DNA of 43,922 nucleotides from Actinomycetota bacterium. GTDB lineage: Bacteria; Actinomycetota; Actinomycetes; S36-B12. A model generated the notes under the pieces. That model was not told where the DNA came from, made no database searches, and saw nothing but the letters and a program-made list of their open reading frames with translations. This document shows, in pieces, positions 1 to 43,922 of this stretch (position 1 is its first letter; each line of letters opens with the position of its first letter). Location of the stretch: positions 1 to 43,922 of the forward strand of contig WLLZ01000003.1 in the NCBI GenBank assembly GCA_009700485.1. The letters are read 5' to 3'. Made by a program: the position numbers and the translations under genes.

Positions 1-572
1 TCACCGAGGATCTCGAACTCGTGCCGATCACCGCCTACAACAAGACCAAGATGGTGGCCGAGCGCGTCCTGCTCAGCTACGCGGACAAGATGCAGGTCCA
101 TTGCGTCCGCCCCGCGACCGTCTGCGGGGTGTCGCCCCGCATGCGATTCGATGTCAGTGTCAATCTCCTGACGCTCCAGGCGCTCCGCGATGGCAACATG
201 ACCGTCTTCGGCGGCGATCAGGTGCGCCCGAACATCCACATCGACGACATCGTGGCCGTCTACGGCCACTTCCTCGATCACCCCGATATCCCTTCGGGTG
301 CCTACAACGCCGGCTTCGAGAACATCTCGATCGCCAGCCTCGCCAACATGGTCGCTGGCGAGACCGGTGCCACCATCGAGGTCAGCGAATCGAACGATCC
401 CCGTTCCTATCGGCAGGACTCCACCAAACTCCTCCAGACGGGGTTCACGCCGAAGCGTGATGTGCACACGGCCATCGTTGACATCATCGCCGCCTACCGA
501 TCCGGCGAGATCCAGGACCGCGATGAATGGCACACCGTTCGCTGGATGAGCCAACTCGGCCTCGGAAGCTGA
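1..572 (+). CDS. NAD-dependent epimerase/dehydratase (extended SDR), 5'-truncated by window edge
   Basis: Frame is open from the window start (TEDLELVPITAYNKTK); catalytic YxxxK (YNKTK), 'RPATVCGVSPRMRFD', 'FGGDQVRPNIHIDD' typical of NDP-sugar epimerases. Confidence 0.85.
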   Translation, partial: TEDLELVPITAYNKTKMVAERVLLSYADKMQVHCVRPATVCGVSPRMRFDVSVNLLTLQALRDGNMTVFGGDQVRPNIHIDDIVAVYGHFLDHPDIPSGAYNAGFENISIASLANMVAGETGATIEVSESNDPRSYRQDSTKLLQTGFTPKRDVHTAIVDIIAAYRSGEIQDRDEWHTVRWMSQLGLGS

Positions 573-582
573 GGGCAGCTTC

Positions 583-1242
583 ATGGGACGCGAGATCGAC
601 CTGCTGGCCAACTATCCTCAACCGAAGCGCGATGTCGAGTCTCGCGGCGGCGAGAAGACCGAGGCGGATCGCGCCATCGCCCGGCAATTCGGTGAGGCGT
701 TCTTCGACGGCGACCGACGTCATGGGTATGGAGGATTCAGCTACTCTCCCAGGTTCTGGCAACCTGTCATTCCGACGTTCCAGGAGCACTTCGGGCTGAC
801 AGCCGACTCCTCACTACTGGATGTGGGGTGCGCCAAGGGCTTCATGATGCACGACCTTGCTGAGTTGATCCCCGGGATCACAGTGAAGGGCACCGACATC
901 TCGCAGTATGCAATCGAGCACACGATCGACGATATGCAAGAGCATGTCCAGGTGGCCGACGCCAAGAGTCTTCCATTCGATAGCGATTCCTTCGATGTGG
1001 TCATCTCCATCAACACGATCCATAATCTCGACCGCGAGGGATGCGCCCAGGCTCTCCGGGAGATCGAGCGGGTGTCCAGGGGCCAGTCCTTCGTCACCGT
1101 CGATGCCTATCGCAATGACGCCGATCGCGATCGCATGGTCGCTTGGAACCTTACCGCCAAGACGATGATGTCCACGGATGAGTGGATTCACTTCTTCGGC
1201 GAGGCTGGCTATACCGGTGACTACTACTGGTTTATTCCATGA
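583..1242 (+). CDS. class I SAM-dependent methyltransferase
   Basis: Motif I 'LLDVGCAKGF', 'LPFDSDSFDVVISINTIHNL'; stop overlaps next start (ATGA). Confidence 0.85.
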   Translation: MGREIDLLANYPQPKRDVESRGGEKTEADRAIARQFGEAFFDGDRRHGYGGFSYSPRFWQPVIPTFQEHFGLTADSSLLDVGCAKGFMMHDLAELIPGITVKGTDISQYAIEHTIDDMQEHVQVADAKSLPFDSDSFDVVISINTIHNLDREGCAQALREIERVSRGQSFVTVDAYRNDADRDRMVAWNLTAKTMMSTDEWIHFFGEAGYTGDYYWFIP

Positions 1243-2207
1243 CCGATGACCAGCTTGAGATGCGACTGCTAGGTGCCATGCTGCGACTGCGAATGGTGGA
1301 AGAGGCCATCGCGGCCCACTACCCCGAGCAGGAGATGCGGTGCCCCGTCCACCTCTCGATCGGCCAGGAAGCGCCGTCAGCAGCCTTCTCCCTCGCCGTT
1401 CAGCGGGAAGACCTAGCTGTCAGCACCCATCGCGGGCATGCGCACTACCTCGCCAAGGGCGGCGCGCTCGGCCCCATGATCGCGGAGATCTACGGGAAGA
1501 GCACCGGCTGCTCGAAGGGTCGGGGTGGCTCCATGCATCTGGCCGACAAGGACGCCGGGTTCATGGGGACCTCCGCCATAGTCGGAAACAGCATCCCGGT
1601 CGGGGTCGGTCTGGGCCTAGCGCTTCAGATCCAAGGGCGAGCCCAGGCAAGCTGCGTCTTTATCGGAGATGGTGCCACCGAAGAGGGTGTCTATTACGAA
1701 TCAGCGAACTTCGCTGTCGTTAAGAACCTTCCCGTCGTGTTCCTGTGCGAGAACAATCGCTACTCCGTCTATAGCCCTCTTTCGGTACGCCAGCCCGAAG
1801 GTCGAAGTCTCACCCGGGTGGCGACTTCACTGGGACTGACATCTGTGGAGGTCGACGGCAACGATGCCATCGCCTGCTACCACGCGGTCGATCGCGCACT
1901 ACAGCAGGCACGAGGCGGTGGCGGCCCGCAGTTCCTCGAGTTCCATACCTTCCGTCACCTCGAACACTGCGGTCCAAACGATGACGACCATCTGGACTAT
2001 CGGCAGCCCGGTGAACTTCAGTCATGGCAGCAACGCGATCCAATCGATCTGTTGCAGGCTAAATTGCTTCTAACTAACCATGACCTCAGCAGTGAAATCC
2101 AACCAATCCGCGAACGCATTAGCAATGAGATCGAGACCGCTTTCGCCGAAGCAGCAGCAGCTCCCTTCCCCGACCTCGAAGAATGCATGCGAGATGTCTA
2201 TGCCTGA
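1239..2207 (+). CDS. ThDP-dependent dehydrogenase E1 alpha-like subunit
   Basis: 'HLSIGQEA', 'STHRGHAHYLAKG', 'GRGGSMH', ThDP motif GDG...ENN. Confidence 0.9.
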   Translation: MTDDQLEMRLLGAMLRLRMVEEAIAAHYPEQEMRCPVHLSIGQEAPSAAFSLAVQREDLAVSTHRGHAHYLAKGGALGPMIAEIYGKSTGCSKGRGGSMHLADKDAGFMGTSAIVGNSIPVGVGLGLALQIQGRAQASCVFIGDGATEEGVYYESANFAVVKNLPVVFLCENNRYSVYSPLSVRQPEGRSLTRVATSLGLTSVEVDGNDAIACYHAVDRALQQARGGGGPQFLEFHTFRHLEHCGPNDDDHLDYRQPGELQSWQQRDPIDLLQAKLLLTNHDLSSEIQPIRERISNEIETAFAEAAAAPFPDLEECMRDVYA

Positions 2208-3276
2208 TAACACCATTGCCCGTAGGGAACTCACCTTCGCCCAGGCGATCAACGAAGCGACGCACCAGGCCATGGCGGCCGACCCGACAGTGATCTGCTT
2301 TGGTCTTGGAGTTACCGATCCTGGAGCGATCTTCGGAACCACTCGCGGCCTTGAGGAAGCGTTCGGCCCAAGCCGGGTTTTCGACATGCCGACATCGGAG
2401 AACGCGATGACGGGCGTCGCGGTTGGTGCGGCCATCGCCGGCCTAAAGCCACTCATGACCCACCAGCGACTTGACTTTTTCCTGCTCGCAATGGATCAAC
2501 TGGTCAACTCGGCCGCCAAGTGGCACTACATGTTTGGTTGCCAATTCAATGTGCCCATCACAATTCGGCTGATCATTGGCCGCGGCTGGGGCCAAGGTCC
2601 GACCCACTCGCAAAATCTCCAGGCCTGGTTCACCCATATCCCCGGCCTCAAGGTCGTCATGCCGACAACGCCGGCAGATGCCAAGCAGCTGCTGCTGGCG
2701 AGCATCGATGATCCGAATCCAGTTCTCTTCCTTGAGCACCGTTGGCTCCACAACCTCACAGACGATGTGCCTGAGCAACCAACCCACGGGCTGATTGGCA
2801 AAGCGCGGGTCGCCAGGCAGGGCGACGACATAACGATTGTTGCCTCTGGCTACCTCACATTGGAAGCGATCCGCGCTGCCGATTACCTCACGGGCGTAGG
2901 GATCAAATGCGATGTCATCGATCTGCGAACGCTGAGCCCGCTGGACTGGCCAGCCATCTTCAAGTCAGTGCACAAGACCGGCAGACTCATGGCCGTCGAC
3001 TCCGGTGCCTTAACCGGCTCCATCGCCGGCGAGATCATCGCCCGCGTTGCCAGTGAGAGGTTCGCGGATCTCAAGGTCGCCCCAAGACGCCTGGCCCAGC
3101 CCGATGTGCCTGAACCAACCAGTTTCGGTCTGACGCGCGGGTTCCATATTCGGAGCCGATCAATCGCCGGTAGTGCTCTTGAGATGATGGGCGAAACAGG
3201 AGACGTATTGCTCGGGCAGCTCCCAGATCCTGTTCCGCACGACGTGCCAGGCGACTGGTTCAAAGGTCCCTTCTAG
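2200..3276 (+). CDS. ThDP-dependent dehydrogenase E1 beta-like subunit
   Basis: 'FDMPTSENAMTG', 'GPTHSQ', 'PGLKVVMP', 'NPVLFLEHR', 'VIDLRTLSPLD'; start moved from 2080 to ATG 2200, which overlaps the alpha stop. Confidence 0.9.
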   Translation: MPDNTIARRELTFAQAINEATHQAMAADPTVICFGLGVTDPGAIFGTTRGLEEAFGPSRVFDMPTSENAMTGVAVGAAIAGLKPLMTHQRLDFFLLAMDQLVNSAAKWHYMFGCQFNVPITIRLIIGRGWGQGPTHSQNLQAWFTHIPGLKVVMPTTPADAKQLLLASIDDPNPVLFLEHRWLHNLTDDVPEQPTHGLIGKARVARQGDDITIVASGYLTLEAIRAADYLTGVGIKCDVIDLRTLSPLDWPAIFKSVHKTGRLMAVDSGALTGSIAGEIIARVASERFADLKVAPRRLAQPDVPEPTSFGLTRGFHIRSRSIAGSALEMMGETGDVLLGQLPDPVPHDVPGDWFKGPF

Positions 3277-3291
3277 GAGTTTGGATTTCTC

Positions 3292-4152
3292 GTGAGCATG
3301 TTTGAGTGCGAAGACCTCTTCGACTATCTAGCTGAACAAAACGATCGACATGCGCGTACGACCTCGTGGTGGCGCATCAATGACTTGGTGGCACGCGAGT
3401 CAATAGCCGCCCTGCGCCCTCAGTTTGACGCACTCGCACCCTTTCCTTTCGGTCCTGTAGGCAGCACCACGTTCCCGTACTTCCAAATGGGTGCTATCGA
3501 TTCCCTAGACCTCTTCGGGCTGGACGAACTTATCCTCTTCTCCTTCTACTGGAGAAACCGTGACCGCTACAGGAACGTGGCAGACATCGGCGCGAACATC
3601 GGCCTTCACAGTGTCATCCTGGGCAAGATGGGCATGGACGTAACAAGTTACGAGCCTGATCCCGTACACCTTGCGGAGTTGCGCAGGAATCTTGCGGCCA
3701 ACTCCCTTGACCAGGTTTCCGTCGTACCGCACGCGGTCAACACCGACGGCGGATCGGTGGAGTTCACCCGGGTTGTGGGTAACACCACTGGCTCGCACAT
3801 ATCCGGAGCCAAGGAGAATCCATACGGAGAACTGGAGCGCTTCAACGTGCCTGCCACGTCAATAGGTGATGCTATTGAGGGTAAGAGCCTTGTCAAGATG
3901 GACGTTGAGGGCTACGAGGCCAGATTGTTGCTGGCGCTCCAAGACAGTGACTTCGCGACCATGGACATCGTTGGGGAGATCGGTTCGGAGGTCAACGCGC
4001 GGAGTATCTTCGAAAGATTCGCGGGCACCAAGGTTCACCTCTTTTCCCAGAAGAAGAATTGGCATCCGGCGAAGAGCCTCAACGACATGCCATCGAGCTA
4101 CCGCGAGGGCTCCGTCTTCCTCAGTTGCAAGTCCGAGATGCCATGGGAGTGA
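3292..4152 (+). CDS. FkbM family methyltransferase
   Basis: 'DIGANIGLHS', 'YEPDP', 'VKMDVEGYE'; SD AGGAG upstream. Confidence 0.85.
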   Translation: MSMFECEDLFDYLAEQNDRHARTTSWWRINDLVARESIAALRPQFDALAPFPFGPVGSTTFPYFQMGAIDSLDLFGLDELILFSFYWRNRDRYRNVADIGANIGLHSVILGKMGMDVTSYEPDPVHLAELRRNLAANSLDQVSVVPHAVNTDGGSVEFTRVVGNTTGSHISGAKENPYGELERFNVPATSIGDAIEGKSLVKMDVEGYEARLLLALQDSDFATMDIVGEIGSEVNARSIFERFAGTKVHLFSQKKNWHPAKSLNDMPSSYREGSVFLSCKSEMPWE

Positions 4153-4200
4153 CACACCCATCGATGGACGATTCCAGGACCTACCTGAGTGCGAGGAACG

Positions 4201-5019
4201 ATGCCTAGCGCCATCGTTGTTGGCGTGAGCAGTGGGATCGGCGAAGCAATCGCCCACGCTTTGTTGGATCTGGAGTGGTCCGTCGTGGGCACAGTGCGGC
4301 GCACTTGCGAGACGGATGCGTCTTATCTTTCAGGCGTGATTGACTATTGTGACCTCAGCGAGGTCGCCTCCGTTGACAGTTCACTACAGAGAATCTCGGA
4401 TCTTTCGGCTTCGTGGGACGCACTAGTCGTGGCACCCGGCACCTTGGAGCCGATCGGTCGACTTAGTGACGTTGATCCAGACGCTTGGGCGCAATCGATC
4501 GACGTCAATTTCGTAAATCAGGTCAGGATCGTTCAAGGGCTCTTGCCTTCGGCGAGAAAGGACGGCGACCTACAGCCGATCGTAATTTTCTTTGCCGGTG
4601 GCGGATCAAACTCGGCAACAGTCGGCTTCTCTGCCTATACCGCTGCAAAGATTGCACTGACGAAGGTGACGGAACTCCTCGACGCCGAGTACCCGAATGT
4701 TCGTTTCTGCATCATCGGCCCTGGTTGGGTCAATACAAAGATCCACGATCAGGCCTTGTCGAATCCCCGCACTCCGATTGATATCAGACTTGAGACCGAG
4801 AGACGGAGAAGCGCCAACGACTTTGTTTCCATGGCTGACGTAGTTGATACAGTGCTGTGGGCGCTGGGTGCTCCCAAGGATGTTGTAGGCGGACGCAATA
4901 TCTCGGTAGCACATGATCCCGTGCACCAAGTGGAATTCGCTGCTGGTCTTGCTGCCGACCGCGACTTACTGAAGCTCCGGCGAAACGGCAATGGCTATCG
5001 ATGGATGGAGCAAGGGTGA
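4201..5019 (+). CDS. short-chain dehydrogenase/reductase (probable NDP-sugar ketoreductase)
   Basis: 'VGVSSGIG', YxxxK (YTAAK), 'IGPGWVNT'; GAGGA SD before ATG 4201. Confidence 0.85.
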   Translation: MPSAIVVGVSSGIGEAIAHALLDLEWSVVGTVRRTCETDASYLSGVIDYCDLSEVASVDSSLQRISDLSASWDALVVAPGTLEPIGRLSDVDPDAWAQSIDVNFVNQVRIVQGLLPSARKDGDLQPIVIFFAGGGSNSATVGFSAYTAAKIALTKVTELLDAEYPNVRFCIIGPGWVNTKIHDQALSNPRTPIDIRLETERRRSANDFVSMADVVDTVLWALGAPKDVVGGRNISVAHDPVHQVEFAAGLAADRDLLKLRRNGNGYRWMEQG

Positions 5020-6815
5020 CGGGCTTGAGTGAAAAGCTGGCTGATGCAGTAGCCCGTTTCTGTGCCGAACGGCAGTTCGGCACAGCATTTGTGGTGGCGG
5101 GTGGCGCCTCCATGCATCTGATACACGGCTTTGCCGACACGCCTGGCTGCGAGTACATACCGATGCATCACGAGCAGGCAGCGGCAATGGCTGCCGACGG
5201 TTACGCTCGATCCAGTGGCGGAACCGGACTTGCAATTGCCACGAGTGGCCCAGGGGCGACCAATCTCATCACCGGGATTGCGGGTGCTTTCTACGACTCG
5301 GTTCCGGTCTTGTTCATCACTGGCCAGGTAAGCACGACACGAATGGTGGGAGACACGGGTGTCCGTCAGATCGGCTTCCAAGAGACGCCGATCGTTCCCA
5401 TGGTCAGCGCCATCACAAAGTCAGCTGTCCAAGTAATTTCACCCTCTCGGATTCGATACGAAATGGAGCGCGCATACTGGACGATGCATCATGGTCGGCC
5501 TGGTCCCGTTCTCGTTGACATCCCGGACGACGTGCAGCGCGAGCGGATATCTTGGGATGAGTTAGAAGGCTTTGCCCCTCCGGTCGAAGAGCCACTAAGG
5601 CCGTCTCCAAGCGAACTGTCTGCTCTCGCGCAGTTGCTTCAGGTCAGCCAGCGACCCGTTCTCGTCGGGGGCTGGGGAGTCCACCTGTCGAAAGCAGAGA
5701 GTGCGTTCCGAGCACTGGTGGCCAAGTGGAAGGTTCCGACGGTCCTCACTTGGGGAGCGGCTGACCTACTAGACGGGGAACATCCACTCCGCGTTGGCAC
5801 TTTCGGCACCCATGGAACTCGTCACGCCAATCTGGCCATTCAGAACGCTGACCTCGTTGTCTCCGTGGGGTCGCGACTGGACACCAAGGCAACAGGGAGC
5901 CCCGTGAACTCTTTCGCACGGGGTGCACGGAAGGTGGTCGTAGACGTTGACCCAGCAGAACTTGCGAAGTTCTCAGCCTTTAATCTAGAGGTTGACCTGA
6001 TGATTCGTGCTGACGCGGGACTCTTCCTTGAAGCAGCGAGTACTTTGCCTCGTTCGGCCCGCGACTTCTCGCCCTGGATGGAAATCATTCGAAACTGGCA
6101 GGTCGCCTTCCAAGCCTATGATGATGCAGCAAGGCAGGGAGAAGGTGTTGACCCCTACCGCTTCATGCGAGACCTTGGGGATTCGGCTCCAGAGATGCTT
6201 GATCTCTTCCTTGACACTGGTTGCACTCTGCCATGGCTCCTGCAGGAATTCCGACCTAAGCCCAGCCAACGCATTTTTCACGACTTCAATAACACTGCCA
6301 TGGGTTGGGCTTTGCCCGCCCTAGTGGGTGGGATGACCGCGAGCCCGGAAAGGCCAGCCGCCTGCATTGCCGGTGATGGAAGTCTCATGATGTCGGTCCA
6401 CGAGTTGGCCACTTTGGCCGGGCGCCGGGGGGCAGCCAAAATCATACTTATGGACAACTCGGGCTACTCCATGATCCGGCAGACTCAGGACCAGTGGTTG
6501 GGCTCGGATTATTCCGCGTCCTCGCCAGAAGGCGGGCTTACATTTCCGAATTTCGGACAGCTCGCCGAAGCATTTGGTTTCGAGTACGACAAAGTTACGC
6601 GAGATGCGGAAGCTTCCTCGAAACTCAACGAATTCTGGAGGAGCCAACGAAACCACCTCTTGCATGTTTCCATCTCAACCGATGCGCGGGTGATCCCACA
6701 GGTGAAGTACGGACGGCCGAATGAGGACATGGAGCCGTTGCTTCCCCGAAGCTCCTTTCTCGATGCCATGATCGTAGAGCCACTCGACGTGTCTCGATAC
6801 GAGGAGACCACGTGA
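5016..6815 (+). CDS. acetolactate-synthase-like ThDP-binding carboligase (YerE-like)
   Basis: 'HHEQAAAMAADGYAR', 'TSGPGATN', 'GRPGPVLVDIPDDVQ', ThDP motif 'GDGSLMM...DNSGY'; no ilvN/ilvC nearby; GTG overlaps upstream TGA. Confidence 0.85.
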   Translation: MTGLSEKLADAVARFCAERQFGTAFVVAGGASMHLIHGFADTPGCEYIPMHHEQAAAMAADGYARSSGGTGLAIATSGPGATNLITGIAGAFYDSVPVLFITGQVSTTRMVGDTGVRQIGFQETPIVPMVSAITKSAVQVISPSRIRYEMERAYWTMHHGRPGPVLVDIPDDVQRERISWDELEGFAPPVEEPLRPSPSELSALAQLLQVSQRPVLVGGWGVHLSKAESAFRALVAKWKVPTVLTWGAADLLDGEHPLRVGTFGTHGTRHANLAIQNADLVVSVGSRLDTKATGSPVNSFARGARKVVVDVDPAELAKFSAFNLEVDLMIRADAGLFLEAASTLPRSARDFSPWMEIIRNWQVAFQAYDDAARQGEGVDPYRFMRDLGDSAPEMLDLFLDTGCTLPWLLQEFRPKPSQRIFHDFNNTAMGWALPALVGGMTASPERPAACIAGDGSLMMSVHELATLAGRRGAAKIILMDNSGYSMIRQTQDQWLGSDYSASSPEGGLTFPNFGQLAEAFGFEYDKVTRDAEASSKLNEFWRSQRNHLLHVSISTDARVIPQVKYGRPNEDMEPLLPRSSFLDAMIVEPLDVSRYEETT

Positions 6816-7939
6816 CATTGCAACGTTCTTTTCGCGCCGCGGTCCTTGAGGAGTGCGGTCGTCCCCTCGCGATCCGGGAGTTGCAGATCCCCGAGCTCGG
6901 GGCCAGTCAGGTGCTCATCAATGTTCGATACAGCGGCGTCTGCCGTAGCCAGCTGATGGAGGCTCGGGGTATGCGAGGAGACGACCCCTGGCTACCGCAC
7001 CTTCTCGGCCATGAGGGTGTCGGAACTGTGGTGGAAACGGGACCGGGCGTGACCAAAGTGTCACCTGGTCAGGTCGTTATCATTGGATGGATCCAATCGA
7101 GTGGGCTGACGTCCGCTAATCCTATATTCATGAGTGGCGACGTCCGGATCAATGCGGGTGCCGCAACTACATTCAGCGAGATGACCGTGGTGTCTGAGAA
7201 CCGGGTTTATGCCAAGCCTGAGGGAGTCTCGGATAAAGCCGCCGTTCTCTTCGGATGCGCCCTTCTGACCGGTGCTGGCATGGTTCTCAATGAACTACCC
7301 CCTCGGGAGACGGACAACATCATCGTTATGGGATTGGGCGGTGTTGGGATGGCCGCTGTCATTGGAGCCCTGACGGCTCAACCGGCGATGGTGATCGCTG
7401 TCGACATTTCACCTGAGAAGAGGGCGTTGGCCCTAGAGTTGGGAGCCGACATAGCGCTGGACTCCTGGGATCCGGAGTTCGTTGACCACATTCGCGACCT
7501 CACCGACGGCGGAGCGGACGCTTGCTTCGAGTGCGCCGGAACCACTGCGACGATTGAGCTAGCCCTCGACTGTGTCAGGCCAGCCGGGGGCACGGTGCTC
7601 TTCGCTTCGCACCCTCCCGCGGGTGATCGGATCCGTGTTGATCCCTTCCACTTGATCAGCGGGAAGAAGTTGCTGGGGTCATGGGGGGGCGGGGCGAAGC
7701 CTGATTCAGACATCCCTCGGATGGCCGCTGCTATTCGCGGCCGGGGCATTGATCTTGAGGTACTCGTCAGCGATGAGTACGCGTTGGAGGAGGTCAACCA
7801 GGCTCTCGACGATATGGAAGCGGGTCGCACGATTCGCCCGCTACTTGGCTTGGATGAGTTATGCGCGAGTGACACACCCGACTTCTCAGCCGGTAACGGT
7901 GTCTTGATGGCCATGGGCGATGGAAGAATCGATCAGTGA
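6812..7939 (+). CDS. zinc-binding (MDR) alcohol dehydrogenase
   Basis: 'GVCRSQ', 'GHEGVG', 'GCALLTG', NAD-binding 'GLGGVG'; structural four-Cys Zn loop absent. Confidence 0.85.
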   Translation: MTLQRSFRAAVLEECGRPLAIRELQIPELGASQVLINVRYSGVCRSQLMEARGMRGDDPWLPHLLGHEGVGTVVETGPGVTKVSPGQVVIIGWIQSSGLTSANPIFMSGDVRINAGAATTFSEMTVVSENRVYAKPEGVSDKAAVLFGCALLTGAGMVLNELPPRETDNIIVMGLGGVGMAAVIGALTAQPAMVIAVDISPEKRALALELGADIALDSWDPEFVDHIRDLTDGGADACFECAGTTATIELALDCVRPAGGTVLFASHPPAGDRIRVDPFHLISGKKLLGSWGGGAKPDSDIPRMAAAIRGRGIDLEVLVSDEYALEEVNQALDDMEAGRTIRPLLGLDELCASDTPDFSAGNGVLMAMGDGRIDQ

Positions 7940-9063
7940 GGGCAACTCGAGACGTGAGCAGTCGCGGCAAAGTTCGGTTCCGGGCGTGGCTGAGCAGGGC
8001 GCCGCTTGGTCGCTCCCTACTATCAGCACGGTCGGGACTTCGTGGCACGTATTCAATACGTCGTCGCGTACATCGGGAGGCCGCGGCCATCACCCAGGCT
8101 TTGGCCATCAATCCAAACACCAGACTCCGAGTCGTCAACGACAATGCGGTCTCACCGCCAACGTATGGGAATCTCTTTGAAGTGATCATGCTCGCCCGTT
8201 TCTTGGAAGCAGGTGGTCACCGCGTCGAGTTCGACATTGTGGATTCAGGCGACAGACGAGCTGACTGGGGCGAACTAGATGCCACCGCTCAAACCAACTT
8301 CGCCCACGATCAAGTCGCCCTCGCCAGATACCTTCTGCCGAAACCCGTCGTGCAGCACATGCTGTCGTCACCCCTGAGGGTAGAGGAACAGCATGCCTGG
8401 AACCCCGCTCTTACCCTCTTTTCGGGAGCATATGATCCACCCGTGTACTCTCTGGCCCCCTACCTTTTACATGTCCTTTCCACCGGACGCACACGGTCCA
8501 TACCAGCGGGGTTTCTCCTCGACGCGAATTCCTTTCCCATCTCGATTCAAACACCGCCTCCGGAACAGCCTTACATCGCTTGGCACGTTCGTAGAGGCAC
8601 CTGGTCTCCAGAGCGCAACGCAACCGATAGTGCACTGGCGTCCGACCTACTCCAATTGCGAGAAATATTCCCGCGTCACTCCATCATGCTGTTTAGCACA
8701 CCAAACGGAATAGAGCACGCGCTACAGGTACTCTCAGATGAAGGATTGATTTCCGACATGGAACGAGACGGTCTGGCAGTGGTAGGTCAACCTGAAACTG
8801 GCTTCACCGCAGCCGTTCCTTGGATTCTGGGCGCGGACTTCTACTTCCAGCGGATCGGCGGAGGCATGGGCATAGTGCCCATCTACTCGTCAATGCCTTA
8901 CCTGCAGATCAACGATTGGAGAAGCTATTACTACGGAATCGATGGCGACCGCCTAGTGCCTTGGGCACGGGTCAACCAGCAGTACATCGTTCGCGCCGAC
9001 GCCGCCAAGATCCCAATCAGGGAAGTAATCAATAGCAGTCAGTACGGTGAATTGGTGAAGTAG
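7936..9063 (+). CDS. hypothetical protein, possible GT-B glycosyltransferase
   Basis: 375-aa ORF coupled by GTGA; 'YIAWHVRRGTW' resembles the HxRR(G)D donor-binding motif of GT11/GT23-type enzymes. Confidence 0.5.
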   Translation: MRATRDVSSRGKVRFRAWLSRAPLGRSLLSARSGLRGTYSIRRRVHREAAAITQALAINPNTRLRVVNDNAVSPPTYGNLFEVIMLARFLEAGGHRVEFDIVDSGDRRADWGELDATAQTNFAHDQVALARYLLPKPVVQHMLSSPLRVEEQHAWNPALTLFSGAYDPPVYSLAPYLLHVLSTGRTRSIPAGFLLDANSFPISIQTPPPEQPYIAWHVRRGTWSPERNATDSALASDLLQLREIFPRHSIMLFSTPNGIEHALQVLSDEGLISDMERDGLAVVGQPETGFTAAVPWILGADFYFQRIGGGMGIVPIYSSMPYLQINDWRSYYYGIDGDRLVPWARVNQQYIVRADAAKIPIREVINSSQYGELVK

Positions 9064-9177
9064 GCCGAGCCTTCACATGCAGGCGAGGTGCCTCGAGCCG
9101 GGATCTTTGTGGGCCGCCGCCCAATGCCTCATACCTTCCCGGTGTCGGCGCCGCGCAGAAACTGAGGTCGTTGAGTT

Positions 9178-10167
9178 TCATTCATGAGTGGCAACTGCCC
9201 TCAGGCAATCGCGGCTCGTCCCGTACACGAAGTTCAACTGAGCCACTCGATCGGCGGATTGCGTGCCCAGTATCTCGTTCTTGGCTGACCGCACTGCCCT
9301 AAGGAACGGAACTAATGACTCGGGTAGGCCGTTGCGCACTTTAGTTCTCCACGCTACCCCTGGCCGATGAAACTCTTTCGGGCTTTGTTCGCCAGGCGGA
9401 TCAGGCAGTATCGGGTGTGAGCATGACTTCAAGAACTCCACGCGCCAACCTGCGCGAGTCAATGTCATTTCAAGACTTTCTGGCGAGAAGAAGCATAGGT
9501 GAGGTGTCTGAAATGCCAACGTTGCACTTCGTGATCGGAAATCGTCGTGTGGAACTTCAATTACTAATGCACCATCATCAGAGACGACTCGATGCAGATC
9601 GTCCAATAACGCGGGCACATCTCTAGCCGCATAATGTTCAAGGGAATGACTGAGGATGGCAATCTTCGCCTGCTGCCCACCTGACTCGAGGAGTTCACTG
9701 ATGGAGCCGTAACTCTTTGCACCGAACAGTCGCTGATACATGAGGTCCGCCCCGGAATTCAACTCGATTGCTGACAGGGCAGGATCTTGAAGAGTTTGCT
9801 GAGCCGTCTGAAACGCACCCCCCCAACCCGGCCCCAAATCAAGCAACGCATCCCCCGCTTGGAAGTCACAGAACATGGTGGCTAAGGACAACTGCGACAG
9901 CGAACGAAAATCGATTCCGGCATTCCCCGGAACCTTCTTTCGTCGGTCAAAATCCATGTAATATACTGATGATTTTTCGCGATAGTGACTTCGGTAGAAC
10001 TCATTTAATGACCCTGAGTCAGGTGCGGGGCTTGCTTGGCCGAAACCGCACATTTGACATACTTCGATGCTCAGGTTCGAGAATAGATCCAAGTCCGGCC
10101 AACCGCCATCAAGATATGGAAAAAAGGTAGAACCGATTTCACTGCATACCGGGCAAGCCATTGCCAC
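9178..10167 (-). CDS. class I SAM methyltransferase with N-terminal CxxC...CxxC zinc ribbon
   Basis: 'CPVC...CQMCG', 'LLDLGPGWG', 'LSHSLEH', 'LVIEVPH', 'PHLCFFSPESL'; purine-rich SD upstream. Confidence 0.8.
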   Translation of the reverse strand: MAMACPVCSEIGSTFFPYLDGGWPDLDLFSNLSIEVCQMCGFGQASPAPDSGSLNEFYRSHYREKSSVYYMDFDRRKKVPGNAGIDFRSLSQLSLATMFCDFQAGDALLDLGPGWGGAFQTAQQTLQDPALSAIELNSGADLMYQRLFGAKSYGSISELLESGGQQAKIAILSHSLEHYAARDVPALLDDLHRVVSDDGALVIEVPHDDFRSRSATLAFQTPHLCFFSPESLEMTLTRAGWRVEFLKSCSHPILPDPPGEQSPKEFHRPGVAWRTKVRNGLPESLVPFLRAVRSAKNEILGTQSADRVAQLNFVYGTSRDCLRAVATHE

Positions 10168-10239
10168 TGGTTTCCTTCCTCTGGCTATGATCAGGTGGGT
10201 TGTGCAGGTAGTTAAAGTTTAGTCCTTCGGGAGGATGAA

Positions 10240-11145
10240 TTGACCGAAAGCATTCCACTAGGCCAAAATGCGCCTCACCGCCACGTGACTTGGCAAGTGC
10301 CCGACCACATCACCGTGATCGCCGAGGTCGGCATCAACCACAACGGCGACATAGCTCTGGCCAAGCAACTCATCGACATCGCTGTGGAGACCGGCTGCGA
10401 CGCCGTCAAGTTCCAAAAGCGCACCATTCACCTCGTGTACGCAGCCGAGGTCCTTGACGCTCCACGTGAGAGCCCCTGGGGCACTACCCAGCGCGCGCAG
10501 AAAGAGGGGCTCGAATTCAGTCGCGAGCAGTACCAGGAAATCGATGCCTACTGCCGTGACCGAGGTATTGCTTGGTCGGCATCGGCGTGGGATATCCCCA
10601 GCCTTGACTTCATCGAGGAGTTCGACCCGCCCTTCCATAAAGTCGCATCAGCCATGCTCACCCATCAGGCCTTCATAAGGGCAGTGGCCAGCAAAGGCCG
10701 CGTGACCTTGATTTCGACCGGCATGGCGACCTTTGACATTATTGACGAGGTCGTGGACGTGTTCAAGGCCGCTTGCACGCCGTTCGTGCTGCTTCACACC
10801 GTCTCGACGTACCCGTCACCCGAGGCCGACCTGAACCTGTCGATGATCCACACCTTGCAGGAGCGGTATGGCGTGCCTGTTGGCTATAGCGGTCACGAGC
10901 CGTCGGTATCCCCCTCGGTCGTCGCGGCAGCACTTGGTGCCACGGTGATCGAGCGCCACATCACTATCGACCGATCGATGTATGGAAGCGACCAAGCTGC
11001 TTCTTTGGAGGAGAACGGGCTGCGCCAACTCGTCAACACCATCCACAAGATCCCCTCGATGCTGGGCACCGGCGAGAAGGATTGGGCCCCCGGTGAGCGC
11101 GAAGTCGCCGGGAAGCTGCGCTATTGGGAGTCGGCGGGTGGATAG
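10240..11145 (+). CDS. NeuB-family ulosonic acid synthase (PEP-condensing), short form without SAF/AFP domain
   Basis: 'IAEVGINHNGD', 'DAVKFQKR', 'LHTVSTYP', 'GYSGHE', 'IERHIT', 'GSDQAASLE'; GGAGG SD. Confidence 0.9.
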   Translation: MTESIPLGQNAPHRHVTWQVPDHITVIAEVGINHNGDIALAKQLIDIAVETGCDAVKFQKRTIHLVYAAEVLDAPRESPWGTTQRAQKEGLEFSREQYQEIDAYCRDRGIAWSASAWDIPSLDFIEEFDPPFHKVASAMLTHQAFIRAVASKGRVTLISTGMATFDIIDEVVDVFKAACTPFVLLHTVSTYPSPEADLNLSMIHTLQERYGVPVGYSGHEPSVSPSVVAAALGATVIERHITIDRSMYGSDQAASLEENGLRQLVNTIHKIPSMLGTGEKDWAPGEREVAGKLRYWESAGG

Positions 11146-11746
11146 CGTCGACGCTCGGCGCCTTGTCCTATCCCAACTGCAGGATGCGCTGAGTGTCCAT
11201 GAAGCACTGTTGGGTTCAAGCGAGATTACCAATCAAATCGTGACGTGGGCGAAGACCTGCGCGGATTCTCTGGCCCAAGGTGGGGTGATCTTCTTCGCGG
11301 GCAACGGCGGGTCCTTCGCCGATGCTCAGCATCTCGCGGCCGAACTAACCGGCAAGATGGGCAGGATGCGCTCACCGCTTGCTGGAATCGCGTTGGGTAC
11401 AAACAGCTCATCGATGTCGGCGATCGGCAATGACTTTGGCTACCAACTCACCTTCGCTCGTGAATTGGAGGGCCTTTGCCGACCCCACTGTGTTGTCATC
11501 GCTTTGACTACGAGTGGCAACAGCGCCAACGTCCTAGAACTTGTCGATCAGGCCAACGTGATGAGTGTTCCCACTCTCGTATTCACGGGGGCCCACGGCG
11601 GCGCTGTCGCCGAGCGGTGCGATGTTATCCGCGTGCCGAGTGATCGCACCGAACGCATCCAGGAGATGCACATCCTCCTTGGTCACACGTTATGCCTGCT
11701 CATCGAGGAGTTCCTCGGACTCTTTCCATCTGAACCTGCGAGCTAG
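11138..11746 (+). CDS. SIS-domain sugar-phosphate isomerase (GmhA/phosphoheptose isomerase-like)
   Basis: 'AGNGGSFADAQHLAAEL', 'IGNDFGY', 'TTSGNSANV', 'RIQEMHI'; start reassigned to GTG 11138 overlapping the neuB-like stop. Confidence 0.85.
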   Translation: MDSVDARRLVLSQLQDALSVHEALLGSSEITNQIVTWAKTCADSLAQGGVIFFAGNGGSFADAQHLAAELTGKMGRMRSPLAGIALGTNSSSMSAIGNDFGYQLTFARELEGLCRPHCVVIALTTSGNSANVLELVDQANVMSVPTLVFTGAHGGAVAERCDVIRVPSDRTERIQEMHILLGHTLCLLIEEFLGLFPSEPAS

Positions 11747-11749
11747 TTC

Positions 11750-12580
11750 ATGGCGCGAACCTTCGACTTGGGCTGCTCCTTCGGGATTATTCAGGGCCGC
11801 CTCAGTGCCCAAACCGACCGTGGCTACCAGTCCTTCCCCTGGGAGACTTGGGAAGCCGAGTTCGGATTGGCCGCCGATCGCGGCCTTGAGCACATCGAGT
11901 GGGTGCTGGATTCCTGGCGACTTGACGAAAACCCACTCCTGAGCGATACGAGCGGCGTGATTGGACGCGCTCAGGAGACAGGGGTTCAGGTCCTCTCGGT
12001 CTGTGCTGACTACCTGATGGATCGACCCTTGGATGTAACTGACTCCGGTTCGTGGGCAGTTCTCAGTCAACTCGCTGATGCAATGCGGGAACTCGGAGCG
12101 CAGTGGCTGGTGGTCCCTTGCGTAGACCAATCGTCACTGCGCACCCCGTCATCGCTGGCTCGGTTTGCGAGCGCTGCTGATCAACTTGGCGGGGAGTTGG
12201 CCGGGACAGGTATTCGCGTCTCCCTTGAATCTGATCTCGGGCCCGCCGAGTTCGCTGCACTACTCGCCAACTTGGATCCAGAGATTTTCGGCGTCAACTA
12301 CGACATCGGTAACAGCGCCTATCTCGGGTACGCGCACGATGAGGAGTTCGACGCCTACGGCGACCGCATCTCCCTAGTTCACATAAAGGACCGACTTTTC
12401 GAGGGCGGATCAGTGCCCTTGGGGCACGGCAACGCTGACATCCCGGGGGTGATCGAGCGGCTACGGGCGATGAAGTTCAATGGCCCTGTGACGATGCAGG
12501 CTTTCCGTGATGCCCCGGGCATCGAAATCTTGGACGATCAACTGCGCTGGCTGATGCCCATCCTTGAAGGCAGCGCCTGA
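11750..12580 (+). CDS. TIM-barrel sugar-phosphate isomerase/epimerase (AP endonuclease 2 / xylose-isomerase-like fold)
   Basis: 'GIIQGRLS', 'IEW', 'SLES', metal-ligand segments 'NYDIGN' and 'VHIKDR', 'LGHGNADI'. Confidence 0.8.
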   Translation: MARTFDLGCSFGIIQGRLSAQTDRGYQSFPWETWEAEFGLAADRGLEHIEWVLDSWRLDENPLLSDTSGVIGRAQETGVQVLSVCADYLMDRPLDVTDSGSWAVLSQLADAMRELGAQWLVVPCVDQSSLRTPSSLARFASAADQLGGELAGTGIRVSLESDLGPAEFAALLANLDPEIFGVNYDIGNSAYLGYAHDEEFDAYGDRISLVHIKDRLFEGGSVPLGHGNADIPGVIERLRAMKFNGPVTMQAFRDAPGIEILDDQLRWLMPILEGSA

Positions 12581-13341
12581 TGGATCTTGGGCTCGCTGGG
12601 AGACATGTGCTGGTTGCCGGGGCTTCCCGGGGTCTGGGCTTCGCCATTGTCAGCAACCTCTTGGCCGAGGGGGCCAAGGTAACCTCGGTGGGCCGAGACC
12701 CAGAGTCACTCGCTGCCGCAAGAACGTTTTGGCTGACGGGTGAACCAAACGCCATCGTTAACACTCTTGCGTTGGACCTTTCGGATCAAGCTTCAGCCGC
12801 AACACTTGCCACCTACCTGACCGACGAAGGTGGTCTGGACGGAGTGATCGTGGTGGCCGGTAGCGGGCGGCCGACAGGTGAGCCGCAAACCACGGCCTTT
12901 GCGACAGCGACTGCACTTAATGTGATGCCCGCCTTGGTGACTCTCGAGGCGGCCGGCCCGTTACTTCGAAAGAGCTCGAGCGGTTCCGTCGTCCTCATCT
13001 CCTCTGTTGCGGCGATGGAATACATCGATTGCCCTCCTGAGTATGCCGCCGCAAAGGCGACACTGCATGCCTACGCGTCGCATTGGTCGCGTGAGTTGCG
13101 GCCGGTGCGCGTCAACGTGGTGGCCCCCGGAAACATTCTTACTGAGGGATCCGTTTGGCAGCGGCGCATGCGCGAGGATCCAACCGCGTTGGACGAGTAT
13201 CTTTCAAGAGAGGTCACCCTCGGGCGGGTGGCCGAGCCGGAGGAGGTAGCGCGCGTGGCTGTGTTTCTGGTATCCCGCGCAGCGAGCTTTATGACAGGAT
13301 CCACAGTGGTCGTGGATGGCGGACAGGTACGCCAATGGTGA
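12580..13341 (+). CDS. SDR family oxidoreductase
   Basis: 'AGASRGLG', YAAAK, 'VNVVAPGNI', 'VDGGQ'. Confidence 0.88.
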   Translation: MDLGLAGRHVLVAGASRGLGFAIVSNLLAEGAKVTSVGRDPESLAAARTFWLTGEPNAIVNTLALDLSDQASAATLATYLTDEGGLDGVIVVAGSGRPTGEPQTTAFATATALNVMPALVTLEAAGPLLRKSSSGSVVLISSVAAMEYIDCPPEYAAAKATLHAYASHWSRELRPVRVNVVAPGNILTEGSVWQRRMREDPTALDEYLSREVTLGRVAEPEEVARVAVFLVSRAASFMTGSTVVVDGGQVRQW

Positions 13342-14156
13342 GCCAATCGCTCTTCGACCTAACCGGCCGCGTAGTCGTCATAACAGGCGCCGGCGGGCTG
13401 CTCGGTCAAGAGCACGCCTTGGCAGTCGGTCGCGCTGGTGGCATACCCGTACTTCTTGAGCTCTCGCCCGAGGCCCTGGCCGCGGCGGCCCGCCGACTGG
13501 ATGCGGAGGCGATCTCGCACCTCGCCATTGAAGTTGACCTCACAAGTGAGGCCCAAATCGCTACCGCGGCGGGCGAGATCAAAAAACAGTTCGGCGCTGT
13601 GTGGGGGCTGGTCAATAACGTGGCCTCCAACCCCCCGATGGGCTCGGCGGCGCAGGGCGCTGACCGGCTTGAGGCTTTTCCGCTCACCCAATGGGATCAC
13701 GACATCCGGTTGGGGCTGACGAGTGCGTTTCTGTGTTCCCGCCACTTCGGCGAGCAGATGGCTGAAGCAGGTGGCGGTTCGATCATCAATGTGGCTTCCG
13801 ACCTCGCTCTGATCTCACCAGACCAGCGCATGTATTCCGTAGGCCTCCCGGAGGGCGCATCCGCACCGGTGAAGCCAGTTTCCTACTCGGTGGTTAAGTC
13901 GGCGCTCCTCGGATTGACGCGGTACCTCGCCACCTACTGGAGCCCGATCCCGGTGCGCTGCAACGCGCTCGTCCCCGGTTCTGTTGGCGGCACTCAGAGC
14001 CCGGACCTGACACGGGAATTGACATCCCGCATTCCACTCGCACGTCTTGCTGAACCAGGTGAGTATCAGGGGGCGCTGGTGTTCCTGCTCTCCGATGCAT
14101 CGGCATACATGACCGGCGCCAATCTGGTGATGGACGGCGGGCGCACGGCATGGTGA
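13335..14156 (+). CDS. SDR family oxidoreductase (resembles PtmA-type SDRs of nonulosonate loci)
   Basis: 'TGAGGLLG', 'YSVVKSALLGLTRYLATYW', 'YMTGANLVMDGGRTAW'; start reassigned to ATG 13335. Confidence 0.85.
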   Translation: MVSQSLFDLTGRVVVITGAGGLLGQEHALAVGRAGGIPVLLELSPEALAAAARRLDAEAISHLAIEVDLTSEAQIATAAGEIKKQFGAVWGLVNNVASNPPMGSAAQGADRLEAFPLTQWDHDIRLGLTSAFLCSRHFGEQMAEAGGGSIINVASDLALISPDQRMYSVGLPEGASAPVKPVSYSVVKSALLGLTRYLATYWSPIPVRCNALVPGSVGGTQSPDLTRELTSRIPLARLAEPGEYQGALVFLLSDASAYMTGANLVMDGGRTAW

Positions 14157-14965
14157 CGCCCGGCTTGGATGCTAATGAGAACATGATTCGCGATGAGGTC
14201 TGGGCTCTAGTTCCAGCAAGGTCAGGATCAAAGGGAATTACCGACAAGAACCTGCAGGAGGTTGAGGGTGTCAGTCTTCTTGGTCTTTCGGTTCTAGCCG
14301 GCACCGCAAGTGCCGCGATTGATCGGTGTTTTGTCAGCACGGATTCCCAAGCGTATGCCGACGAGGCCCGCCGTTACGGAGCGGAAGTGCCCTATCTCCG
14401 GCCGGATAGTGCATCCAGTGACACGGCGACTGATCTTGATGTCTTCCTTCACTTCCTCAACTGGGCCGCTGCCAATATCGAACACCTGCCGTGGGCCGTG
14501 GTGCACCTTCGCCCGACAACCCCATGCCGCGAGCCGGAGCGCGTGAATGAGGCCGTTCAACTCGCAAGAGAGGTCTCCGCATCTGCGACCGCAATTAGGT
14601 CTGTGCATGCCGCCGCAGAATCCCCCTTCAAGTGGTTTCTTCGAGATACCGACGGTTACCTAACGACGTTTGACCGAGGGCGAGAGCTCGACGCATCCAA
14701 CCGCTCTCGAGCGGAATTCGAAGATGTTTACATTCCGAACGGGTATGCGGACGTGGTTTTCACGTCTCATATCATCCGTACTGACCTACTTCATGGGAAT
14801 GCTGTTCGACCTTTTCTTACTGAGCCAGTTATCGAAGTTGATGGCCCCTTCGAACTCGAACTTCTTCGTCGGGCAGACTCTATTCCCCCGGCTCTGCTGT
14901 CGGCAGCTTCACTTGTTCGCGGTAACCGCAATTCCGCTCCGGAAAGGGAGACTACCCCTTCATGA
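14150..14965 (+). CDS. acylneuraminate cytidylyltransferase family (NeuA-like CMP-ulosonate synthetase)
   Basis: 'VPARSGSKGITDKN', 'VSTDS', 'LRPTTPCR', 'YIPNGYADV'. Confidence 0.88.
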   Translation: MVTPGLDANENMIRDEVWALVPARSGSKGITDKNLQEVEGVSLLGLSVLAGTASAAIDRCFVSTDSQAYADEARRYGAEVPYLRPDSASSDTATDLDVFLHFLNWAAANIEHLPWAVVHLRPTTPCREPERVNEAVQLAREVSASATAIRSVHAAAESPFKWFLRDTDGYLTTFDRGRELDASNRSRAEFEDVYIPNGYADVVFTSHIIRTDLLHGNAVRPFLTEPVIEVDGPFELELLRRADSIPPALLSAASLVRGNRNSAPERETTPS

Positions 14966-16302
14966 TCAAGACTGAATTCCGAACGATTGTGACAGAAGTC
15001 CCCCATCCAAAGGCTCTCGAAATGGCTGACCGTCTTGCTGCTGTGGAATCTCATTCCATGCACGGGCAACTGCCGGTCGTCTGGGATAGGGCCGTAGGGT
15101 CCTCCGTCTACGATCCTTGGGGCAATCGCTGGATCGACTTCACCAGCACGATATTCGTTGCCAACGCAGGTCATGCGCATCCGCTCATCGTCGATGCGAT
15201 TGTAAAGACCGCTCAGAAACCACTTCTTCATGCCTACAACTACCCGACCGCGGAGCGCCTGAACTATCTCGAAGAACTCATCAGGGTGACTCCCTCTTAC
15301 CTCGAGAAGGCATTCCTAGTCTCAGCGGGCACAGAGGCGATTGAAGTTGCCATCAAATTGATGCGCATGAACGCAATGGCTGCAGGCAAGCGACGTTCCG
15401 TTGTCGTCAGTTTCGAAGGCAACTGGCATGGGAGAACCACCGGCGCTCAACACCTAAGTTCTAACGTCGACCAGCGATCCTGGATTGGCCATGAGGATCC
15501 GGGCGTACTTCGTCTACCCTTCCCCTATCCGTGGATCGCGGAGGCCACGAGCGACCCTCGAGGGTTCTTCCGCGAGACGCTGCAACGTGAGTTGGACGCT
15601 CGCGGCTGGACTTTGAAGGACGACATAGCGGGTTTCATGCTTGAGACCTATCAAGGATGGGGGGCGGTCTTCTACCCGGCTGACTTCGTGAAGGAAGTGG
15701 AGCGGGCCGCAAAAGAGAGTGGTGGCCTACTTGTCTTTGACGAGATGCAGGCGGGTTTTGCGCGCACAGGTGAACTGTTCGGATACCAGCACTATGGGGT
15801 GCAACCGGATCTGGTGTGCTGCGGTAAGGGTGCAAGTTCGAGTGTGCCGCTCGCATTCGTACTGGGTTCAGGCTACCTACTCGACTTACCTTCCGTCGGC
15901 TCGATGTCATCGACGCATTCAGCGAACCCAATCAGTTGCGCAGCAGGACTTGCCAATCTCAAGGCGATTGAGAACGAGGGACTTATCGAGCGAGCGCGTG
16001 ACCTCGGACTTCAGTTCCATGCGGAGCTCAATAGCATTGCAAATGCGTCACCCGCAGTATCGAGCATTCAAGGACTTGGCATGGTCGCTGCCATCATTAC
16101 CAATGGGGTGGGCGACGCTGATGCATCCGCCATTGCCACTGAGATCTCATGGGAGTGCATGAGACAAGGGCTCTTGGTTGTCCATACTGGACGCGAGTCG
16201 GTAAAGATCGCACCGCCACTGACGATTGCCCTAGACGCAATGATCGAGGGCTTGTCCGTCCTAAGGAAGGTGATCGACGATGTCACAGCAAAGCACAGTT
16301 AG
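14962..16302 (+). CDS. class III PLP-dependent aminotransferase
   Basis: 'SAGTEAIE', 'NWHGRT', 'FDEMQAGFARTG', 'PDLVCCGKG', 'SSTHSANP'. Confidence 0.88.
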   Translation: MIKTEFRTIVTEVPHPKALEMADRLAAVESHSMHGQLPVVWDRAVGSSVYDPWGNRWIDFTSTIFVANAGHAHPLIVDAIVKTAQKPLLHAYNYPTAERLNYLEELIRVTPSYLEKAFLVSAGTEAIEVAIKLMRMNAMAAGKRRSVVVSFEGNWHGRTTGAQHLSSNVDQRSWIGHEDPGVLRLPFPYPWIAEATSDPRGFFRETLQRELDARGWTLKDDIAGFMLETYQGWGAVFYPADFVKEVERAAKESGGLLVFDEMQAGFARTGELFGYQHYGVQPDLVCCGKGASSSVPLAFVLGSGYLLDLPSVGSMSSTHSANPISCAAGLANLKAIENEGLIERARDLGLQFHAELNSIANASPAVSSIQGLGMVAAIITNGVGDADASAIATEISWECMRQGLLVVHTGRESVKIAPPLTIALDAMIEGLSVLRKVIDDVTAKHS

Positions 16303-16729
16303 CCCACTGAACGCCCTGAGGCATCATGCAGTGACAGGACCGTCGGCCAACATCCTTCAAGAATTCTATGAGTACTTCGGTTTCACCCAATTGATTATTG
16401 AGGAGTCACCCGACCCCGAGTACATCCAGGCTCTTACGGGCGGGGCCTGGTCTGCAGCACGCATCTTGAAGCTCAAGAATTCTGTTGGAGACGTGCTTGA
16501 GATCATCGAACCATCGATTTTGGCAGGCGAGTTAACCTCGGGAGGTGCAGGAAACTGGTCGCATCTCGCTTTTACTGTGCTCAGTTGTGACGAGGCCGTG
16601 AGCGACGTTCTGGGCATGGGAGGTCACTTGGTCGGAGGCCCAGTCACCAATCCTGAGGCCCCCTTTCGTGTGGCCTACGTTCGGGATCCTGCTCTCAACC
16701 TCATTGAACTCGTTGAGGCAATGCCATGA
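16280..16729 (+). CDS. VOC (glyoxalase-like) family protein
   Basis: 'LRHHAV', 'LEII', 'SHLAFTV', 'YVRDPALNLIELVE' give the H/E/H/E metal pattern. Confidence 0.75.
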   Translation: MSQQSTVSPLNALRHHAVTGPSANILQEFYEYFGFTQLIIEESPDPEYIQALTGGAWSAARILKLKNSVGDVLEIIEPSILAGELTSGGAGNWSHLAFTVLSCDEAVSDVLGMGGHLVGGPVTNPEAPFRVAYVRDPALNLIELVEAMP

Positions 16730-16771
16730 CCGCGCAACACTTTGAGGAACTGCCTGTCGGGATAGACCAAC

Positions 16772-17443
16772 ATGAGTCGTGACTACCTTGATGTCGAGTA
16801 CTCGGCAACTGCTCGGCCCATGACGGACTATCCAAGTCTTCTGGCGGCTCATTTGGCGTCGAAGTGGGATATCCGCTCGGGCCAGAGTCTGCTTGATGTT
16901 GCGTCCGGACGTGCGGAGATGTCAACAGGCTTCACCTCACTGGGGCTAAGGGTCACTGCACTGGATGCGTCCCCCGAGGCGGAGCACTTCGCCATCCAGG
17001 GGGGGGCGGACTTCATCTCAGGGGTAATCCGCCCGAACGAACCGATGCCAGTGGCCGATGCATCCTTTGACGTGGTCTTCTGCAAGTCCTTCGTTGAGCA
17101 CCTGCGCGAACCAATCAACTTCGCCGAGGATTGCTATCGAGTCTTGAAGCCTGGGGGCAAGGTCATCTTCCTGACTCCGGATTGGGAATCGAACCACCGA
17201 ATCTTCTTCGACGATGTCACCCACGTGACTCCATTCTCAACCGTCACGATGCAGCAACTGCTCGTGTTGAGCGGTTTTGAGAATGTGATCAGTTATCGGT
17301 TCAGGCAATTGCCCGTCACATGGCGATACCCGGCGATGAACGCCGTGTGTGCAGCAATCGCGCCCTTAGTGCCCAGCCGGACGACTCGGAAGTTCTTACG
17401 TTGGAGTCGCGAGTTGATGGTGTGCGGGGTGGGCATCAAGTAG
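16772..17443 (+). CDS. class I SAM-dependent methyltransferase
   Basis: 'LLDVASGRAE', 'SFDVVFCKSFVEHL', 'RVLKPGG', 'DDVTHVTPF'. Confidence 0.85.
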   Translation: MSRDYLDVEYSATARPMTDYPSLLAAHLASKWDIRSGQSLLDVASGRAEMSTGFTSLGLRVTALDASPEAEHFAIQGGADFISGVIRPNEPMPVADASFDVVFCKSFVEHLREPINFAEDCYRVLKPGGKVIFLTPDWESNHRIFFDDVTHVTPFSTVTMQQLLVLSGFENVISYRFRQLPVTWRYPAMNAVCAAIAPLVPSRTTRKFLRWSRELMVCGVGIK

Positions 17444-17539
17444 AGGAAGCCTCCTCGTGAGTCTTCACGTCGTCGACACCTCGTGTAGTCTGCACTCCGA
17501 TCAGACCAAGATTCCTATCCGCTGGGAGGCTGAGACCAA

Positions 17540-18341
17540 ATGGGACAAGTGAGAATGATGGACTTGGCCGACCTTCGTGCCTTTCTTGAAGACTGCCCCC
17601 CCCCCGGCGCCGTCTGACTTAACGCAATCATCCGGAGATGAAAGCGACCTGCCGTACGAATACGAGTTGGATGATCTCTTCCACCTTTACTCGACCGTGC
17701 GCAGAACTAGTTGCGTATCCGTCCTCGAATTCGGATCTGGTTGGTCGACGGTAGTCTTTGCGTTGGCGCTTCACGAGAATGCAGAGTATTTCGGGGACGA
17801 GCACCGGCGGCTAGTTCGCCACCCGAATCCATTTCAAATCCTGACCATCGATGCCTCCGACCACTGGCAGGAGGTGGCCCTCGCCCGGCTCCCTGACTGG
17901 CTGAGATCAACCGTGCGGCCCGTCTCATGCAGCGTCAATCTCGTTGATCGATATGGGTCGTACGTGCACCTCTACGAGAACGTCCCAGAATTCGTGGCGG
18001 ACCTTATCTATCTTGACGGGCCGGATCCGGAACAAGTCCACGGCGCAATTAACGGCTTTGAATACAGCGAACTCCATACCCTTCCGATGGGCGCTGACAT
18101 TTTGCGCATCGAACCGCATGTTTGGCCGGAGACAATGATCATCACCGACGGCCGGACAGCGAATGCTCGCTTCCTCGCCGCTCACTTGCGCCGTAATTGG
18201 CAGGTGATACATGACCCCTTCGGTGATCGAACCACGTTCCGGCTGGAGGAGACTCCATTTGGCCCGGTGATTGAGAAGCATTTGTCTACGCGACTAGCGG
18301 CGGCGAGGGAGTTGAGGGACAAAGAAGGTCCGAATATCTAG
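17540..18341 (+). pseudogene. methyltransferase-like gene apparently frameshifted at a C10 tract (main frame 17577-18341)
   Basis: Main frame has 'VLEFGSGWST' and 'DLIYLDGP'; the SD-preceded ATG 17540 frame stops at 17615-17617 but would join the main frame with one C fewer. Confidence 0.55.
17596..17605 (+). repeat. poly-C homopolymer (C10)
   Basis: gactgCCCCCCCCCCggcg read directly; longest homopolymer I noticed in the window. Confidence 0.95.
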
Positions 18342-18418
18342 CGGATTAGTGAAATGTGAGCGTTGCTGTTGATTCACGAATCGCCCAATTGCGATGGATC
18401 CTACCGTGCACAGGACGA

Positions 18419-18424
18419 TAAGAT
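18419..18424 (+). promoter_or_regulatory. putative -10 box (TAAGAT) of a leaderless transcript
   Basis: TANNNT 7 nt before ATG 18432, no SD. Confidence 0.5.
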
Positions 18425-18431
18425 TCGGCTG

Positions 18432-20246
18432 ATGAGCGAGGTCACGGATTCCAACACCACCAAAGGTGACCGCACATATCTTGTTACAAGTGCGCTTGAG
18501 CGTACTTGGCCATCGGACAGACATATCGTCTTCCTGGGCCAATGGTGCCTTCGATATTCGCGGCGCGAAGTCTGGTCAGGGCTAGACTACTCGGTCGCCC
18601 CTTACCACTGGGATGATCGAGCGCAAATACCGAAAGATCTTGAATACATCAATGACATCTATGAGGCCCTGCTCCCGGAATTGGCTCGGGTGTTAAACGA
18701 GATTCATGGAGTGAGCTACTCGGTGCGGTATTGGCGCATCGTCGTGGGTTCTTGGCTCTATTACTTCTCCCAGGTGGTCATGGATAGATGGAGAGTTCTA
18801 CAGTGCGCAAGTGAGTCTTATTCGAGGCCCACGCTTCTTAGGGTTACTCCGGATGACACACCTCTAGCCTCGCCTAACTCAGCGGCCTTTCTGCGTGCGA
18901 CTGAAAGCGACGAGTGGAATGAACGCTTGTGCGCGGACATTGCTGATCAGTGGACAAATATAGAAGTAACTAAGACCCAACAATGTCAAGTTATCAACCG
19001 CCCATTCAGGCTAAAAAGCGAGCAGGCAGGAAACGTCAGATCATCCATCCTGCGGATTCTGTACTCCATGGTTGTTAAGCCTCTGGATTGGTTAGCCCAA
19101 CGACGTATCTTCTATGGTGAGGGAGTTTCACTACATTCGGATTATCTAAGCCGGCCAAATAGGTTCGCACTTTCCGTTCTTATGCGCCAGGTTCCCTCGA
19201 TGAGTTTGCCTATCCAACTTCCACAGACTGACGCCCGAACTGCCTCGCGAGCATGGGGGCTGACGACGGCCGACGGCGATGCGTTCAAAAACGCGCTTGC
19301 GGTACTGATCCCGCAATACTTACCAACGTGCTTTCTCGAAGGATTTGAACAGGCGCAGGCTCTCGCAGCTCATTCAGGGTGGATACGCAACCCCCGTGTT
19401 GTCATGACCGCCAATGCTTTCGACAGCGATGATAGATGGAAGCTGTGGGCGGCAGAACAGGTCGACAAGGGAGCGAAGTTGGTCATTGCTCAGCATGGTG
19501 GAGGGTATGGCTCACAACAGTGGTCGGCAATGCAGAACTACGAAATGAGCATCAGCGATCGCTATCTCACATGGGGATGGAGCGACCCCCAAGAGGCTAA
19601 GGCATATCCAGCACCAGCTACGAAACTAGTAGGAATGCGCGTTAGGCGCCCAAGACGAACCGGAAAGTGCGTTCAAGTTACTGCTTCTCTGCCGAGGCAG
19701 AGCTATTGGATGTTCGGCGCCCCCATCGGGCCGCAGGTTCACGACTACATCGACGACCAGTTTCGTTTCGCTGCCGCGCTGAACGTCAATGTGCGGGAGG
19801 ACCTCTTGGTGCGTCTTTACCATCGTGACTACGGTTGGGACCTACAGCAACGATGGCAGGACCGTGAACCAACTATTGCTACTGACCCTGGTCGCCAACG
19901 ACTGGATCGCATTCTGCGCGAGGCTCGGCTCTATGTCGCAACCTACAACGCGACAACTTTTCTTGAGTCCTTCACCCAAGGAATTCCTACTGTGATCTTC
20001 TGGGACCCGGAGTTTTGGGAACTTTCGATTGAAGCCAAACCATACTTTGACGTCTTACGGCAGGCCGGTATTCTTTTCGACGATCCCGTTAGTTGTGCAG
20101 CGATGGTGAATTCAATATGGGATGACGTGCCTGCTTGGTGGGAGTCCCCTGACGTCCAGTCCGCCGTTATATCCTTTTCTGAGCGATTCGCGCACGTGGG
20201 AGCGCGCCCATTAGGTCGGCTAAAGAGTGCACTTATCGATTGGTGA
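18432..20246 (+). CDS. LIC12162-family putative transferase
   Basis: N-terminus 'LVTSALERTW...FLGQWC...PYHWDDR', 'YWRIVVGSWL', 'QHGGGYG', 'YLTWGW', 'TYNATTFLES' match my recollection of this family; GT-B-like C-terminus. Confidence 0.7.
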   Translation: MSEVTDSNTTKGDRTYLVTSALERTWPSDRHIVFLGQWCLRYSRREVWSGLDYSVAPYHWDDRAQIPKDLEYINDIYEALLPELARVLNEIHGVSYSVRYWRIVVGSWLYYFSQVVMDRWRVLQCASESYSRPTLLRVTPDDTPLASPNSAAFLRATESDEWNERLCADIADQWTNIEVTKTQQCQVINRPFRLKSEQAGNVRSSILRILYSMVVKPLDWLAQRRIFYGEGVSLHSDYLSRPNRFALSVLMRQVPSMSLPIQLPQTDARTASRAWGLTTADGDAFKNALAVLIPQYLPTCFLEGFEQAQALAAHSGWIRNPRVVMTANAFDSDDRWKLWAAEQVDKGAKLVIAQHGGGYGSQQWSAMQNYEMSISDRYLTWGWSDPQEAKAYPAPATKLVGMRVRRPRRTGKCVQVTASLPRQSYWMFGAPIGPQVHDYIDDQFRFAAALNVNVREDLLVRLYHRDYGWDLQQRWQDREPTIATDPGRQRLDRILREARLYVATYNATTFLESFTQGIPTVIFWDPEFWELSIEAKPYFDVLRQAGILFDDPVSCAAMVNSIWDDVPAWWESPDVQSAVISFSERFAHVGARPLGRLKSALIDW

Positions 20247-20600
20247 GGCAGAATCTAAACAATTGAACCTGGATTGAAATTACATTTCCCTCCGCAAAGA
20301 GCGCCCAGTTAGCGACGCCCTTAGTAATCCTAGATTAAAAACAGCCTCGGGTTAACACACAAACCCGGTCGCTTTATTCAATCGTAGAACTTCAATGCGT
20401 GGCATTTCGTGCCGGCTTACCAAATTATGGACTGGAAGTTTCACTCGGCGGGAAAGACCTTTCCTTGGATACATTTACGGGCTCCTGAATTGTCACTACC
20501 TAGGGCGCCAAGGTTTCGCTAAGCCCACATCAAATACTCACCTATGTCCCTAATCAACGTTACTACGCCCTCTAAATGAACTGTCTCTAAATAGGGACCT

Positions 20601-21575
20601 TCACGGAAAAACAACGGGCGAGGTTGAACTTGTTGACTTTCGAGCAACGACCAAAACATAACGTCCGGCGTCAGGCACATGGGTATTTAATGACATTTCA
20701 ATCTCCATCAGAATTTTTCTCTCATGGTCCTGGAGAATTCCTGGCCGAGAAATTAATGCGTGCGGGTCTCCGGGTATACCCGAACATGACCCAACTGCGG
20801 ACACTGATAGTACTTCAAGACCTGATGCTTGCATCACGTTTCTGAGTTCATCTGCATGAATCCAAGAGAACTGGATTTCTCGACCGGGTGACAATGGCCC
20901 CGAAGATGAATTCATCACCCTCCTTGCATCTGCAAATCGATTGTCCTTTAGCAGGAGCAGAACGTTGTAGTAGGTGGTTCGAAAGGAGCCGATGAAGAGC
21001 CCCTTATCTTTGAGCACTTCAACGAGCCGAGCGAACTCATTAATCCAGTTCGGGTGATAGAAAGCGACCTCTGTCATTACTGCTATATCAACGCTCCTTG
21101 ATTGCGTTCTTTTGAGTTCCTCTCCGATCTCACTGCACGTGAATACCACGTTGTCGATTCCTTCGGAAGCAGCAGCGCTGCGCGCAGTCATCAAGGCCGC
21201 CTCCGAGATGTCAATTCCGGTAACGTCTGCTTGCCGATATCGGCTGGCGAAGCGCATCGACATCCTGCCCTGTCCGCACCCTAGGTCCAGTATCGATTTG
21301 ATCGAATCCTTAACCGGCAGCATTGGCAGTATTTGCGCCCAGTACTGCTCGGCGTAATAATCCTCGCTCTCAGATGTCAACATGTTGTAATTGGTTGAGT
21401 GAATAATGGTCTGTTTTTGATCCGCATGAGAAGAGGAAAAAGGACCGCCCGAATCCAGGGCGGCGATGGCTCGCAATTCAATTGACTCAGCAGACCTTCG
21501 CGCTTTACTTGCCAAGCGCCTAAGAACGCTTTGAAAAAACCGCGTGGAGTCATTCGTTAGGGTTCGCATGTTCAC
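20601..21575 (-). CDS. class I SAM-dependent methyltransferase
   Basis: 'ILDLGCGQGR', 'VTGIDISEAAL'. Confidence 0.8.
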   Translation of the reverse strand: MNMRTLTNDSTRFFQSVLRRLASKARRSAESIELRAIAALDSGGPFSSSHADQKQTIIHSTNYNMLTSESEDYYAEQYWAQILPMLPVKDSIKSILDLGCGQGRMSMRFASRYRQADVTGIDISEAALMTARSAAASEGIDNVVFTCSEIGEELKRTQSRSVDIAVMTEVAFYHPNWINEFARLVEVLKDKGLFIGSFRTTYYNVLLLLKDNRFADARRVMNSSSGPLSPGREIQFSWIHADELRNVMQASGLEVLSVSAVGSCSGIPGDPHALISRPGILQDHERKILMEIEMSLNTHVPDAGRYVLVVARKSTSSTSPVVFP

Positions 21576-21608
21576 GCGCGGCCCGGACGATCTCGAGTAA
21601 AAATCCGT

Positions 21609-22208
21609 CTATCCATAGGCATTGTGCTCGCCATCGCGCCTCCAGTCATAGTCCCTCCTAGGCGTTTTCCATTCGCTGCCATACGTGTATTCAAGTATGA
21701 CCGCAGGCGTTCTCGGCACGGACATTGACTTCCCATAAAACGTTGCATCGCCGAGTGGGAACAACGCTGTAGTCGGTTGTGCGTAGCCTTCTAGCGTCCA
21801 TAGACATTGGATACTGGAGATAGGAAGGCGCATCCGACTGCAAATGGCAACTATGTAGCGTATCCAACCTGAGTTCTTGGGGACTTTCCAGAGGGTCACC
21901 ATCTCATCACCTTGGGGAGCGAAGAAGTTGAGATCAACTTTCGTCCCCATGAATATGAAGGTCAGGTAGTCACTTCCAGAGCCGTCGTCCTGAACAATCA
22001 TCCCGCGTGACTCGAATGCGCGGCGAATTGCACCCCTATCCTCAAGATGACCGAGCCCGAAGTCGAGATCCACATCCCAAGGGATCAGTTCACCGTCACG
22101 AACCAGACCAAGTAGTGTCCCGTTGCATAGCCAATAGTCCAGCCCCAATTCGTCAAGTATCTCCACGGTCGTTACAAGGGCAGTAACCCGCGCATCCTTA
22201 GTCGTCAC
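21609..22208 (-). CDS. LicD family phosphotransferase
   Basis: 'YWLCNGTLLGLVRDGELIPWDVDLDFG', 'ILEYTYGSEWKTP'. Confidence 0.85.
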   Translation of the reverse strand: MTTKDARVTALVTTVEILDELGLDYWLCNGTLLGLVRDGELIPWDVDLDFGLGHLEDRGAIRRAFESRGMIVQDDGSGSDYLTFIFMGTKVDLNFFAPQGDEMVTLWKVPKNSGWIRYIVAICSRMRLPISSIQCLWTLEGYAQPTTALFPLGDATFYGKSMSVPRTPAVILEYTYGSEWKTPRRDYDWRRDGEHNAYG

Positions 22209-22214
22209 AATAAG

Positions 22215-22850
22215 TTACGACTTTCCGGAGAAGACGACTCGCATCACTATGGGATCTTCACTCCCGTATGGTGCGAAGCCACGTTCAACCTCAAAAGAGT
22301 TGACGGTAAATCGCCTGTCGACCTTCTCTTTGAACTCATCCGGGACGATAAAGCGCCGGTAGTGATCTGTCATGTAAGTGTTTCGTTCAATCAATTCACC
22401 TTGCTCGTAAAGTTCATCAAAGATGGTCCGCGCCTCAATGCAGACCAATATTGGGCCTAAATCGTATTCTGCAAGGTGATCCAGCAAGGCGTTCTCGGCT
22501 ACCTCAGAATCTGCATGTAGCGAAAATCTACTGTAGACAACAAGTCTGCTCGCCTCCAAAGTGGCGAAATTGACTTTCGAAAAGTCTCCTACCGTAAGGG
22601 AATAGCGCTGAGTCGCAATCCGTGCTCCCAAGAAGCGCTCGCCTGCACTCTGTATCGCATTGGCGGATAGGTCGACACCTGTATAGAAATCGGCGCGGCG
22701 CACAAGTGCGAGACCATCACGTCCATTGCCGCACCCGAGTTCGACCACCGAATCAGTTGGAAGGAGTAGATCAGCCGCTACTTTCGTACAGAACGGAGAC
22801 GGAGAATCCTCATTGAAATCAGCGTAGTGGTGGTCCCAGAAGGCAGTCAT
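22215..22850 (-). CDS. class I SAM-dependent methyltransferase
   Basis: 'VVELGCGNGRDG', 'GVDLS', 'YSRFSLHA', 'DHYRRF'; GAGGA SD. Confidence 0.82.
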   Translation of the reverse strand: MTAFWDHHYADFNEDSPSPFCTKVAADLLLPTDSVVELGCGNGRDGLALVRRADFYTGVDLSANAIQSAGERFLGARIATQRYSLTVGDFSKVNFATLEASRLVVYSRFSLHADSEVAENALLDHLAEYDLGPILVCIEARTIFDELYEQGELIERNTYMTDHYRRFIVPDEFKEKVDRRFTVNSFEVERGFAPYGSEDPIVMRVVFSGKS

Positions 22851-23009
22851 GTCCCGTTTCCTCTAGTTCCTAGGCGTTGATTTCCTGAATGTTCGCTACA
22901 GCAGGAAACTGCACAACTTCCACGTTAATAGTCAACCGACCCCGATAACTTGTACCTTATCGGGCCCGCAAAAGTTGTTCGCCACCAGTACTTTCTGTCA
23001 GACACAGGG

Positions 23010-23015
23010 TAGTCT
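23010..23015 (+). promoter_or_regulatory. putative -10 box (TAGTCT) of a leaderless transcript
   Basis: TANNNT 6 nt before ATG 23022, no SD, in a divergent intergenic region. Confidence 0.55.
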
Positions 23016-23021
23016 CCTGCA

Positions 23022-24176
23022 ATGGAATATCGCAGTTCGCCGATACGTGTCTCTGGGTCAGATGTTGGACAATCTGAGTTATCGGCGATCGCCAGCGTCT
23101 TTGAACGTGGCTATTTGGGCATGGGGGCCGACGTCCAGGAATTTGAGGGGCTGCTAGCAGGCTATTTCGGTCGCCCCGTCGCCTGCGTGGCGACCGGCAC
23201 GGCGGCCCTACAACTGGCGGTTCAGTGCTGCGGTATTGGGCCGGGGGATGAGGTGCTAGTACCCTCCTTGACGTACGTGGCGGCCTTCCAGGCTATTTCG
23301 GCCACGGGGGCCACCCCTGTTCCCGTTGACGTCCTCCAGGATTCGCTGACGATCGACCCCGACGATGCTTGTCGGCGACTCTCTGCCCGCACCAAGGCTG
23401 TGATGCCGGTGTATTACGGGGGTGGAATTCGCGAACTGGATCGGGTCTATTCGTTGGCTGAAGAACACGGTCTGCGGGTGATCGAGGATGCGGCTCATGC
23501 TTTTGGCACGGTCTTCGGCGGCAAGCGGGTCGGGTCTACGGGTGATGTTGCCTGCTTCAGTTTCGACCCCATCAAGAACCTGACTTCCGGCGAGGGCGGC
23601 TGCGTCGTTTCAGACGATGCGGAGTTCATGGAGCGGGTGCGGGATGCCCGGTTGCTAGGGGTCAAGGGGGACTCGAAAGCTCGGAATAGTGAGCGCCGCC
23701 TGTATGAGTTCGAGGTGGATTCGCAGGGCTGGCGCTACCACATGAGCAATATCAATGCTGCGATTGGTAAGGCTCAGTTCGAGGTGTTCCCTATGCGCGC
23801 TGCAATGCGTCAGCAACTCGCCCAGAAGTACAACGAGATCTTAGGATCGTCCTCGAGTATCCAGATCCTTCCTTACTCGTATGACGATGTAGTACCACAC
23901 ATCTATGTGGTTCGTTTCGCGTCTTCAGCGGTGCGCGACCAAGTGAAAGCTCGACTGCTCAGCGAGTTGAACGTCGAAACTGCTCTCCATTGGTATCCCA
24001 ATCACTACTTGGCTCGGTACCGTTTGCCCGCCGAGGCTCTACCCGTTACCGAGGATGCGTTTAGTCGGATGCTCACACTACCTCTGCATACCAAACTCTC
24101 GGTAGAGCAAGTCACCCAGATCGCGCAATTCGTGAGTGTGGCTGCTGAGTCTCAGGAAGTCCCATTGGATGACTGA
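23022..24176 (+). CDS. DegT/DnrJ/EryC1/StrS family NDP-sugar aminotransferase
   Basis: 'TGTAALQLA', 'GDEVLVPSLTY', 'IEDAAHAFG', 'FSFDPIKNLTSGEGG'. Confidence 0.92.
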   Translation: MEYRSSPIRVSGSDVGQSELSAIASVFERGYLGMGADVQEFEGLLAGYFGRPVACVATGTAALQLAVQCCGIGPGDEVLVPSLTYVAAFQAISATGATPVPVDVLQDSLTIDPDDACRRLSARTKAVMPVYYGGGIRELDRVYSLAEEHGLRVIEDAAHAFGTVFGGKRVGSTGDVACFSFDPIKNLTSGEGGCVVSDDAEFMERVRDARLLGVKGDSKARNSERRLYEFEVDSQGWRYHMSNINAAIGKAQFEVFPMRAAMRQQLAQKYNEILGSSSSIQILPYSYDDVVPHIYVVRFASSAVRDQVKARLLSELNVETALHWYPNHYLARYRLPAEALPVTEDAFSRMLTLPLHTKLSVEQVTQIAQFVSVAAESQEVPLDD

Positions 24177-25101
24177 CTCGCAGGACTCGCCCCTCGTCTC
24201 AGTGATCATGAACGCACATAATTCCGAGGAGTTCCTTGCTGAGGCGCTCGCGAGCGTACTAGCACAGTCGTACACGAACTGGGAAGTTATCCTTTGGGAC
24301 AATGCATCAACGGATGGAAGCCGAGCCGTCGCTGAGTCCCTTGAAGATGGCCGTATTCATTACTTCCAGGTGCCTGGCAAAGTCTCGCTCTACCAGTCTC
24401 GCGTGAACGCGCTCGCTAGGGCATCCGGACCACTTATCGCGTTCCTTGACTGCGACGACACTTGGCATCCTGACAAATTGAGCAGGCAAGTGCCCGAGTT
24501 CTCTGATCCATCGGTCGTCGCAAGTTGCACCCACTATCACGTCTTCTACTCTCAGCCCGATCCAGCACAAGCGATGCGTGTAACTCGGACATACCGCCCA
24601 AGTCATGTTGAGTTGATCGATGTGCTCTCTGACTACCGCGTGGGAATGCTAACTCTGATGATCCGGCGAGATGCGTGCAAGCGGTTTCTCCCTGAGACAC
24701 CCCCAGACTTCAGCATCATCGAAGATCTAGACATAGTTGCACGAGTGCTGCAAGGAGGATCTCTAGCAGCCGTCAGCGAAGCCCTTGCAACCTACCGCAT
24801 GCACGACAATAACTTCAGCAGGGACGTTGGACTCTTAGTCGAGGAACGCGACGCGTGGCTGGAAGCCTTCAACGAGTGGTGTCCTCCGGACATCAGCCGA
24901 GAGAGAGTCCGTCGCGCCTTCCAATCCGCTACCTACCAAATACTCGCTAGACAGTCCTTGATCGAAGGAAGCCGCTCAAAAACTCTGCGAAACGCCCGGC
25001 AAATGATCATGGGAATCGACAAGGTGAAGTATCTGGTTGTTGGCGCACTCACGCCTCGCGGAGTCTGGCCCGCACTGTTGGCAAGGTTCTCCGCTCCATA
25101 A
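24169..25101 (+). CDS. glycosyltransferase family 2
   Basis: 'VSVIMNAHN', 'WDNASTDGS', 'IAFLDCDDTW', 'EDLD'; start ATG 24169. Confidence 0.9.
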   Translation: MTDSQDSPLVSVIMNAHNSEEFLAEALASVLAQSYTNWEVILWDNASTDGSRAVAESLEDGRIHYFQVPGKVSLYQSRVNALARASGPLIAFLDCDDTWHPDKLSRQVPEFSDPSVVASCTHYHVFYSQPDPAQAMRVTRTYRPSHVELIDVLSDYRVGMLTLMIRRDACKRFLPETPPDFSIIEDLDIVARVLQGGSLAAVSEALATYRMHDNNFSRDVGLLVEERDAWLEAFNEWCPPDISRERVRRAFQSATYQILARQSLIEGSRSKTLRNARQMIMGIDKVKYLVVGALTPRGVWPALLARFSAP

Positions 25102-25202
25102 CGTCACTTCCCCGGAGCGCAGATAGGCCCACTGTTTTGACGCGCCTACAATCGTGCGAATCCCACCCGGGTGTCCCACTCAAGCTGAGAGGTGACCGGA
25201 CC

Positions 25203-26591
25203 ATGAAACGATCAGCCCCGCATGCGGCACGTAACCTACCAGCACTAGGACTCGGGCTCGCGATCTTCATCATCGTCCTCATCGCCACCCTTCATTCACA
25301 CCCCTACTTCGGGAATATGGATGACGGCCGCCTATTGAGCCTGGCCCAATCAGGGGGCCCTCTTCACTTTGCCAACTACCTGGCCGGCGGCACCGAGACT
25401 GGGTTCATTCGCGCTACCTCGATGGTTATCGTCTGGCCCACGTACTGGCTGGGCACCGTTGCAGGCCCTGTTTGGTTCTACCTTGCCAATACGGCTCTGG
25501 TTTTCGCCTGCCTCATAGTTTTCGGCTCAGCCATGGGCCGGCTTCTGGGCTGGAAGTCGGCGTGGCTGGGCGTCGTATTCCTGTCAGCGGCGCTGCTGTG
25601 GCCGTACACGGCGGAACTCTTCTTCTACCCGAGTCTCTCCGAGAAGGGGATCATACTCGGAGCAGCACTGATGTTCTGGTGGATTGCCGAGGCGCCTCGA
25701 TTCACGTCACAGATCGCCTACTGGGTCAGCCTTGTGGCAGTGAGTCTCTTCGCATTCGCGACGAAGACTCAGATCCTCATCTTCGTCCCAGGGTTCCTTT
25801 ACGCGCTGTGGGCGTGCCGCTCCACTGCTGGCGGACAACTCAGTAAGGTTCGCGCCATTGTGGTGAGCGGGTACCTGCTCTTGCTGTCGGCTCTGTTGCT
25901 CATGCTCGCTCTCCGAGGCTCCTACACGAAGGCAACCCAAGGGTCCTTCGACATGTCATTCCTGAGTGACCGACGGTTCCAGTTTCTCGCTGTGCTGACC
26001 ATTCTCTACGTGCTTGCGCTAGTTACCCGAGTTATCCTTCGGAGGAATCAGCCTCCCGATTGGGTGCCCGCCGTCATGCTCATCAGCATGTGCGGGACAT
26101 TCGTGATCTGGGATATCAGGAACTACTTCCTAGCCATTGCGAGTGTCATGGTGGGCTGCGCGGCTGCAGCGGTCGCGAGTTGGATGCGCTCATCATGGCA
26201 GCAGGTAGGTTTGGCTGTGGTCCTTGTCATTTCGGCGTCAGCATGGTTGCTCTTCAGGCTTCCCGCTGTGTATGGGAGCCTGGCATCTGTCGGAGACTTC
26301 CTCGCCTCCCCGATCGTTAAGCAACTTGACGCGGAGCGTGCGACCGTCTACGTCTCATGCATGGAGGCACCTGATCACTACAACCGATATGCGGCCAACC
26401 TAGGGCTGTCCGGGCTCACCTTCGCTTTCCTTGCCAACCGGCCTTCCGTTGTCCCCTCTGATCAGCCTCTTGGAAATGAGTACATCTTTGGCGACGCGCG
26501 GCTATGCCCATGGTCGCCCGACTCTGCAGACTGGGCGACGGTCTGGACAACCGGGGACGCCAAAGCCTTTCAACTCTTCGCTAGCCGATAG
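25203..26591 (+). CDS. polytopic membrane protein, probable GT-C fold glycosyltransferase
   Basis: About ten or more hydrophobic segments; acidic 'NMDDG' in the loop after TM1; 'AFATKTQ'; soluble C-terminal domain; GAGAGG SD. Confidence 0.55.
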   Translation: MKRSAPHAARNLPALGLGLAIFIIVLIATLHSHPYFGNMDDGRLLSLAQSGGPLHFANYLAGGTETGFIRATSMVIVWPTYWLGTVAGPVWFYLANTALVFACLIVFGSAMGRLLGWKSAWLGVVFLSAALLWPYTAELFFYPSLSEKGIILGAALMFWWIAEAPRFTSQIAYWVSLVAVSLFAFATKTQILIFVPGFLYALWACRSTAGGQLSKVRAIVVSGYLLLLSALLLMLALRGSYTKATQGSFDMSFLSDRRFQFLAVLTILYVLALVTRVILRRNQPPDWVPAVMLISMCGTFVIWDIRNYFLAIASVMVGCAAAAVASWMRSSWQQVGLAVVLVISASAWLLFRLPAVYGSLASVGDFLASPIVKQLDAERATVYVSCMEAPDHYNRYAANLGLSGLTFAFLANRPSVVPSDQPLGNEYIFGDARLCPWSPDSADWATVWTTGDAKAFQLFASR

Positions 26592-26675
26592 CGTTAAATG
26601 TTCTATGGTTCGAGGTCACCCACATGCATCGGTCATAGTCCTCACCATTATCCGGCGAAGCGCCCCAATATTTCT

Positions 26676-27830
26676 CTAACTGCCAACACCCATGGCACGC
26701 GCATGCTTGTAGGCGGTTCCCATCTCCGACACCCATTTGTCTTTCGTTAAAAGCAACTTGTAAACCTCTCGGGCGTGCAGGCGCAGCCGCTGCCCGCCAT
26801 TGATAGTCGCCCCCAATCCACTAAGCAACTGGCTTGCAGATCCATCCTCGTAAATCGCGCCGACATCAAAATCTGTAATGAGGTCAGCGGCACCACTATC
26901 GGCCAAGGCCACCACCGGGATCCCCGCCTCCAACGCCTCGCGAACAACGAGCGGGTATGCGCCCTCCCAAACTCGGCCTGGGAAAACCAATGCCGTGTAG
27001 TTCGGGAGGTGCTCCATGATCCAAGCGCGTTGTCGGACTCCTAGGTTTCCGAGATTGTTCTTGCCTTGGTGCAGAGTTGGAGCCATTTCATTTGAACCGA
27101 CGACGTCAAGCTGCAGTTCGGTCGGCCAAAGCTGTAAGAGTTCAGCGAGGCCCTTCTCCGGAGTGTTTCGGCCGACAAAGATGAATCTGGGAATAGTTGG
27201 GGGCTCGGTGACTTGCGTGTGAATCTCCTCAACGAATCCGGGTATGAGATGAAGTCTGACCTCGGGGATTCCCTGCTGGATCATGAAGGAATGAACGCGA
27301 GCCGACTGGGTAATGATCGCGGCCGAAGCTTTGAGAAGCCTGTTCCCTTTTGCTCCGCCCGCTGTCGAAATTGCCGCAGGGAGCGAGGCGGCCCGAGAGC
27401 CCTGGTAGCAGCCGTGGACGAACGCCGCCTTACTGCCCGATGTGGGGCACTCCAAACAAATGTGACCGTCACGGTAGAGCAGACCATTCGCGCATGACGC
27501 GCGGAAGTTGTGGAGCGTCGTAACAATCGGGATTTGCAACTTGGTCAGCCAGCGCGTACCGAAATTGGGGAAGGTGTTGTGGACGTGGACAAGATCCGGA
27601 GCAAACTCACTGATTGCTCTCTGCGGGTGGCCAAAGTCAACACCTGTCGCCACGCTAATGGCGGAGCGCACCTTGTAGAGAGGGGCCTCGGACTCCTCAT
27701 CAGTGCTACGGAATACCTCGAGAATCTCTATACCCGCGTTTCTAAGGGCGCCTACCTGCTGAAGAACCGCGACATTCTCTCCGCTTGGCTGATCTGAGCG
27801 ATAGAAGCTGTGGACCACGGCTACACGCAT
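26676..27830 (-). CDS. glycosyltransferase family 4
   Basis: 'PSGENVAV', 'PDLVHVHN', 'TLHNFR', 'FVGRNTPEKG', 'WEGAYPLVVREAL'; alternative start 27845. Confidence 0.88.
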   Translation of the reverse strand: MRVAVVHSFYRSDQPSGENVAVLQQVGALRNAGIEILEVFRSTDEESEAPLYKVRSAISVATGVDFGHPQRAISEFAPDLVHVHNTFPNFGTRWLTKLQIPIVTTLHNFRASCANGLLYRDGHICLECPTSGSKAAFVHGCYQGSRAASLPAAISTAGGAKGNRLLKASAAIITQSARVHSFMIQQGIPEVRLHLIPGFVEEIHTQVTEPPTIPRFIFVGRNTPEKGLAELLQLWPTELQLDVVGSNEMAPTLHQGKNNLGNLGVRQRAWIMEHLPNYTALVFPGRVWEGAYPLVVREALEAGIPVVALADSGAADLITDFDVGAIYEDGSASQLLSGLGATINGGQRLRLHAREVYKLLLTKDKWVSEMGTAYKHARAMGVGS

Positions 27831-27860
27831 GCTTATACGTCCCATTCCCCGCGTGTCCGG

Positions 27861-28619
27861 CTAAGCATTCATCGCTCCCGTATTTAGGCCGACCAGAGCC
27901 GCATTTCGTATTGCGTCCGTTGTGGTGCGTGATCTCTCCGGATATTCCTTTAGGTAGGAGATCACATCGACAAAGTCAAAATTTGGATTCTTTGGATAGA
28001 GCTCGCCGTAAATCGCCTTCACGAAGGCGTAATCCTCAGGCGTATCGACAGTCCAGCGTAGGTGGGAGAGATCGCCCACACCTGAAACATTAACGATGCG
28101 GTATTTATCCGGTTGCCGATACACACCGAGCGTGACATGTTCACGTTCATTCTTGTCGGTAGAGCTTTCATAAATTTCTTGAAGCACACTCGCTTTCACG
28201 ACTTCAACATCAAGACCATCGGGGTAGGTCGGTGTCATGTTGTTGGAGGCGTAATCGCAGTCTCCTTGATTGAAGCGCGCAACAACTTCGTCTATCACTT
28301 TGGGTGAAATTAATGGGCAGTCGGCGGTTAGCCGCACCACGGTCTCGGGCTGGTACAGGTCAATCACTCGAATAAATCTCGCCAACACGTCGTTTAGGTC
28401 ACCGCGCACAACATCGAATCCATTGGCTTTTACTATCTCTGCTAGCTCATCATCGGAGGCGTCGGTCGATGTTGCGACCACGATGCCATCGAGGGTTTCA
28501 GCTCGTTGGATGCGCTCAAGTTGACGCAAGATCATCGGTTGGCCGGCAAGTGGGGCGAGCACTTTGCCGGGATACCGGGATGAACTCATGCGTGCTTGAA
28601 CTATTGCCAGCGTTGTCAC
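27861..28619 (-). CDS. SpsF/PseF-like cytidylyltransferase (CTP_transf_3 family)
   Basis: 'IVQARMSSSRYPGKVL', 'VATST', 'VRLTADCPLI', 'YPDGLDVEV', 'REHVT', 'RWTVDTPED'. Confidence 0.88.
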   Translation of the reverse strand: MTTLAIVQARMSSSRYPGKVLAPLAGQPMILRQLERIQRAETLDGIVVATSTDASDDELAEIVKANGFDVVRGDLNDVLARFIRVIDLYQPETVVRLTADCPLISPKVIDEVVARFNQGDCDYASNNMTPTYPDGLDVEVVKASVLQEIYESSTDKNEREHVTLGVYRQPDKYRIVNVSGVGDLSHLRWTVDTPEDYAFVKAIYGELYPKNPNFDFVDVISYLKEYPERSRTTTDAIRNAALVGLNTGAMNA

Positions 28620-28645
28620 GGCTCAAGCCTCCCAGATGCGGGCGG

Positions 28646-29482
28646 TCATGCCCATGTTCGGGGATCCAACAGCCCAATGTCGCCGGAGGCGAGGCCCTCT
28701 GTATCGAGGCGTTGCTTACAAGTCGCCCACGCTTGGGCGAGATCATTAAGTTCTGCACCGGTGGTAACGCCGATAACTACTTCAGTTATCGGGGCGATGG
28801 TCTTGATGAAAGAAAGTGCTACCTCTATTGGCTGTTCGCCGTTCGACTCGCACCAATCGTGGAACTTGATCACTTCAGGGTGCTGGCCCAGTCGCGTATC
28901 GCTACGTGCAGCCAGCAGGCCTTGCAGGAACACGCTTCGCGCTTGGATTCTCGTGCCTCGCGAGGCGAGAGTTTGCAGGATGTTGCTGTTGATCAGCCGT
29001 TGGTCGAGCACATTTATGGGCACCTGGGCGATTTCAAGTTGACCGAAAATACTGGCAGCGCGATTCAGGTCGGTTTCGTCATAGGCCGAAACCCCGATTT
29101 GCTGCACCAACCTTTTTCGTTTCATGTCTTCTAGTTGTTTGGCCGACGCGTTGGCCTGGGCCTCGGTCAATTGCGCCCAATCATGAATCAGGCAGTTAGC
29201 GATACTGCTTTGCCCCAGCGCGGCGAGGCTGGCTTTTAGTTGGGCTGGGATAGTTTGCGGATCGGCCCCACGCACCTTGGTCGTAATCGAAAAATCCGAA
29301 GCCCAGGAGGCCAACCGGGCCTCGGCATCGCCATACATGCCGGCTGTGTCGATGGCGCCAATACCAGCGCCCTGGGCCACCGCGATGATCTCGGCTAGGG
29401 CTTCATCGGTCAATCGGCCTTGGCTATTGGTCACTCCATAGGGGTTACCCCACTGGGCGGTGCCGAGCACGAGGGATTGCAC
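28646..29482 (-). CDS. aldo/keto reductase
   Basis: 'LVLGTAQWGNPYG', 'IDTAGMYGDAE', 'IGVSAY', 'QVPINVLDQR', 'ARSVFLQGLL'. Confidence 0.88.
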   Translation of the reverse strand: MQSLVLGTAQWGNPYGVTNSQGRLTDEALAEIIAVAQGAGIGAIDTAGMYGDAEARLASWASDFSITTKVRGADPQTIPAQLKASLAALGQSSIANCLIHDWAQLTEAQANASAKQLEDMKRKRLVQQIGVSAYDETDLNRAASIFGQLEIAQVPINVLDQRLINSNILQTLASRGTRIQARSVFLQGLLAARSDTRLGQHPEVIKFHDWCESNGEQPIEVALSFIKTIAPITEVVIGVTTGAELNDLAQAWATCKQRLDTEGLASGDIGLLDPRTWA

Positions 29483-29509
29483 CCGACCATGATCTCACTT
29501 TTCGGCGGC

Positions 29510-29515
29510 TAGACT
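29510..29515 (+). promoter_or_regulatory. putative -10 box (TAGACT) for the pseB-containing operon
   Basis: TANNNT in a divergent region, 7 nt before a GTG opening a 17-codon ORF coupled to the next gene. Confidence 0.55.
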
Positions 29516-29572
29516 GCCGGGCGTGGAGATTCTTGCAGGGACTTACGTTGCCGACTCCCAGTGGGTGGTCGC

Positions 29573-30406
29573 ATGACCATCAGTTCTGGCTCCGCCGCCC
29601 AGATGATACTGGCCCGGGCACTCGAATGCCTGGAGAGTGAAACTCCCAACCCGTTGACCGGGCCCGAGACCATCGAGATGTCCGAGCGATGCGTCGAGCT
29701 ACCGTGGGTAGCCGCCCACCTAGGTGCTCCCGGTCGACTCTTGGATGTCGGCTGGGCAATGTCACCCCCTGAATGGCTCGGTGTCCTGCTCGCCATCCGC
29801 GATCGCGGAGCCGACCTGACCGGTATTGACATCATCGACCCGCAGCGTGTTCGCAGTCGCTATCCGGCCGACCAAGTGGATGCTGTGCTCTCCGTACCTG
29901 CACGAGTCGAAGACATTCTCAACGCAAACCCAACCTCGGGCCACTACGACACCATCAGTTGCGTATCGACCCTGGAGCACATTGGCTTCGACATTGCATC
30001 ACCACCTGAAGATCTCACGAGCGCCTTTGTGAGGGCTACCTCAGCCGAAACAGCAATCGCATCACGCGCTCCTGAAACTGATCGGCTCTTTCTTGATGCA
30101 GCGCACCGACTTCTAGTACCTGGCGGGCACCTACTCATTTCGGTACCAGCCGGCAGTGGCTTACCCATACTTCATCAGGATTCATTGGGGCTATTCACTC
30201 ACCAGTTCGAGTACGACGAAGCCTCATGGGCCCGTATTACTGGGGATAACCGCTTCTCGGTGTTAGCCGAGGCCTACTACAGTCACGATGAAACTCGTGG
30301 TTGGGCACAGGTGGAAACCTTTGCCGCACTCTCCGGCCAGACCAGCGCAATGCAGCCCTTTGCTACTGGCTGTGCACTCGTACGCCTACGCCACATCTCG
30401 AGTTGA
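29573..30406 (+). CDS. class I methyltransferase-like protein (DUF268-like)
   Basis: 'SERCVELPWV', 'LLDVGWA', 'YDTISCVSTLEHIG', 'LVPGGHLLISVP'. Confidence 0.7.
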   Translation: MTISSGSAAQMILARALECLESETPNPLTGPETIEMSERCVELPWVAAHLGAPGRLLDVGWAMSPPEWLGVLLAIRDRGADLTGIDIIDPQRVRSRYPADQVDAVLSVPARVEDILNANPTSGHYDTISCVSTLEHIGFDIASPPEDLTSAFVRATSAETAIASRAPETDRLFLDAAHRLLVPGGHLLISVPAGSGLPILHQDSLGLFTHQFEYDEASWARITGDNRFSVLAEAYYSHDETRGWAQVETFAALSGQTSAMQPFATGCALVRLRHISS

Positions 30407-30429
30407 GAATTCAATTGAATGGAGCTCCT

Positions 30430-31416
30430 GTGGAATCAACTATTGACGATGCCTCGATACTAATCACCGGTGGCACTGGATCATTCGGCAAAGCCTTTCT
30501 TGAGGAAGTACTAAAAACTCGATCTCCACGACGGGTGGTGGTCTTCTCGCGAGATGAACTCAAGCAATATGAAATGCGCGAGCGCTGGGGTGATGACCCA
30601 AGGGTCCGTTTCTTTCTCGGTGATATCCGCGACCGCGACCGCCTGAAGATGGCTCTGCACGGGGTCGACTACGTCGTGCACGCGGCGGCCTTGAAACAAG
30701 TTGACACCGCTGAATACAACCCGATGGAGTACGTGAAGACGAACATTCTTGGTTCGGAGAATGTCATTCAAGCCTCCATAGAAGCTGGGGTCAAGAAAGT
30801 CCTTGCTCTATCCACCGACAAAGCCTCTTCACCTGTCAACCTTTATGGGGCAACGAAACTCACGGCCGATAAGCTTTTTATTTCAAGCAACCACTACTCG
30901 GCCGCCTACAACACCGCCTTCTCGGTGGTGCGATACGGCAATGTCATGGGTAGCCGCGGCTCGGTAATACCGCTATTCCGTCGCTTGGCAGAGCAGGGAC
31001 AGCCGCTACCAATCACCGACCTTCGGATGACTCGCTTCTGGATCACCCTCCCGCAGGCGGTCGAGTTCGTAATCAGTTCATTCACCCAGATGACCGGTGG
31101 AGAACTCTACGTCCCACGCATACCGAGCATGAGGGTCACCGATCTTGCCCGGGCGGTAGCTCCGGATGCCGAACTCATCGAGGTCGGAATAAGACCAGGT
31201 GAGAAACTTCACGAGGAGATGATCTCTTCCGAAGATTCAAGGCGAACTTTGCAGCTTGCGGACCGCTACGTGGTCATGCCAACTCTTTCACAGTGGGGAT
31301 ATCGAGAGCCAGCAGGCGACCCTGTCGAAGACGGCTTCTCCTACACCTCCGACAACAACGACCTGTGGCTTGACGTTGACCAACTGAGATCAATGCTCAA
31401 CGACCTAAACCTGTGA
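30430..31416 (+). CDS. pseB: UDP-N-acetylglucosamine 4,6-dehydratase (inverting)
   Basis: 'ITGGTGSFG', 'FSRDELKQYEM', 'HAAALKQV', 'EYNP', 'LSTDKA', 'NLYGATKL', 'VRYGNVMGSRGSVIP', 'MTRFWITL', 'GIRPGEKLHEEM'; GGAG SD before GTG 30430. Confidence 0.92.
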   Translation: MESTIDDASILITGGTGSFGKAFLEEVLKTRSPRRVVVFSRDELKQYEMRERWGDDPRVRFFLGDIRDRDRLKMALHGVDYVVHAAALKQVDTAEYNPMEYVKTNILGSENVIQASIEAGVKKVLALSTDKASSPVNLYGATKLTADKLFISSNHYSAAYNTAFSVVRYGNVMGSRGSVIPLFRRLAEQGQPLPITDLRMTRFWITLPQAVEFVISSFTQMTGGELYVPRIPSMRVTDLARAVAPDAELIEVGIRPGEKLHEEMISSEDSRRTLQLADRYVVMPTLSQWGYREPAGDPVEDGFSYTSDNNDLWLDVDQLRSMLNDLNL

Positions 31417-31425
31417 TTGGTCACC

Positions 31426-32340
31426 GTGACAAAGTGGCTAGTAACCGGTGCCGGTGGATTCTTCGGAGCCAACGCAGGGGCCTTTCTTAATGGTCGAGTT
31501 GAGTCGGTAGGGGCCTTTAGAAGTCTCGCAGCTAGCTCACTATTTGGAACTAATGTTTCGATCGATTTGCGGTCTGGCTCGTCCATATACGAGGTAGTTG
31601 ATGCAGTGCGCCCCGATGTGGTCGTGCATGCAGCGGCGTTGGCAAGCCACGAGGCATGTGAATCTGACCCGGCACTTGCTCAGCTCGTCAATGTGGAATC
31701 GACAAAGCACCTAGCGCGGGCGTGCACCGATGTCGGTGCCAAGCTCGTGTATCTATCAACGGACGCGGTCTTCGACGGCAGTCGTGGAAACTACACCGAA
31801 AAAGATGCAACAAATCCATTCTCTGTTTATGGCACAACTAAGTTGCTCGGCGAGCAGGCAGCACTTGCCATACACGAGGATGTGCTGATCGCCCGAACCA
31901 ACTTTTTCGGCTGGAGCCCAAGCGGCACGCGGTCGATCTTGGAGTTCTTCGTAAATGCACTGCGCTCAGGTCAGCAGGTTTCGGGGTATACCGACTTTGT
32001 CGTCTCCTCTCTCTATGTTCAGGATCTGCTTTCGGCGATCTACGATCTGGTTGGTTCAGGCCGGCGCGGCGTGGTTCATCTGGGTGCTTCAAATGCACTT
32101 TCGAAGTATCACTTCGGGGTGCAGGTGGCCAGCCAGTTTGGCCTTGATGCAGAGCTGATCTCCCCCGTTACTGCCGCTGTAGGTGGTCATGCCAATTCCC
32201 GAGCACGCGATCTTTCCCTTAACACTTCTCTCATGGAGTCTTGTCTTGGCCGGTCGATACCGACACAGGAGTTTGGTATTGCCAGCGCCTACGATGATGA
32301 AAGTGCCGTCGCACCGCGAGTCACCGGATTTAGGGAGTAG
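31426..32340 (+). CDS. RmlD-like NDP-4-keto-6-deoxysugar reductase
   Basis: 'VTGAGGFFG', 'PDVVVHAAA', 'STDAVFDG', 'NPFSVYGTTKLLGE'. Confidence 0.85.
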   Translation: MTKWLVTGAGGFFGANAGAFLNGRVESVGAFRSLAASSLFGTNVSIDLRSGSSIYEVVDAVRPDVVVHAAALASHEACESDPALAQLVNVESTKHLARACTDVGAKLVYLSTDAVFDGSRGNYTEKDATNPFSVYGTTKLLGEQAALAIHEDVLIARTNFFGWSPSGTRSILEFFVNALRSGQQVSGYTDFVVSSLYVQDLLSAIYDLVGSGRRGVVHLGASNALSKYHFGVQVASQFGLDAELISPVTAAVGGHANSRARDLSLNTSLMESCLGRSIPTQEFGIASAYDDESAVAPRVTGFRE

Positions 32341-32344
32341 ATAC

Positions 32345-33421
32345 TTGAACCACTTCAGAATAGGTGATCGCCTTATTGGATTAGGCCAACCCACCTACTT
32401 CATCGCAGATATCGCGGCGAATCACGACGGTGATCTTTCGCGCGCACTCTCATTGATCACGCTGGCTGCTGAGGCTGGCGCCGATGCGGCAAAGTTCCAA
32501 CACTTTAGGGCCGAGCACATCGTCAGTGACTTCGGCTTCCGCAATCTTGGCGAGCAACTCGATCACCAAGCATCGTGGTCGAAGTCGGTATTCGAAGTTT
32601 ATGAAGATGCCTCGCTGCCATGGGAGTGGACCTCATCGTTGGCCTCGCATTGCAAATCACTGGGGATCGAGTTCATGTCATCTCCGTATGACTTCGAAGC
32701 TGTGCTTCACCTAGACCCCTACGTGAACGCCTACAAGATCGGCTCGGGCGATATCAACTGGCTCGAAGAGTTGGAATTCATAGCAGCGCTAGGAAAGCCC
32801 GTGCTAATTGCAGCAGGGGCATCGACCGCTGATGATGTTGAGCGGGCGATCGCGGTGTTGTCTGCTGCTGGTGTGCCGATCGTGTTGATGCAATGCAATA
32901 CGAACTACACCGGGTCAATCGAAAACCTGGGATTCGTTAATTTGCGGGTGCTTGAGTCATTTGCCGCTTCGTATCCAGATGTGGTGCTGGGTTTGTCGGA
33001 CCACACCCCGGGGCATGTGACTACATTGGGCGCCGTATCCCTTGGGGCTCGGGTGATCGAGAAGCACTTCACCGATGACACCACCCGCGTTGGGCCCGAT
33101 CATGGTTTCTCTTTAGACCCGGTGTCATGGCGGGCCATGGTCGATGACACGCGGCGACTTGAAGCAGCACTCGGCTCAGGCATCAAGGTAATCGAGGCGA
33201 ACGAGCAAAAGACTTTGATCGTGCAGCGTCGATGCGTGCGAGCGGGACGCGCTTTGGCTGCTGGAACCGTGCTCACGCGTGAAGATCTGGCCGTACTGCG
33301 CCCGGCACCGTTGGATGCGGTGCCGGCACAATTAGTTGCTGATTTGATCGGACGCACTTTATCGCGTGATCTGGTGCTTGGCGAGGCTGTGAGCTGGGCC
33401 GATCTGGCACCTGCCACATGA
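32345..33421 (+). CDS. NeuB/PseI/SpsE-family nonulosonic acid synthase with C-terminal SAF domain
   Basis: 'IADIAANHDGD', 'AKFQHF', 'KIGSGD', 'QCNTNY', 'GLSDHT', 'IEKHFTDD', 'GPDHGFS', SAF 'RRCVRAGRAL...LRPA'; AGGGAG SD before TTG 32345. Confidence 0.9.
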   Translation: MNHFRIGDRLIGLGQPTYFIADIAANHDGDLSRALSLITLAAEAGADAAKFQHFRAEHIVSDFGFRNLGEQLDHQASWSKSVFEVYEDASLPWEWTSSLASHCKSLGIEFMSSPYDFEAVLHLDPYVNAYKIGSGDINWLEELEFIAALGKPVLIAAGASTADDVERAIAVLSAAGVPIVLMQCNTNYTGSIENLGFVNLRVLESFAASYPDVVLGLSDHTPGHVTTLGAVSLGARVIEKHFTDDTTRVGPDHGFSLDPVSWRAMVDDTRRLEAALGSGIKVIEANEQKTLIVQRRCVRAGRALAAGTVLTREDLAVLRPAPLDAVPAQLVADLIGRTLSRDLVLGEAVSWADLAPAT

Positions 33422-34398
33422 GTGACCCGCACGTCATCTACGCGTCAGCAAGTGCCGGCATCCACGACCAACGATGGGTCGAAGCACTCTCAGCCTGCGG
33501 GTTCCAGGTCAAAGTTCTGGCTGCCTCAGGAGATCTTCGTGCGGCAGTGAACGCTTTTGAGCCCCTATCGGCGCCGGTGCTGGCTGGGCCACTGAATACG
33601 GTGACACGGCTGCTGGTGGGGCTTTCACGGCCCGTTATCGGGCTTTCTTGGGGGTATGACCTGCAACAGGATCACACTCAGGCGGTCGCACTGGAGGATC
33701 TGGCCTGGATCAGCGGGCTTGACGGCTTAGTGGTTGATAGCCCGGCCACGCGTGACTTGGCCATTTCGCTTGGCTTGGCGCCTGAGCGCATTTTACTCAC
33801 CCCATGGGGAGTTGATCTTGACCTCTTCACTCCCACCGGGCCAGCGGTCAGCGCTGTTGGCCATGGTTTTGCTAGCGGGTCAAGGGTGGTGCTGTCACTG
33901 CGAACTCATGACACGCTTTACCGAACTTCGGATGTGATCGAAGCTTTTGCGCGCGCGGCACTTGTTGATCCGGCATTGATGTTGGTGATGGGCGGCGATG
34001 GGCCATTGACTCCTGACTATCGGGCGCGCGTTAGAGAGTTGGGCTTGGAGTCGCGGGTTCGATTCATCGGGCGGGTCAATGAAGCTGAGCTGCCCGCCTT
34101 GCTGCGTGGTGCGGATCTCTATGTCACAGCATCGGAGACCGATGGCACCTCGGTGACTTTGCTGCAGGCAATGGCATGCGGTATTCCGGTAATCGCGTCA
34201 CGAAATGCCGGTAACGTCACATGGATCCGAAACGGTGAGACTGGTCAACTGTTTGATGTTGGCGACGTGGATGGACTGGCGTACTTAATGGTCGCTGCGC
34301 ATCCCGAGCAGGTTAGCCGCGAGGCTGCACTAAACCTCGTGAGGAATGAGTGCAACTGGTCAGTTAATAGGCTCCTACTCACAAAACTTCTTACTTAG
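33418..34398 (+). CDS. glycosyltransferase family 4-like
   Basis: 'SWGYDL', 'PWGVDL', 'GDGPL', 'ADLYVTASETDGTSVTLLQAMACGIPVIAS', 'GETGQLF'. Confidence 0.82.
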   Translation: MSDPHVIYASASAGIHDQRWVEALSACGFQVKVLAASGDLRAAVNAFEPLSAPVLAGPLNTVTRLLVGLSRPVIGLSWGYDLQQDHTQAVALEDLAWISGLDGLVVDSPATRDLAISLGLAPERILLTPWGVDLDLFTPTGPAVSAVGHGFASGSRVVLSLRTHDTLYRTSDVIEAFARAALVDPALMLVMGGDGPLTPDYRARVRELGLESRVRFIGRVNEAELPALLRGADLYVTASETDGTSVTLLQAMACGIPVIASRNAGNVTWIRNGETGQLFDVGDVDGLAYLMVAAHPEQVSREAALNLVRNECNWSVNRLLLTKLLT

Positions 34399-35243
34399 AC
34401 TCCCCACTTTGTCCTAATCGTTGTTCTCCCCCAGGCCCCGTATCTCAATGCTGTAAAGGCAGCAAGAAATGGCGCATTCACTACCGCGTCTTTAAGCGTC
34501 AAGCGAGTTACGGGCTCAATAAAATCGACTCTGGCCGGATGGAGCAGCGACTTAACCTGACGAGCCGGTGACCAATTGCTTGCGCGTCCGATCCGGAATA
34601 TCTCCTCGTCAGAGATGCCATACATGCGGCACCTAACGACAACCTCTTCCCATGAAGACTTGCCGACTTCATCGACATAAGCATTCGAAATTGCAAATGT
34701 CGCGCCGAAATCGTTAGCCCAGCGTTCGCACAGTTCCGAGTCATCGGAGAACCGCCTGGTCGGGTCATACGGTTTTGCTCGCAAGAGTTCGCCATCAAAG
34801 AGGGTGGGGGTGCCGATAACAAGTGCTGGTCCTGGGCGGAAGCGACCCTTTCGCCAAGCGTTTAAGCCTTTCGACACAAAGTCGTCGCCATCAATGGAGG
34901 TTTGGGCACTTACTCCTTGCCGGTCTTGTGATTCCAAGCAATCAATCATTATCTGTAGTTGGCCATCCGGCATCACATTGTCAGATCCCATGTTGAGGAT
35001 CAGTGGCTTGGTAGTAACAGCAATACCCATGTTTCGCGCGTAGCCGACCCCCGTGCCCGGGTCCGTTAAGACTTCATCCGCTAGCTGCTCCGCGATTTTC
35101 CTTGTTCCATCGGTGGAACTCGCGTCAACGACCACGATCTGTCCAACACCAGAAGCCCTAAGACTGGTCAAACACCTTTCTATGCCACTGACAGAATTCA
35201 TGGTGATGACGACCACTGAAACGTCGATGGGTTGAAATTTCAT
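34395..35243 (-). CDS. glycosyltransferase family 2
   Basis: 'VSVVVITMNS', 'VVDASSTDGT', 'GYARNMG', 'SDDSEL'; start reassigned to ATG 35243 just after the ABC gene stop. Confidence 0.8.
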   Translation of the reverse strand: MKFQPIDVSVVVITMNSVSGIERCLTSLRASGVGQIVVVDASSTDGTRKIAEQLADEVLTDPGTGVGYARNMGIAVTTKPLILNMGSDNVMPDGQLQIMIDCLESQDRQGVSAQTSIDGDDFVSKGLNAWRKGRFRPGPALVIGTPTLFDGELLRAKPYDPTRRFSDDSELCERWANDFGATFAISNAYVDEVGKSSWEEVVVRCRMYGISDEEIFRIGRASNWSPARQVKSLLHPARVDFIEPVTRLTLKDAVVNAPFLAAFTALRYGAWGRTTIRTKWGV

Positions 35244-35250
35244 GAATACG

Positions 35251-37182
35251 CTACAAGCCCAGTAATGCGGCCTGATGATCAAAATCATCAACTTGTCGGC
35301 GCACCTCTTCGAAAGTGCCTCGAGCTTCAATCCTGCCGTCCTTTAGAAATATCAGTTGGTCAGCTCGCCGGACAGTTGCAAGTCGGTGGGCCACCGTCAA
35401 GGTTGTTACCTCTCCTTCAAGTTCATCAAGCGTTTTTATGATCGACTGCTCAGTTTCTGAATCCAGAGCGCTCGTGGCCTCGTCAAGGACAAGAAGTTTT
35501 GGTCTTGTATACAGAGCACGCGCGATCCCAAGCCTCTGACGTTGCCCGCCACTTAGTCGAAAACCGCGCTCCCCGATAAACGTATCGAGCCCCTCGCGAC
35601 TATCTGTTAAAAAGTCAGCAATGTGAGCACGTCGAAGGGCTTCCCAGACCAATTCATCGTCAATATCTTCATCAGGTAATCCCAAAGCAACATTCTCCCG
35701 GACAGTGCCGGCCACAAGCGCCACACTTTGCGGCACATAGGCGATCGCACCGGGCCATCGGTCAATCGCCTCCCTGGGGGCAAGACCGCTTATCAAAACT
35801 GAACCCTCGTCAGGATCAAGGACACCTAGAACCACGTCAGCAAGCGTCGACTTACCGGCACCCGTGGAGCCAACAAGGGCAACAGATGAACCTTCCTTTG
35901 CTTGGAAAGAAGCATTAATCAGGGCTGGCTCCGGCGCATCTGAGTAAGTGAGAGTCACACCTTGTACCTTGATCGATGCTTCGAAATCCGGGAAGCCACG
36001 AATGATGTGTTCCCTAATCCGTTGCGAGGTCATTCTGGGCGTCTGGGGACTCGGATCAGATTTATTCAAGCGATTAAGAAAATCAGCCATGAAGAATGTT
36101 GGTTGGGCTTGAACTGCTGCATTGCGAATCGTGATTCCCGCACCTTGTAGCCTCAGCATTGAAGGAATGACCCGAGAACCTGCTGCTAGGAAAACGGCCA
36201 CGGTCGAAGCCGCTGCAGCCCAGTCTTTCGTTAGGAATTGCACTACTCCAAGAATCAACACCCCTAGGTAAAGCGCCGACTCAAGAACATACTTTGGGAT
36301 TTCCATAATGAAAGCATTAGATGCGCTAGCCGTCGCAGCCCTACCGACCAAGCCTTCATATCTTGTTACGTAAAGATCGCGCCTATTTAGAACCATGGTT
36401 TCACGGTAAGTGGAGAGCGCTTCGGATACTGCCGTCAAAGTATTGATCGAAGTATCAGTCATAACTTTAGCGTTGCGAGCAGACCATGAACCAAGAATAC
36501 GATGCAAGAAAGCCACAATACTGGCGAAGAAAACCGCACTAACTAGAGTCAGAACAGGATCGTATATGAAGAGCGAAACACCAACAATTATGAATAAGAA
36601 CGACTCAGAAGCAATCATGATTGCTGAACCCAAAAGCGAAACGGTCGCAGCTCCCGCTCCGTTGTTGAGAGCGTAGGTAGCTTCAGAAGTAGTCCATCGC
36701 AACACATCTGCAAGTGGTCTCCGCAAGAATGCCCTCGCCAATTTGACTGATACGTCAGCTTGCCTATTTGCCAGAAATATCGTGATGCGTCTCGACATAA
36801 ATGCTGACAACACGGTCTTCAGGACCAATATCGTCACAGCCGCCAAAGCTAGGTAGACAGTAAGTTGCGAAACAGTTAGCCCACTCAAACCCATTGCAGC
36901 GAGAATTGATTCCGCCCACACTGGAATAGTGCCTTTGGCGCCGATACCAGAAACCGCCACGGCAGCGACTAATCCGATCAAAGCGATTCCCAAGAGGTCA
37001 AGAAGGCCCAGCGAGATTTGAACTAGAGCGGCGACTATCAAAAGCCGTCGCTTCTTGGGGGGCAGCAAATCAACCGCTTGGCGAACTGCCGATGCAACGC
37101 CAGGGTTTTCGAAAGCAGTGACTCCTAGGCTGCCACTTGGATCATCAGGCTCCATCACACTCGAGGAGTCGGCGCTGGTCAC
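35251..37182 (-). CDS. ABC half-transporter (TMD + NBD), Wzk/PglK-like lipid-linked glycan flippase candidate
   Basis: N-terminal TM segments; Walker A GSTGAGKS, signature LSGGQ, Walker B 'LVLDEATSALD', 'VAHRL'. Confidence 0.88.
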   Translation of the reverse strand: MTSADSSSVMEPDDPSGSLGVTAFENPGVASAVRQAVDLLPPKKRRLLIVAALVQISLGLLDLLGIALIGLVAAVAVSGIGAKGTIPVWAESILAAMGLSGLTVSQLTVYLALAAVTILVLKTVLSAFMSRRITIFLANRQADVSVKLARAFLRRPLADVLRWTTSEATYALNNGAGAATVSLLGSAIMIASESFLFIIVGVSLFIYDPVLTLVSAVFFASIVAFLHRILGSWSARNAKVMTDTSINTLTAVSEALSTYRETMVLNRRDLYVTRYEGLVGRAATASASNAFIMEIPKYVLESALYLGVLILGVVQFLTKDWAAAASTVAVFLAAGSRVIPSMLRLQGAGITIRNAAVQAQPTFFMADFLNRLNKSDPSPQTPRMTSQRIREHIIRGFPDFEASIKVQGVTLTYSDAPEPALINASFQAKEGSSVALVGSTGAGKSTLADVVLGVLDPDEGSVLISGLAPREAIDRWPGAIAYVPQSVALVAGTVRENVALGLPDEDIDDELVWEALRRAHIADFLTDSREGLDTFIGERGFRLSGGQRQRLGIARALYTRPKLLVLDEATSALDSETEQSIIKTLDELEGEVTTLTVAHRLATVRRADQLIFLKDGRIEARGTFEEVRRQVDDFDHQAALLGL

Positions 37183-37188
37183 CCACCC

Positions 37189-37194
37189 AGCCTA
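37189..37194 (-). promoter_or_regulatory. putative -10 box (TAGGCT) of a leaderless transcript
   Basis: Minus strand reads TAGGCT-gggtgg-GTG(37182). Confidence 0.55.
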
Positions 37195-37318
37195 CTTTCA
37201 CCTAAGGCCTTGAGATCTCACGGCACAATGAAAGCAACCCTTGTCACGGTAGGCTGTGGCCAGAGCCGCAGAGTGAAATCGCCGAATAGCCCAACCCCAC
37301 GTAACAGGGAGTTCGACA

Positions 37319-38179
37319 GTGCAACCTCAAAGCGTCGTCCTCTCGTGGGGGCCTCCGCGCATGGGCACCACCTGGATGTTCAACGTGCTCAGCGAGATGC
37401 TGGTTCTTGCAGAAGTCAAGGCGGCCGTTGTCGCCGACCAGGTGCCTGATCCATCGCCTAATTGGGCTGGCCCAATCATCTTGAAATCCCACCGCGCTGA
37501 TGACCCTGCTTTGATTTCGAATTTCGACGGCAAAATGGATCTCCTTGCTTGCGTAATGCTACGCGACGCTAAGGCTACTTTCAGATCTTTGATCCGAACG
37601 CAAACAGCAGATCGTGCCGAGCTAATCAGCTGGCTTGAAGCTGATGTCACGTCCTATGAAATTGCACTTCCAATAATGCGGAATGTTGTGGTTTGTCGTG
37701 AGGAGTGGATTGCCGCTCAATCATTTGAGGTAATCACCAAACTTACTGATTTTCTTGATCTCAGCCTAGATGCTGCACAGTGTCAGTCTATTGCTCAGAA
37801 ATTTAGTCGCGAAATTGTTAAAAGTGTCGTTGCTCAGCTTGACGAAAAACAAAGTTGGTCCGGTGACTTCAAGAATTTCGATCATAACTCTCAGTGGCAT
37901 GCCGGGCACATCGGACCAGATGACCAATCTGACGTTGAGTTGTCCCCTGCTGAAGCACAACGCCTAGATCTTCTCCAGATCAGGATTGACGCATTGACCG
38001 AGAGCTTCACGCTATGGTCTTGTGTTCGCGGCACCCGCGGGACTAAACCTTTCGGCATTCCCGCAGTGAGCTTTGCTTCCGCGCGTTCTGCTAGTGCACA
38101 ATCTCCTAAATACGGCCTATTCACACGAGTACGAAAGGCTATTCAGACCCTAGCCACGTCAGTGACGAAACCTAAGTAG
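37319..38179 (+). CDS. sulfotransferase-fold protein
   Basis: 5'-PSB-like 'GPPRMGTTWM', 'LKSH', 3'-PB-like R-x7-S 'RDAKATFRS'; AGGGAG SD. Confidence 0.6.
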   Translation: MQPQSVVLSWGPPRMGTTWMFNVLSEMLVLAEVKAAVVADQVPDPSPNWAGPIILKSHRADDPALISNFDGKMDLLACVMLRDAKATFRSLIRTQTADRAELISWLEADVTSYEIALPIMRNVVVCREEWIAAQSFEVITKLTDFLDLSLDAAQCQSIAQKFSREIVKSVVAQLDEKQSWSGDFKNFDHNSQWHAGHIGPDDQSDVELSPAEAQRLDLLQIRIDALTESFTLWSCVRGTRGTKPFGIPAVSFASARSASAQSPKYGLFTRVRKAIQTLATSVTKPK

Positions 38180-38182
38180 GCG

Positions 38183-38836
38183 ATGACTTTCATGAGCTTT
38201 CGCAATCGCAGAGCCTTAAAGGCCCTGCGCACCTGTACGCACCTTATGGTCGTTGCCCATCCAGATGACGAGACTCTTTGGGGTGGTGTCCAACTCGCCG
38301 AAGGGAATAACTGGGGCGTTATTTGTTCCACCAATGGGAAAAACCGAGCACGCGCGAACGCATTCGTTAAGGCGATGAAGATTCTCGGATGCTGCGGAAT
38401 CATGCTTGATGTTGCCGATCGCCGCGAGCACCCGCCCACCAACGATGACTTAGAGGAACTAGCCGCATTCATCGGGCCTCTGATAAATGGTCCTGGCGTA
38501 GTGCAAGTTGTAACTCACGGACCAGATGGCGAATACGGACACCCTATGCATATCGCAATTTCCGAGCTGGTCACGAGACTGATGAGAAATGTCGATTCTC
38601 TGTATTACTTCAATTTCTCAGAAACACAAGATGCTCGTGTGCTTAAGCCGCGAGCATGGAACCTTAAAGAGTCTGCAATCGTCAGATACCTCGGCCAGCC
38701 AAGTGAAATGGTCGACTCTGACCGACGGCATTATTTGCTTTCAATGCATGAGGCTCCAGTTCAAGTGGCCGACTACGTTCGCCCCAAAGCCCTACTCCGC
38801 GCTATCTACGCAGGATCCGAGGTAACAATCACGTGA
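38183..38836 (+). CDS. PIG-L/LmbE family de-N-acetylase
   Basis: 'VAHPDDETL', 'VTHGPDGEYGHPMH'. Confidence 0.85.
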   Translation: MTFMSFRNRRALKALRTCTHLMVVAHPDDETLWGGVQLAEGNNWGVICSTNGKNRARANAFVKAMKILGCCGIMLDVADRREHPPTNDDLEELAAFIGPLINGPGVVQVVTHGPDGEYGHPMHIAISELVTRLMRNVDSLYYFNFSETQDARVLKPRAWNLKESAIVRYLGQPSEMVDSDRRHYLLSMHEAPVQVADYVRPKALLRAIYAGSEVTIT

Positions 38837-39666
38837 ACTCGCTCAAACGATTGCTGCCGGCAAAGAGGCGGCCGAAGAAGGCTCGGGTTTTGCTTGTCCC
38901 TGATCAATGGAGTGGTTCTGTGCAGGAGTATTACCACTTCATCCTCGGCTACCTATCGCCCGTAATGCTCTGGATAGATCGCAACCCCGGAAAGCCACTT
39001 GCGATGCGCGACTGTGGGCCGATGAATCCTTGGCTCGACCTTCTTCTCCACAGGTCAGATTTACAGATCATGACTCCTGGAGACATGCTGCACCTGTTCG
39101 CCGGGAAATACAACAAGGCCGCCGTACTCGCTGGCATGGACGACCCAAAAAACTTCAATACAAAAGAATTAGCTCGCTTTCGCCAGTTGGTATTCAACGC
39201 GGTAAACCTCCCACCTGTCACAGACAATTTCGCTATTACCGTGGTAGATAGGCTGACAAGCGGGGCTTTCAATTCAACCTCAGCCGCTGAAGTACCGGCG
39301 TCTGGTGCAGCAGTGCGATCCACTCCAAACCTGAGTTCTGTCATGAGTGGTTACCGTACGGAGCGATCCCTGCGGATCATTGACGCCGCAGAACTTTCGG
39401 TAACTGATCAATTGGCCATGTTTGGCATGACAAATATTCTCGTCGCGCAGCATGGGGCTGGGTTAACAAACATGATCTGGATGCCTAGGGGAGGGCGTGT
39501 CGTCGAGATAATGCCCCCGCTGCCTGACTATGTCTCACCAATCTTTGCGAACCTCGCAGCAGCCTGCGGCCACACACATCAAGTTGTCAGACAGGAATCA
39601 GAACATGCCCCCGTAGATGCATCGCTGCTGCTGCAAGCCGTTACGTTGGCCGAACATTCACCTTAA
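38833..39666 (+). CDS. glycosyltransferase family 61 (DUF563)
   Basis: 'YYHFI', 'LSVTDQLAMF', 'AQHGAGLTNMIWM', 'VVEIMP'. Confidence 0.82.
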   Translation: MNSLKRLLPAKRRPKKARVLLVPDQWSGSVQEYYHFILGYLSPVMLWIDRNPGKPLAMRDCGPMNPWLDLLLHRSDLQIMTPGDMLHLFAGKYNKAAVLAGMDDPKNFNTKELARFRQLVFNAVNLPPVTDNFAITVVDRLTSGAFNSTSAAEVPASGAAVRSTPNLSSVMSGYRTERSLRIIDAAELSVTDQLAMFGMTNILVAQHGAGLTNMIWMPRGGRVVEIMPPLPDYVSPIFANLAAACGHTHQVVRQESEHAPVDASLLLQAVTLAEHSP

Positions 39667-41321
39667 GGAATGCAGACCCCGCCTCTACCGATCGTATGTC
39701 CATCCCGTGAAATCGAGAACTTCTCAGTGCACTCATAATCGGGGAAGGGAAAGTCAAACCGCTCAAACCAGTAGTAGCCGAATGGCTCACCCGCTACCGG
39801 GCTAAATCCTGGATCCGCGTTGACAATGCTGCTATCTGGGGGCCCGAAAGTCTGCCCCCCATACGGTCGCCCCGGCTCACCGTGCGGAACCACCACAATC
39901 GGTGCGATGCCCAAGTTCTTTAGCTGCTCGATCCCCTCGCGAGCGCTAACTCCCCAGTAGTCGAGATCCCAATTACGTTCAGCGTGGTTCTGCCCAGCGA
40001 TGGGGTTAATGAATGCATACGCATATGGGTACCAGCGCGCAACCCCCCAAAGACTCGCCAATACAACCAACATCCCAATCGAGATCGCGGTAACTCGTCC
40101 TGAAACTCTAATTCGGCCCCGGAACAAAGGAGTATTCCGGCGCTCAAACCAGACAATCGGAAAAGCACACAGAACGATAACGGGCGGTGCCACAAAAAGT
40201 AGATGACGGACACCATCATAAAGTTGGACATGAGCAAAAATCATCGCGACCGGTATGCCGAAACCCTGCACCGCAAAGGGCGTAATAGCTAGCAATTCTT
40301 GGCGATTTAGTGCAGCTGGGGTCGATGAACGCCGCTTGCGAAAGGTCGCCATTAGAACAACAATTAATCCCAGCACAGCCAGGAGGATCAAAAGCACAGG
40401 CATTTGGGCCAATAGCCAAATCGGTATGTACCACCATGGGATCTCATTACTAGGCACGTCCACACCGTTTGTACGCATCAACACAACCCACGTGAACTGC
40501 CCACGTGAATACAGCAAGGAGTCGTACAGCCAGTGCAGAAGGGAGATCCGCGCTATCGGATCAGTGACCCAACAAAACGCCATCGCAAACGGGACAGCGA
40601 CCGCGGATGTGATCGCTGGCGCGATCAGGCGTTTGGGATCGCGGAGCCAATACTGCGCAACTATGAGCACCAAACTGAAACCAATGACCACCGCCACTAG
40701 CAGCACGAAGGATCCAGCCCTTGTCGCTAACGCCATCGCAGCACCAATGGATGCAACCAGAGTTCCGAGGATTACCCCGCGTTTTGAACCAAGCCGCCCG
40801 GATCCTTCTCGATCAGCCCAACTAATCACCAGGCCCGAACTAAGCATTGTCAACCCAGCCGCAACAGGAATATCGCGATTGTTCACATGGCTCATACCAA
40901 GCCACCATGGATAAGTCTGCAAGGCGGCCCAAGTAAATGCCCCGGCTAAATTTGACCGAAGAGCAAAGCTGACCGCCATGCCCATGGACGCAGCCGCTAC
41001 GGCCGACATCGCGATATTGACCGCTCCAAGCCACACATACGTCTTTGGATCATATGGGGTTAAAGGCAGCGTCGAGCCCGTAAACGCGGTGTGAAGGAGG
41101 TCAGCTAGTTGGTCAGCCAAAATTCCATAAAACTCATTAGTGTTCGGGACGGATTCATACGCCGCCTGAAGCGACATGGACGGGTCAACGGCGCGTGCGA
41201 ATGACGAAGCTTGAGTTACGAACGTGGCGTCCCAGCCGATACCTGCGATGAAAAGTGCGACCGAAGAAAGCGCCACGCCAATAGCTCCCAGAGCGACAAA
41301 GACCCATATCGCCCATTTCAC
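39663..41321 (-). CDS. polytopic membrane glycosyltransferase-like protein (GT-C, PMT/ArnT-like)
   Basis: Many TM segments; 'IGWD' after TM1, 'HVNNRDIPVA', 'ALATR', 'PWWYIPIW', 'LYDGVRHLLF', 'LDYWG'; start reassigned to GTG 41321. Confidence 0.65.
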   Translation of the reverse strand: MKWAIWVFVALGAIGVALSSVALFIAGIGWDATFVTQASSFARAVDPSMSLQAAYESVPNTNEFYGILADQLADLLHTAFTGSTLPLTPYDPKTYVWLGAVNIAMSAVAAASMGMAVSFALRSNLAGAFTWAALQTYPWWLGMSHVNNRDIPVAAGLTMLSSGLVISWADREGSGRLGSKRGVILGTLVASIGAAMALATRAGSFVLLVAVVIGFSLVLIVAQYWLRDPKRLIAPAITSAVAVPFAMAFCWVTDPIARISLLHWLYDSLLYSRGQFTWVVLMRTNGVDVPSNEIPWWYIPIWLLAQMPVLLILLAVLGLIVVLMATFRKRRSSTPAALNRQELLAITPFAVQGFGIPVAMIFAHVQLYDGVRHLLFVAPPVIVLCAFPIVWFERRNTPLFRGRIRVSGRVTAISIGMLVVLASLWGVARWYPYAYAFINPIAGQNHAERNWDLDYWGVSAREGIEQLKNLGIAPIVVVPHGEPGRPYGGQTFGPPDSSIVNADPGFSPVAGEPFGYYWFERFDFPFPDYECTEKFSISRDGHTIGRGGVCIP

Positions 41322-41327
41322 CCCTTG

Positions 41328-41333
41328 ATGATA
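41328..41333 (-). promoter_or_regulatory. putative -10 box (TATCAT) of a leaderless transcript
   Basis: Minus strand reads TATCAT-caaggg-GTG(41321). Confidence 0.5.
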
Positions 41334-41585
41334 TCCAGGTGAAGAAGAATTGCGACGCTCACAGCGAATTGTTCCCCGGGTCGTTTTAGACACCAGCTCT
41401 TGATCAGTTGCAGTGGTATCGACCCTTTGTGGCTCACCCGAGCCTTGGCTCTGAGAGCGCTAACCCTTGAACGAGGGGTCCCACCATAAAAGGCAGCGTT
41501 TAATGCATCAAAACCACATCTGAAACGACTAGCCTCGACCGGTGATGACAAATCAATGTTCGCAATTTGCCAACGGGTGCATCGC

Positions 41586-42470
41586 GTGAGGTCCATATTT
41601 ATCGGCCTTGTGAGCCACAAGAAATCTAAGTTCGCTTATAACCAAGGCCATGATGGTCTCGCGAACACCTTGAAAGTGGCCCTAGTCGAGAAGGGCTTGG
41701 ACGTTCACGTTCAGATAAATACCAGCGATGAGTACTCACCAAACATGCTCCAGATAGACGGCAAGATCGCGTGGGCCTCGGTTTCCGAAACTCTTAAGAT
41801 TGAAGATCAGTGGGGTAAATACTTAAGACATGGGGCTTCGCAACCCAGTACCGCACTAGTTAATTCATTCAGGTCAATATCGCGCCGGTTATGGGCTTTC
41901 ATCCGCTACTGGCGGCCATGGCTTTCTTCCGATTCAACTGCTTCGCCAGGAATTAGCCTGGTGCGTCGGCTACTGAACATTGAGCTGTCGCACGTGCGCC
42001 TGATGCGTGAAGGGATTCGACTCGACACCGATTGGACACTAATCATCGAGGATGATGCTTCTACCCTTGACCTCGTTGACTGTAGAGACGGACTGCTAGG
42101 AATAATCAATGCCTCCTTTGGAGAACGAGGCCCCGCCTATGTCAATATCTCTGAATCATTCACACCTGCACAACTCGGTGTTGATCACCTACTCACGGCC
42201 TCCTCCGGCTCTACTTGGGCAGGATCAGCGTCTCGAGTTATTGCATTATCTATTCGACCCGTCACAAACACTGTTTGCGCGATTCTCTATCGCACCACTT
42301 TTCTAAAAGACCTCTTGACCTACATGGACTCCTTGCCCTTGAGTCCAGTCGTACCCATCGACTGGAAATTGAATGCGGCATTGATGGCGATGACCGCAGA
42401 CGGGAGAATTGGCACGGGTGACTGTTGGACAGTCACGCCTGGGCCAATCGACCAACTCTCAATGCGATAA
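41586..42470 (+). CDS. GT25-like glycosyltransferase candidate
   Basis: 'LSHVRLM', 'LIIEDDA', 'TVCAILY', 'PIDW' follow GT25 motif order; start uncertain (41556-41586). Confidence 0.55.
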   Translation: MRSIFIGLVSHKKSKFAYNQGHDGLANTLKVALVEKGLDVHVQINTSDEYSPNMLQIDGKIAWASVSETLKIEDQWGKYLRHGASQPSTALVNSFRSISRRLWAFIRYWRPWLSSDSTASPGISLVRRLLNIELSHVRLMREGIRLDTDWTLIIEDDASTLDLVDCRDGLLGIINASFGERGPAYVNISESFTPAQLGVDHLLTASSGSTWAGSASRVIALSIRPVTNTVCAILYRTTFLKDLLTYMDSLPLSPVVPIDWKLNAALMAMTADGRIGTGDCWTVTPGPIDQLSMR

Positions 42471-42477
42471 TGGCTAG

Positions 42478-43248
42478 GTGACCCAAGCTGAAAGAGCGAT
42501 CAACTACATCGCCGGTCGTTTTGGGCTCCAGGTTTCACGGATATCAAGCGCACAAAATCACCTGCCCATTGAGGCTACCGCTGTCGACACGGCCCTAATT
42601 GCCTCATTGCGGCCCTACACGATGACAAGTGGCGAGCGCCTCTGGAGTTTGCTGAACGCCGTTCGGTATGTAATTGATGAAGGGCTGCCCGGCGACTTTG
42701 CTGAGTGCGGGGTTTGGCGCGGTGGCAGTGTGATGGCAATGGCAAAGCAACTAAGTGCTCTAGGTGTAAATGATCGACGCATTTGGCTTTATGACACCTT
42801 CGCCGGCATGACGGCGCCAACAGCGGCCGATGTCGAGGCGGGCACCGGTGTAACAGCCGAGACCATGCTGGCGGGCACCGAAGTAGGTGACGGAAACAAC
42901 GTGTGGTGCGTGGCCGGGCTGAGTGATGTGCAGGCCAATGTTCGGTCAACCGGCTACCCATTCGATCAATTTACTTTCGTGGAAGGCGATGTTGCGGTCA
43001 CCTTGAAGCAGTCGGTGCCTGAGTCGATCTCGCTGCTACGCCTTGACACCGACTGGTATGAATCAACCAAGTTGGGGCTCGAGATTCTTTATCCACGTTT
43101 AGTAGTGGGCGGGGTTTGCATTCTCGATGACTATGGGCACTGGCAGGGTGCACGCACGGCGGTCGATGAGTACTTCGCCGCCACCGGCCACCGGCCGTTC
43201 ATGCATCCAATCGACTACTCCGGCCGCGTCTTCATCAAGACCCGCTAA
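42478..43248 (+). CDS. TylF/MycF/NovP family O-methyltransferase
   Basis: 'GDFAECGVWRGGS', 'LYDTFAGM', 'LLRLDTDWYEST', 'DDYGHWQGARTAVDEYF'. Confidence 0.92.
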   Translation: MTQAERAINYIAGRFGLQVSRISSAQNHLPIEATAVDTALIASLRPYTMTSGERLWSLLNAVRYVIDEGLPGDFAECGVWRGGSVMAMAKQLSALGVNDRRIWLYDTFAGMTAPTAADVEAGTGVTAETMLAGTEVGDGNNVWCVAGLSDVQANVRSTGYPFDQFTFVEGDVAVTLKQSVPESISLLRLDTDWYESTKLGLEILYPRLVVGGVCILDDYGHWQGARTAVDEYFAATGHRPFMHPIDYSGRVFIKTR

Positions 43249-43259
43249 CCGCTATCAAG

Positions 43260-43922
43260 ATGACCTCTCCTATCTGGCTAACCATCATCACGGTAGTCAA
43301 GGATGCGCCAGAAGATTTTGCACGCACTATTGATTCAATTTTGCATCAAGACCTTACCGGGGTTGAGTATTTAGTCATCGATGGTTCGTCAAACCGCACT
43401 TCTATCCCCGAAGCCCTCGCAAAGTATCCAGCTATCGATGCTGGGTACTCGTGGGTTGAGCCCGCAGGTATTTATCCGGCGATGAACGCCGGGCTCGCGC
43501 AGGCCACCGGTGATTACGTTTATTTCGCCAATGCTGGGGACACGTTCTATACCGTCGATGTGCTGAGCAAGGTGCACGCGGTGATTGCCTCGACTTCCCC
43601 TAGCTGGTTGTTCGGTGACGCCGAGATCCTCGAACTTTCTGGGGCGAAGGTCATAACTCCGCGCTGGGATTACTTGGGTGAGAAGTCAGTTTCATTTAGT
43701 CGTGGGCACTTCCCGTGCCACCAAGCAACGTTTGTGCACCGCGAAACCCTTCTTAGGCAAGGTGGATTCGATAACACTTATTCAATTGTCGCTGACTACG
43801 CCGCCTTCTTGAAACTGACTTTAATAGCTGATCCGATTTACCTCGATTTCGTAATTGCCACCTTTACCGAAGGCGGTATCTCAACGACCAAATGGCGGGA
43901 GTCATTTAGCCAGTTCCATCGA
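43260..43922 (+). CDS. glycosyltransferase family 2 (WcaE-like), 3'-truncated; absent from the ORF track
   Basis: Hand translation: MTSPIWLTIITVVKD...YLVIDGSS...GIYPAMNAGL...YFANAGD...PCHQA...ADY; open to the window end. Confidence 0.85.
   Translation, partial: MTSPIWLTIITVVKDAPEDFARTIDSILHQDLTGVEYLVIDGSSNRTSIPEALAKYPAIDAGYSWVEPAGIYPAMNAGLAQATGDYVYFANAGDTFYTVDVLSKVHAVIASTSPSWLFGDAEILELSGAKVITPRWDYLGEKSVSFSRGHFPCHQATFVHRETLLRQGGFDNTYSIVADYAAFLKLTLIADPIYLDFVIATFTEGGISTTKWRESFSQFHR

What the first reader, a model, noticed from the sequence alone, without database searches (positions are those of the whole stretch)
10240..17443. Candidate new ulosonic-acid pathway: NeuB-type synthase fed by an epimerase + GmhA-like isomerase instead of a UDP-HexNAc route
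Seen: a tightly coupled operon of short NeuB, GmhA-like SIS, TIM-barrel epimerase, two SDRs, NeuA-like, class III aminotransferase, VOC and methyltransferase, with no NeuC/LegG/PseG hydrolase, dehydratase or acetyltransferase. Known: NeuB enzymes condense PEP with an aldose (or aldose phosphate, as for Kdn-9-P from Man-6-P); GmhA converts sedoheptulose-7-P to an aldoheptose-7-P; this TIM family includes ketose-phosphate C3 epimerases. Inference: epimerase + isomerase make an unusual aldose phosphate that is extended by three carbons, giving a Kdn stereoisomer or, if the substrate is a heptose phosphate, a ten-carbon 3-deoxy-deculosonic acid, then CMP-activated and tailored. Best candidate for an undescribed system here.
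Basis: partly seen in the sequence, partly recalled or inferred. Interest (0 to 1): 0.8.

Follow-up and report, generated by a model that had tools for sequence, protein, structure and literature searches.

The report
Sugar-phosphate-fed ulosonic acid operon
This operon most likely builds an unusual sialic-acid-like surface sugar directly from a sugar phosphate, using a distinct short form of sialic acid synthase that is widespread in microbes but whose product nobody has identified.

Summary
The short NeuB belongs to a separate clade (83 of 83 rows lack SAF and the E134 acid of N. meningitidis NeuB). The clade occurs in about 22 phylum-level groups. In 80 related loci its neighbours are a KDN-9-P-phosphatase-like HAD (41), a cytidylyltransferase (38), SIS (36) and TIM (23). 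Natural fusions join this NeuB to the same TIM type, to SIS, and to HAD plus cytidylyltransferase. So the route runs on sugar phosphates and is independent of UDP-HexNAc, as in the Kdn and Kdo pathways, with redox, epimerase and amination tailoring. The ten-carbon product is untested. This window has no phosphatase gene. Precedents exist in Bacteroides Kdn, a Serratia NeuB-isomerase fusion that makes KDN, and a Leptospira NeuB-phosphatase fusion. I rate it a new variant of a known kind, interest 0.55.

The parts
10240..11145 (+). SAF-less NeuB-family synthase (NeuBs), 301 aa, TTG start behind a GGAGG
   Evidence: PF03102 1.5e-70 over the whole profile and no SAF. TIGR03569 234.7 bits (cut-off 399.65) and TIGR03586 180.9 bits (cut-off 340.25). 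Best PDB match is 6ncs, a 290-aa Leptospira enzyme (1.1e-42). It sits in the short clade at SH-aLRT 99.
11138..11746 (+). GmhA-type SIS sugar-phosphate isomerase, 202 aa, start overlaps the NeuBs stop
   Evidence: SIS_2 3.8e-16. TIGR00441 143-145 bits, below the 209.45 cut-off. 1tk9 GmhA 5.3e-43, with the GNGGS..ADAQH..AE, TSGxS and IQExH motifs kept and TTDTS changed to GTNSS. It is the only GmhA-like gene found in the 77%-complete genome.
11750..12580 (+). Xylose-isomerase-like TIM barrel, UlaE-like fold
   Evidence: PF01261 4.3e-22. No PDB match by sequence. AlphaFold model pLDDT 92.9. Best fold matches are UlaE L-xylulose-5-P 3-epimerase (TM 0.81-0.82), then IolE, YcjR and Art22. It is 37% identical to the TIM half of the NeuBs-TIM fusion P0122.
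12580..13341 (+). SDR1, classical short-chain dehydrogenase
   Evidence: adh_short_C2 2e-37. Homologues found in 14 of 80 loci by tblastn.
13335..14156 (+). SDR2, classical SDR; best NCBIfam models are gluconate 5-dehydrogenase, D-mannonate oxidoreductase and KduD types, all below cut-off
   Evidence: Start at ATG 13335. Homologues found in 28 of 80 loci by tblastn.
14150..14965 (+). NeuA-like CMP-ulosonate synthetase
   Evidence: CTP_transf_3 1.3e-16. PseF model 82 bits, KdsB models 30 bits. 6ifd CMP-Neu5Ac synthetase 5.4e-23 over residues 12-231.
14962..16302 (+). Class III (GABA/acetylornithine-type) aminotransferase
   Evidence: PF00202 4e-81. No NCBIfam cut-off is met. Present in 15 of 80 loci, 14 of them with the cytidylyltransferase.
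16280..16729 (+). VOC/glyoxalase-fold protein
   Evidence: Matches a profile of 10 syntenic homologues at 3.5e-11. The scanned representative of those hits Pfam Glyoxalase at 2.7e-19. Direct Pfam E is only 0.028. In the loci VOC is never seen without the class III aminotransferase (11 with, 0 without).
16772..17443 (+). SAM-dependent methyltransferase
   Evidence: Methyltransf_11 4.1e-16. Present in 14 of 80 loci by profile. A NeuBs-Methyltransf_11 fusion exists (P0125).
17577..18341 (+). orf254, unknown; weak methyltransferase-like signal
   Evidence: Methyltransf_24 4.2e-4, below cut-off. No homologue in the 80 loci.
18363..20246 (+). LIC12162-family transferase, the likely glycosyltransferase for the CMP-sugar
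   Evidence: TIGR04331 471.1 bits, cut-off 225. Atlas structure match TM 0.90. Syntenic in 4 of 80 loci. The family lies beside neuABC in Herbaspirillum (PMC6679464, passage read).
20347..20368 (+). Terminator-like hairpin after the last gene
   Evidence: The number of such sites in the region is not above the shuffled expectation, so this is only a hint.

Best explanation
The operon is a self-contained pathway, independent of nucleotide-hexosamines, to a CMP-activated 3-deoxy-2-ulosonic acid that decorates a surface glycan. The GmhA-type SIS enzyme, possibly with the UlaE-like TIM barrel, turns a common ketose phosphate into a manno-type or epimerised aldose phosphate. The SAF-less NeuB condenses that with PEP to give an ulosonate phosphate. 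This follows the logic of the Kdn-9-P and Kdo-8-P pathways, and the product is most likely a nine-carbon Kdn-type acid or a stereoisomer of it. The phosphate is removed by an enzyme not encoded here. The TIM barrel and the two SDRs edit stereocentres or create a keto group. The class III aminotransferase with its VOC partner installs an amino group and the methyltransferase methylates. The NeuA-like enzyme makes the CMP-sugar and the LIC12162-family transferase adds it to the glycan. Shown here: the gene families, their conserved linkage and their fusions. Inferred: the substrate, the order of steps, the position of amination and the chain length.
For: 1) NeuBs is a distinct clade. 83 of 83 short rows form one group (SH-aLRT 99), apart from 8 SAF paralogues that include the window's own second NeuB. 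The Nm E134 position is M, S, C, L or V in 83 of 83 short rows and D or E in 12 of 13 others. F112 is W in 83 of 83. K60, R61 and R294 are invariant and R76 and K88 nearly so. The metal and PEP motifs are kept. 2) Neighbours within 10 kb in 80 loci from about 22 phylum-level groups: HAD 41, CTP 38, SIS 36, sdr 33, TIM 23; HAD or SIS in 64. 3) The HAD of L019 is closer to the B. thetaiotaomicron KDN-9-P phosphatase (1.3e-23) than to KdsC (1.3e-17). 4) Fusions at 46-58% identity to NeuBs: with a TIM of the window's type (P0122, 37%, 1e-56), with SIS (P0124, 37%, 4e-37), and with cytidylyltransferase plus HAD in many Actinomycetota. 111 of the 120 proteins listed carry PF02348, and 57 by my hand count also carry a HAD family. 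5) The SIS keeps the GmhA catalytic and phosphate-loop motifs. 6) The TIM fold is UlaE-like. TIM co-occurs with sdr in 21 of 23 TIM loci and with SIS in 18 of 23. 7) Among the 25 loci with an aminotransferase, a radical-SAM/SPASM gene and the TIM cassette exclude each other (0 both, 9, 13, 3 neither). This fits a role in supplying the keto group. 8) Literature: Kdn-9-P synthase, phosphatase and CMP synthetase in Bacteroides and Prymnesium (PMC6200933, passages). A Serratia neuB with a fused isomerase/epimerase domain is needed for KDN-containing capsule (PMC9000132, passages). A Leptospira NeuB-phosphatase fusion lies beside an aminotransferase and NeuA (PMC3438082, passages).
Against: This window has no phosphatase gene, and no KdsC-like HAD was found in the 77%-complete genome. 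Across loci HAD and CTP seldom occur together (10 both, 31 HAD only, 28 CTP only), and only 3 of 15 class III aminotransferase loci have HAD. So the phosphate-removal step is unassigned for this architecture. No characterised Kdn-9-P, Neu, Leg or Pse synthase sequence could be put in the tree. The 80 loci are the best 80 of 592 hits and are not independent. The TIM family's fourth metal-ligand position appears to be Q in the window but E in P0122 (my reading), so a two-base epimerase mechanism is not assured. The roles of the aminotransferase, VOC and methyltransferase are by analogy only. The loss of the E134 acid could mean a chemistry different from known NeuB enzymes.
Confidence: 0.6

Rival explanations
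1. Plain Kdn pathway. SIS is just a dedicated Fru-6-P to Man-6-P isomerase, NeuBs is a Kdn-9-P synthase and the NeuA-like enzyme makes CMP-Kdn. The TIM, SDR, aminotransferase, VOC and methyltransferase genes serve other sugars or substituents of the same glycan.
For: The GmhA reaction gives a manno configuration, which on Fru-6-P would yield Man-6-P (established stereochemistry, inference). The HAD neighbours resemble KDN-9-P phosphatase. Actinomycetota carry CTP-HAD-NeuBs fusions. Streptomycetes make Kdn teichulosonic acid (PMC11481543, passage), and their NeuB homologues lack SAF (PMC8208679, passages). A Serratia NeuB-isomerase fusion goes with KDN (PMC9000132).
Against: TIM of the window's type is fused directly to NeuBs. 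The CTP, class III aminotransferase and VOC genes form a tight trio next to NeuBs (14 of 15 and 11 of 15), which argues that they act on the same sugar. I did not show that any Kdn producer's synthase lies in this clade.
Confidence: 0.2
2. Ten-carbon acid. The GmhA-like enzyme keeps its ancestral substrate, sedoheptulose-7-P. NeuBs then extends D-glycero-D-manno-heptose-7-P, or an epimer made with the TIM enzyme, by three carbons to a 3-deoxy-dec-2-ulosonic acid.
For: The SIS is clearly GmhA-type, with catalytic and phosphate-binding motifs kept (5.3e-43 to C. jejuni GmhA). It is the only GmhA-like gene found in the genome. CMP-linked ulosonic acids with a C10 marker fragment were reported by mass spectrometry in Magnetospirillum gryphiswaldense with no genes assigned (bioRxiv 10.64898/2026.04.20.719630, passages read).
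Against: It scores below every GmhA equivalog cut-off. A sugar-loop motif differs (TTDTS to GTNSS, with N in 13 of 30 aligned SIS neighbours), which hints at another substrate. The HAD relatives are nearest to a C9 phosphatase. The Magnetospirillum acids carry two N-acetyl groups and may arise otherwise. No result here measures chain length.
Confidence: 0.1
3. Canonical nonulosonic acid. NeuBs condenses PEP with an N-acyl hexosamine made by the PseB/DegT genes elsewhere in the window, and the SIS, TIM and SDR genes are unrelated.
For: The window holds a true PseB, a DegT aminotransferase, a PIG-L deacetylase and a second cytidylyltransferase.
Against: A SAF-bearing NeuB sits directly after PseB and the RmlD-like gene and is the natural partner there. 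NeuBs lacks SAF and the E134 acid and is fused in nature to SIS, TIM and HAD. No PseG, PseH, NeuC or LegG was found among the ORFs scanned.
Confidence: 0.05
4. Chain-extension module. The ulosonate is not the end product but is decarboxylated by the upstream acetolactate-synthase-like ThDP enzyme to a 2-deoxy higher aldose that is then tailored.
For: A ThDP enzyme lies within 10 kb of NeuBs in 21 of 80 loci, usually directly after NeuBs, SIS or HAD and followed by FkbM (14 of 21). It almost never occurs with a cytidylyltransferase (1 of 21). The window has such a gene at 5001-6815.
Against: In this window the ThDP gene is in a separate unit, cut off from the operon by a gene on the opposite strand. 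It is only 30-36% identical to the NeuBs-adjacent ThDP genes and 46% to that of L044. The operon has its own NeuA-like gene and a transferase.
Confidence: 0.05

Closest known systems
Kdn pathway of Bacteroides thetaiotaomicron (BT1713 phosphatase, BT1714 Kdn-9-P synthase, BT1715 CMP-Kdn synthetase) and of Prymnesium parvum
   Same: A NeuB homologue condenses PEP with a sugar 6-phosphate, a KdsC-like HAD removes the phosphate, and a NeuA-like enzyme makes the CMP-sugar. The HAD neighbours of NeuBs match BT1713 structures better than KdsC.
   Different: No dedicated isomerase, TIM barrel, SDRs, aminotransferase, VOC or methyltransferase is described there. This window lacks the phosphatase.
Serratia marcescens KL1/KL2 capsule neuB (2241-bp NeuB plus COG1082 sugar phosphate isomerase/epimerase fusion) with neuA
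   Same: A NeuB-family synthase is joined to a xylose-isomerase-like TIM barrel and there is no neuC. The strains make KDN, and neuB is required (PMC9000132, passages read).
   Different: NeuB-SAF-TIM fusions of similar size in my loci form a sister group to the short clade (SH-aLRT 82), and their TIM domains are only remotely like the window's (about 1e-6). I did not test whether the Serratia protein belongs to that group. The role of the fused domain was not determined in that paper.
Leptospira O-antigen/NulO loci: second NulO synthase fused to a phosphatase, beside an aminotransferase and NeuA; PDB 6ncs; LIC12162 transferase
   Same: SAF-less NeuB (6ncs, 290 aa, is the best PDB match). A phosphosugar route was proposed from the fusion (PMC3438082). 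The LIC12162 transferase family is shared. A Leptospirales locus (L009) has NeuBs-CTP-AT3-VOC-MT in the same order.
   Different: The authors proposed Neu5Ac from ManNAc-6-P and no enzymology was done. Their loci as described do not feature the TIM plus two-SDR cassette. 6ncs is more distant from the window's NeuBs than the 80 loci are (1.1e-42 against 50-61% identity).
Kdo pathway (KdsD, KdsA, KdsC, KdsB)
   Same: The same four-step logic: a SIS-domain isomerase, PEP condensation with an aldose phosphate, a HAD phosphatase, and a CTP_transf_3-family cytidylyltransferase.
   Different: The condensing enzyme is of the NeuB family, not the KdsA/DAHP-synthase family. The SIS is GmhA-type without CBS domains. 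The cytidylyltransferase scores nearer PseF/NeuA than KdsB (82 against 30 bits). The clade also occurs in archaea and Gram-positives.
Canonical NeuB, LegI and PseI synthases
   Same: The NeuB TIM-barrel domain aligns at full length, with E25, K53/Q55, H215, E234 and H236 equivalents kept (the metal-ligand numbering is recalled, while E25, E134 and E234 are named in PMC8208679).
   Different: No SAF domain. The E134 equivalent is lost in 83 of 83 rows. It scores below both equivalog cut-offs. It has no NeuC, LegG or PseG partner. An extra loop, residues 62-93, carries invariant basic residues.
GmhA (sedoheptulose-7-phosphate isomerase)
   Same: Same fold and catalytic motifs, 5.3e-43 to 1tk9.
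   Different: It scores below all equivalog cut-offs. A sugar-loop Asp is replaced by Asn. It sits beside and is sometimes fused to a NeuB-type synthase, not heptose nucleotide genes.

Membership tests
N-acetylneuraminate synthase NeuB (TIGR03569 equivalog) | Score at or above the curated cut-off (399.65 bits) | tested here: not met
   234.7 bits
N-acetylneuraminate synthase NeuB (TIGR03569 equivalog) | C-terminal SAF/antifreeze-like domain that completes the partner subunit's active site | tested here: not met
   Only PF03102 is found and the protein ends about 20 residues after the domain
N-acetylneuraminate synthase NeuB (TIGR03569 equivalog) | Catalytic acid E134 (N. meningitidis numbering, named in PMC8208679) | tested here: not met
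   Met139 in the window. 0 of 83 short-clade rows have D or E, against 12 of 13 SAF or fused rows
N-acetylneuraminate synthase NeuB (TIGR03569 equivalog) | NeuB barrel with E25 and E234 equivalents and two metal histidines | tested here: met
   E29, H219, E238 and H240 are conserved in 83 of 83 rows
Pseudaminic acid synthase PseI (TIGR03586) | Score at or above 340.25 bits | tested here: not met
   180.9 bits
Kdn-9-P synthase pathway (Bacteroides type) | KDN-9-P-phosphatase-like HAD encoded next to the synthase | tested here: not met
   Absent from the window and not found in the 77%-complete genome. Present in 41 of 80 related loci
Kdn-9-P synthase pathway (Bacteroides type) | Synthase orthologous to BT1714 and using Man-6-P | not testable with these tools
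Kdn-9-P synthase pathway (Bacteroides type) | NeuA-like CMP-ulosonate synthetase | tested here: met
   CTP_transf_3; 6ifd 5.4e-23 over residues 12-231
GmhA, sedoheptulose-7-P isomerase (TIGR00441) | Score at or above 209.45 bits | tested here: not met
   143.2-144.6 bits
GmhA, sedoheptulose-7-P isomerase (TIGR00441) | Catalytic and metal motifs and the phosphate loop | tested here: met
   GNGGS.ADAQH.AAE, TSGNS and IQEMH..GH align with 1tk9 and 2xbl. The assignment of roles to these motifs is recalled
UlaE-type ketose-phosphate 3-epimerase | Fold | tested here: met
   TM 0.81-0.82 and E 8.6e-15 to 3cqi/3cqj, with a model of pLDDT 92.9
UlaE-type ketose-phosphate 3-epimerase | Sequence family (TIGR00542, cut-off 272.15) and two catalytic Glu metal ligands | tested here: inconclusive
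   21.1 bits only. E160, D185 and H211 are invariant in the family, but the last ligand position looks like Q in the window and E in P0122. No structural superposition was available
LIC12162 family transferase (TIGR04331) | Score at or above 225 bits over the full length | tested here: met
   471.1 bits, residues 40-613 against profile positions 1-574 of 585. Atlas structure match TM 0.90

The most novel reading that the evidence does not exclude
The GmhA-like isomerase keeps sedoheptulose-7-phosphate as its substrate, and the SAF-less NeuB extends the resulting heptose 7-phosphate (or a 3-epimer made by the TIM enzyme) to a ten-carbon 3-deoxy-dec-2-ulosonic acid. That acid is then aminated, methylated and CMP-activated. 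This would be the first genetic basis for the CMP-linked C10 ulosonic acids so far seen only by mass spectrometry.
Probability: 0.1. Interest if true: 0.85.

Novelty: new variant of a known kind. Interest (0 to 1): 0.55.

Why it matters
Sialic-acid-like sugars shape how microbes are seen by phages, hosts and immune systems. Their prediction from genomes rests on the UDP-HexNAc-based Neu, Leg and Pse routes. SAF-less NeuB homologues are about 30% of NulO synthase hits in UniProt, and no function was assigned to them in the one large survey I read (PMC8208679). This work shows that one such clade is a coherent, horizontally mobile family, found from Prochlorococcus and SAR11 to Methanoperedens, Lachnospiraceae and Leptospirales. 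It is wired to sugar-phosphate enzymes and to interchangeable tailoring cassettes. Identifying its product or products would add a class of surface sugars to genome annotation. It could also explain unassigned CMP-keto acids in metabolomic surveys and would give enzymes for making rare ulosonic acids from cheap sugar phosphates.

Tried and rejected
1) Ptm analogy. I first recalled C. jejuni PtmF as a SIS isomerase working with the SDR PtmA. A table in PMC4481668 lists PtmF as a 326-aa oxidoreductase, so I dropped the idea.

2) Flagellin glycosylation as the target. No Flagellin_N was found in the genome, which is 77% complete, so absence is not proven. Some related loci do carry Maf (MptE-like) genes.

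3) Cyanobacterial host. Photo_RC was not found and neither was 16S rRNA.

4) Rosetta-stone use of the NeuB-SAF-TIM fusions in my loci (L008, L056, L063, L082). Their TIM domains match the window-type TIM profile only at about 1e-6, or not at all (2 of 4 matched). I count them as support at superfamily level only. The fusion that counts is P0122.

5) Phage records. Only 3 records matched, two uncultured marine virus records at 39-41% identity and without annotation. I took this no further.

6) Literature for a description of this cluster. Searches found gene lists (the Leptospira preprint 10.1101/771931) but no pathway assignment for NeuB with GmhA-like, TIM and class III aminotransferase genes. 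Terms for a ten-carbon ulosonic acid gave none that names one. These searches cover only the held library.

7) PMC4425688 (Bacteroides Kdn) and PMC3966652 (HAD phosphatases) are not held. What I say of them comes from the citing paper PMC6200933 or is recalled.

9) Supplementary files were not consulted. Supplementary Table 4 of the Leptospira preprint and the SI of the SugarBase preprint may bear on gene content and on the C10 structures.

10) The careful tree search did not finish in 300 s. The quick IQ-TREE result is what I report.

Full report
OBSERVATION. Pfam and NCBIfam scans give the following on the + strand:
- A 301-aa protein with only a NeuB domain (10240-11145; PF03102 1.5e-70 over the whole profile; no SAF).
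- A GmhA-like SIS protein.
- A xylose-isomerase-like TIM barrel (11750-12580).
- Two classical SDRs.
- A CTP_transf_3 protein (14150-14965).
- A class III aminotransferase (14962-16302; 4e-81).
- A Methyltransf_11 protein (16772-17443).

Reading the DNA corrects two starts. The SIS gene begins at GTG 11138, overlapping the NeuB stop. SDR2 begins at ATG 13335, overlapping the SDR1 stop. It matches a profile built from 10 syntenic homologues at 3.5e-11, and the representative of those that I scanned hits Glyoxalase at 2.7e-19.

The unit does not end at 17443. After an unknown 254-aa ORF comes a 627-aa protein that Pfam misses. It meets the NCBIfam model of the LIC12162 family of transferases (471 bits, cut-off 225) and matches that family's predicted structures (TM 0.90). 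A terminator-like hairpin follows at 20347; such sites are not enriched in the region, so it is only a hint.

CONTEXT. The window is a whole 43.9-kb contig of a 1.93-Mb genome that is 77% complete. It is filled with glycan genes.
- Upstream are E1 alpha and beta, an FkbM methyltransferase, an SDR, an acetolactate-synthase-like ThDP enzyme and a Zn-ADH.
- Downstream is a second ulosonic acid set. It has a DegT aminotransferase, a second CTP_transf_3, a true PseB (489 bits, cut-off 407.75), an RmlD-like reductase and a SAF-bearing NeuB (32399-33421).
- Glycosyltransferases and an ABC exporter are also present.

So 'no dehydratase' is true of the operon but not of the window. No NeuC/LegG, PseG or acetyltransferase family appeared among the roughly 40 ORFs scanned.

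The short NeuB was not found in 11 of 11 genomes of the same genus. Only distant NeuB homologues (30-38% identity) were found, in 3 of 18 genomes of the family. The locus therefore looks like an accessory island.

THE SYNTHASE IS A CLADE OF ITS OWN. It falls below the curated cut-offs of both NeuB (234.7 against 399.65 bits) and PseI (180.9 against 340.25 bits). Its best solved relative is 6ncs, a 290-aa SAF-less enzyme of Leptospira (1.1e-42). PseI, SpsE and N. meningitidis NeuB follow.

A quick maximum-likelihood tree covered 96 NeuB-domain proteins from the window and the fetched loci.
- The 83 SAF-less rows form one group (SH-aLRT 99).
- Four NeuB-SAF-TIM fusions are its sister group (82).
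- Eight SAF-bearing paralogues, among them the window's second NeuB, lie apart.

Caveats: the rows are the best hits to the query plus whatever else lay in their loci. No characterised enzyme is in the tree. The careful search did not finish.

Column counts show what marks the clade.
- The E25, E234 and two metal-histidine equivalents are kept in 83 of 83 rows.
- The E134 acid of the meningococcal enzyme is M, S, C, L or V in 83 of 83 rows. It is D or E in 12 of 13 other rows.
- F112 is W in 83 of 83 rows, as PMC8208679 noted for its SAF-less group.
- A clade-specific loop (residues 62-93) and the short tail carry basic residues. K60, R61 and R294 are invariant (83 of 83). R76 (82 of 83), K88 (81 of 83) and K292 (80 of 83) are nearly so. 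That these bind a sugar phosphate is my inference.

DISTRIBUTION AND NEIGHBOURS. In the 5.8-billion-protein set the best 120 relatives are all about 300 aa long and 66-94% identical. In species genomes, 592 stretches were confirmed. The best 80 (50-61% identity) come from about 22 phylum-level groups. These include Prochlorococcus, SAR11, SAR116, Caulobacter, Leptospirales, Lachnospiraceae, Acidobacteriota, Methanoperedens, Thermoplasmatales and Nitrososphaerota.

I clustered all neighbouring ORFs without prior labels, named the clusters by Pfam, and then counted them with profiles (E at most 1e-15, within 10 kb). Of 80 loci:

| Neighbour family | Loci |
|---|---|
| KdsC-like HAD phosphatase | 41 |
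| NeuA-like cytidylyltransferase | 38 |
| GmhA-like SIS | 36 |
| Classical SDR | 33 |
| TIM barrel | 23 |
| ThDP enzyme | 21 |
| Class III aminotransferase | 15 |
| Methyltransf_11 | 14 |
| VOC | 11 |
| Class IV aminotransferase | 10 |
| Radical-SAM/SPASM | 9 |

HAD or SIS is present in 64 of 80. The tblastn counts with the window's own proteins agree (SIS 35, TIM 23, CTP 23, AT3 15).

The HAD usually follows the synthase directly (median distance 877 bases). The one I tested matches the Bacteroides KDN-9-P phosphatase structures (1.3e-23) better than KdsC (1.3e-17).

The loci are modular.
- Cassette A is CTP, aminotransferase (class III with VOC, or class IV) and methyltransferase. The class III enzyme occurs with CTP in 14 of 15 loci. 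VOC never occurs without the class III enzyme.
- Cassette B is TIM with SDR or GFO oxidoreductases. TIM occurs with sdr in 21 of 23 loci and with SIS in 18 of 23.
- Cassette C is ThDP with FkbM (14 of 21). It almost excludes CTP (1 of 21).

Among the 25 loci with an aminotransferase, the radical-SAM/SPASM gene and the TIM cassette never coincide (0 both, 9, 13, 3 neither; Fisher 1e-4). The loci are related to one another, so that number overstates the case.

The surrounding genes are Wzm/Wzt-type or fused ABC exporters, glycosyltransferases, and in some Bacillota Maf-type flagellin glycosyltransferases. The products are therefore surface glycans.

FUSIONS. A search among longer proteins found NeuBs-clade domains, 46-58% identical to the window's, fused to their neighbours.
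- P0122 is fused to a TIM barrel that is 37% identical over its full length to the window's TIM (1e-56).
- P0124 is fused to a SIS domain 37% identical to the window's (4e-37).
- Many Actinomycetota proteins of about 680 aa are fused to a cytidylyltransferase plus a HAD phosphatase. 111 of the 120 listed carry PF02348, and 57 by my hand count also carry a HAD family. In P0126 the cytidylyltransferase is N-terminal.
- Other partners are Methyltransf_11, a Maf domain and a B12 radical-SAM domain.

These fusions are the strongest evidence that SIS, TIM, phosphatase and cytidylyltransferase work on the same molecule as NeuBs. One locus also holds a NeuB fused to a D-lyxose/mannose-isomerase-like cupin, which is another ketose-aldose isomerase partner.

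THE PARTNERS.
- The SIS protein keeps the GmhA hallmarks seen in 1tk9 and 2xbl but stays under every equivalog cut-off.
- It has Asn where GmhAs have Asp in the TTDTS loop. 13 of the 30 aligned SIS neighbours, the window's included, share that Asn.
- It is the only GmhA-like gene found in the genome.
- The TIM barrel has no relative of solved structure by sequence. A confident model (pLDDT 92.9) is most like UlaE, the L-xylulose-5-phosphate 3-epimerase (TM 0.81-0.82). IolE, the 3-keto-glucoside 4-epimerase YcjR, Art22 and IolI follow. All of these are metal enzymes that enolise next to a carbonyl.
- E160, D185 and H211 are invariant in the TIM family. The last ligand position seems to be Q in the window and E in P0122, so I leave 'epimerase' as a fold-level call.

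MECHANISM. Shown: the families, their linkage, their fusions and the distinctness of the synthase. Inferred, in order:
1. SIS, perhaps after a 3-epimerisation by TIM, makes an aldose phosphate from a ketose phosphate.
2. NeuBs condenses it with PEP.
3. A phosphatase, encoded in 41 of 80 relatives but not here, frees the acid.
4. The SDRs and TIM edit stereocentres or supply a keto group.
5. The class III aminotransferase with VOC aminates, and the methyltransferase methylates.
6. The NeuA-like enzyme activates the acid with CMP.
7. The LIC12162 transferase uses the CMP-sugar.

Weak points:
- The missing phosphatase. No KdsC-like HAD was found in the genome.
- HAD and CTP seldom occur together across loci (10 of 80).
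- The chain length is unknown.
- The order of the tailoring steps is unknown.

A C9 Kdn-type core seems most likely to me, for three reasons. The HAD relatives resemble KDN-9-P phosphatase. Streptomycetes make Kdn polymers (PMC11481543) and have SAF-less NeuB homologues (PMC8208679). The Serratia NeuB-isomerase fusion goes with KDN (PMC9000132). None of these links was tested for this clade.

COMPARISON WITH PRINT. I read passages, not whole papers, of the following.
- PMC8208679: SAF-less NeuBs are common in environmental bacteria; no function assigned to them in the passages I read.
- PMC3438082: a Leptospira NeuB-phosphatase fusion lies beside an aminotransferase and NeuA; an animal-like phosphosugar route was proposed.
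- PMC6200933: Kdn-9-P synthase, phosphatase and CMP-Kdn synthetase in Bacteroides and Prymnesium.
- PMC9000132: Serratia neuB carries a fused isomerase/epimerase domain, and KDN and Neu5Ac occur in the capsule.
- PMC6679464: a LIC12162 transferase lies beside neuABC.
- Preprint 10.1101/771931: a Leptospira serovar Hardjo locus lists a phosphoheptose isomerase, a NeuB synthase and cytidylyltransferases.
- Preprint 10.64898/2026.04.20.719630: CMP-linked C10 ulosonic acids in Magnetospirillum; no genes assigned in the passages I read.

My ten searches found no paper that assigns a pathway to the NeuB, GmhA-like, TIM, SDR and class III aminotransferase set.

VERDICT. The finding is real and well conserved. 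The ten-carbon idea remains a minority possibility without direct evidence. The general logic has precedents, so I class this as a new variant of a known kind, not a new kind.

Noticed in passing
window 23022-34398: A second ulosonic acid gene set. It has a DegT aminotransferase, GT2 and GT4 genes, a CTP_transf_3 on the - strand (27861-28619), an aldo-keto reductase, a true PseB (489 bits, cut-off 407.75), an RmlD-like reductase and a SAF-bearing NeuB that misses both the NeuB and PseI cut-offs (259 and 225 bits). No PseG or PseH was seen, so this may also be a non-standard route.
   Followed up: partly
window 1239-9063: An upstream + strand block: E1 alpha/beta, FkbM methyltransferase, SDR, acetolactate-synthase-like ThDP enzyme, Zn-ADH and an unknown 375-aa ORF. 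The SDR, ThDP and ZnADH trio is syntenic (38-46% identity) with genes just upstream of the short NeuB in an Omnitrophota locus (L044). In 80 loci a ThDP enzyme beside the short NeuB almost excludes a cytidylyltransferase (1 of 21). This suggests a separate fate for the keto acid, for example decarboxylation.
   Followed up: partly
L004, L007, L009, L011, L014, L022, L033, L044, L067: A small radical-SAM/SPASM gene accompanies the aminotransferase wherever the TIM plus SDR cassette is absent (9 loci against 13, never both). It may be an alternative way to make the keto group for transamination.
   Followed up: partly
L041:2904-4463: A NeuB domain fused to a cupin with a weak D-lyxose-isomerase match, in a Lachnospiraceae locus that also has a Maf flagellin glycosyltransferase and a separate short NeuB with SIS and ThDP.
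   Followed up: no
L047-L054, L058, L059, L065, L068, L071, L073, L074, L079: In Gastranaerophilales/Melainabacteria the short NeuB and its HAD phosphatase sit in a fixed non-glycan context (histidine kinase, a FliO-like ORF, a TPR protein, aspartokinase) without a cytidylyltransferase nearby. This looks like a housekeeping use of the pair.
   Followed up: no
window 583-1242, 3292-4152, 9178-10167(-), 16772-17443, 17577-18341, 20601-21575(-), 22215-22850(-), 29561-30406, 42478-43248: Nine methyltransferase-like genes (one of them weak) lie on one 44-kb contig, so the glycan or glycans made here are probably heavily methylated.
   Followed up: no
phage records MH319754.1 (87485-88288) and LR756508.1 (322772-323521): SAF-less NeuB homologues (39-41% identity) occur in uncultured marine virus records. 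An Atlas cluster of such proteins is labelled 65% viral.
   Followed up: no
window 11138-11746 and SIS genes of L017, L020, L021, L028, L031, L034, L035, L040, L041, L042, L055, L062: The GmhA loop motif TTDTS reads T(V/T/A)N(T/S)S in these NeuB-linked SIS proteins (Asp to Asn). The other SIS neighbours keep Asp or have other residues. This may be a specificity switch.
   Followed up: partly
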